Below, piece after piece: positions 1 through 64,000 of a DNA stretch of 64,000 bases. Under the pieces are notes generated by a model, which searched no databases, was not told where the DNA came from, and worked only from the letters and a program-made list of their open reading frames with translations. Numbering within the stretch: position 1 is the stretch's first letter; every line of letters starts with the position of its first letter. The stretch is from NCBI RefSeq assembly GCF_009914755.1, contig NC_060926.1. The stretch is one strand, 5' to 3'. The DNA is from the human T2T-CHM13v2.0 reference genome, Homo sapiens. The translations under genes were made by a program, and so were the position numbers.

Positions 1-636
1 ACTGTCGAGGAACTGCCAAACACCCTTTCTTTTAGAGATGACCGTGTGTTGAGGAGTCAGTGTTTGTAAAGCAACTTCTTGGGGAAATATAATAGCAGAT
101 ATAAGGTAATATAAGTGAGGGTATCCAAGCCAGATAGGAATCATCAAGCAAGGGCACGCTCGAGAGTGAAAGGCGGAGCTGAAAGGAATTATGAACTCAT
201 TTCTAATAGGCATGGACAGGACCACCTTGAGTGAACTTGGGTACATGGTCACCTCGCCTACAGGGACTAGGGACAATGCTTACAGAATCAGTGTGTCTGC
301 TGCCTATCAACCCTCTCGGATATAAAATAATGGGATAGGAGTTGGTGGCGAGGGCTGGAGGTAGAAGAGTCGTAGTTTTTGATGGTATATTTTCCTGATT
401 TGTGCATTCCCTTCTCAGATTCCCTTCTGGCAGGTGGAACTCATTTCTCACTAATGTCCTTGCTGCATGTTGGTGATTCTCAAATGTTCCATCCCCCGCT
501 CCATCCCCCTGGAGTCCTGCCTGGGGGCCCAGGAGTCCCTGTCTGATGTTTCCACCCTCTGACCAGTGCCTCTGAAGAATAAAGACCGAATTCACTCCTC
601 TAGCAGGTACTCGGCACCTAGCTGAGGCGAGCATAA

Positions 637-1057
<421 letters not shown>

Positions 1058-1399
1058 ACAACATCACTTTTGAGTAGTGGACAGTTTTCAGAGAACAACA
1101 TCCACCCTCATCCCAGCCCATGTGGATCCTCACACAGCCCTGGCGGGAGGCAGGGCCAATGGAAGCCACCAGTGTCCCCTTCTGAGGAGACTCCAGTGGG
1201 GTCTGCAGCAGGAACGGATGCCAAGCGCTCAGCACCCATCAGTCAACTTCCAGTCGCCCTGTTTTCAGCCATTGTCTGGTGTCACCCTTCCCAACTGTTG
1301 CTTACCATTCACAGTCCTTTTTAAGGAAGAATGACATTTGATTTTACACACCTACAAAATACAAAATGGCAGCATAATAGAGGGATAGGGAGAAGCTCA

Positions 1400-1565
1400 C
1401 TGCTCTGGACTTAAATATGGGATGCAGCATCACATGACCAGTTTTGTGATATGGGAAAAATTGATTGTCCTCACTAAAACTCAGTTTTCTTAACTGAAAC
1501 AAAGGGGTGATCACCTTGCCTCTGGGGCCTGCTATGCGCACTGGAAAATAACATTGTAAACCACC
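1400..1565 (+). mobile_element. MIR fragment
   Basis: Core-like ctcagttttcttaactgaaacaaagggg...aataacattgtaaa. Confidence 0.55.
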
Positions 1566-3195
1566 AAAAATGTCTCCAGAGAAAGCTAGAACCTTAGATG
1601 GTAGCTGGGATGATTATAAAGGTGCATATGTATTAATCCATCTATGTAGACAATCATCACTGAACACACTAAGTACCCTAGACCTGAGTAGAGTGAGGCT
1701 GAGGTTCATGCGGGAGTGAGGGAGAGGGAACTGAAATCTACCCCATTCCAGCATGGGCACTCAGGACAGCTTTCAAGGTCCTGCTAAGTCACGTAAAGCA
1801 TGAAACAGACCATGATTCCAGCAACAAGAGCATCATGAGGGGTAGGTGGATCTCTAAACGGTAATCCAGGTCTTGCATTGGAGACAGCAGTCCTCCCTAA
1901 ACACCTGTGAGGCAAAGCCAGCTATTCCTTCCCATGGACTCTCTTCTACTTGCTTCTACTACATAAAAGCAAATATGACTCAAAAGTACTTTAGTTTTAA
2001 TAAAACAGACATTTAAATCTGGAAATTTCAAGTAGAGCCATTTGTCAGAAAACCTCAGCAAAAATAAGCATGATGCAGCTTGTCTAGATCTGAAACCCTT
2101 GCCGCTTTGATAACTAAGTTAAAGAACTCAACACGGGGGTAGGCTTAGGTGAAGCCAGATAGGGCTGTCTCAGCCACAGTGCATTTCTGAGCCAAGTGCT
2201 CACACACGGAGCAGGGGAGGAAAGCGGAGTGTTCCCACTAAGTTTCATCTCCACCAGGTTAGTTTTCTCTTCCTGCCGTTTTTGATACCGTGAGAACATG
2301 TGGATCCAACAGCTTCTCAGGGGAAGGAGCTGCCTAAAGCCCATGCCAGAGAGCCCACATGCGGCCCTGTCAGCCTGGTCGTGGGCACAGAGCATGTGGG
2401 TCAATCCCATTCTTGCTGTAGTTCAAGTATGTGCAGATCTCACTTCAGACAAACTTGCAAACATCTTAGAGATACTGGAGAAAAAGGGAGAGAGTCTGGA
2501 AGGCTGGGAATAAGCAAACACCACCACCATTTTCCAGAGGAATGGATTCTAAAAACTACAGAAGAACAGACTTCCTCCAAGTTCCAAGAAAACCCAAAAG
2601 AGACACGAAATAAGGCTCACAAGCTTTTGGGAAGAAATTGGTGGTCTCAAGGAAGCAACATAAGTTCTCTAAGAGAAAGTCATTCCATGCTAACCTCATT
2701 TCCTGTTTTGACGAGCTTCACCAGAACAGTCGATTAGGGGAATGCCCCAGAAAGTGTGTCTTGATTTCAGTAAAGCCTTTGAAAACCTCTCACCCTATCC
2801 GATCTAAGATACAAAAGATGGGCCAGATGATGGTGTGACCAGGAGGACTTGCAATTGGCAGGACACTCATCTCCAAAGAAGGCCACCTCCTAACTCATGG
2901 AAGTCCTGCTTGCCTTTGCTCCCTTTGCAGCTGCTGCAGACAGCCAGGCTGCTCCTGAGTCCCCAGTTGGACAGACAATTCCGTGCTTTCTGCCCACAGG
3001 CAAGTGTGGTTTGAAATGACTCTCTGCAGCTCTACCCATGAGAAGGTTGGGGACCCAAAAGTGAGGATGTCAGCCTAGCGTGGTTGGTTCTGCACAGGGG
3101 ACATCCTTTGAAGTGACACAGGACTTTCTTCATGGAGAGCCATGGGACTCTGTCCTGTGTTCTGTCCCATTCACCATTTAAAAAACACCTTGGAG

Positions 3196-3303
3196 GTTGG
3201 GTGCGGTGGCTCACGCCTATAATCCTAGCACTTTGGGAGGCTGAGGTGGGTGGATCACGAGGTCAAGAGATCAAGACCATCCTGGCCAACATGGTGAAAC
3301 CCA
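3196..3303 (+). mobile_element. Alu left-arm fragment (3'-truncated)
   Basis: ggttgggtgcggtggctcacgcctataatcctagcac...catggtgaaaccc, then an abrupt end. Confidence 0.9.
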
Positions 3304-4056
3304 CCTTGGAAAGAGACATGGTAAATGAAGGCATATTTACCAAATTTGCAGAACACACAAAGCTCTGAGGAAGAAAGGGCCCCCAAAAATTTAGGCACAA
3401 GGTTAGAAACCTGGGATGGAACCAAAGAGAACAAATGTGAAGCTCTAGTGTCTATTAAAAACACAGTCCACTGTAGGATTAAACATCTATGTCAATTTGC
3501 TTCAAGTTGTGCCACTAAGTACTTGAGTGTGGCCAGGGATGAGAGAACAAAACCTATACTTTTCAATGCCTTCAGCAATATTAAGCTCTGTCTTAGGGTG
3601 TTAGACAGGCTCTAAAAAGCCCTCCCTTCCTTATCTTATGGCCTTGTTAGGAGGACAAAATAAGTCAGAGGTGGTAAAGTGCTTTGAAAAAGGGAAAGCT
3701 CTGAAATTCAAAATAGTATTATTATTTGTTGTAAGGTGCTTTCCCTCCAACAAAAAAAGAAAATCTGGCAGTCTATGAGTGATAAGCAGAAAGTGATTCA
3801 GCTTTGGTTCTAATTCTCCATCTCTAACCCCAACGAGTTGAGTTTGCTGGGTCACCTGACTAAATCCGTGACCTCCGAAAGGTGGCACTTCTAGCGCTCT
3901 GCTTTTCCAAAAGTCTCATAAATTCTTGGATTACACTAATTAAACAATAATTTAGAAAGCTCCTTTCTAGGACTGGGTCTTCAACGGTGCAAACTGAGTA
4001 AACCAGCAGAATGAACACCAAAAGACTGAGGTCTGGGCCTTAGATTTTTACAGATA

Positions 4057-4449
4057 CAATCATGCATTGCTAATGAGAGGGATACAGTCTGAGAAATGCA
4101 TCGTTAGGCAATTTCTTTGTGATGCGAACATCACAGAGTATACTTACACAATCCTAGATGGCATAGCCTACTACCTGCCTAGGCTATATGGTATGGCCTA
4201 TTGCTTCTAGGCTACGCACTCGTACGGCATTTCAGTGCACTAAATACTGTAGGCAATTGTAACACAACGGTAAGAATATGTGCATCTAAACATGTCTTCA
4301 CACAGAAAAGATAATGCATTGTGCTACAACATTATGACAGTTGCAACATCACTAGGTGATAGGAATTTTTCAGCTCCATTATAATCTTATGGGACCACTA
4401 TTGTATATGCAGTCCATTGTTGACTGAGACATTAGTGAGTGCATAACTG
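4057..4449 (-). mobile_element. Tigger3-family (MER7/Golem) DNA transposon, non-autonomous
   Basis: TA-flanked termini caatcatgc...gcataactg; internal gagaaatgcatcgttaggcaattt and ttataatcttatgggacca motifs. Confidence 0.85.
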
Positions 4450-4664
4450 TATTTTCAATGCTTTTCAATCCTACAGTGCAGTGCTTTGAAAGTTTGTCAC
4501 CCTTGCTGCTGCACAAGCCCTGGCTTGAAACATAGATGAAAAATATACAACAAACCCAAGACAGGAGGGCTTGTTAGTGAAGTTAACAGACAGAATTACC
4601 TTAAAGTCCCTTCAGGATCAGCAGGATTTCACTCGGCAGTTATAGGACTCCAGGTTCCCCTGGA

Positions 4665-4865
4665 CCACACTAGCCAGTAGAACTTCCTGTGACCGTAGAC
4701 ATGTTCTGTACCTGCACAGTCCAATATGGCAGCCACAAGTCACATGTGGATATTTAAATTTAAAATAAAAAGGAATTTAAAAATTCAGTCCCTTGGTTGT
4801 ACAAGCCACATTTTAAAGGTTCCATAGATATCTGTGGCTAACAGCTACTACATTGGATGGTACGT
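4665..4865. mobile_element. MER33/MER3-like hAT-Charlie element
   Basis: gtccaatatggcagccacaagtcacatgtgg...tgtggctaacagctactacattgga. Confidence 0.75.
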
Positions 4866-4874
4866 TGAGAGACC

Positions 4875-5050
4875 AATGTTTCTCAGTCTTGGCTATGCAT
4901 TGAAATTACCTGCAGAGTTGTAAAAAATACGGATGTCTACACCCCCTCAATCCCCAGATTCTGATGTGATTGGTCCAAGTGGATCCTGGGTGTCTGGATT
5001 TTTTATAACCTCTGGGTAATTCTAATGTCTGGCCAGGGTCAGAACTATTG
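4875..5050. mobile_element. MER5B-like hAT element
   Basis: caatgtttctcagtcttggctatgcattgaaattacctg...gattctgatgtgattggt...agaactattg. Confidence 0.7.
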
Positions 5051-5904
5051 CTTTAACCATCTAGAATTGTGTGGTCACTTCTCTTTTGCTCTTTCTCCTA
5101 ATATCCTTGTGAACTAACTATCCTGCAGGCATCATATGGGTTACGTCTGGTCCTCCCTGCACCTGTGACTTTCATCTTTTTGAGGTCATAAATAATCCTG
5201 GGGGTAAGACTGCGAAATGGGTAGAGAATGTGGTTTCATCCTGCTCAAAAACGCAGAGGAAGAGTGATCACTTGGGTGGAGATGTTCTTCCCAGTGGAGC
5301 CCCTTGCACCTGGGCAAGGGTGTGTCCAGAGGGGCCGGAGTTAGGTGAGTGTGAGCAACCCCTGGGGCAGGCTGCCAGCCCACAGTTGGGCCTGGCTCCT
5401 CACATCCTCAGGAGGACTGTCCCTGATGCCCATGTTACCCTTGTACACTGCCCTTGCACATGTTACCCTTGTATACTTCCTTCTCTTCTGCTAGAACCTA
5501 GCCAGGTAGAACCAGCAGAAACTCAGGGCAGGGTGGAATCTTTGTATTCATCTCATCTGATCTTCTTAGTGTTCTGCTGGAGAAAGTAGCATCCAGAGAC
5601 GCCCAGCTGAGGCTATTTCCCTCCACAACACAGTGGTCTTTATCTTCCAGGATGGGGGCAAATTACGTAAACTTTAGGAAGTTCATCAGCAGGGCAAAGC
5701 TTGGTTTCTGATGAGAACCTGACTGTCCAGACAGTAGAGAGTTCACAATCACCCTTTTCTGCTGGGTGATGTCCCAGAGGAAAGCCTGGGTCCTCACCCT
5801 AGTGAGGCCATTCACCAGACTCAGATCAGTTTCCTTATCCACCAAACATGGTCAGAGCACTGGGCTGCTCAGCATCTCGGTGTGCCTGAGAAGTAATAAG
5901 AGGA

Positions 5905-6110
5905 TGAACCCAGTCAGCACATAGTTGTTGATGAGGCTCGGATCTCAAACGCCGGGGACAGACCGGGAAATAAGACAGACCACAGTCTGCCTTTTGGGAG
6001 TGGAGTGAGAGACAGACAGATGATAATTGAACATTCAGGATAAGTGCTGATAATGATAAGTCTATGAATAAAATAAAATAAAATCACAAGATAGAGAGAA
6101 ATGGTGGGGA
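5905..6110 (-). mobile_element. L2 3'-end fragment
   Basis: ggggacagac...aataagacagaccacagtctgcctttt...gagagacagaca...taagtgct pattern. Confidence 0.55.
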
Positions 6111-7111
6111 GGAAGGAGGGTTCTCTCACGACATGGTGCTCAGGGAATTCTCCTCGAGAAGGGGACATTGGGTTGAGACCTGGATATGCATTGCAATGAA
6201 CACTGTGCATGTACATAGGGGGTTTTGTGATCACCATCATGGCCTATTGGTAAACGAATTCCAACAAGTACAAAAGAGTAAACATGGTCATTTAAAATCA
6301 TTCTTAGATGTTTGCTAAGCTTAAAAGTGAAGATTGCCAGAAAGTTCTGGAAGGCTTCTACTAATGGCCTGTCTGGCCATGTCCTCAGGAGGGGGTCAAA
6401 TTGTCCTGCTTGAGGTTAGGGAAGAGAGTGGGATTACACAGCAGGAATGCTTCGACATTTCACCGTTTTATAGACTGTTCAGGTGCCAGTCCCAGAGTGT
6501 CAGAGTTCAAGAAAGCATTTAGGAAATCGGGGCATCTAAGTGAAATGGGACGGAGGCATCGACCATGATGAACTGTGCACTGCACCCAACACTTCTTCAG
6601 CAGAGCCCACTCAGACTTGGCTAGAGGTGCTGGGTGGGGACCGGGGCTGAGTTGGTCCCATCCACTGTTTTGTCTCCAGAACCAGCACACAGCAGGCCCC
6701 TAAGAAATCCTTATGGGATGAATAAGTGAAGCAGTAAAGGATGTGTGAGGGGAGGGAGGCAGCAGAGATGGCAGATGTCTCTAGTGGAAAGCCCAAGGTT
6801 AATGGAGATCTTGGGGTCACAGTTTACAGGCCACGATCAGGGTGGGTGTGGAAAGAGGCTTCCAGATGAAGCCTGACGTTTCTCTCAAATGTCAGTCTGC
6901 CCACACTGACTCTACAGCAATCTGGAGAGGTATGAGAAGCAGCAAGACAAGCGTGGCTGAGTTATGAGAGAGTCAAGCCCAACACACATTTAAACATGTC
7001 AGATGAGCTGTGTGGACGTGCCAGGGTTCCCTCAAACACTATTCGATATCCTTTCAATCAGCGTTTAAAGATAGCTAATAAGCAAACAATTCTGTTTTCT
7101 TTAGTTTTGCT

Positions 7112-7117
7112 TTTAAT
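7112..7117 (-). terminator. Polyadenylation signal ATTAAA
   Basis: Plus-strand tttaat at 7112-7117, ~22 nt upstream of the inferred cleavage site; U/GU-rich sequence follows on the minus strand. Confidence 0.75.
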
Positions 7118-7194
7118 GAAGGACAAGGGATTAAGACACACAGAGACTGGCCAGACAAATGGGAAACCGACCAGACCAGCCCATGACCAAAATA

Positions 7195-7353
7195 TCACAG
7201 GCAGACCACCCGCAAATGCAGAGGCCTCAGAGTCCACAGTGGGCGGTTGGAACCAGGCCCCAGGGAATCTTTCAGCTGCATTCCGGCTGTGATCGGCGGG
7301 CAACAGGTAGAGGTGCTGGAGGGGGATGAGTCGTGATTTTCAGTGTCTGTCAT
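7195..7353 (-). CDS. 52-aa small ORF in the lncRNA terminal exon (MTDTENHDSSPSSTSTCCPPITAGMQLKDSLGPGSNRPLWTLRPLHLRVVCL); translation unproven
   Basis: ATG 7353-7351 (aatATGA context) to TGA 7197-7195, translated by hand. Below the 60-aa cutoff of the ORF track. Resembles the putative peptide once assigned to LINC00152/C2orf59 (recollection). Confidence 0.35.
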   Translation of the reverse strand: MTDTENHDSSPSSTSTCCPPITAGMQLKDSLGPGSNRPLWTLRPLHLRVVCL

Positions 7354-10300
7354 ATTCGATCAAGTGTGTCATAGAGCTTCCTGTTTCATCTCCCAGTTAT
7401 TCTGAAACAAAAACATGCATGAAAAACACAGGTCACTGCCAACCACACTGACAGTCGCTCTAGTACATGGAAACTGAAAAGGGAAAGACATATCATGAAT
7501 GCCACAATAAGCCAGAGAATCAAATTTATCAGCATCTATTCAAATATTGGCAAGCAACAAACATTGCTGGCGGCAATGGTGGTGCGGGACATGGGGTGTC
7601 CACATAAACAGAATTCAGAAGAGACTGAAAAGGCAGATGTTCCCAAAAGCCTGCTGCTTTGTTTGGGGCCAGCCTGTGTGTTTATTGAAAAGTTGATTCA
7701 GTTCTGACTTCCTGGTCAGGGTCTGACTCCTGATGGGCCCTGAGGCTCTTCCCCTACATGCCCCTGTTGACTTGGATGAAGAGTCACACAAGGACTTACA
7801 GGATGGCACAGGTGTTCGCCCAGGTGGTGCCCTGCACTCCCCTCTCCAAAGGCCCAAAGAGACCCAATGAGAGATCCCCGTGGAATTCCAGCCCAATGAG
7901 GTCCTGAGACTCCCCGGGAGACATGGCCTCCCAGGTGCATCAAGTAATCACAATACACCTGGGCCTAGCAGCCTCGGTGAGGTAGAGGGAAGGGTGGATA
8001 AGAAGTGGGGCCCCTGACCAAGCAAAGGCCCTGAGGACAGCACAGGACTGACAGCAGCTCCAGAAAGACTGTGATTCTGTTAATAACTGCTCTGCCGCTT
8101 GAGACCAGCATGGTCTGGCTCACTGTTTGCAGAAAATCATTCTCAGTCTCCCAAACAAGTGAAAGGATACTTCCAAAGACAGACAGAGGGACGGTAGAAT
8201 CAGAAATACAGATGGCACCATCTTCCCAAAGTCCATACTGTAGCCCCACAAAACCAACTTCATGCTTAAATCTGCTGCTCAGACACACTTTGGGGAGAAA
8301 GCAGTTTTTCCAGGAGTGAGCTGGAGACAGCACTTCCATGGGAGGGAGGTCAAATCCAAGACTACCCGCTATTTCCAGCCATATTCACTATGGATGAAGA
8401 AGGGATGGCTCTACCCATGACCGTGCAAAGCTTCCTTGGGAACCCTGCTGTCCCTTCCACATGCAACCTGTCCAAGATGCAACCCTCAGTTCACCATGAA
8501 AACCCACTGGCCCTGCCGCTCCCCATTTCCTTTGGTTAATATTAGGCACAAATTTTTCTGTAAAATGAGATGAAGGCATGTGATTTTGGAAAAGCTTCAT
8601 CCTTCCTCTTGAGATTCATTCACAAGATACAGTAGCACACAAAATACCCAGAGAAGTTAAGAAATAAGAAAGCTGTTTAAATTATTGTGCACTTCCCAAA
8701 CATATATAGGGCATAACATTTTTTGCACACTGGCCTTTGCTGGCAGGGCTCTGCTGAGTGGTGTTAGGAAATGTGGCCGAAGGCAGGCTGCCCAGCCTGC
8801 AGGGCCTGGCGGAGCTCTCCTCCTCCTAGGGTCTCTTGCAGTGCTGCAGGCCAGGGAATAAAGCTTCTCCTGACCCCGTAGCCCTGGCTGCCAGGACATG
8901 TGGTGATTATGACAGTCTCTATTTATCTTTTGAAACTCTGTATTGTTTCCCCCCACCCCCAGTATCTTTCCCAATGTCTTGTACAAGTGAGTTAACGGAT
9001 CCATATAAACTCCTACAGTCTTATCTGTTTTTTCCTTAAAGGCCTCATTGGCTAGTGACAGTGAAATACCGAGCTTCCTGAGCCTTGGCGAACCTGGCCC
9101 CATGATTCCTACACATTCTGGGAAGAACACTGCCCAGATGAATCTGTTGGGAAAGCCAGCTTCCCGTTTTGAGTCCTATGAGCTAGCATTTTCTAATGTG
9201 GCTTAAAGTCCAGCATCTGGGCCCAGGATTTCATACGCAGTGTCTTCCTGGGTGGGCAAAGAGAAACAGGAACTAAGTAATGCATCAGTGGCCTGTAGGG
9301 GTGGAAGGGGAAACCTGGTTTCTTTAGTTTCATCACTGAAATAGAGAGGTGGTTTACCAACCCGTGCCCCTCACCAGTTACCCCCACTTTTGAGTGCAAT
9401 GAAAAACCAAAATGTAATAGCCCAGGAGGGCTACAGTATGGAACACCCAACCATGTGGACCTTGGGCCAAAGTCACAGAGTGAGAGGTGGCCGGCCCTTA
9501 CGGATCATCCAACCAACCCTTCACCTTGCAGGTGAAGAAAGCAAGGCTCACCGAAAAAGGAAGTTGGCAACCTTCCCAAGGTCACTCTGGATGGGACACA
9601 GCTGGGACCAGGACCTGGGTCTCTCCTACCTCTCCTACCTTTGGCTTCTGGCCAAAGCTGAGAAGACCCTGAATTCCAGTTCTCCACTGAAAGGCCTTGT
9701 CTGGGAAGTTTTGCATGGATGAATCAACTCCATGTTGGCCTGGCTGTCTAGTTATCACTGAATAAACCCACGACAGTTCATCTGAGAACTAAAAGTTTTG
9801 CCCCTAATTCAGGGCCGATCACACACATGGCTTCCTAGATGCCAGCGTACACTGGGAGTGGGTGGAGACCACCAGCGCCACTCCGGTGTTGAGGCAACCC
9901 TGAAGAAGCATCTAGTCACAGACAGGGCCACTCTTACTCTTTGGCTTGGCTGACCTGCTGTTCCTGCAGGTGTCTAATATTGATGAGCCGCCAGGTAGGT
10001 CTCCCCACTGTGGGTACAAAACCTCACTTCCCCCCAGATCTGAGAGATGGCCTCAGGGTCACACACATCACCCTGAATAGAAGCCCTCATCAGGGGCCCC
10101 AAATGCAGCTCAGGCAACCTTCAGGAAGCTCCCCAGCTAGCTCCCAAATCATGCTCTTTCTCTTCCCGATAACAGACAGAAGGCTGCTGGCATGGTAAAC
10201 TGACAAAGGGAGAGAAGCAGTGGCACAGATGCATACCCCCAGTCCCACCCCCAAGGCAGGCTGTTTTGCCCCTGAAGTTGAACCATCCAAGCCTCTACTT

Positions 10301-11324
10301 TCTGTGCAGTAAGTCTCAAGGTAGGAGGAAGTGAAGACCACAAGCTTCGATTTGCTGTGACATCCAAGGAACTGCCAGTACCTCACTGCTGAGAGCCCAA
10401 GCCAGAGCTTCCAGCCAGCCTCATGCAAAAACACACTTGAGCTTCCTCTGCCCCATTGGCAGCACCGAGGTCTTCCTCAATGCATAGAAAAGGGACGAGT
10501 GAGGAACTCACACCCTGTCCATTCTTGACTCACATCAGATTCTAACAGTATAGGAAGCCAACTTTTTGAGATTTCAAAAGAATTGCCAAGGAGGATGGAG
10601 CCTGCTCAGTAACTACCAAACTGTTCAGCTCTCAAGAGACCACTGTTTTTATTTTTCAGAATATTAAAACCTAGACCGCACACTCAGGAAATGTATATTG
10701 CTTATCACAGACTAATTTTAGGGAGATATGAGATGGGTTCTTTGTATAAATCAGACTCGTGTGCTGCTAGAGCTGTCAGGGCAGGGGAGCCAGGCAGCAG
10801 CACTTGAGTCCCCCTGCCCTTGTCTCTGACAGAGGCTCCCGCGTCTAGAGCTTCAGCCACGTATCTCTGAGCAGACTTAGCACCTTTTCAAGGGGACCCC
10901 CGCTGAGAAGCAGTTTCTGCAAAGTGCTCCACACGTCATTACAGACCTACACTTGGTCAGGAAGATTCTGTGTCTTTGAGTGGGGACTTTCAATACCCTC
11001 GTCAGCAGAGTGTGACAGTGCCAGGACACACACCCGGGTCTCCTGGCCACCATTTACCAAGCATGTACCACAGGCCAGCTACAGCTCCCCAGCCAAGCTT
11101 TCCTTCAAACATCTCCCCAGCCCTCTCAGGTTGGTGCTATTGGGATCATCTCTCTCACTTAGGAAGGACCGGAGCTCAAGGGAGTTCAACAAATAGCAGG
11201 GAAATAGAGGCACACAGCCTTCCATGCAGCAAACTGATGGTGAGGCTCTGCTGCCTGCCAGGATACTCAGCAGCTCCTTCAAACATCTGACCCCCTGAGG
11301 TCTTCCAGGCTCTCTCACTTTTGG

Positions 11325-12070
11325 TTACAGAGAGTGTCCTGAGCAGCACAAAGTCAGACATAGCCGGGTCCACGCACATTTGTGTCTTTCCACAGGGTCA
11401 GACTTTTACTGATGCTATTTCAATCACAAAAGCCACAAGTTACATGGAGTTCCCAAGGAAGTGATTCTCCTTAGTACGTCCTGTTCAACTGGTAGTCAGA
11501 GCTGTGAGCACTCAGGCTCAAGCCACTCTGCAAGTCAGTCAATATTGCAAACCATACACAGCAGTGTCCTTAACTTAATCAATACATAAATGCTATATTA
11601 AACATTCCACATGGAACAGTAACATTTAACATCGAGAGAAAGGGGATAACAGAGCATAAGTGTGGCTTTGAAAAAAAAAAGAGTGAGAAGGGGATAGAAG
11701 AAAGGGTTAATGAGCCAATCCAATGAGAGCAACGTGGATGAGAGTGTCCTGGCCTGTTCCGGACAGACATCAAGAGTCTTTGATGTGGGCAGAGTCTTTG
11801 GCAGCAGATGCCGGGTGCTGATCACGAGCAACAACAGAGCAAGGCTCTGTTAAGATGACCATCTCAAGCTGGTGAAATCCTGCTCTTCTTATAGCCCTGA
11901 GACCTCTGGCAAGGACTGATAGTAGAAGAGGGCTGGTGATGTCCCTGTCTGGTTGGGTGTGGTCTTTATTGATTAGGTGGCCATCTGTTCCCTGTTGGCA
12001 TGATGCCTTTTGACATGTAAGATGGAGTCTTTTTCTAAGATGGTGTCACTTATGTCAAGAGTGCTCTATA
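11325..12070 (-). mobile_element. Solo ERV LTR (LTR47-like)
   Basis: Minus strand begins tatagagcactcttgacataagtgacaccatcttagaaaaagactccatcttac, a typical LTR start; subfamily from memory. Confidence 0.6.
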
Positions 12071-12472
12071 TAGGGAAGAACCTATGACAGCTCCCTTAGT
12101 TTATAATAAAGGCGGAAATTGTCAAGGGGCAGCAACCCAAGGGTTGGCCCTTGGTAGACTGTTTCCTAGTCTAGTGATACCATACACTACAGCTTGACCC
12201 TTTCACTATCTGTAAAATACAACCCATTTTTCAGAGAACCAAACCTCAAAAACATTTTAGCCACTTTATAGTCTGATGGACATGGTAAAAGGCCAAGATG
12301 ACAGGTAACCTTGCTGTGCAGTTACTGAGAAATGCAAAAGGCCTTCTGAGAGGCTGGTGTGGATTTTAAGTCTGTGGTAGGACACACAAAGGGACATTAG
12401 GAAAAAAGTGGAGACAACTTGCAGACTCCAGTAGACACGGTTTTTAGGCATTTCAAGCACCCTGGCTCTAGG

Positions 12473-12647
12473 CTGCGGTTCTCAATGGGAGTCTCAGCAC
12501 TGGCAGCATCTCATTACCTGAGAGTTGTTAGAAATGCAAATTCTCCGGCCTCACCTCACATATTCTAAGAAGGAAACCCTGGGGCTGGGGCCTAGGAATG
12601 TGTGTTTCACAGTGCCCAGGTGATTCAGATACACACAACCACCAGTG
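12473..12647. mobile_element. MER5A hAT element
   Basis: gcggttctcaa...gcagcatc...gttagaaatgcaaattctccggcc...ccaggtgattc. Confidence 0.8.
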
Positions 12648-13289
12648 GCAAGTGATATCTGCTCCTAGTGACACTCTTGTATGCAGGGCCATGGGTGACT
12701 GCAGGTTGGCTATGCGGCTGGCTACTGATGTTCACACTTAGTCAACTGTACCCAAGCTACTTGCCGGACGCTCTCTCCTGAGATCCCGACTGGGGGCGGA
12801 AAGAGCAAGCAGCTCAGAAGCCATCCAGAATTTTCAACTCATTTTTGGGGTGACCTGGGGAGAAATGTTGGCATGCTTCATCCCTTAATCTTCTTTTCCA
12901 GATGTTGCTCATCTGCACAGCGTGGGACTGAGCACTGTGGGATATTCAATCTGCACCAGTGTTCTCTCCCTAAACATCAAATGTCTCTTCTAGCCATGCT
13001 CCACCCCTGCTCCTATCCCCCTTGCCTTCCATCCTTCAGCTCATTTTGCCTGCACAGAACACGACAGCCATGAATTCTGCTGCATCTCTCTCAAATAGGA
13101 GAACAGAAGTGTTTTCACCAGCTCAACCCTCCTCACTGCAACCCTGTGCAAAACACCACATCCCCCACTCCCACTTTCAGGCTCTGCTCACACCGACCTC
13201 TGTGCCCAGGTAGAGAGCACCAGCAAAAGGCTCACAACAACACAGGTAGGAGGCACTAGACAACCAGGCCTCCCAAAAAAGTTGAAAAA

Positions 13290-16200
13290 AAAAATAGTTT
13301 GTTTATCATTTTAAAAAAACTAACCTCATACAGGAAGTATGAGAAGCAGAAGAAGAAGAAGAAGAAAACCCAGGCTAAAATACTGGAAATGTCCACATTT
13401 GTTACAGATAAAATATGTGTTTCTCAGTTTCCATATTCAACTTTGCAGGGACGGTGGGAACAGGTAGGGTAGGGCACTGCGGGGGGGTGGGGACTTAGGA
13501 TGGATGGGGATCAAATAAAAAAGGTGACTGTGAGTACATGAGGCACAGGCTTGCCAGATGTGGGGCAGGACCACGACCCCAATCAGGGCCCTCTCTGCAG
13601 GTGTGGCTGTCCCACCCAGACTTGGAGAAGGGGATGCCTAAAACAGAAACTGTTATCCGAGATCCTCCTACTCACCTGCCTCTCTGGCCCCAGGTCCTGC
13701 CCTCGTGTGTGTTTCAGGTGAAGAAGCCAGAGTTACAAAATCATGATCACCTCCCTCCAATAGCCCTTCCAGACCTGCAGCCCCAGCAGCAGTCAGCTAT
13801 GGAGACACCGCCACCCAGGCCTTCCTTGGAAGCCTGAGGCCGTGCAGACCTTCAGGACAGCAAGCCCAAACGGGCGGACTTGCTTTGGTGTGATGGACAC
13901 AGACACGAGGCCACTGGAGGCAGACAGGAGTCAGATCTGATGCCTGACATGGAGCCAGGTGCCCTCGGGGAAATGTGGCTCAACTGGATTTTTTTAAATG
14001 GGGCTGGAGGACTCACAACCTCCACATGAGGATTAGAGTGGAGAAAAACAGTGAGAATAAAGAGTATGTCCTCTTTCATAGAACCAATCAGTAGGAGAGA
14101 AGGAAATAGGAATTCTCCCTTCTCATAATAAAAAAATAAATGCAAACACTGTATAACGTGCACACATTAAAAAGATATCAACTGAAGGATTTTAAGTCAT
14201 TGCGATTGGTGTCAAAGAAAGCAATTGGTATGAGAGAATGAACGAACGAAAGAAAGAGAGAAAAAAAGAGAAAAACTGTACACCAAAATCTCAAAATAGA
14301 ACCAAAACCTGCAAATCATACTCAGGAGTCTATTGTGAACCCATATTTCAGCATGCTGTTGAAAAGGTTAATAATTTTCCTACCGAAACTGAATGTGGGT
14401 TGTGAAAGAACATTAAAATGAAGAAAATTTCCCCGTGGCTGCTATTATATTATCACCAAAGCCATCAAGTTTCAGTTTGAGTTATTTGTATTTATTTGTG
14501 AAAACAAAGATTAGATAAGTAGAAACATAAACCTCATCCTAATTATTGTCCTGGAGGATCTGATTTTTAAGACCAAAAAAATAAGACCATCACACACACA
14601 GAGGCAACACAAGGTATGAGAAGTTACAACAGCAGAGGCAAGGGAGAGGAGGCTGTTATCTCGTTCTATCATTTGAAAAAAATGTATTGTCTCATGTAAA
14701 ACATTAATAGTTGCTTACAGTCTGCGAAGATAATATGAGAGTCAATATGTACTTTTAGCTGTTGACATTTTTGTCAACTATATACCCAGGTGGAGAACTT
14801 TTCTTTTAAACTGCAAACTAGAATTTTTGTTTTACACTTGCAAAAGTGTAGTAAAAGCCATACAATTCAATGTTGAACATTGGGGTGGTGGGGGAAATGG
14901 AATTTAAATGCTGCTTTAAACGATCAAAACAAGAGCTTTGGGACATTTACAACCAAGTGGGGTCTAGAGAAAACACAATGTTTAGGTGCAGAGCTGGCTC
15001 TTATTTCAAATTTGTCTCAGATGCCCAGGGGGCAGCTTGTTTTCTGAAGTTTTAAAAGAAATCCAAAGATGAAATAGTTAATCAGAAACAATGGGTAAGC
15101 AGAGACTTCATGTATTTCCATCACAACATAAGCATCAGAATGAAAAAAAAAAAAAAAACATGCAAAAAAGAGCTTCAGTGGTCTCACATCACCGAACAAA
15201 CTGTTTTTCTACCTATTTTGTGTTGCTGGCTTTTGTTATCAGCCCAATCGGCAAATTGTGGCCAATTTTGTCATGGTTTGAGCAGACATTTTGTTCCCAA
15301 ACTGCTTTCAACATTTTAGCTACCAAATACAGTTTATGAGAAAATGAACAAGCCACAATACAAACAGAAAAGGTACCTTTTCTTACCAAATTAACCCCCT
15401 TTAAGCTTAAAATGCAAAAGTTTTTTTTTAATGCAAAAAAAAAGGAATTCTAGTAAATTCAAATTCTGAAACAACCTCATCAGTTTTTTCCTGGAAAAAG
15501 GATAATTAATGATTAACCTACTGATGGATTTTGAAACCAACTACACGACATTCCCTGATTCCGACCACCATGACACCATGAAACTAGTTTTTAATGACAC
15601 AGTATGTAAATGCTATTTTGCAAAAACACACACCAAATATTGTTTGAAGATGCAGATCACGAGGCTCAAGGAGAACAGTAGAACTATGTTAAAGTAAAGT
15701 AATCGGTTAAGCAGTTATTTACTACTGAAAATAAGTGACACCCACGTAGTTCATGTTATATATTAATATTGAAACCAAATGACAGTCTAATACCGCAAAT
15801 CATTTCATAAAAAAAAGAATGAAACTAGTTAAAATTAAAACACAGGGTTTTATTTTATAAAGCATTAAATATTCAGATCAAAACGGTAGAAAGCTGACTT
15901 GGCTTTTAAAATATTTGTTTTGCTGAATTTCAACAACAGATTGAAAATGAAAAAAAAAAAGAATGAAAGATCTCTCCGTAAAAATTTAAGAATCACTACT
16001 GAGAAGAAAAGCAGAATTTCAGACAGAGGCTTGAAGAAAACTTCTGTTTGTAATCTTCCCTCATATTTGAAGACACAGCAATATGTACAACATTTTTAGC
16101 CTTTTAAAATACCAGCATGCCCACACACTGTCTCAGATTAAAACAAGGAGAAAATGACACATTCTGAAACCATTTTCTAAAGCTTCTTTTCCTGATAACA

Positions 16201-18370
16201 GTGAGGCGCTTACAATCAAATTAATGAGTTTCTAAAAAGCCCAAACAACTCTCCATAAAGAAACAGAATTGTTCATAACAGCATGCAGATATTTCTAGAT
16301 TTTTCAGACAACACTTTGAGCATTAGTTCTTGCTACTTACTTTGGAAGATGTTTTTAAACATCTATATTAGAAAGAAATACTACTCAGTGCTTTGCTTTG
16401 TTAAATTGAGGAACACTCTGAAAAACACCAATAGAGTCAGCCCAGTATTTCCCTCATTTCAATTTAAAAATTAGTTAACTCTTCCCCACACTCCTTGCAC
16501 ACATATGTATTCTCACAATTTATTTATACTTGAAAATTCTTAAAGTAGTGAAGAAAGGAAACACCCACAGAAAATAAGTCATCATTTCTTCTGAAAGTGG
16601 ATTTCTTCATAAAACATAAACCAGCAAATAAACAGTGAAAAGAACTAAAAGCAAATAACAAAACTCAGTAAGAACACTGAAAAATACATATTGACTGATA
16701 GAAAAGTTAGCACAGGACATTTTAAATCATTGAGAAGAATAGGGACATTTGTGGTCAGTTTAAAAGATTCTCAGTGAAAGGTTGGCATTGCTTCTGGGCA
16801 AGCTGAACTGATGAGAGCACCAAGGTAATAACATCTTCCATTCAAGATAATGTGTTATGTTGTTTAACACCGTATCTAAAACATGTGACTCAGAATTCTT
16901 ACTTCACTTTTTTATATTTCAATTTTTTCAGTATTATAGGATTCTTCTGGTACTTTAAAGCAAGTAGCCTGATTTATATAAGACAACAGCATTTAAAAAC
17001 AGACAAAACAGCCTTGAAAAAAAAAAACATGACGATTAAAGATGACAGTGGATGAGGAGACCGTGGTAATCACCTAATTTGTTACTTTCAGACATTTTCT
17101 GTATGAGAATTTTACTCTGCAATACCTGCCCCTATCTTCATGCAGCATAACTGAATGTTCACATTCAGAAAAAGCCTGACCTTAACTAGTACTTGCCACT
17201 CTTTTAAACCACATATCCTCTTCCCCCGATGTAAGACTTGGGAAATGAGGGTGATTTTAGTCATCTGGAAAGAGTGAAACAGGACATGGTCTTGAAGCAC
17301 TTTCTTCAGAACCGTTGTCATTTTAACTTTGTTTTACCACAACAGAAAAGGCCGTGCCCACGGAACAAATTCAAGTTCACCCTCAATTGTATCTGTAACT
17401 CTGGAATTTCTTAAAAGCAGACTGGCACAGCACAAAAGCTTTCCTTAAATAGTCAAAGCATTAAGAAAAAAAATCCCACTTTTCTTTTGCAAGTATATGA
17501 ATTAAAATGTGAACTCTTATATATTAAAAATGAATGTTTTTAGCACAATTACTTCACAGGCAACCAGCTAATTTTTTCTTCCTCTTTTTCACAATATGCA
17601 TTTGTTAAAACACCAAGATTTTTTTTTAAACTCTGTTACATTTACAGGCATTCCTAAGTGTAAGCAAAATATACTTTTCCTCCCATTTACCATTTTATTT
17701 GAAGCCAATCTGTCATGTATAAAATGATGACAATTTTGTTAAAACAATCTGGCTTTAGAGGTTAGGGCTAGCTCAAATGTAGATTTAGAAAATTGAGCTT
17801 TTTCTCTTTTAAAAGCAATGAATAATTTACCAAAATCTAGAAATAACTGCAACTGGAGGGGGGAAAGTCAGACAAGAATGAAAGAAGCCAAGGAACTCAG
17901 AATTCTTGCCCCGGAAATGAGGGACTCTTGCACTTCATTTTCTGTTGTCCACTAAATAAATAAATAAATAAATAAATAAAAATTGATTTCTAGTTATAAA
18001 ATTAAATGTGTAACAAGTTTAAGAAATTTACAATATGTTAGATACAAATATATATAAGTGAGCTTAGAAAGGTAAATTGCATTTCTTAGAGCATAAATCC
18101 AGCCCCCTGTGCTAATGCTATTGTGAGTTGACAAGACAGATACAGACACTGGATCTACACCACTGAAAACAGGATGATTTTGGTTGTAAACTTGGATTAG
18201 TGCGAAACCATTCTCTTCTGACAGGGTCTGTCGGCACAATTGAAAGGCATAGTCGACACCGGTGGACCATGGAGAGTGGAATGGATTTCTGATAGTCACC
18301 TAAAACCTTTCACTGATGTTGGCTTGAAAGCTGCTTAATTAGCTGTAGGCTGCCAACCAATCTCCTTATC
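13290..18370 (-). other. Long repeat-free AU/U-rich 3'UTR-like block
   Basis: ~5 kb with no recognisable TE in an otherwise repeat-rich region. Many U-tracts on the minus strand, a Pumilio-type TGTACATA at 16089-16082, and minus-strand AATAAA at 14496-14491, ~15850, ~16520 and ~17695. Confidence 0.55.
17953..17982. repeat. (TAAA)n microsatellite
   Basis: taaataaataaataaataaataaataaaa read directly. Confidence 0.9.
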
Positions 18371-18619
18371 AAAGCCAGCTGAAAACAAAACTGAGAGAAA
18401 CAGCTTGTGGTTTCGCAAAAATGTATTTACATGAAGTATATTTTAAAGGGAGTTTGATCATTAGGTACGATGTCATCTGTGATGTGCGGTGGGTTTGACA
18501 TTTAAAGATGTCACAGGTTGTCAGATTCATCTCCAGTCTATACTTAGTTGAGATGTAACAACTTCTGCTAGCAGATCTTGTTCTGTTGATTTCCAGCCTA
18601 GAAATCTGAAAAGATTTAA

Positions 18620-18925
<306 letters not shown>

Positions 18926-21912
18926 GAAAAGATTTAACTGTTATTTACTTCATGCCAATCCTTCTCATGTCCTCTCACCTCCTTACCCATGATCTATTAA
19001 AAAGGAAGTGAAGTGGTGGGTGACACGTGGAACATAAGCCTATTTTTGTACCTAGTCCCAAGGATGGTGACAGAGGCAAAAATACCGCCGTGAACACAGG
19101 CCAGGCAGAGAGAGTTGCCGATAGGTGTGTGCTTCCTAAAATCAAGAAGGATCCACATCTTTCTAGCCCGTTATTTCACTGCGATTTGTATTGAAAAGAA
19201 CATTCTGACAAGACGGGATTTCCTTCAGTTAACACTTAAAAATTGTCGAAACCAAGGAAAACCCAGAGTGAAAGCAAACGTTCTACCTCGTCGAAAGCTA
19301 TCTTGATAGAAGTCATACCAAAGCAGCAGCAAAAGATCCCAGATAAATGTCGACCTTCAGGTATCCTCAACCAGGAACGTGGTTCGGTAGTTTTGTCAGT
19401 GTGTTTAGCCATCAAGATTTAATGCTTTATATTTTATCAAGAGATGGAGACATGAATCACTACCATTTAACTGTTACAAGAATGACGTCTGGTGAATGTT
19501 TAGTCATCCATTCACTCTTTTCCAAATGTCACTTTCTGTCTTGCCTAATTCGTTGGAAATGAAAATTAAGCTCTAAAAGAGAAATTAAGACAAACCAGAA
19601 CAGACCCAAGTGAAATCAGCACTCTGTCACCGATAACACCCCTGAACCACAGAACCTCAGCAACAGGACCGCACAGATCTCTCAAACAGAAAGGGAAATG
19701 GTCAGTAAAATTACAGGAAAAAAAAGGTTCATTCAACTTCGAAACTTTGTTACTTATGACCCTTCTTCCACCTTAATTCATATGGCAGAGGTCAAGGGGT
19801 ATTAGTCCCAGGATATGAATGCAGTGTGATGTGCAGTTAGCAACATAGTTTTTAAAGGGTAATAGAAAAAAAAGCTTTATAAAACTGCGCTACTCATCAA
19901 TTATTTTCCATAGTTTGCTTTAAAAAGGCCTTCTTCCCAAACCCAATTATTCCATTGTTAATCATCTTGTTTGAAAAAGAACTGTGGCATGAAATCTGTC
20001 AATATAGGTTGCCATTCAAGCCCAGGAGAACCAGGCAAAAGGAAGTCCCCAACCAGGGTTCTGACAGCAGTTAGAAAAGGTAGAAGGCCAGGGGCTCAGG
20101 GAACAAGCAGGGGACAGTAATGACTGTGGCCTATCACCTGTTCTGTATCTGTCTCCTTAGCAGGAAATAGCAACTTTGATTATTTTATAAATTCAAAGGC
20201 AACCAGACTTCATTTACTAGGAGCTCTCTTCTACTTGGCTGAGCTGTGGCCTTCATTTGAGGCGTTACCAAAAGCAGTGCATGAATACCAGGAAAGCTGG
20301 TCTGCAATGAGGAGTGGAATGAAGGGCTTCACTCTCCCCCAAAGCACCAGGGAGCTCTGCTTTTGGGTCCTCCATGCCGAGACAACCCATTCTGCCAGCT
20401 CCTTTGAACACTAGACTGAGGTTCTAGCCCAGTACACCGAAGTCCCAGGGACAGCTGATCAGCAAATTGGCATTATGGATCAGTTTCGAGGAGGACAAAT
20501 AAAGAAAGAGTTACAGTAAAGCACAAAAGCGTGTCTGATGGAGCTAATCCAGAATGGGCAATGTTAGACTGCACAGTAAAATGTGAACTCCTCCATTTCA
20601 GCAAATCAAAGGGACTTCCCACATTGTCAAGGTCTCCTTCCCACCTGCCTCTGGCCCCAGGTGCAGACGAGAAGCCAGAGAGGCAATGTGGTGTGCCCCA
20701 CATGCCCCTCCCTTCATCACTGGGTTTGTTGTTGATACTGTTCCCACTGCGTTTATTCGGTGACTCTGCCTGCAAAGCTTCCTTTCTGCTGCTGCCTGTT
20801 GCTAGGGAATGAACCTTAATCACTGCGAGAGAACAACAGCAACAGCAATCTTCACTTGGCACGAGCAAGCACAAATGTCTCAGTTTAGTGACAATGTAGA
20901 AATCATCCCTAAAAGCATCCTCATTTACATCTTCCCTCAGAAGGATGGCAACATTTGCCCTGTCATGAAATACATATTCTCTTCATCATAATGTCAGAGA
21001 TGGTGCATTTGGAGTGGATCCTATTTCCATATTGAATTTCTGCCCTTTGTCATCAAGCTGGGTGTCCAGGGTGACTTCGGGCTCTTAGAATAGCTTGGCT
21101 GTGGATCTCACCTAGTTGTCAGCCTCTATTTAATTGTTTTTTTTTTCTTGGAGTAAAAAAGCAAACCGCATCGTCAAAGCATTTAAAAACACAAACCAAA
21201 GGAAACTGGGTTTCCAAGCTTTAAGCAGATGTTATTTACCCACAATTTATTTCCAAGAAGTAACTGAGAAACCATTGCCATTTTTCATCAGTATTCAATT
21301 AGAAGCATAAAATCGTCACTGTACCAATGATCTATAACATGGTTCTTGCTGGAGATAAGTGAAAAGCAACCTATGTCCTCAAACTCTAGCTCACCTCAAT
21401 TCTGGGGTTGCGGCTTCCCCAACCCTTTTATGTGCTTTCATGGGGGTGGCCAGAGGCTGGCCACTGCTGGTTGCAGGGACTGGGAAGCTGGCAGAGATGA
21501 GCAAGCAGGGCCCTCTCCAGCAGCCACCACCCCAGCTAAAGAGAAGTCCAAGGGTTACTTTGTGGTTTGAGGGGCACCTCCTTTTCTCTGGCACTGGGAG
21601 GATGGACCCGGTCACTGAGCAACACACAGGCCTCATGCCTCAGGCTTCCCTTGGGTAGTGGAGTCCCACCTGTGGGGACTGGCTCTGCTGGGCTCCCAAG
21701 GAGGGGAGAGCAGGGCCAAGGTCTGTGCTTCTCACCTTCGCCCCTGCCCAGAATGGTGTTTGGTTCAGAGTTGACGCTGGGTGAGCATCTGCTGCAGTGG
21801 TGGGATGGATGGTGTGAACCGACCCCCTAGCTTGGGACTCAACCACAGTTCCGAGGTTGGCACAGATTGGTACAGGGAGATGGGCAATGCTGGAACTGCC
21901 AATCATTGAGGT

Positions 21913-22217
21913 ATCTTGGCCTCTATATCTGTGGGTTCCACATTACTGGATTCAACCCACTATGGATTGAAATATTTAAAAATAATAAAACAATAAAAAT
22001 AATGCCAATAAAAATATCATAACAAGTGTTTACATAGTATTTATGTTGCATTAGATATTATAAGTAATCTAGAGATTATTTAAAGTACACAAGAGGATCT
22101 GTGTAGGTTACAGGCAAATATTATGCCAGTTTGTATCAGAGACTTGAGCATCCTTGGAGTTTGATATCCATAGGAGATCCTAGAATCAATTCCCCATGGA
22201 TACCAAGGGACAACTAC
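21913..22217. mobile_element. MER2 (TcMar-Tigger) element
   Basis: ctctatatctgtgggttccaca...ggattcaacc...aatctagagattatttaaagtac...ccccatggataccaagggacaact. Confidence 0.85.
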
Positions 22218-24125
22218 ACATTGTGTAAATTACCAAATTTGCTCAACATTCTGAGGCAACTACTCTTAATATCCTCATTAGAGAGAAGGAAGTTAACAGA
22301 GGGGTGGTTAACCTGCTGCAGATAACAATAAGTCAAGAGTTAGAGAAGGATTGCAGATGTCCTTGCCTTTTTACCACACCTTCTCTGCCATTGGAGTCAG
22401 TGGCCACCACCTCACAGCTTATGGACACCCTTCCCCAGAGGCTGTAGGTCTGGCCCACATTCCTGCCTTCCTGATTGGAGTGTGACTTCTCCAGGACAGA
22501 TGCCATGGCCAGCTCAGTTCACTCTGTCTCTCTGGCACCAAGCACCCTGCCTGGAGCACCGTGGACCTTGGCATATGTTTACGGGACTCTCTGTTTTTTA
22601 AGAAGTAGTTTGCCATCTCTTGCACACAAAGCTTTCTAAAGCAAAGAGGAACTGTCTTCAACATTGGGTGTCTGGATCTCTACTAAGAGCAAGAACTTCG
22701 TAGACCTAGAGCAGACTCACCACTGTCACCGTATTTATCCCAGGAGGTGCGCCTTTCCGGAATCACCTTGTGTATTAGTTTGTCAATGCATTCCTTCATT
22801 TATTCATACCACTGTCTGAGTGATTAGTACACACCAGGATGAAGCCTTTCACACTGATGTAGACACGAATAAAAATCTTTTCACAGTTGCCCTGTTAGCC
22901 ATGTCAGCAGGATCTTGAGATAAAACAGAAAAGCAAAACTACACACGGTTGTTTATCCAATTTAATAACATTTATCTCAGAAGGTGAGAGTGTGTATAAT
23001 CTTCACAATCAAGAGTAGAACATGTCTGGCACACCTAATCCAAGGTTCTGCTGAAAATTCTCATGGGCAGAGCAAGGAAAATGGGAAGGCACGCCTGCTG
23101 AAAGATGGATGGCCATTGGTAACTCAGAAAGAACCGCTTCTCTGTCACGTTGGGTCAGGTCTATGATGCAATCACCCTGTGCCAGAGGGAGCCTGCCTGT
23201 GTTGGGAGAAGCAGGGCTTTCATGCCAAGGAAAGAATCCAATAAGTCTCTCACAGAAAAAAAGTGTATTAGATTGATGGTTCCAATAGCATTATTATTAT
23301 TTGTTATGATTTTTTAAAAGTATTACTATTTTTATTATTAACCACTTTGGGATTGCAAAGTGTCTCCCAGTTCACAGGAGCTTTTGTACACATGGTTTCA
23401 CCTAAACTTCAAAACTGTCCGGAGAGGTAGGAGAGGCAGATTCATTCATTCATTGGTTGAGTTGCTATTTGACACACGCCCACCTGTTATCAGGGCCCTG
23501 GGCCCCTCCCCCATAGCATCGCTGCACTAGTGGAACCAGCCCAGAGAGAGCACAAGACTATGTGTGTCAGGAAAAGAAGGAAAGAAAAAAAGACACGCAG
23601 AGTTTTCTTTCCCTTTCCTGAGTCTAGCTTACTTTAGACTTACTTTCCCTGTTCCTCTAGCTCCCACCAGGCTAGGATGGGGCCATAGTGTCCCCAGGCT
23701 GCCCCCCAACCCCATGCCCACCCCCTCTCCTGAACTACTCGGCACTTCCTTTCCTTCCCGCCCCCACCGCTCTGCCCTGGAAAGACTGGGGAGGCCATCT
23801 GTGCCGTCTCTTCTCCCAGACCAGTGGTTAACAGAACTCCCAGAGGAGGCTCCTGTGTGTGTGCAACTCTAATAGCAGGATTTCAGGCCTCATTTGTGGC
23901 CAAGACAGTGCGGAGGTGACCTTTGGCGACAGGCCTATCTCATTAGCGTGTAGTCTACAAGATTCTCCCAGGGAGCTCTCGGATGGACTGTTTCTCCTCG
24001 CCTGAGATCTTCCCCTGCTTGGCCTGAAGTCCCACTTTGAGGGAGTGGGTGGCTGTGGTCATGGGGAAGGCTGGGGGGGTAGGCTACCTGCAGCAGCCCC
24101 TCTTGGACCCCCCAGGTCGTGGTAG

Positions 24126-24603
<478 letters not shown>

Positions 24604-24996
24604 CTTCATATTGTTTTTTAAGAAAAAAATATAAAAATGCTGTCTTTGATCTTTTTTTAACAAGCAATTTTATGTATATTGGCAAAAAATAAAAAGGTAG
24701 AAAAAAGGCAACAGGAGAAATAAGAAGGAAAAGGAGGAGGAAAAAGAGGATGACAAGAGGAGAAATGGTTTGGGATGAGACAAAAAAGGAAGCGTAAAAG
24801 TTAACATAGAAACTGACCTCATTCAGAGAGACCCTAGAGGAAGACACAGCCTCCCTTTGGACTCAGATGCTTATTGCATAGAATATTTTAAAAGCAATTG
24901 GAGAAATTAAAGGGAAAAGGTGCTTTGGTCCCAGACTTTCACTATTCCATGGAGCACCATCCTTTAACTCTGGGAAAAGTTGCTCTTACCTTGTTA

Positions 24997-25316
<320 letters not shown>

Positions 25317-27844
25317 GTATCCCTTTGTGTACCTAGCACGGTGGAGGACTGTTTTAAAAGCAGGTCAGAAGATGAAGCCAGTAAGACTTACTGCGGGACT
25401 GTAAGCACAAAACTGAAAACCCCTGCTATGGAAATAAATCTATGCCTCTGAAGAACAAATCCAAAGCGATGACTCAGGGAGGCAGCAGGGGGCATCCTTC
25501 CAGGCACTTTTAATAAACTCTAGTTTTAATGGAAAATATTTCAACAATGGTGATAATTCTGCAATTTATTTGCAAAGTCAAAAAATGTTGTTTTTTTTAA
25601 AAAAAAAAGATTCACCTATTATGATTTTCTCTGTAATTCTTAGCTGTGACTCCATAAACACTACCTCGCAGTAATAGAGAGGCTTTTGCCGGGACGCTGA
25701 CTGCCAAGTTTGGGAAGCCATAGTCCTAAGGTGATAAAAAGCCCAACTTCAGGAACGTAAGTGTAGGGGAGCTTCCAGGCATCCAGCAGTCCCCAATTCA
25801 GGGCAGGTCTTGCTAGTGTCAAACTCAGCTTCCGGGACTCTCCTGGTGCTCAGAAGATGCTCTGTAAAAAAACTCCACCACCATTCCTCAGGCCAGCAGC
25901 CCCAGCCTGGACAAATGCACCATCCTTCATATTCCACCACTCTCAACACACACCCTGTTTGCCTCTTTCTTCTTTCTGTTCATTAGCTTTTTATTCTAAC
26001 CTTCTTTGCAATGTCAATGAAACTGGCATGCAGCTTGTTTCTGATAAACCCATTTCACACTCGGATGGACACTTCCCTGTTTGGAAGTTTATTTCTAATA
26101 TTACATTCCAGGACGTCCTCCCTTGGTTTCGCCCCATTACTCTGGTTACCCTTCTTTAGAGCATGTTAAATACTTCTTTTACCTCCTGGGTATCAGTAAC
26201 CTTCACGTGTGTGAGAGTTATGGTCTTTTTCCTGCCCAAGCTCCATTCAAGCAACTCAACATTCTTAATTCTTGAGAGTTTTTTTTTTTTTTCCACGAAA
26301 CTGTTCTTGGTGACTTTTCCTTCACTTCGGGTTCTCCTCTTTCCCTTCCTTCCATCTAGGTGTCCCCAGCTGAACGTGTGTGTTCAATTTTAGAAGGGGC
26401 CTGGGATCAGGAAAATGCTTATCAGCTTAGAGGCAATATACGTTAGCCTAAAACGCCCCACTGGTTGAATTACAAAAGTAGCCACAGCAGTAGCCTGGAA
26501 TAAGCCTGACGTTGAATGTCGTATTTCAGGCTTCACGTTGGGATCGTATGCAATCTACAGTTATAAACCCATCAGAAGTATGGCCATCCATGCCACGCTT
26601 TTCTGAATGGTATTTATTTTACATGGGCAGTGGATGGGATTTGATAACCGTTCTCTCCAGCAAGATGATTTTAGAAAGCGAAAGGCGAACTGGCTTTTTT
26701 AGTTGTGGCACTGCCTCATTTGGAAAGAAAAAGTATGTCATGCTTTTGTTTCACAAATGCCATCACACGTTCAGGCATTTGTGGTTCCATGCTCAGGCGA
26801 TATCTTCATTTTGCTGCCACTTCCACACACGATTATTAATGCTGAAAATGGGCACAAATGTGTTAAAATAAAATTTCACAGCGGTGTAGTGTTTGCTGTC
26901 AGGAAGTAGGTAAATGGTCTACAACTGGGACAAAAGTTTGTGTGGAATTAAATATAATTAGTGTTAATTCCACTGGGGTGGAAGTTTTAAAATATATCAA
27001 ATATGCTCAAGAACTTTTTGTATGATAAGGGATACGTATTAGAGTCAAAAATAAAGACAGCCCATAGAAAAGGTGTGGGAAATGATACTCCAAGGCCATA
27101 GAATGGCTACTGACATTTGTTTTGTGAGCCACCTACAAAAATCATGTAGATAATTCTCACATACATACTTCCCTTAGAAAAATGGTGCACTTACAAATAG
27201 TAGATGCAAATGAAATCTAAACTAAGGTTGCAAAAGCACAAGTAGACCCTCCCAAGCTCAAAGCTCTCATAAAGCCATGGCATCTACATGCTGTGAAAAG
27301 CCTCGTGCTGTCCTTTTGAGCAGCCAGTGTTGCTGCAAACTGCCGGGGACCCACTTAGTTTCAAACATGATTTTTCCCCTGAAATAACGGCCTCCCATCT
27401 AATGGCACGCTGAGGTCACGGGGCACGGTGGAACCAGTCTGTGATCTGGGAGCCTGCCCCCAGAGACACACCAGTGGAACTCGTGAACCGTCTAGATTAA
27501 AAGATTAAAACGTCCTTACTGCAGGTCTTTATCATGAAGCCCATCTAATCAGTGGCACGTTTACTCAGAATAAAGAATGGCCCCTCTAAGGGAGGGGGGA
27601 AGGCAGCAAAGGGTCAGCAAGGAGCCCTGTGTGGGGGTCCTGCCGTCTGGGTTCCAGTCATTAAGAAAGCATATATTCTTTGAGCCTCCACTCCTGAATC
27701 TGTAAAACGAGAGCTCTGGACTCCAGGGTGGCTCTTGAGATTGTGTTTCTCCCTATAATTTCTATAATTTTTTGCAAATCACAACTACCTTCTCACTTTA
27801 TTATGCATAATGATTTAAATGCCCTGTTTCCATGAATGTGTATT

Positions 27845-28130
27845 CTTTTATTGTGCTAAAATAGGCATAGCATAAAATTTACTATTTTAACCATTTTTTA
27901 AGTGTACTCTTCAGTGGTATTAAGTACACTCACTGTGCTGTAGCTATCACCACCATCCATCTCCAGAGCTTTTTCATCTTCCCAGACAGAAACTCTGTCC
28001 CCATTAAACAATAACTCCTCATTCCCCCCCCTTGCCTCCAGCCACTAGTAACCACTGCTCTAATTTCTTTCTCTATGAATCTAACCCTTCCAGTTATCTC
28101 ATGTAAGTGGAATCCATACAATTTTTTTTA
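27845..28130 (-). mobile_element. L1M (L1MB-like) 3'-end fragment
   Basis: ttttattgtgctaaaata...aagtgtactcttcagtggtattaagtacactcac...catccatctccagagc...gtggaatccatacaa. Confidence 0.8.
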
Positions 28131-31100
28131 TATTTACAAACATCCTCAGCATGACAAGGATTGAACAAGATTATAGTTTTATTTTGTTTGTAATATGCTG
28201 TCCCTTTTCTGTCCTGTCCTGATACATGTAAATGGCACTAAAACAGAGTGGCCCTCTCCAGGGCCGCTGGCATGATCAATGCTTTCACAGATTTAAAAAA
28301 TGGAAGCTGAGCCCCAAAATCTAATTGCATAGAAAGCATTTGCGCAGGGATTGCATCCAGTGAGAAGCATCAGGGACATACTATTTTGGTACACTCAAAG
28401 ACACACTTTTAAAATCAATATTTTAAAAGTCATATCAGAAGTAAGATAAACCAGGCTGCTATCTCAACCCTCCGTGTGTACTCTGTACATGATGTCTCTC
28501 TCACCGCTGAGAAAAGCTATGCGTAACAACAGGAAACTGATCACAGATCCCAACATCAGCCCCGGTGACTGTAAGTAGAAAATACAATGAGTAATTCCCC
28601 TGAAAATGAGATGACTGAAGTTGATTATGTATTTGTTGTTTAAAAATAAAAAAGAGTCGACAAGAATGGGAGTGGGGTGGGGAGTTTTCCACGTTAACAG
28701 AAATGGCAAGTTTTATTTTTAAAATTTATCTGTAAATACAAAACAAGTGATAAAGACACCATGTGTCATTTGTTTTTGTACAGCAAGGAACTACATGCAG
28801 CTTGCTAATTTTCTCAATTTGTATGCTACAAGGTGAACTGCAGCATCACAAAAATTAATTTCCTAGCCAAGCAAATATGAAATATGAATTTCATAGGTAG
28901 GCTTTTATAAAATATTAAGTTATGGGCAAGCCAATATAAAATATTGATGTCATACAGTATGAGCAAATATGGAGATAAAAATCGCTGACCCAGATTATGA
29001 ATTGTTGATTAAAGAGCATTGTTTACCAGTTTGTAAGTATATCAGCAAAATGTATGTGTGGGCATATGACAGTTCTAATTTGAAATATAATTCTAAATCA
29101 TATTTACCTTTGATCTGAAAATACCTGATAGTGTGAAAAAACTAAGGCTTGACAGCCAAAACAGTACAAAAGTCAAATGCTGCATTTTAATTCAGAAGTG
29201 GGCAAATGTCAACTTGTTTTAATTTCTGAAACCTCTCCTTTTGGGGTTATTGTTACACATTTGATATTGAAAAGAAATTGAGGTTAATCAACCAATATTA
29301 TTTCTCTTTTTTAGAAGCCTCAGAAAGTTTGCATATATACATATATGTGCTATAAGAATATACAAGTGTATATAAAAACATAAAATATTACAATAAAGAA
29401 GAAAATTCATTACAGACTTCCTAGGGAAAAGGGAAAAAATCATGTAGAAAAGCAAATCTTGATTTGGCATAATTAATTGTAGGGTTTCTTAATTGTGTGG
29501 AGGGAAAGGTTGGAGGAGTAAATATGTATCTGTATTTACAGAAGAGAATGGATCTTTCAAGCCAACAACCCAACAGTAAAGTTCTAAAATTACACCACCC
29601 AAGTCCTCTACTGTTTCCTTCTTTTGGACAAAAGCAAATATTGACCAGGTGCCAGCCTCGAGCCATTTGAGGCAAAGGCAGCCGTTGCGATGGGCAAAGC
29701 CACAGCCTGGCCACACCGGGCCAGGCTCCACGTCCAAACCCGCTTGCATCGTAGAATTTTGAAATTAACAAGTCACCAGACCACACACCAAGCAAGGAGT
29801 AATCACTTCACAGAGAGAAAATAACTATGTTTAAAATGAAAGCAAGATCAACACTGGCCTAAATGCTGGTAAAATGACCTTGAGGGATGTTCCAAATTGA
29901 AACGGATCAAATTAGTTTTCAATCCACTCTAAAATATGAAATGTCAAAAATAAAAATATGCTGATGAGGCTCAGCGCGCTGAAGTTTTAAAATGACTAAA
30001 ACGACATCTGTCATGGAAATCCCTGCAATTTTACAAGAGAATAAGAAAGGCTATTTTAAACGGTGCTTAGTCACGTTGCATTTTTTTGGTAGTAATGTCC
30101 AAACTTTCCTGTCCCGGTGGCAGAACCCATGAGCATGACCTCCACAGGACTCTGGGGGAATGGGGGTGGGCAAGTTCCAAAAATACCACTCACAGCTCAC
30201 AAATGACGGCTGGTCAACTCACATTTGACTGTGAAAGCCACAGTGCAGGAGCGAGGACGGACTAAAATGTCTACAGGAGAAGGTAGGGTGTTGTGTTCTA
30301 GAAACCCTGGCAGCTGTGGGTGAGCACAGAATTTTCTAATGAGTAAGACTGAAATCAGTGAAAATGCCTCAGCATTAAAGGGAAAAATAACTTATCTGCT
30401 GTCTAACCACGGAGCTCAGGCATCTAAGAAAAGCCTAAATAATTCACGAAAACTGTGCCCAAATAGACAAAAGGAGCTCACTGCTTCTTGCAGAATATTT
30501 AAACCTGACTCAACTTTGGGGTTTTAATCCAAATATCTTAAGTTCACATTTCATTGCTGGAACATTCCATGTTGTATCAGGAGCTGACTTAGGTGGGTGA
30601 AGTTCTTAACCCTGAACAGAGAATAAAATGTTAAAAATAGTAATGAGAGTGCCGATACCTCCATAGACAACCCTAAAATGTGTAATGTGTTCATGAAACA
30701 CACTGCTCACCGTCTAAAGGAAAGGTGGTTAATCCTGGGCAATTCAGGTTTCTTTGCAGCTACGCCATGGAAGGTCCCTTAAATGCAAGACTCAGCATGG
30801 AAACCTCTTTCACTCTGGAATCCTTCTCCAGAACTTGGGTGAAGGTTCACACACTTACATCTACCCCCATGCTTCCCCAAAAGGGCTAAACCCAGAAAAG
30901 CCTTTCCCGGATGTCTAATTGGTGACAGCCTATTATGCCCAAGGGGTTTACTTTTCTCCAGGTGCAGAATAACAGAGGAGAGATTTGTTTACTCTCTCCC
31001 TTTTTTTTTTTTTTTTTTTTTTTGACATTAACAACTTTGTTTAATGGCCTGGGAGCTTGAGCCGGTCAGATCCCTAGAGCAGGGTCCACACACTCAGCCC

Positions 31101-33929
31101 TGGACTTTCTCCCACCTATTCCAACCCAGCCTCACACTCCCATAACTGCATTCCTAGCCTTTTCTTCCCGTTTTTAACACTGTGCTTCACCTAGTAATCA
31201 ACATAAAAACAAAGCAGATAGAAGGACAGGCCTAGGTCAGGCAACCATCTGGGGTAATGCAGGTGTCACAGCCACAGGCCAGGCTTGACTGGCACAGGTC
31301 TGGGGAGCCTGGGGGCAGCCTGGGTGGGTGTGAATTAACAGCCTGGAGGTGGTGGGAGGGGGCATTCTGTGTGCCTCTGGGGAGGGGCGGAGGTGAGGTG
31401 TTCTCTTTGTCAGGGACCCTTGGATCTGCTGGGGACAGAGCCTGCCCAACTCCCTCCTAAGCAACTTCTGTTTCCTCTGCTCTCCCTTCCTGCAACCTGC
31501 ACTCCTGCTTCCTGCCTGGCACTACCAACTGTGGGAAACCCAAGTAGGTGGCACCATAGTGGGGGGCAAAAGGCAAAGCCTTGGTTGGGTAGGGGGCATA
31601 ACTCCAGGCCTAGTTCTGCAAGCCCTGACACTGAGGCAGGATGCTTACAGAGGAGACAAAAAAGCAATGCAGTGCCTCGAATAACAACTGGGGTGCCCCC
31701 ACACTGCCACTGACAACTGCCCCTCAATAACTAGTACACCCTAGTCTTTCTAGCTTCTGGGCACTCCTAGAAACCAGAGCTTCCAAACCCTTCAGTTCAC
31801 ACAGGCCAGGACTTGCTGAGGGCAGGGGGCGGGGGAGGAGGTGAGGGTTGCTTTCAGGAGTATCTGTTCTTGCTCCCATAATCTTGGAGTGGATCACAAA
31901 ACTGAGTAAGTGTTGCTATGGTTATTAAAGTCATTCCTTTTAAAAAAGAGCAAAACATGGCAGATTTTCTTAACAACTTGTTCAAATGGCAACAGTCCCG
32001 GGTTGTAGCTAATTAAGTGTGCTAAAGATAAACACAAGATCGCACATTCCTATTAAGATTGTTTGCTCCTGGTTCTTTTACACACACACACACACCACTT
32101 TGAACATTCAGGGGAAATAATAAATTCTTATGCACTCAGCATGAGGAGTAAAGAAGAAAAATATATTTTCCATAGAAATCGCCTTACTTCACCTCCTTTA
32201 AATTCTACAACTTGGTTCAGGACAAATAAAGAGGAAACTACTGGAATGTGTGAGCAGGCCCCACTAGCTCTGAAGGCAGAGGCCTCAGCAGGAGGTGAGC
32301 AGCTGCAGAGAGGCTCAGGCAGGCGGCCCTGGGCAGCCTCATTTCTTTATTAACACCACCACCTACAGGGACTGCTTTGAATAGGATGGTGTGGTGTGGC
32401 CCATAAAGCCTTGCAAGAAAAACAACATTCAGAACAATTGCACCACATTTTTTTTTCAACTTCCTGTTTATTAGTATTTTATCTAAGAGCAGAACAAAAG
32501 TCTGTATAAATGGGAGAAAATAAAACAAATGAATGCACTGTTAAGGCCTATTCACAATGCACACATACAACAACTTGTCAAGTGCATTATGTCTTTCAAT
32601 TGAACCCACCTCCGACCTTCAAATGTCTCTGATGACAGAGATCAAGAGGAAATAAATGGAATTTGTTATTTTATAAGAATTATATATAATTAATTTTTAA
32701 AAAAATAAGTAAATGGGCTTGTTTTCGGCACAACTGTATGACAGTATTCCTTGCCACACTGTACAAGTCAACATCTTATCAGTAAGAATTGGTATTTTGC
32801 TAGAAATACGCATGAATATAATGAAAATGCAAATGTCCCCCTAATGTTTGGTGCAGAGCTTGATTGTGTAAGAAAAGGAAGAAAGTATGTGGTCAAGGTG
32901 TGGGCAACCTTTGAGGTTCTCAGCCTAAGAGGTGGACAAAGGGCTGGTGACGCCTCCACTGGAATCCTTCCAGCGAAGTCATGAGGTCATTACGAAATTG
33001 TTAGTGATGTCTGTGAACTCTGCTTTTCTTCCTTAACCTGCCTGCCATGTTGTTCTTTGGGCTTCTTCTCTGCCTACTTTTCGAAAGGCTCAGGGCCAAT
33101 GAGATGGAATGAATGAGTGGCCATAGGGCTTCCAGTGTTGACCTTGATGGCCACATTTTCTCCTGAAAGCAGCCCGTACAGTCTGTTTTTGTGGATACTT
33201 GTGAATCAAAGGGCTGGGCCTTGGCACAGTTCCCTAGGACCCTTGCTCTTTTTTATCTATGGTTATAAATACCACTGAGTCTCATTTATTTTGAGTAGTT
33301 TTAATGTCATGTTTCCCTATTTGAGAAGGACACCTAGACATTTGGGATTATCAACTTGGGGAATTGCCTAAGATTTTTTTTCTATGCCCTAGTAATCAGG
33401 AATTTTGTTATTATTTACTCTCCATATCTCAGTCTCCTATGACATTAGCACGTATGGCCTTGTCTAATTATTCCTGATACCTATTACCTCGTTCACATGA
33501 AAATAAGAAGTCAGTAAGAAGAGGCCTCCTCTTGTTTAGCGTAACAAGAAACATATCTGCAGATAGAGACAGCATAAATCAAAGCTGAAATGTGAACTTA
33601 GCACTGGTCAAGACCAGTTAAGCTAATCAGAAACAGATTGCAAATGCTCTAGCAGAACAAATACTGTCTTTCTAAATGGCTGAAAGTGCTGTGAGGGACT
33701 AAAACTGAACAGAACAATCACAACAAACAACAAAGGTCACCAAATAATAAAGCAGCCATCATTTGTGTGCTGGTAGTAAACACTGAGAACTCACTGCATG
33801 TGTCTTGGACATGGGAGATGAAGAAATGTGGGGTTGGTTTTGTTTTGCCAAGGGGCATTGATTAACCCTAACCAGTAGTCAGATCTAGGAAGGGGACCCT
33901 TCCTGGAGAGAACGTCTCTATGGAATTCA

Positions 33930-34480
33930 TTTTTTATTTTTTGGTAATTTTTTTAATTGACAAAAACTCTATTACATTTACTGTGTAACATGATGTTTGG
34001 AAATAAGCATTAAGGAATGGCTCAATTGAGCTAATTCACATATACTTATCTTTTATGGTGAAGACAATTAAAATTTACTCTCAATAATTTCAGAATACAA
34101 TACATTGCTATTAACTAGAGTCACATGTTGTACAGTAGATCTCTTAAGTTTATTTCGCCTATCTATCTGAACTTTTGTATCCTTTGAACAATATCTCCCC
34201 ATTACCCTACCCCTGCCAATGCCTGGTAACCACCATTCGACTCTCTACTTCTGTAAGTTCAACTTTTTTCTATATCACGTATAAGTGAGATCATGTGTTG
34301 TTTGTCTTTCTGTGCCTAATTTATTTCACTTAACATAATGTCCTCCAGGTTCATCCATGTTGTTGCAAATGTCAGGATTTCCTCATTTTAAAAGCTGAAT
34401 AGTATTCCATTGTGTATATACGTGTGTGTGCTGCATTTCTTTATCCACTCATCCACTCATGGACACTTAGGCTGGTGCCC
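33930..34480 (-). mobile_element. L1MA-like 3'-end fragment
   Basis: ttttaattgacaaaaa...taagtgagatcatgtg...ttcacttaacataatgtcctccaggttcatccatgttgttgcaaatg...gctgaatagtattccattgtgtatata. Confidence 0.85.
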
Positions 34481-34602
34481 TGTGGCATTCTTGACTGGCA
34501 AACATAGAGGAAGCTTTAACCACTAACTTCTGCTAAGGGAGGAACTGTTCCTTGGGCATAAGAGTAGACAAAACATTTTATCAGCATCAGAAAGTATTTT
34601 GG

Positions 34603-34930
<328 letters not shown>

Positions 34931-35439
34931 GCAAGCATTTTTGAAGCCACTCACTGACTTCACTGATAGGATGCACAGAATAAGTCAGAAAGGCAAAGCT
35001 CCCGAGTCTGCTTCACAGAAAGGAAATGTGCATGCACGAAATAAGAAGTCTTTCTCAAACACAAACAAACAAAAAGCAACTCCCTGTGCTGATAAGGAAG
35101 GAGCTAGATGCTGGGAACCAGGAGCTGGGGCTGCTGGGAGGACGGGGGAACAGGCATGAGGGCAGGTGTCTGAATAGGAACTGTTCTGCCGCCATCTCAC
35201 ACAGGGGATGGAGTGATGGGCATGATGCCTAATTTGCAAGGGGTGATCTTGAAAGCCACTGAGATCCCTCTCCCAGGAAGCTTACAAAAGGAAGAGCGAG
35301 TGTGACAAATAAGTGAGAGGTGTCTACTTGCAAGTCAACAAATGCCTCCTTTGCACACCAATATGCTTAAATTTAGTGGGTCACCTATGTCACTGAGTAA
35401 AACCTAGTGGACATCCTAGTGCCCCATTAGCAAGCTTCA

Positions 35440-36167
<728 letters not shown>

Positions 36168-37890
36168 AACCAAACAACTCTTAATTAAATCAGAAATGCC
36201 TTTGCAATTATATACTACCCACCCCTAAAGAAGAAGGTTTTTACAAGTGTAGACGACTCCTCCTTCATATCGCCCTCAGTATTATGCAACAGTCCATCCC
36301 ATTGAACTAAAGTCACAGAAACGTATATACCAAAAGATCCAATAAAATGGAGTGAAATGCAGCTCTCTTAGTGCATCTGCTCCTTAGCATTCTGAGAGAT
36401 CCTACTCCCAGTGATACTACCCCAGGCTGTCAAGGCGGGTCCCTCAGATTGTCTTTTATAATTGCACAACAATTATAAGGAATATTAAAATGGAAGTTAA
36501 AGCATCCAGAAAGAAAACCAGATTAAATGACTGAAACAACAGAGGACTAAGTAATGACAAGAGATGGCATAATATCATCATTAGGCCTCCTTCCATTTTT
36601 AACGTTATTTCTCATTCAGCTTTTTTACAAGACACAAATTTCTTTAACTCAAGGAATTTATTTTGCTTCAGGCTCAGTGTTCTTTCCTGCAGAATCTGAC
36701 CAACTAGGATAGAATAATGCTTGAAGAGCTCTGGATTTTTATATTATAACAAATAATTATGTATAGGTTTCTTGACATTACTGATTTCTCACTGAGGTTC
36801 AGAATAGCTCAGCATACATAATAAGGGGTTTTAAGAGGTGTTCACCCTGAGTACACTTAGAAATAACATCCAACTTGGATCAAAGTGTACTTTTTTAAAA
36901 AGTTCTTGATACTATAAGCTTTGATTTGCTTCACAGAAACACCTCTAACTATAAGGGCAACTGCTGAGGTTTGACAGTTCATCTGCCCTGATCTTTCATT
37001 CATTCATTCATCATTGTGCAGCACTGAGTTTAAATAAAAAGAGCCATGTTATTGGGCTTAGAATTTAACGTGAAACCCCCATCCATGCAAGCTAAGGGCC
37101 AAGGAAGGAATGCCAGCTAGCCTCCTACAGGCAGTGGCTGAAGAGCTGAAAAAACCTAGTGGCCAAGTCAGGCCACGGAGTTCGTTGAGCCTCTGCTGCC
37201 CATGGGCCTCCCCGTTCCTGGCATCCTGGGTCAATGGATGGATTCTGACTGTGGAGGCCCCCAGTTCAGCCTCTTTTCATACCCCTGGGGGTTATCTGCA
37301 GTGCTGCAGCCCCTTGGTGGGAGCCTCCTTCTTGCACTGGGGACACCCTGGTCCCCCTAAAATCCCACATACCCTGTGGAACTCCAGGGGGGGGATTCTG
37401 AATTCCTTAGACACCAGCTCGTTCACTCTCATTTTACAGGTGAAGGGAGCTACTCTCTGTCCAAGCAGATCAGGGCCTCCATGGGCTTGCCTCCCAGGCA
37501 GAATTCCAATTTCCTGGTCCATCAGAGGTCCTCACCTGCTCCTCTAGGAGAGAACCCTGATATAAAAGGGAGGAAAGATTCCCCTCCATGTTTCCAGTGC
37601 TCATTGGTTATCACTAGCCACAGTCAAGCCTTCTTATGACTCCCAGTCCCATCTGACTTGCTCAGAGCTCTGGAGCCTAACATCCCAGTCTTCCTGAAAC
37701 ACTGCTTAAGCCATGGGATTTTCCTGCTCGAGGACCCACAGAGCTCCCTACTGGCTCCAACACAGAGTTGACATTCTTTGCCCAGGCTGAGAAAGACCTC
37801 TGTGGTTTGCTCCTACCCTAAGTATGCAACATTTCCCTCTTCTCATGAATCTCTTTGTGCTTTTATTCAACAAAAATATGTTGAGCACTG

Positions 37891-38382
37891 GATTATTAGT
37901 TTGCTTGAGCTACTATAACAAAGTATTAGAGACTGACAACAGAAATGTATTGTCTCACAGCTCTGATGGCTGGAAGTCTGAGACCAAGTTGTTGGCAGGG
38001 TGGTTTCTTCTGAGGCCTCCCTCTCTCCTTGGCTTGTAGATGACCACCTACTTGCTATGTTGTCACGTGGGTCTTCCCTCTGTGTATGTCTATATCCTAA
38101 TCTCCTTTTTTTTTCTTTTTCTTTTATTATACTTTAAGTTCTAGGGTACATGTGCACAATGTGCAGGTTTGTTACATATGTATACGTGTGCCATGTTGGT
38201 GTGCTCTTAATCTCCTTTTATAAGGACACCAGTCATATTGAATTAGAGGCCACCCATATGACCTCATTTTACCTTAATTACCTCTTCAGAGACCCTTTCT
38301 CCAAATACGGTCACATTCCAAGGTACTGGAGTTGGGGTGGCACCATACAAATTTGGGATGGGACACAATTCAGCCCTTAACA
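37891..38382 (-). mobile_element. MLT1 (MaLR) LTR
   Basis: tattagtttgct...tctcacagctctgatggctggaagtctgagaccaag...ggacacaattcagcccttaaca. Confidence 0.85.
38106..38205 (-). mobile_element. Very short 5'-truncated L1PA 3' end nested in MLT1
   Basis: ttattatactttaagttctagggtacatgtgcacaatgtgcaggtttgttacatatg...; TSD taatctcctttt on both sides. Confidence 0.9.
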
Positions 38383-39122
38383 AGTCCCAATATGATGCCA
38401 GGGAATGGGGAAGGGAGGAGAAAAAGGGACATAGAAGGGGACAGAGATGGATAAAACATGGCCTCTGCCCTCAGCAGATGAAACTCTACTGTTCACACAG
38501 GAGGACGGCGTGATTTTCTCCTTGCCCACCCCAGCCCCAGCTCCTGCCTCTGTTGGGCAGCCTCTGATGCTTCACTTCCTCCTCTATCTAATCAGTCTTT
38601 CAAGGCACAGCCTCATTCCCTTTCTCAGGAGCACCCCCCTACTGGCTTACACTCCCTGAGTCCCTCCTGGACTTCCCTCAAGCGTATCACCTCCTCCCTG
38701 TGCTATCCTGACCACCCTGTGAACTTCTCCATGGAGCAGCTACCTGGATGTCTAGTGCAAGGCTGGGCATGGTAGACATCAAGCCAATATTTCCTTCTCA
38801 TGGGATAAAACATGTTTCTCCTTTCTGCTTTCTGTCTGATAAAAGCCAGCAAACGGCACTGGGGGTGTCTGGTTCCTCCACCACTTGTCTGCGTCTTTCA
38901 GATAAATATTACCTATTTCATCGTGTTCTGAAATGCAAAACCTTTCTAGTATCAGTAAGTGAAATCCCCAATCAGCATACCATGATGAAATATTCTTCTA
39001 AGTCTCATATTTTTACTCACTTTACGCCCAGAGTTACGTGTGTGAGAGGTGACATTTTACTGTGTGGGACAGGAATGCCATCCTCACTGATGTTAACCAT
39101 GTCACACTGGAATGACATCTCA

Positions 39123-39469
<347 letters not shown>

Positions 39470-39689
39470 TTAACGTATCTTGAAATGTAAACAAATTATC
39501 TTGTTTTACACTTTTCTTTTACTGTCATCAGCAATAAATGCCACCTGATATGTGTATTCAACACTGTGCCCCAGCCCTTTCCTGCTGAGCTAAACATCAG
39601 CTCTTAACTTTGAACATGCCCTAGACTCACACAGACAGACCCTCAGAGGTCTTCTCTGTGCTCCCAGAGTGCTTTGTTCAGAGTCTGGT

Positions 39690-39890
39690 TTAGTGGCATG
39701 GTAATTAAGAGTGTGCACATTGGGAGCTAACTGTTTGACTTTAAGTCTACCTGCTGTGTGACTTTGGACAAGTTACATAACCTCTCTGGGCCTCATTTTT
39801 CCTCAAAGCCACCAAAAAAGTCACTGAAGGGCATTGGGGGCATCTGGTTCCCAATGTAAGGATGAAATAAGATAATTCAGATAATTAACC
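39690..39890 (+). mobile_element. MIR
   Basis: tgctgtgtgactttggacaagttacataacctctctgggcctcatttt core. Confidence 0.75.
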
Positions 39891-41284
39891 TGGCCCAGAA
39901 GCTGGAACTTTTTGGCCCCCAGGAAACACGAGTGTTAATATTCACATTACCTTTCCCAACTATCTCCCCTTCCAAACTGTGAACTTCCCCAGGACAAGGG
40001 CACTATTCCTTAGGTGCCTGGGACATAATAATCACACAGCTAATGTTTGTGGGAAAAAAAAACACATGCAATGACTCAATTCTACTTTTAAAACTGGCTT
40101 TTCCTCCTTATTTTAAAATGTAACTTGCTCACCTTAGGGCCTTAAAAAAATATGTAACAAGAAGAGTAACACAGACCAATTAAAACTTTTAAGTTAACTA
40201 AATGAAACCCCCCAGCTCCTGTCTTTGGGCTTCATCCATAGGTTTTCAGGGCAAACACCCCACAAATGCCAAACAGATTTGCACATGTGCTAATTATCTA
40301 CTTTTCACTGTTTCCCATAAAATAAATACTTTCAAATGCAAAGTTGACTGTGAAAAGTATATTAATTATAGAGAATGAAAAGCAGTACCATGATGTTCAT
40401 CCTGAGGCCAAATGAACAATGATCAAAACTTCTAACTGAAAATTCCTGGAGAACACCTTCATCGGCAGCATATGCCATCTCCTTGCAGCTCTCCCAGCCA
40501 GCACTAAAGCCAGCCTCCAGGCTGTGAGGCTCACCTTAGCCTGAGTCACCATCCCCCACACTTCCTGAGAGTAGTTATGTTTTTATTATCCGGTAATTAA
40601 AGATAAAACATAGTATAAATTGAATTATGCATGTAAAAGCATTTGTATTATTTATATCACAAGAGTCCCAATATCATAGAATACATAAATGCTAGAGCCA
40701 CTTGTGATTTTTGTTATTTACAAAGGCTGATAGGCAGGTGGATTTCAGCATCCCTGCCAACATGGTGGGATCTGAGGCTGCCAGGGTGGGAACCACTCAT
40801 CAAGGAGAACATTCCCTGTGTCTACCAGCAAAGATCCAGGCCAACTGCTGGCTGAAGAGAGAGCAAAAAGAAACAGGCTATGACGGGCTTCTGCTCTTAC
40901 AACCCTATAAGGAGTATATATTTTACACTGGAAAATCTGATCCTTAGAGCAAGCCAGTCCTGTATCAGCATATAGTCCTGGTATTGTCCAGAAAAAATAA
41001 ATCATCTTGCTACTTAGAGACATTAGCTAGCCAAACGCAGTAGAATCTACAAGATCACATAGTATTCAAATTATTATTAACCAAAAATGCCTTGTAGTAC
41101 TTTAGGGGTACAGAGCAAGCAGAGAAAAGGTGGTGGTCCATGAAGTGCCCTTTGTAACATTCAGAGCTGAGCTGTCCCCTGTAACTGGGCACCATCCCTG
41201 CACTGCTCCTTGGGTGTTGGGCTCTGAAACACTCCAGCTGACTCAGAAAATGATTCTCGGTGGGGGATGGAAATCAGGAGCTCT

Positions 41285-41631
<347 letters not shown>

Positions 41632-44600
41632 AAGCTCTTTAGAAATGATTTACTCCCATTTTTTGAAGTTTGCCATGTCACAGAAAATGAGACCCCACTG
41701 AGAGATTCAAATGTGCGGGAAGAAAGAACAATGTGTGCTTCTTCACAGGGGGAGAGCAGGGAGCCTGCAGCCCGCCTGAGCTGCAGGTGCTTCAGCTGGT
41801 TTCACACTTGCTGTCCCCAGCCCCTGCTCCTGGCCAGACGCCGGCCTCTGTGGGCGGCCCGGAGGGCACCGTGCGTTGGTGCAGGCCTTCGTGGGCAGCA
41901 GCGCTGACGTTTGGAAACAAGGCCCCACCCACACAGGCTGGGTTTCAGTTTCACCAGGGAGCAAACACCATTATGCAAATTATTTTCCTTGCTCAACTCC
42001 CCATCCCCCATCACTGGCTTACATATTCATTCTTCACTCTGAAGTTAATGTACACAAGAGGCCAACTAAGGATTTGCATCCTATTTACTTTAAAATGCCC
42101 AGGTGCAATTTTGAAACAAGATTCTCCTTTCAGAAGGGCAATCACGAATATAAAGTAGAGAATTAGTAGCAGTGTCAAGAGTAAAGCCCCGAGGCTAATA
42201 CCAAACTTCTAACATAAACGGAGTGTTGAAAGGCACATGCCAGGAATTATATAAACCGAAGGAAAAAGACAACTGGGGGGTGTGTTCCCATGCATTCGAT
42301 TTGGTCCAAGGAGAGCCAGGCCCACGGAGAGTGGACAGACAGCCTCGGGCCCCTTCAATCCTCGCTACACATGTCAAGAATACCTGGGTCTCATGGGGTT
42401 TAGGAAAACGAATGTCTAGTTCACATTCAGGTCACGTTCTAGAAATTAGGGCATGAAGTCATTTTATCTGCATTATGTGTGATTCATTTGCAGTTTAACT
42501 CAAGTGATTTGAGGTACCAACTCAGGCAAAAAAATTCTGAACCCAGAAACAGTGTTAGTAAAATTTGTAGGGGGTGGAGGGTGTGGGATGGGGTGCACAA
42601 AGCTATGCTTTCCTTTCCTGTCATGATAAATAAATTCATTAGGGATATGTTTATATGAATTTAGACCTGAATAATTCCATGCAGCTGTAATCATTATTTT
42701 ATTTATGAGATTCAGATAATCGTAGTGAATAATTTTGCGGTTGTTTCTAAAGAGGTCAAGGGTTTCTATCAGCAGACACACAGAAGGAACCATTTTTAGG
42801 ATGGTAATTTCTATTTCCCTCAAAAACATTCTTCCTTGGTCCCCACTTATACTCAGTTTCATTTTTCAAGGCGGATTGCAAGGTTCGTGTAAAGCTCACA
42901 GCTGCAATGAAGTCACTGACAAATCTGTGAATTACCCTGAGTGCAAAGACAAGCTAGTTCATTTATAAACAGCCCTTAAAATAATAGTAAACTAAACTGC
43001 AGGTGGGAAACCTTCATAAGATAAAAACTCAGACACACTGTCCCTTCTTGGAAAGCCCTGGATAAGAAGTAAACAATGCCAACAAGTCCCTTAGTGACTT
43101 GTCACTCCACTTAAAATGGCCTTTATTAAGAGTGATGACCTCCGCCTTAACTGTAAGACCAACCAACTCAAATGTAAGTCAAGAACAAGAACATATTTCC
43201 TTGCAGGGGATTCTGTGCAAACTCATAGATGATTTGCACCTCTGTGAAAGGTCATGGCTAGGAGGCCAGGTTGAGGAAACTTGAACAGCTAAAGTATACC
43301 CTGGCTGTCTGCTAACTACCTGCATCCTAATTACCTGTCTGCTATCGCTGTGTGACGTGCAGAGCCATGAGATAGGATCTGTCTTCATTTACAGATCATA
43401 AAAAAACAAAGCTTTAGACAGGTTAAGTAGCTTGCCCAATGAAAGCAATTTCTTCTGACCCTTGTGCACAATTATGTCCACAGGAGAACACCATACACAT
43501 ATATTGCCCAACCTTTGAACACCATTTACTCAAGAATGGCTTTCCTTTCCCTGCCATGCACAGGCAGGCTTGTGGTTAGCCAGTCCTTTCTGGTCAGTGT
43601 GGATATATCTGCTGGGTTCAGGGGTGTAGGGTTAGGGATCTCACTGTTTCCGCACACCAAAACTGTTCTCCAACAGCTCAGTCAGTAAAAACAGCTGATA
43701 TCGGGGCAGGGGTGGAGTTCTTGGTTCAGGACTCTTCTAATGTCCTGGACTGCAGAAAAGCCCTTGCCCTTACCCTGGATAAATACCTGAGAATCCTTGT
43801 CTCCTTCCCACTCTGTAGGCACTCTTGTCCTCTCCATTCCCTTCCTTGCCTCCTGAGGAGCTTCTGTAGCCCTGGGCTGATGTGGGGAAGGGAGAAGGGT
43901 CCCCTGCACCCCTGGGATGGGAACATGAATGAGTCTGCCCACCAACCCCTATGAAATATGCATACCTGTGCTCAAATTATGGGGCCATCAGTTCTGCTAG
44001 TCTCAGAGCCCCCTAGGGAGGGCGACCCAGCTTTTACTGGACACCCAGGGACTTTCCCTGGAACCTGCTGTTGTGAGCGTTTCTGAGGTGTAGACAAACA
44101 GCTCCCCCACACACCTAGCCAACAACCCACTCTCAAGGTGGGAAACACCATTCTAAGGACTCGCATTAACCCATCTGAATAACCCTGGGTAATCTGGAGC
44201 AGAGGTCGAAACCACTGAATGGCTCAGGTACGGTAGAAAATGCCTCTGATTGATTGTTTTGGACATCGCTGCTATTGCAACAGAGAAAGATCAAGCCCCA
44301 TCACCTAGAAGGGATTTCATTCTTTGCAACAGGAAAGATAGTTCAGAATCCAGCGCCAATTATTCCCAGAAAAAAAATACCATTTGAAACATTACAAATG
44401 AAATTGAGTTATATAAACCGCCTTCCTCATCCCTTCCAAGGAGGGTGGATTCTGCGGATGTCAAGGGTGACTGTGGCAGACTGGAAGGGTGGGAAAGAGA
44501 TCAAATTAGAGAAAACCAAGGGAAGAGCAACTGCCAGCCACCTAGGAAAAAGGAGAGAGGCCTAGGTGACAGGACCCCAAGTTGGAGAGAAAGACACACA

Positions 44601-45481
44601 GAGGGGTGAGTCAGAGGAAAGCTACAGAAGGGTGTGCTGGGGACAGGCGTCAAGAGGTGAGGCTGCCTCAGGGAGAGGAAGCACGGGAGGAGACCTGGCC
44701 CAGGAGAGTTTCAGAGGCTCCACCCAGCAGCGTGCAATAGTACCTCCTCCCCCAAGAAATCAGGATTGTGCAGGAAACACTCTCCTACTTCTCAGTGGCC
44801 ACTGGAGAGCTCTGAACCCAGCCCAGGGTCAACTGCCCGGCACTGTCAGGCAGTTCCTCTGACTCCACAGTACATTCTAATTGCAGTCACTGTGAGTACA
44901 CTGGCAATTATGCACCCTGCCCCAAATTCCTAATTGTAGTAGGAAGTTAAACTGGAGCATTTTTTTTTTAAATTGCTCAAACAAGTCTTTAGGAATTTAA
45001 ATGTATTTATAGAAACGTATGTAAGTATGTTTACATACATTTCTATAAAAATATTCTTGTAAGTAAATGTTATTTATATATACTGCACATCTAATGATGC
45101 AATTGGCTTCATGACTTTAGATATTAGAGATTAGGGAGTTTCTTGGTCAGGACAGTCAGGAAGAAGGGAGAGATGCTTAAAGACATTGGCAGAGCTGCAT
45201 GGTAGAAGTCTGATAGAAAGGGCTTGAGTGAAACCTGGAAAGACAGTTCATTAGGGAAAAGGTGCCTGCTGCCTGTTGGGAGCCAGTGCCTCCCACATAT
45301 TGGTGCTCAATGCACTGTGGAACTCAACAGAGCCCTGGCAAAGCACGCTCCGGGACTCACAAATCTGAATGGGTTAAAAGAGAAATAGAAGAATTTGGTC
45401 GTGAGAGAAAACAGAACTTCTAGACTTCTATTTTATCTACATTTTCTGTCCAAGAAAAAAATATTAATACTGAGAAGGAGA

Positions 45482-46266
<785 letters not shown>

Positions 46267-46554
46267 AAGAGACTGACATTGTGTGGGGCAACTGAAGCCC
46301 AGGAGAGGGTGGAGAGTATGAAATGGCATCCAGGTGATGAGAACTGAGTTCTGTTTCTGCCCAGTGACCGGCAGTCCAGCAGTTGGGAGCTGAGCTCTAA
46401 GAATCACCACCACAAACTTCTCAGGAGTCCATAAGACACCAGCAATTCTGGTGGCTTAAAGGGCTAGAAGGTGGCTCCGTAAACCCTGAACCTTGTATTT
46501 ACCTTTGACAAGATTCTAAGATAGATTGCCACAAACATGCTTTAGAAAACCTTA

Positions 46555-47220
<666 letters not shown>

Positions 47221-47575
47221 GACTTTTGTGTTTTGTAGCAGAAATTAATGGGGAAAAATGTTATGGAATTCCGTCATTAACAGAAGTGTATTGTAGCCAC
47301 CAGCCAAGCAAAGGGCTCCAAGGTGCACTAATAGGGTCTTATAGGGTGGGAGGAGGTGGCCCCTTTCTGCTCTGGGCTGATCAAACCTCACCTGAAGCAC
47401 CTTACTTCATTCTCAGGTCTACAGTTTTAGCAGGACAGAGGCAGCTTAGAATCTTCAGGGGAGAGTGAGAGACAGTGAGGGAACTTGTTAGGTGTGAGGT
47501 GGTCAAAGGAACCCTGGACCTTGGAATATCTTGGTGGAATGTGAAAGGAGGTAGACAGATTGAACCATTTTGTAC

Positions 47576-47776
47576 CGAGGGATGCAGACGGAGGTTGGAA
47601 TGTGGATGGAGGCTGGCAAGTTTCCAATATACAAACTGTTCAATGAAGACCAAATGTTCAAGCCATCAAAAGAAGGCCGGGGCTGCTGGATCACTGGGGA
47701 CATCACAGAAGAGTCAAGAGGTTTTCAGGGGCTGCAGGAGATGGTTGCTGGGTCCTCCGTAACTTTGGGCGTGAGT
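47576..47776 (-). ncRNA. MIR4435-2HG: Internal (cassette) exon of MIR4435-2HG/CYTOR, 201 nt
   Basis: Acceptor tattcctttcctag|ACTCACG; donor CCCTCG|gtacaa. Contains the recalled LINC00152 primer site TTGATGGCTTGAACATTTGG. Confidence 0.8.
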
Positions 47777-47899
47777 CTAGGAAAGGAATAATAGCTTTGC
47801 AGAATGCTACAGCAAGTGCAGAAGAGTAAAAAACCACGAAGCTGATGTTTTCTGCACACCTCGTCTGTGCCTCACTCTGTGTTGTGTCCCACAGTTAAC

Positions 47900-48050
47900 A
47901 CTAGCAGCAGCCTCTGAGACAGGCATTATGGTTACCTCCATCCTACAGATGAAGACATTGAGGCTTAGGGATGCAAACTGAATTGCCCAAAGTTACATGA
48001 CCAGTAAGTGGTAGGCTAGTTCAAACCCTGATCTCTGGGACTCCAGTGAC
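47900..48050 (-). mobile_element. MIR
   Basis: cagcctctgagacaggcattat...acagatgaagacattgaggcttag...ttgcccaaagttaca. Confidence 0.75.
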
Positions 48051-48230
48051 AAAAGAACCAGTAGTCTCAGGGGAAAGGCCAAGTGGGTTGTATTTACCAC
48101 CATAAAACCAAAAAAAAGTCTGAAAGAGAGACCTAAGTTTTTCGTTTAGATAGTTTTTATCTCCACTTGGTCTCACCTTAGTAAATTTCACATGAATAGA
48201 ACATGTGGGTGGAATTACGATCAAAAATTA

Positions 48231-48605
<375 letters not shown>

Positions 48606-49229
48606 TCAGGCCAAAATACCACCAAAGACAGCCAACCCTTTGGAGGATGAGCGTATACAATTTAGTCTGAAAGGTGCATGGGAAAAAAGCCACAGAAGGT
48701 GGGCCAGATGGATATCTTCTGGTGATAATGTCAGAGCCACAGGTTGAACCAGAAGCCCAAGCCTGGGAGAATGAAGTATGTCTACAGAATGACTAGGTCT
48801 CAGTAAGGAGGGCCAAAACTGGCCTAGCCGACTCCAAGGGCTCTGACTGAGGTGTCAGAGGTACAGACAGGTGAGGCTGCCCTTATGATGGGAATGTTGG
48901 ATCCTGCCCACAAAACTGGGAGCTCCCTTGTTCCCAAAGCAGGAGAATCACATTCCACATACTTGCAATTGTTGACTACTGGTCAGAATCGTTGAAAACA
49001 AAAAGTGTATTGTTTGAAACCAAAAATAGATTTGATGCACCTGCTAGCAAAATACTAAATTTTTGTAGCTGCCAGATGTAAAGCACAGAATCAGCAATGA
49101 AGAATGCAAAGGGGAGCATACTGTGTCTCTATAATTGAGCATGATGACAATAATTGGCCAGACATTTCACATTTCACCTAACCACTTGCTGCACAATTTA
49201 TCCATGGGTGAAATAAATGGAAGTGGGTC

Positions 49230-49533
49230 TTTTTGTTTTATTTTATTTTTTAAGTAACACAATCTTGCTTTGTTGCCCAGGCTGGAGGGCAGTGGCATGA
49301 TCATAGCTCACTGTAACCTCAAACTTCTGGGCTCAAGCGACCCTCCCACCTCAGTCCCCCAAGCAGCTAGGACTACAGGTGTGCACCACTGTATCTGGCC
49401 AAGTTTGTGTGTGTGTGTATTTTTTTTTATAGATAGAGTCTGGCTATGTTGCCCAGGCTGGTCTCAAACTCCTGGGCTCAAGTGATCCTCCCACAGTGCT
49501 GGGATTATAGGCATGAGCCACTGCGTCCAGCCC
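49230..49533 (-). mobile_element. AluJ SINE
   Basis: catgatcatagctcactgtaacctcaaacttctgggctcaagcg... Confidence 0.9.
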
Positions 49534-49570
49534 AGAAATGGGTATTTTAAACGTATTACGAAAAACAAAT

Positions 49571-49949
49571 TGTTATGGGTGGAGATGTGTCCCCTGCAAA
49601 TTCATATGTTGAAATCTTAACCTCTAGCACCCCAGAATGTGACTGTATTTGGACATATGGCCTTTAAAGAAGTAAAGTAAAATGAGATAATTACTTTAGG
49701 CCCTAATCCAATTTGACTGGCCCTACTAGGAAATGGAAATCAGGACACAGACATGAGCACATACAGAGAAAAGACTGTGCCAGGAGCAAGCTGCCATCTG
49801 CAAGCCAAGGAGAGAGCTCTCAGAAAAAAACGATCTTGCCGACACCTTCCTTTTGCACTTCCAGCCTCCAGGACTGTAAGAAAAGAAATTTCTGTTGTTT
49901 AAGCCACCAAGTAGTATTTCGTTATAGCAGTCCAAGCAAACTAATGCAC
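49571..49949 (+). mobile_element. MLT1 (MLT1B-like) LTR
   Basis: tgttatgggtgg...aattcatatgttgaaatcttaacc...cagcctccaggactgtaagaaaagaaatttctgttgtttaagccacc...gcaaactaatgca. Confidence 0.88.
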
Positions 49950-50340
49950 ATATCAAAACTACTTTAGTTTTTCCACTTTGTTGCAAACAATTGCAAGGTG
50001 TCCAGGTTTTCTGTCTTCCCCCAGCCTGCAAGTGCTCAGAGGACACCCAACCCTATGATCTCAGCCAACTCATGAAGTTTGATTTCACAACTTAGTGATG
50101 TCTTCCCAGTGGAATCCTAAATGATAAGGAAAATGGTATAGAGCCAAGACTTGAACATTAACAACCCAGGAGCACAGAAACAGCACAGTTAGCTGAGAGG
50201 CGTTATGGAGAGAAGCAACTGAATGCACACTGAGCGCTGTGAGAAGTCCACGACAGTGGGGAACAGCGCCCACCGTCACAAAAAGAAAGACCCTCGGCAG
50301 GTACTTTAGAGTCACGTTCATGCTGTAATATGTGGGGAAG

Positions 50341-51895
50341 AAAGACTATTCCAAATGGATCTGGCTCTTTAAAACAAGGGAATTTTCCTTGCTCTTGGGA
50401 ACCAGCAAAATCCAGCTGCTCATTGAACTGCCTGTCTGGAATCTCACAAATTTGCACCTTGAAGTTGTTAATAAAGGACTAAGTTGATAATTCAAACAAA
50501 CCCTGTGGTTTGGAAGTCACTGTTTTTCTGCTTAGCGTTCGACTTTCAAGCTCTTCTTTTGGAATAGCTCTTCAGGGCATTCTATGGATGTGTAATAAAC
50601 CGACAAATTCCTTGTGAGAAGTTTTAGAAACTGTCAGGTGAAATGAGCCAGGTGCGAGGGCCCAGATGGCTCAAAGCTGAAGCAATGAGGGCTCTTTTCA
50701 CTGTAGCTTCTAAATGGGCTCCCAGGGTACACCCCCACACACCAAAAATTTTCAGCCATGTTTTGGTAGAAGAGTGTGTCATCCTGAGGGTGGTACCACG
50801 AGGGACCACATCATTTGCATATTTATGTCACAGCAGGCCTGATCCACACAAACTCCTGTCGCTTACCGAGTTGTGCACCTTTACCTCCATGTGCTCACTG
50901 GGCAGCTGGAAGACACACAGTGAACCTCTTGTGCTCTCAGCCTTGGTTTGCTGACCTCCATGCCTTTGCACATGCTGACCCCCGCTCCACACACCCGGAC
51001 CACCACTGCACATCCAAACCCACCTGCCTCTCAGGGCCTTGTCCAAATGCTGCCTCCTTCATGAGCACCCATAGTGAGTCCAAGGCAAGTCCCTGTCCCT
51101 CCCTAAACTCCAGGTCACGTCACCCCAAGTCATCTTCATCAATTTCCCTTCCTTTTTTATATCCCCATTGCTTAGATCTTGCTTTTATGGCATGGCTGTA
51201 AGTGGTTTCCACTGGGATGCCTTTCTAGTTCACCTCTGTGTCCTCATCAATTCGGCGCTGAATTATATACCTGTGATTTTTTTTCACTTCCTTTCAATGT
51301 CATTACTTTCTAATTGCAAAGCAGAAACATTCCTAGTAGTATATTCCAAAGCACACTGTCATTTGGTGTTCTTTATAATGTACAGTGACTATCACGTTTG
51401 CCCTTCCAAGCCCTAAAATCTTTCCACTCATCTCTTCTGCTTATATGCCTTGATGCAAGAGGGGTTAAAGTTTCATGCATAAAATGTCTGCACTAGAGGG
51501 CACACTAGAGCATGTCCATGCATAAATGTGAACACATATAAATGTGTGCATGGGATGAGGCAAGAAGACGGGGATAGTAGAGAGAACAGAGGCTGGCTGA
51601 ATCTCCTCGGGAGATGATCTGGAGGAGCTGCATTTAATCCAAACATAAAGCCTTGGTCTAGGAAGTGATCTTCTTCAAAGGCTCTTAGTCTCGTGCATGA
51701 ACATGAAGCAGCAGAACCTGTGACTTCCAAACCACAGGGCCGTTTAAATTATCTCCTGTTCCTTTATTAACAATGTCAGCATGCAAATTTGTGAGATTTC
51801 AGGACATACAATTCAGGGAGTAGTGGAATTTGTGGGTACCAAATAGCAAGAAGTTTCCTTGTTTTAAAAGAACCAGATCAACTGGAATATTCTTT
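50341..51895. repeat. Diverged non-Alu inverted repeat (arms ~50341-50540 and ~51699-51895)
   Basis: Reverse complement of the left arm aligns by eye to the right arm, with exact blocks gtgacttccaaaccacaggg, tcctttattaacaa, tgcaaatttgtgagatt and ccttgttttaaa. Confidence 0.9.
50950..51250 (+). mobile_element. L2 3'-region fragment (in the inverted-repeat spacer)
   Basis: gcctttgcacatgctg...tcagggccttgtccaaatgctgcctccttcatgagc pattern. Confidence 0.5.
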
Positions 51896-52613
51896 ATTAA
51901 TTATATATTACCTAATACTATCTGGGAGTGCAGCTATTGACCAGCGATGGCAAGCTGTCCATCACGGGCAGTGAAAGGGCCTGGCTGGGCCGCCTGTTTC
52001 TCCATGGCTGCCAGAGACATTGGCCCTGGTCACTTACACGATCTCCACGTGTATAGCCCAGCAGAGGAGCTGGCCACACTGCAGTGGCTGCAGGAGCATG
52101 CAGGTGTCTCCATTTGTTATTGGTGGCTACTTAGCCAACATATACTTGGGGGAAGGAGGGGGAGTCCCCCAGAGGTGCTTCACCAATTCCGTAATAACAG
52201 TTCTGCTCTGTAACACTCTTAATGCTTGGGCGAGAGAAACTGCTGCCACCCCATGCCCACCTTCACACGTGTCACGTTTTTCTGGCCCATCTGCACAGGC
52301 AGGGGCCCAGGTGTTGCCATCTGTTCTGAATTCTCAAAATGTCAGTGTAATATGGGCAGCCTAGAGTTTCACAATTCAGCCAGTTATTCACCCTGCCACG
52401 TCTGTCTTGATTGTGGCTCTCATGTGTCCATTCTGCTGCTGCCTCCCACAAGCCAGGTCCTTTCCTTCCAGGCCACACCAAGATCCATGCTGAAAGTGAC
52501 TTCTAGGAGGGCTACAAATCTCCAGTGTTTCTTCACTTCAATTCTTCCCACCAAGTCATTATTCTAAAGCTGCACATTGATCATTCCATACTTTGCTCAA
52601 AAACTCTAAGCAG

Positions 52614-52641
52614 CACACACACACATGTGCACAGACACACA

Positions 52642-52676
<35 letters not shown>
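52614..52676. repeat. (CA)n microsatellite
   Basis: Interrupted CA run read directly. Confidence 0.95.
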
Positions 52677-52678
<2 letters not shown>

Positions 52679-54481
52679 CCCTGCAGGTGGAAGACCCAAC
52701 CCAACACTGTGATCTGACAGTTGGGACTCTACACACATGTCCCCAGCCTCCTGCTCCACCGCAGCTTGCCTGAGCCAGTGAGCCCAGATGTGCCACAGGC
52801 ACCTGCACTCCGCCTCTGACCATGCCACTCCTCCATTTGTAATTATTTTCCCATTTTAAAAATTTCAATCCAATGTCACTTATCTTCTGCCTATAGTAAT
52901 TTATTGCTTCTAATCTTCTACAATATTCATATGTTTTGTCCTCAAAACATTTGTGTTTTTTGGAAGCCTGGTCCCATGAAATTCTCTAAGAAAAAAACAG
53001 AAAGTTCCACCATCATCTACATTTAACATATACCACAAATGTTATGCTGTTTCACATATTTTCAAAACACATATTTGGATATTTAAAATGCACGACCAAA
53101 GGCTCTGAGAAGTCTTGCAGATTTTTAGAAAAAGATGTTTCTCTTGGGTCAACCTGGCTTTTCCCATGCTATATTTATTTGACTGTACACCCTTTGGGGA
53201 CACAGTATTTATAATGGTCTCCTCCACTCACTGGCACCCCCTGACCTCCAGTGCTCCCTTTACAGGCATCACCACATTACGAACAACTGACCCACAGGTC
53301 ACCTGAACATAAAAACAGTACAGAGGAAGTGATAGCAAACTTTCTGCTCCTTATGGGGCAACTGCAGCTGGATGTGCTGGGTATTTCATCTCTGAAGCCA
53401 TCATGTTGGTTGAGCTCCCAGATTCTGTAAGCTCTGACCTCAGTGAGCTCACCTTGGCTGGAGCCTGATCTGTACAATCCAGGACTTGTTTGGGAGCTGT
53501 GGGTTTAGGAGAGTTTGGGTGGGAACATGGGTGGGATGGGCATCATGGCCCCCTGGTGCTTTCTTTACAACTAGACAGTAAGTTTCTCCCAGGTAGGGTG
53601 CTTCTTTGCATTATTGGCCTGAGCCTAAGGTCCTCACAGTGATAGAAATGCACCTCTGATTATTCTCTCTGAGTCCCTGAATGCTGAGACCAGGCTGATA
53701 CCCAGTACAGGGAGGACCCTAAGGTTGCAGGATATGAGTGGTGAGAGAAGAACCCTGGAGAAACTCAGTTTCTCAATCCCAAGAGATCCCAGGGATGGGT
53801 GGATAAATTGGAAAGGCTGCCCAACAGCCCCACTCCACAGAGCATGCCTTAAATTAAGACAGAGTGTTCTCCTGCAACTAGTCCTTCATGGCCCCTGACC
53901 TCTTAGTTCTGGGAACCAAGTGGAATAAGTGTCATCAGTCTGGTGGAGCAGGCAGGCCTCCTGCTGGCAGCCTGCCCTCTCTGTGGACCCTTCCAGGACA
54001 GAGAACACAGCCCAAGCACAGCAAGCCATGGGGCTGGAGGCTCCATGGTATCAGAATCTCATCACATATTCTATCCTTGACCCTTCATTTCTTTAAGTTG
54101 CTTTGAAGCCACATTTCATATATCAGGACCTGCTGTTTACATAAAGCAGTGGTGGAGAGTCCCATTCATCAAAGGCAACTGCATGTCATTTGGCGCTGGC
54201 CCTGCCTTGTGGCAGAGGCCCCCTAGAGACCTATGCTAGGTGACTAGAAGCATCTTCTGGGCTCAGCAGGAAAGGGGCTAAGGCCCACCAATACCCAGAC
54301 CTGCATGTCCAGAGACAGTGTCAAATTTGACCTGAAATATTAAGAGTTTAATGCCTTCTTGTTTTACAGTTTTAAAGGGGCAATTTCTGACATTCTTGTT
54401 TTTAATAAAAAGGAAGAGAAAAGCACAGAGTTTTAAATTATGTAATTACAAAGCGGTGCAAAATGAACATGTGCGGCCTTT

Positions 54482-54600
54482 GTTCAAAAGCCATTAAGAA
54501 TTTTAAGATGGTAACAGCAGGGCATTAAACCAAGCCAGGCCCTTCTGCGCAGGGGAGGCCCTAAGCGACTGCACAGCGCGCACACCTGTGAGGCCGGCCG
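54482..54600 (-). mobile_element. MER91A-like hAT-Tip100 fragment
   Basis: tgttcaaaa...ttaagaattttaagatgg...gcattaaaccaag...gactgcacag...tgaggccggcc. Confidence 0.65.
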
Positions 54601-55399
54601 AGCAGATATCAACATCGGCCACGGGTCCGACAGGGAGAGTGCCAGGGACTTCATGGTCTCACTGTAAGGCCTGCAAGGTGGCAAGACAGAAGTACAGCAT
54701 CCTGGAAAGACTTCCTTGAAAAGAGGCTCTCAGCCCAGCCCTCGGTGCCCTCCCAGATTCCCACGCTCTTGGGGTTTGGGCCGACTTGGCAGCCTCTAAT
54801 CGTTTGATTTGACTCAAGCGCCACACTTGGTGGGTTCAGTCTCCTTCTTGTAGGTTGTGTCCATTCCTACTCTTGAGATTATTTTCATCAATCTGTTTTG
54901 TTTTTGGCCCCAATCAGGCCTATTTTTTATTTGGGTTGCTTGTCTACATTTCACACTCAAGGTCAAACTTTCTCAATATGCAGATACTAAAACGTGATTC
55001 TCCGGGGGCCCTGCCTGGCCTGGCCTGGCCTGTGCTCAGCCCTGGTTGTCTGTCTTTCCCTGAGCTGACCACACCCTGGATCCATTTATGCCGAGGCTCT
55101 CTGAAGCTCACCTCCTGAAATCTCTCGGCTGCTCCGGCCCCAGTGGCCCTCCACTGCGTTCACTGTCCGCTGGTTCCCGTTATCAGGTCCTGACTCCTTC
55201 CTGTTTCTGGCCCATATTCTCTAAAAGCTCTGAGCTCCATTCCTCTGCCTCTTTGCCCTGAAGTCACATGGGAGACGGAAAGACACAGACGTTGTGTCAA
55301 AGCTCTACCCAATCCCACATTCCAACTGGAAACTGCCCATTTGACACCTCCCCAACACATAAAACTTATCAACTTAAATATCATAATTTCAGCAGGAAA

Positions 55400-55780
55400 A
55401 AAGTGAATGACTTAATAAATAGTCTGGGAAAATTTGCTACACATTTAGGGTAAAATGAAACTCCCTTACTTCAAATTATAAACAAAAATAAGTTCTACTT
55501 GACTTGACATTTTAAACCAAAAATAAAATTACTAAGTATCAGAAGAAAAAAATCTGAGGATATTTTTCGAATCTAGGGGTAGGAACAGACTTTCTAAGCA
55601 AGACAAAACCTGGGTGTTAAAAGGAAAATAATAACTACTTAAAAGTTAAATAGTTCCATAATATAAACGACACAGTAAAGAAAGTTAAGACAGGTTGAGA
55701 GAAAGTATTTGCAGCATATATATCAAAGTCTTAAAATCCAGGATATTAGAAAAGTTCCCCCAGAACAACAATAAAAAAAA
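55400..55780 (+). mobile_element. Old L1M ORF2/3' fragment
   Basis: A-rich, with ctaggggtaggaacagactttctaagcaagac and gagaaagtatttgcagcatatatatc motifs. Confidence 0.6.
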
Positions 55781-57682
55781 GGAAGAAAAGGAGAAGGAAG
55801 AAAGGAACGAAGGGAGGGAGGGAGGGGAAAGGGAAGAGACAGAGGGAATAAAGGAGGGAGGGAGGGGAAAAGAGGGCAAAAAATATAAGGAGGCAATTTA
55901 TAAAAGAGCAATAGGTCTTCTTAAACCAATCTTCCCCAGAGCAAATATATATAAAATCAGTATTTCTGGAGGCTGAGCTTAATCCTTTACTTTTTTTCAG
56001 TGCTTAGCTACAATTTTATTGGATTTTTACCATAAAACTAACTCTTCAGCAAAGAGGGCACATTTTAAATAGACCTTCTAAATGCAGAGTTCTTCTGAGT
56101 TATGAATGACTGCAAGGTAGCATGACTACAAAAATTGTTCTAAACAACATTATTCTAAATTATTCTGCATGATTATTATATTATTCTAACAACTATATTA
56201 TTCCAAATTTTAAAGGAGATTAATTATGGGAGAGATGGTTTACGCAATTACCAAATACACAGAGAGGACAGGATTGGGAGGAAATATGCCTGATTGGGAA
56301 CAGTGGGTAACTCTAGTGGTAGGAATGTCGGTGGTGAGTTTTATTTTCTTCCTTGTCTTTTCTTCTAAACCCCTGCACCTGGCATCAAGACAGGCAGTGC
56401 CACCTGGGCACCAGCAGAGCCCTCCTCTGTCCTGGGGCAGCCGACCCTCAGGGGCACCTCTGCTCCCAGGGTGTCTTTCACCTGGGGCTTTTATATTTTC
56501 TTCAGATATTGCCTTAAAGAAACATGCTATTCATATCCTACAGACATTTTTTTTACATGGTTTTTGCGTTGCTTCAAATAATGTCCTCAATTTTACAATA
56601 AGAGGATTATTTAAAATTTTAAAAGCTGACACTCGTAGCAAACTACTGTGACCTGTGGTGCCTGCATCCCCTGCCCGGCCACTAGGTTGTCCCGGTTAGA
56701 GTCCAAATGCCCCCCAGCTGCCTGCTCACATTTCTGAGGTGGGCAGGGATCCATGGGCCGCTCTTTGGCCCACTCCCGTGCACGTGGGATGTCCACAGCT
56801 GGGACACCTGTGCGTGGGCACCCGCCCTGCAGGTCGCCTCCAGATCTGAGTCCTCACTCCTCCGCCTCTTGACTTTGAAGTCAAGGTTTCACTCTCTTGA
56901 CGAATACTCACTGCTTAAGGCTACCCTTGCTACTAAAATAACTTTCCATGAAATACTCTGAAAGAAGCTTCTTGACTGTAAATGCCATTATATTATCAGA
57001 AATGCCATGTTTGTGTGCGGTTATGTCTTGTGTAACTGACTCCACCGGATTTTCGAGGTGAAGATTGCTCGTTTTTGTCATTTCCAAAACCCAACATTCT
57101 TTCACTATAATGTGGCAACTTCTCAGTTCTTTAAACTATTTTTTTCTTTAAGTTCTTATGAATTGATGGTTCCTGTTTTTCTGAACTGTGTGTTGAACCC
57201 GTGCTTCTGCTAGGTTCAGAGTCACCTTTGTTCAATAACTAGCAAATGAGGCAAAAAGGTCTCACATAAAATGTGACTTTGTGGCCACTTGGGAGCCTCC
57301 ATCTCCTCTCTTTGTAAATTTTAATTTGAAGAGACGAGTGTGAACCTCAAAGGAGGGAAAGGGAGCGGGAAAATGGCAATGTGGGTGAAAGTTCCATGTT
57401 CGGGCGAGGTTCTCTGTGTGAGGTGAGACTGTGCTGTCCTGCTCACATGGGAACCATGGCTCGGCCGCCAACCTCGCATGGAGTACAGGGACCCACACAG
57501 AGACACACTCTGTAGCCCACCAGAGCACGGATCCCATCCCATATAAAGATGAAATGAGTCTTTTTGTTTTTTTCTTTTTAGCACATGTAAAGACCAAATT
57601 TTTCTTTTGAACCTCGATTTTCTTTTGAACCTTGATTTAACTTTTAGGAAAAGTGAAAACAAAAGGAGAATATTGTATTCAC

Positions 57683-57828
57683 CCAAATAAAAAATGATTT
57701 CCTGCGTCCAGGTTGACTGCTCATCCATTAGCAGCAGATGTCTCTCGAGTAGCTGAACCACACCAAGCTGGACCTGGGACTTGAGGAGCCCCCTTCAACC
57801 TCTGCCAGGACGCACGCTGGATTAGCAT
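57683..57828 (-). ncRNA. MIR4435-2HG: Internal exon of MIR4435-2HG/CYTOR, ~146 nt
   Basis: Acceptor ...gccctagcag|ATGCTAATCC (NAGNAG) at the edge of an MLT1 LTR; donor TTTGG|gtgaat. Position fits a recalled exon ~15 kb from the TSS. Confidence 0.6.
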
Positions 57829-58231
57829 CTGCTAGGGCTGCCGTAAGAAAGTACCAAAAAATAAGTGGCTTAAACAATAAAATATTGTCTCACAGTTCTG
57901 AAGGCTGGAAGTCTGAGATCACAGTGCCCACTGGGCCAGGCTACCTCCAAAGGGAAGGCTATGTTCCAGCCTCTCTCTCGGCTTCTGGTGGTGTAGCTGT
58001 TTAAGTCCAGTCTTCACATGGTGCACTCCCTGAGTGTGTGTCTGTCTTGAAATTTCCCCTTCTTATAAGGACACCAGTGATATGGGATCAGGGGCCCACC
58101 CGACTCCAGCATGACCTCATTTGAACTAATTACATCGGCAATGGCACTATTTCCAAATAAGGTCACGTCTGAGCTGCCAGGGGCAAGGACGTCCACATGT
58201 GAATTTTGGGAGACACAAGTCAACCCATCAC
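57820..58231 (-). mobile_element. MLT1 (MaLR) LTR
   Basis: attagcatctgctagggctgccgtaag...tctcacagttctgaaggctggaagtctgagatc...gacacaagtcaacccatcaca. Confidence 0.88.
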
Positions 58232-59190
58232 ACACAGAGGCCCTAAAGGATGAATCACACACGTCTGGACTCCTACTCACTTTCTTAGTCGTGTCTTCTA
58301 CCAGTCCTCTTTCCCCAAACTCGTTCCCCTGAAAGCAAGTTGCCTTCCCACTAAGAACAGACCATTTGCTTTCTTTCCCTTCAGTGTCAGTGTCTATGCT
58401 AAGGAGAAGGTTGTTTAAAAAGCAGCTCAAAATCCACCAGACTCCTCAGGAAGTGCCTCTCAGGGAGGCCTCTAGACGGGGCTGCTGTGCCTCAGTAGCC
58501 TCAGTAAAGACCTCCCTCCAGCTGCCCTGTGTCTCCTGACTCCCGGGCTTTGTGATTCTAACCTCATGGGTGATCTGAGGGTAAACCCCAGGAAGTCCTG
58601 TAGGTCCCAGGGCTGTTCCTGTGAGGACAGCTGTCCCCTGCACGCGCGTGGGGTGCCGTGTGCTCCTGAGGAGCCGGCTGGGGCAGGCAGGGCCCAGTGA
58701 CACCTGGGCTGGAACTGTGGCTCCCCCACTTGTTTGCTGGCTCTGCTTCCTCTTTAAGAAACGAGGATGATCATGTAGGGTTCCTAAGGGGGTTAAAGTG
58801 TGTGAACTCCTTAGAGGCGCACGTAGCCCAGAGGAGAAACATAAGTCAGCCTCAGCTCCTCACGGTGCCTTCGGCCACAGACAGCATTTGCCTTCACCAG
58901 GCTTCTTTTTAAAACAATTCTTGACTTGGAAAGGGTCCTTGGGAAAAATTAAAATTTTTAAAATAAATAAATAAAATCTGAGGTTAATTCTTTTGAAGAT
59001 CCAATCTCCATTTCCTCATCCATCTGTTTTGTAAATACAATCTGGTGTCCAGGCGACTCTGAGGGACTGGGACCCTCCTGAATCACACAGCGTCCAAGTC
59101 ACTCACTGCTCTCATTTCTGGCTATCAGATTGTTCCCCGGGGGAATGGAGTCTCCGCCCCTGGGAGCTCAGTTCGAAACCACGGCTGACC

Positions 59191-59255
59191 GTGAGGATGG
59201 CGACTCCCCACTCGGACCCCCTGAGGATGGCGACTTCCCGCTGGGGCCCCCTGAG
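59191..59255. repeat. 30-bp tandem duplication (~2.2 copies)
   Basis: gtgaggatggcgactccccactcggacccc / ctgaggatggcgacttcccgctggggcccc / ctgag. Confidence 0.85.
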
Positions 59256-59513
59256 ACTTTGCTGGGGCTGGAAGACCACACACAGTGCATTCCCTGAAGG
59301 CCAGGGCCTACCCATCCACCCATCCATCCACACTTCCCCTGGGGTTGCCTGGATAAGCTCAGGGCCCCACCCACCCAACAGGGGAGGAGGGGAGACCCAG
59401 CCAGCCCTCCTGGAGCCCTGACATTTACAGCTGCAAAGGTAGGCAGCTGCGCTCAAACACACAAGCCAGGCCTCTCAACACAAGAAGGGGTTTAACATTA
59501 AAGAAAACATTAT

Positions 59514-59778
59514 GAGGCTGAGGCAGGCAGATTGCTTGTGTCCAGGAGATTGAGACCAGCCTGGGCAACACAGCAAAACCCTGTCCCTACAAAAAATAGA
59601 AAAATTAGCCAGGTCTGGTGATGCATGCTTGTAGTCCCAGCAACTCAGAAGGCTGAGATGGGAGGATCAACTGAGCCTGGGGAGGTCGAGGCTGCAGTGA
59701 ACCGTGATGGTGTCACTGCACTCCAGCCTGGGCAACAGAGTGAGACCCTGTCTCAAACAAAACAAAACAAAAAAAAAC
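59514..59778 (+). mobile_element. AluJ, 5'-truncated
   Basis: gaggctgaggcaggcagattgcttg...gaggctgcagtgaaccgtgat...tctcaaacaaaac. Confidence 0.9.
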
Positions 59779-61852
59779 CCATTTTGATAGATTTTGTGGA
59801 AAATAAGGAAGAAAAGAAAAAGGCCCATTCTTTTTTGCTTATACTGTATTTGCAAAGGACATATAAGAAACTAAGAAAAGGGTTACGGAGGGAACTGGAT
59901 GGGAGATGGGGATGGGTGTGTGTTTTTCACTGGATACCTTTTTATACAATTTCATTTTTGAATCCTATTCAGAAAAATTAAAGCTGGAAATTCTATTCCC
60001 TCATTTACCACGTTTACAGGGTGAAAGAGAAATTCTGTATCCTCATCCCAAGAGATGCTGAAAAGCATCCGTGGAAGGTTGGCACCACCTGTCATGAGCG
60101 CCTTTTTCCAGATGAGAGTTCCCCAGGACTCATCGCAGAGCTTCCGGCTGGACTCCCTGAGGCCATGGAGAATTGCCAGGGTAGGGGTTACAGAGAAAGA
60201 TGCCCTCCCTTGGAAATAATTTGTTTGAAGGCTCCTAATCTGCATGTGGTCTTGGCAAATAGGATCCAGCAAACCTGGATGTGTGCAAGCCATTGGAGAT
60301 TCGTGGTTTCTTGGATGAAGCTGGGAATTCCACCTCTGCCTCAAGCTGTGCACCCTCAAACTCTCAAAAGCCTCAGTTTACTCATCTGCAACATGAGTTA
60401 AGAGTGCCCAACCCCCATAGGATGGGAATGATCATGTTAAAAGACATACATTCTCCAATCTCTACTGCTTCCAGGAGGCCCTTCAGAATAACATTGATTC
60501 ACTACACACAGTGTAAGCAGCATGGCTGATCTCTCGTAAGTCCTGCATGAGGTAGCAATTAGAACCTCAAACATGAGAATCAAAGAGTGCCACTTTTGCA
60601 GCAGTAGAAGACTAAGAAATTGTAATAATCCTTTGAATCAGTTTGCTCAGATTACTCCCAGATTACTCTGGGACTTTTCTGACATATGAAGAACAATTTC
60701 TATTTCAATAGGGTGTCCATTGCCTGCCACTAACTTTTCATTTTCACAGAGAATGGCTGAAATTAGAATGGAGAGATTCTGATAATTCTGGCAAGCAGAG
60801 GGCAGATGGGGGTGAGGATGTGCGGACAGGGGCTTTGTTACTCTAAACGGCAGGGAAGGACTTGGGGACAGCATTTGTTCCCCTCTCCAGTGACATTCCT
60901 GTTTTGTTCAAGTGCCCCTCTGATGAACCCAGTGGGTGAACACAGAGCAGGTGACACACACTTTGGACAGGTGAGACAGTCGCGGGTGAGTCACCTCCTT
61001 ACCAGGAACCTCTGGTGTGCAGTCACCTTTCCTGCGGCTGGGTGGCAGTCTGTACTCATTCTGTGCCTTACCTCTTCCCTCCCGAGCATGACTCTGAGCA
61101 GGCACTTCTGGGGACTTCAAAGAGACTGTCACATGCAGATGAGATGAGCCATGTGCCTTTCAGGCCCAGCTCAGCAGGGCCAGCTTGAAAGGCATATCTG
61201 AATTGAATCAAATGCATCCACCCCACAAACTGAGGATGTGATTATGTGTAAACAATGAAAATGACAATCATTGACAGCCCAGCGTTTAAATGCTCTGGAT
61301 GTTGGAGGTAACTTACAGCCAGTATCTAATTCACAGCTGCCCCGAAGTTAGCTAACCTCGCCAAAAGCTCCCTGTGCTTGAGGATGGAGGAAAGAGAGAG
61401 CAGCAGAGAAGGATGGGTATCCATCAAGACAAGGCTGGCTGAGTGTCTAAATCATCCCCACACGCTCCATTTGTCTGTGGGATCACTATCACATATTTGA
61501 TCACATGATACGTTTCATAACCCCCTTTACCCCCATCAGTGAAACTTGTGCAGCAAGGGGAGCTATTTGTGTTCAATGCAGTGCCCGAGAGCACTGGGAT
61601 AGTGGCAACAGTGAAGACAATCGCTAGTGGATGTCACAGGTCTCTGCTCTTGGTCTTCACTGATCCAAGTGGTCTTCTGGTGAAGATGTAAAGGGGATAC
61701 CACTCCAAGTTATAGATGACATGAAGCTTCATGTTTTATATTAGAGAATACATGGGCTAAATCTAAAAGACAACACCAGCGATAATGCAAAGTTCTACTT
61801 AGGTTAAAAAAAAAGTTTTTTTTAAAAAAGTCACCACCTCATATTCAGAATG

Positions 61853-62117
61853 ATCCCAGCACTTTGAGAGGCAGAGGTGGGAGGATCACTGGAGGACAGG
61901 AGTTTGAGACCAGCCTGGACAACACAGTGAGACGCTCGTCTCTACCAAAAAAAAGATTTTAAAATTAGGCAGGCATGGTGCCACATGCCTGTAGTCCCAG
62001 CTCTTCAGGAGGCTGAGGTCAAGGGTCACTTGAGCTCAGAAGTTCAAGGCTGCAGTGAGCTATGATTGCTTCACTGTACTCCAGCCTGAGTGACAGAGTG
62101 AGATCTTGTCTCTAAAA
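61853..62117 (+). mobile_element. AluJ SINE
   Basis: atcccagcactttgagagg...aaggctgcagtgagctatgattg...gtctctaaaa. Confidence 0.9.
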
Positions 62118-62118
62118 G

Positions 62119-62150
<32 letters not shown>

Positions 62151-62426
62151 TTAGAGAGATGTGGCTTTGCAGCACGTTCCCACACAGAGAGGCAGGGAGG
62201 TCAGCTGGCTGTCAGTGCAGTGCCCAGGTCCAACAGATAGGTATGGTTGCCAAAAACCAGACAAAGGAGGTCACTGTGCCCACCTGAAGTGGGACATTGG
62301 AAAGTTGCCAAGTAGATGCTGTGGAAGGCAGCACAAGATCAAGGGTAGCTGAACACCTCAGCACATAAAGAATCTTTCCAGGAACCATGAGAAGAAGGAA
62401 GAGCTTGAACAGAAGTGGTGAGGTCC

Positions 62427-62880
<454 letters not shown>

Positions 62881-63659
62881 CTAGGTCCAAAATATGGATG
62901 TGCCAGAGAATAGGCTTTGGATAATTTATAGAACGTCTTCTCAGCTGGCGCTTTGCAGTGATGCGCTGGGCTGCCTCTTTGGGAGGGAAAGGGCTTATGG
63001 ATTAGACAGCCCTCTGAGGGCTCACAGAGAGGGGCTTCTATGGTGGGAAGTGCCCTTCACACTGAGAATCGTGATTCCAAATGAAGGGTGTCTAAGTAAT
63101 GATGATGACTCCATGTTGGATGGTTAAGCATCTGCCACTGTGGGTCACCTCGCCCATGTATCAGGGAGGATCAAAGAGGACCCTCGATCATGGCCACACA
63201 GCTAGCAAGAGGAAGGCAGGACTGGCCCAGGGATTCTGATTCCACATCAACAGAGTTTTTAACATCCCCAGAGTGTCCCTGATTCCCTCTTCATGACCCT
63301 GCACTAGCTGCCATATTCATACAGGGAAGCACACCAGCACCTGCATCTCCCCTACTAACAGCCCTCCTCACAACCGCACTGCTTCTCAGCTGCCCTGACT
63401 GGTCTCAATTAACATTCATTGAATAATGAGTAAATAACTAAACGGATGGACAATTGAACCTCTTCCCTTAGATGTCCAGCACTCTACACCTAATGCTGCC
63501 CCTGGGTGTCAGCAAATGAAACCTGGAGGCAGGATTGTGGTACTCCTCCAATGCCAGAGTTGGAGGAGAGAGATCATTGCTGGAATGGAGATCTGGGGCC
63601 CAGAGAACAGCTCCTACAGTCAGGAGTAAATGGCAAAAAGCCACTAATTCCAATCTAAA

Positions 63660-63870
63660 TAGCTAATGCTATTGAATACCTACTATGTGCAGCACTTTCC
63701 TAAGAATTTTTCATGCAAGAACTCTTTGCATCCTCAGAACAACTCTCTGTGGTAATTGTTCCTCTATTTCTAGTTTACGGGTGAGGAAACTGAGGTCAGT
63801 AGGTGTTAAGTAACTTGCTATGCATGCATTAAGTAGCTGGTTGAGCTGAGGCTCAGCCCTGGCAGTGGCT
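63660..63870 (-). mobile_element. MIR
   Basis: tattgaatacctactatgtgc...gtgaggaaactgaggtcag...taagtaacttgc. Confidence 0.8.
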
Positions 63871-64000
63871 TCATCATTGTGCCTTGTGAGCCCCTCCAAG
63901 GTCACATGGTCCAGCAAACTACAGCAAACTGGGGAGTAGCCAGGAGTAAAATCATGTGGGGAACTTGAGGGGTGACTTCAGGGGAGGAACAGCCCCATGT

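What the first reader, a model, noticed from the sequence alone, without database searches (positions are those of the whole stretch)
50341..51895. Ancient non-Alu long inverted repeat able to form an intronic dsRNA stem
Seen: the reverse complement of 50341-50540 (...gtgacttccaaaccacagggtttgtttgaattatcaacttagtcctttattaacaacttcaaggtgcaaatttgtgagattccag...cccttgttttaaagagccagatccatttggaatagtcttt) aligns with 51699-51895 (...gtgacttccaaaccacagggccgtttaaattatctcctgttcctttattaacaatgtcagcatgcaaatttgtgagatttcagg...tccttgttttaaaagaaccagatcaactggaatattcttt). Identity is roughly 70-75% by eye, with exact 12-20 bp blocks and weaker similarity continuing outward (~50240/~51975). The ~1.16 kb spacer appears to hold an L2 piece, which would make the palindrome very old. 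I do not recognise the arms as a common repeat. Inference: either the long TIRs of an ancient palindromic DNA transposon or a local inverted duplication. The patchy exact blocks hint at selection on pairing or on duplicated TF sites; it sits between two lncRNA exons.
Basis: seen in the sequence. Interest (0 to 1): 0.7.

Follow-up and report, generated by a model that had tools for sequence, protein, structure and literature searches.

The report
Old local inverted copy in intron
A 215-base stretch of human DNA has a flipped, 76%-identical copy 1.2 kb away inside a long non-coding RNA intron; it is likely a one-off copying accident tens of millions of years old that is predicted to fold into an RNA stem but shows no significant sign of being kept by selection, so it is probably ordinary.

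Summary
The inverted repeat is real: 50325-50540 vs 51699-51911, 167 of 219 columns identical (76%), 1,158-bp spacer. The reported outward similarity is not there. Genome-wide, the arm was found only here and in the 99%-identical CYTOR segmental-duplication twin. No TIR/TSD ends and no transposase remnant were found, so it is unlikely to be a transposon. Size and spacing fit the known class of short local inverted duplications (under 1 kb, within 5 kb; PMC4617611). An 8-bp junction word hints that the left arm is the inserted copy (post hoc P about 0.02). Divergence (K80 0.24) matches the oldest Alu pairs in the window, so roughly 40-80 My rather than L2 age. A stem of about 175 bp is predicted on either strand. 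Exact blocks (P 0.06-0.21), G-U strand bias (p 0.52) and duplex energy do not exceed neutral decay, and a nearby Alu pair is far stronger. Cross-species conservation and editing could not be tested. Verdict: an ordinary, probably neutral, fixed inverted duplication.

The parts
50325..50540 (+). Left arm (216 bp); likely the inserted copy. May extend to about 50551 if a short insertion near its inner end is allowed
   Evidence: direction inferred from junction words
51699..51911 (-). Right arm (213 bp), reverse complement of the left arm; likely the template
50541..51698 (.). Spacer, 1,158 bp, no internal symmetry, no Pfam family above cut-off
50316..50324 (+). Junction word just outside the left arm; its first 8 bases equal the reverse complement of 51695-51702; candidate microhomology / duplicated target
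   Evidence: empirical P 0.023, chosen after the fact
50545..50552 (+). Near-copy (7 of 8) of 50317-50324 just inside the left arm; candidate second copy of the target site
   Evidence: not independent of arm homology
51695..51702 (-). 8-bp word at the inner end of the right arm, identical to the word outside the left arm
50946..51053 (+). Degraded piece of a dispersed repeat, L2-like (name recalled); pre-existing spacer content, extent uncertain
   Evidence: 19-mer shared with 9 other loci vs 0 control; profile hit that includes the motif; flanks alone give no hit
50501..50520 (+). Longest exact block (20 bp; partner 51720-51739); holds RUNX-like and GGAAGT words (motifs recalled)

Best explanation
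This is likely a single short inverted duplication, probably made by a replication or repair template switch roughly 40-80 million years ago, that has since likely decayed neutrally; transcription through it is predicted to fold an incidental RNA stem of about 175 base pairs. SHOWN: two inverted arms of 216 and 213 bp, 76% identical, 1,158 bp apart, with no similarity beyond the arms and no other copy detected in the genome except the CYTOR twin. INFERRED: a nascent strand left its template at about 50324, copied about 215 bases of the opposite strand 1.2-1.6 kb downstream (51911 to about 51695), and returned through an 8-base microhomology, re-copying about 9 bases of the target; the left arm would thus be the newcomer. 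INFERRED: afterwards both arms mutated independently (about 0.12 substitutions per site each), and the whole structure was much later copied to 2p11 with the 200-kb segmental duplication. PREDICTED: in MIR4435-2HG/CYTOR pre-RNA (and the predicted antisense LOC124906065) the arms can pair transiently and may be lightly edited by ADAR, with no function, as one of many weaker stems among stronger inverted-Alu stems.
For: Geometry equals the published class: 54% of 229 sequenced inversion sites were inverted duplications, in nearly all cases under 1 kb and inserted within 5 kb of the other copy (PMC4617611, passages). Three DNA searches returned only the four arm copies. A 35-place motif of shared letters with up to 3 mismatches gave 4 hits, all own or twin, control 0. 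A 20-mer with up to 2 mismatches gave 16 hits vs control 8, and none of the 12 foreign hits aligns along the arm. A third motif gave 3 hits, all own or twin. Calculated sensitivity excludes about 5 or more other copies at 15% divergence, 10 at 20% and 27 at 25%. Homology edges are sharp. Junction word P 0.023. Neutral simulation reproduces identity, run lengths and ts/tv within P 0.06-0.21. G-U-compatible differences are 13 on + vs 9 on -, p 0.52. Duplex energy of -215/-210 kcal/mol is matched or beaten by 67-97% of neutral copies at the same identity. Twin substitutions are 3 of 429 in the arms vs 41 of 5204 outside, p 1.0, low power.
Against: No other species could be examined, so neither the empty ancestral site nor neutrality is shown directly. 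Differences are mildly clustered (35 match runs vs 39.9 expected, P about 0.05; top-four run sum P 0.059) and transitions are somewhat few (22 of 43; P 0.10 in simulation, 0.02-0.15 by binomial). These are borderline and would also fit weak constraint or gene conversion. The junction word was noticed after the fact, and there is no clear microhomology at the other junction. DNA search sensitivity to very old repeats is limited and no Dfam library was available.
Confidence: 0.72

Rival explanations
1. Same local duplication, but the arms have been kept partly by selection as an RNA stem (ADAR substrate, or a bridge affecting splicing or intronic polyadenylation of MIR4435-2HG/CYTOR).
For: Ensemble folding puts about 174 (+) and 169 (-) pairs between the arms. 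Length and energy exceed the medians for edited non-repetitive dsRNAs (144 bp, -185 kcal/mol; PMC11838218 Table 1). Borderline clustering of differences. Both host genes are transcribed (PMC7011539 passages).
Against: No strand bias for G-U. Duplex no stronger than neutral. About 82% paired and a longest helix of 20 bp, against medians of 87.5% and 30 bp for edited non-repetitive dsRNAs. An Alu pair about 0.8 kb upstream gives -344/-371 and another -521/-548. MIR4435-2HG and CYTOR are not significantly enriched in dsRNA capture in the two genotypes seen, and neither name occurs in a 48,656-row hyper-editing table (PMC13171160 supplements; gene-level, low expression, weak). No Rfam match in the arms.
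Confidence: 0.07
2. The duplication copied a small cis-regulatory module (RUNX-like, GGAAGT, octamer-like and AATAAA words), and both copies are kept as DNA elements, which explains the exact blocks.
For: The 20-bp exact block holds RUNX-like and GGAAGT words in both arms; AATAAA lies in the 14-bp block; an octamer is in the right arm (motifs recalled).
Against: Such words occur 0.03-0.36 times per arm length in this window and were picked after the fact. The octamer is broken in the left arm. The RefSeq enhancers in the hub table lie at 13228-14356 and 30656-32124, not here. The blocks are not significantly longer than neutral.
Confidence: 0.07
3. The arms are imperfect long terminal inverted repeats of a rare, old non-autonomous DNA transposon of about 1.59 kb, or two inverted fragments of a low-copy ancient repeat.
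For: Symmetric layout; arms of a size seen in long-TIR elements (recalled); searches cannot exclude a family more than 25% diverged with fewer than about 27 copies.
Against: No other arm copy. No TA, TTAA or 8-10-bp TSD next to complementary termini: the 8-9-bp candidates have 2 mismatches and sit at non-matching termini. 0 of 14 reading frames match a transposase family. Two independent copies only 0.24 apart imply a family young enough to be found.
Confidence: 0.1
4. The duplication is much older (eutherian ancestor or earlier), and occasional gene conversion or template switching between the arms refreshed patches of identity.
For: Mild clustering of differences; conversion of near-perfect into perfect inverted repeats by template switching is described (PMC7954356 passages).
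Against: Clustering is not significant; that mechanism is described for tens to hundreds of nucleotides, and the spacer here is 1,158 bp; LTR-like and Alu pairs in the window show comparable run lengths.
Confidence: 0.04

Closest known systems
Short local inverted duplications ('Inverted Dup' class of Sudmant et al. 2015, PMC4617611)
   Same: Duplicated stretch under 1 kb (about 215 bp), inverted, inserted within 5 kb (1.16 kb) of the other copy, no sign of retrotransposition; replication-error origin proposed for the class.
   Different: The published cases are present-day polymorphisms. This one is old (K80 0.24) and present in both segmental-duplication copies; its empty allele was not seen.
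Four-point template-switch events (Walker et al. 2021, PMC7954356)
   Same: Reverse-complement insertion from a nearby template leaving an inverted repeat; events whose return point precedes the exit point are described, which would duplicate a few target bases as suggested here.
   Different: Those events use templates tens to hundreds of bases away and are recent; here the template is 1.2-1.6 kb away and the event is old.
Non-repetitive predicted dsRNAs of dsRNAscan (PMC11838218)
   Same: Non-Alu arms, loop about 1.2 kb (median 1,407 nt for unedited), predicted duplex. About 497,000 such predictions exist, 4,597 of them edited.
   Different: Longer and more stable than the median of either group, but less paired than the edited ones. 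Whether this locus is listed, edited or conserved there was not seen.
Inverted Alu pairs (IRAlus)
   Same: Intronic arms of 200-300 bp within a few kb that can form dsRNA.
   Different: These arms are not Alu and not a dispersed repeat, and the duplex is weaker (-215 vs -344 to -548 kcal/mol for two pairs in this window).
Long-TIR DNA transposons and MITEs (MULE, hAT, TcMar; recalled)
   Same: Long imperfect inverted ends around a spacer of about 1 kb.
   Different: No family copies, no TSD, no recognisable termini, no transposase remnant.

Membership tests
Short local inverted duplication | Duplicated stretch under 1 kb, in inverted orientation | tested here: met
   216 and 213 bp, opposite strands
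Short local inverted duplication | Inserted within 5 kb of the other copy | tested here: met
   1,158-bp spacer
Short local inverted duplication | Source is local, not a dispersed element | tested here: met
   only own and twin copies, within the stated sensitivity
Short local inverted duplication | Junction microhomology or target duplication | tested here: inconclusive
   8-bp word at one junction, P 0.023 post hoc; none clear at the other
Short local inverted duplication | Ancestral allele with a single copy | not testable with these tools
   no other mammalian genome is held; the twin has both arms
Long-TIR DNA transposon | Dispersed copies elsewhere in the genome | tested here: not met
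   a small family more than 25% diverged is not excluded
Long-TIR DNA transposon | Target-site duplication flanking complementary termini | tested here: not met
Long-TIR DNA transposon | Transposase remnant or match to a Dfam consensus | tested here: inconclusive
   0 of 14 frames match a transposase in Pfam; non-autonomous elements need none; Dfam is not available
Selected (conserved) dsRNA | Arms predicted to pair in a transcript | tested here: met
   about 170-175 pairs on either strand; intronic or exonic per hub annotation
Selected (conserved) dsRNA | Pairing better than neutral decay at the same identity; strand bias of G-U pairs | tested here: not met
Selected (conserved) dsRNA | Cross-species conservation and covariation | not testable with these tools
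   no multi-species alignment
Selected (conserved) dsRNA | A-to-I editing or crosslink evidence on both arms | tested here: inconclusive
   gene names absent from one hyper-editing table and from the 5 supplements of another paper; REDIportal and PARIS not available
Rfam RNA family | Match to a covariance model | tested here: not met
   12 matches at E<=1 in 48000-58500, none in the arms, none above gathering score

The most novel reading that the evidence does not exclude
A one-off template-switch duplication created, de novo, a non-Alu stem of about 175 bp (or a mirrored RUNX/ETS/poly(A) module) in the first long intron of MORRBID/MIR4435-2HG. It has been kept by selection since early primates and now acts in both MORRBID and CYTOR, for example by tuning intronic polyadenylation, splicing or ADAR editing: a datable birth of a long regulatory dsRNA from unique DNA.
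Probability: 0.07. Interest if true: 0.55.

Novelty: new member of a known kind. Interest (0 to 1): 0.13.

Why it matters
Most likely it matters little: it is an old example of a common mutation class, and about half a million non-repetitive dsRNAs are predicted genome-wide (PMC11838218). It is a tidy fossil with a possible junction signature, and it could serve as a test case for dating template-switch duplications. If conservation or editing were shown, it would be a rare dated case of a long non-Alu regulatory stem arising from unique DNA in an immune- and cancer-relevant lncRNA pair.

Tried and rejected
Outward and inward extension of the arms: none. Dispersed family: three DNA and three motif searches found only own and twin copies. 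Of the 12 foreign 20-mer hits, 11 had flank scores under the 95% shuffle level and 1 (L021) slightly above it, as expected from 12 tries. A two-arm profile over 127 kb of held sequence found only the seeded motifs and a weak self-hit, E 0.03. TIR/TSD scan: negative. Coding origin: 0 of 14 frames above a Pfam cut-off, best E 0.02 to unrelated families; mismatch periodicity was uninformative. Rfam: only Alu-derived and chance matches. The left arm alone does not fold better than shuffles, z -0.06. L2 confirmation from flanks failed: no hit was reported for the real flanks. The bacterial promoter/terminator scan is irrelevant to human DNA and was not used. A genome-wide rate for such non-repeat inverted pairs was not measured. 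In the 127 kb held, 13 of the 14 inverted matches within 5 kb in the window were Alu-like and 1 was this one; among 21 other 3-kb loci, one non-Alu pair (L028) and one TA-rich palindrome (L039) were seen. Literature: searches gave listings only, and no title or abstract start described this repeat; I did not open those papers except PMC7011539 and the 2026 preprint (passages), and closed journals are not searched. The per-locus tables of PMC11838218 were not seen and could list this stem.

Full report
OBSERVATION. Self-comparison of the window finds the pair 50325-50533 / 51911-51706 at 76.9% over 212 columns, E 1e-31. The local score is 148 against a maximum of 36 in 300 shuffles; a lenient matrix extends the arms to 50325-50540 and 51699-51911. 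A global alignment of these gives 167 matches, 43 mismatches and 9 gap columns in 219, with exact runs of 20, 17, 14 and 12. The spacer is 1,158 bp. Beyond the arms there is nothing: six outer 50-nt blocks score like shuffles (p 0.31-0.97), the first inner block is marginal (p 0.05, it contains the last 16 arm bases), and the outer and inner local alignments have p 0.25 and 0.52. The repeat is real; the outward tail is not.

CONTEXT. By the hub annotation the repeat is 21.0-22.6 kb from the 5' end of MIR4435-2HG, in an intron (- strand), and inside exon 2 of the predicted antisense model LOC124906065, whose short intron has canonical GT/AG ends. No RefSeq enhancer overlaps it. PMC7011539 (passages) describes a 200-kb duplication of this locus that gave CYTOR and places it in the human lineage; a 2026 preprint (10.64898/2026.06.24.734157, passages) calls it primate-specific and ties function to the spliced two-exon RNA. 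The twin copy of the repeat at chr2:87.488-87.490 Mb differs by 3 of 429 arm bases and 41 of 5204 flank bases (p 1.0, little power).

IS IT A REPEAT FAMILY? DNA searches with the left arm, the right arm and 2.65 kb around them returned only the arms here and in the twin; the tool warns that this search misses diverged copies. I therefore used motifs of letters shared by both arms. A 35-place motif with up to 3 mismatches gave 4 hits, all own or twin, control 0. The 20-bp block with up to 2 mismatches gave 16 hits against 8 for the reversed control, and none of the 12 foreign hits aligns along the arm. A third motif, exact, gave 3 hits, all own or twin. With assumed indel losses these searches would have seen a family of 2, 5, 10 or 27 further copies at 10, 15, 20 or 25% divergence with 95% probability. 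No TA, TTAA or 8-10-bp duplication sits next to complementary termini, and 0 of 14 reading frames over arms and spacer match a transposase family. A very old, low-copy repeat underlying the source arm cannot be excluded without Dfam.

SPACER AND AGE. A 19-mer at 50959-50977 recurs exactly at 9 other places against 0 for the control; their downstream letters resemble the L2 3' region as I recall it. A profile including the motif hits 50946-51053 (circular), but profiles from the flanks alone reported no hit. So an L2-like piece is plausible, not confirmed, and it would not date a duplication laid across it. The arms are K80 0.237 apart (95% 0.167-0.319, CpG columns excluded). Five of 8 Alu pairs measured are 0.226-0.316 apart (the other three 0.063-0.176) and 3 of 3 LTR-like pairs are 0.21-0.34. 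At a recalled rate near 2e-9 per site per year this is about 40-80 My. Conversion between the arms would make it look younger.

MECHANISM. PMC4617611 (passages) reports that 54% of 229 sequenced inversion sites were inverted duplications, nearly all under 1 kb and within 5 kb of the other copy, not typically tied to retrotransposition and possibly due to replication errors. This locus has that geometry. One junction detail fits a template switch with a microhomology-guided return. The 8 bases at 50316-50323, just outside the left arm, equal the reverse complement of 51695-51702 at the inner end of the right arm, and 50545-50552 repeats 50317-50324 at 7 of 8. Random 20-mers give an exact 8-mer in any of the four outer-inner comparisons in 2.3% of draws and both features in 0.15%. 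However, the pattern was noticed after the fact, and the second feature can also be read as an extension of arm homology. I take it as a hint that the left arm is the insert. PMC7954356 (passages) describes switch events whose return point precedes the exit point, at shorter range.

RNA STEM. Folding 50200-52050 gives 176 (+) and 173 (-) arm-to-arm pairs in the minimum-energy structure and 174 and 169 in the ensemble, with longest helices of 20 bp and duplex energies of -215 and -210 kcal/mol; two Alu pairs nearby give -344/-371 and -521/-548. This is what any 76%-identical inverted copy would do. In PMC11838218 (passages, Table 1 and section 12) 497,429 non-repetitive dsRNAs are predicted and 4,597 are edited (median 144 bp, 87.5% paired, 30 contiguous bp, -185 kcal/mol); only about 1,500 of 5.1 million are conserved. 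This stem is long enough for some editing to be plausible. Its tables were not seen.

SELECTION TESTS. G-U-compatible differences: 13 on +, 9 on -, p 0.52. In 1,023 of 1,500 neutral simulations that fell at 73-79% identity, P was 0.21 for a run of 20 or more, 0.11 for four runs of 12 or more, 0.059 for the top-four sum and 0.10 for the low transition share. The number of match runs is 35 against 39.9 expected, P about 0.05; 1 of 8 Alu pairs was more clustered (P 0.02). Neutral copies at the same identity pair as well or better in 67-97% of 150 draws per setting. So there is at most a borderline hint of patchiness, and pairing strength argues against selection for a stem. External data are weak. 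In PMC13171160 (supplements; several files cut, one too large) neither gene is significantly enriched in dsRNA capture in the two genotypes shown, and neither name is in the uncut hyper-editing table. CYTOR dsRNA signal does rise in ADAR1 knockout, along with its total RNA. PMC12695637's 5 supplements do not name the genes. No Rfam family matches the arms. The RUNX-like, GGAAGT, octamer and AATAAA words (recalled) occur 0.03-0.36 times per arm length in the window and are leads only.

VERDICT. A real, old, local inverted duplication of DNA not found elsewhere in the genome, a new member of a known class, most likely neutral (0.72). Rivals: rare transposon 0.10, selected stem 0.07, duplicated cis-element 0.07, older duplication with conversion 0.04. 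Literature searches (listings) showed no description of this repeat. Cross-species alignment is the decisive missing test. Interest 0.13.

Noticed in passing
window 50470-50475 (+) and 51768-51763 (-): Each arm carries AATAAA followed about 25 nt later by a GT-rich stretch, pointing inwards, so each strand meets a poly(A)-site-like layout (recalled) in its first arm; no annotated 3' end here; AATAAA is common in the window (108 sites).
   Followed up: partly
window 45771-46865, 34598-36174, 24308-25317, 48239-49532 and others: 13 inverted Alu-like matches within 5 kb in this window; the 45771-46075/46561-46865 pair has a predicted duplex of -521/-548 kcal/mol, far stronger than the finding.
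   Followed up: partly
window about 49560-49945, 37895-38383, 57865-58166: Old LTR-like pieces resembling MLT1 (name recalled), 70-74% alike pairwise. The splice donor of predicted LOC124906065 (49876) lies in one, and the model's 3' end (57894) lies at the edge of another.
   Followed up: partly
L028:1633-1721 and 2204-2293: A non-Alu inverted pair, 90 bp at 92% identity, 480 bp apart; possibly L1-derived (recalled) or a younger inverted duplication.
   Followed up: no
L039:4-639: A TA-rich low-complexity palindrome of about 630 bp.
   Followed up: no
window about 50376-50392: A small 7-bp hairpin inside the left arm, probably the source of a weak self-hit of the arm profile.
   Followed up: no
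G000:C2:87485983-87491629 (L010): The CYTOR twin differs from the window by 44 substitutions in 5,633 aligned bases (0.8%), in line with a recent duplication; reads from this repeat will multi-map.
   Followed up: yes
window 52614-52676 and about 46980-47032: (CA)n and (TG)n tracts in opposite orientation 5.6 kb apart.
   Followed up: no
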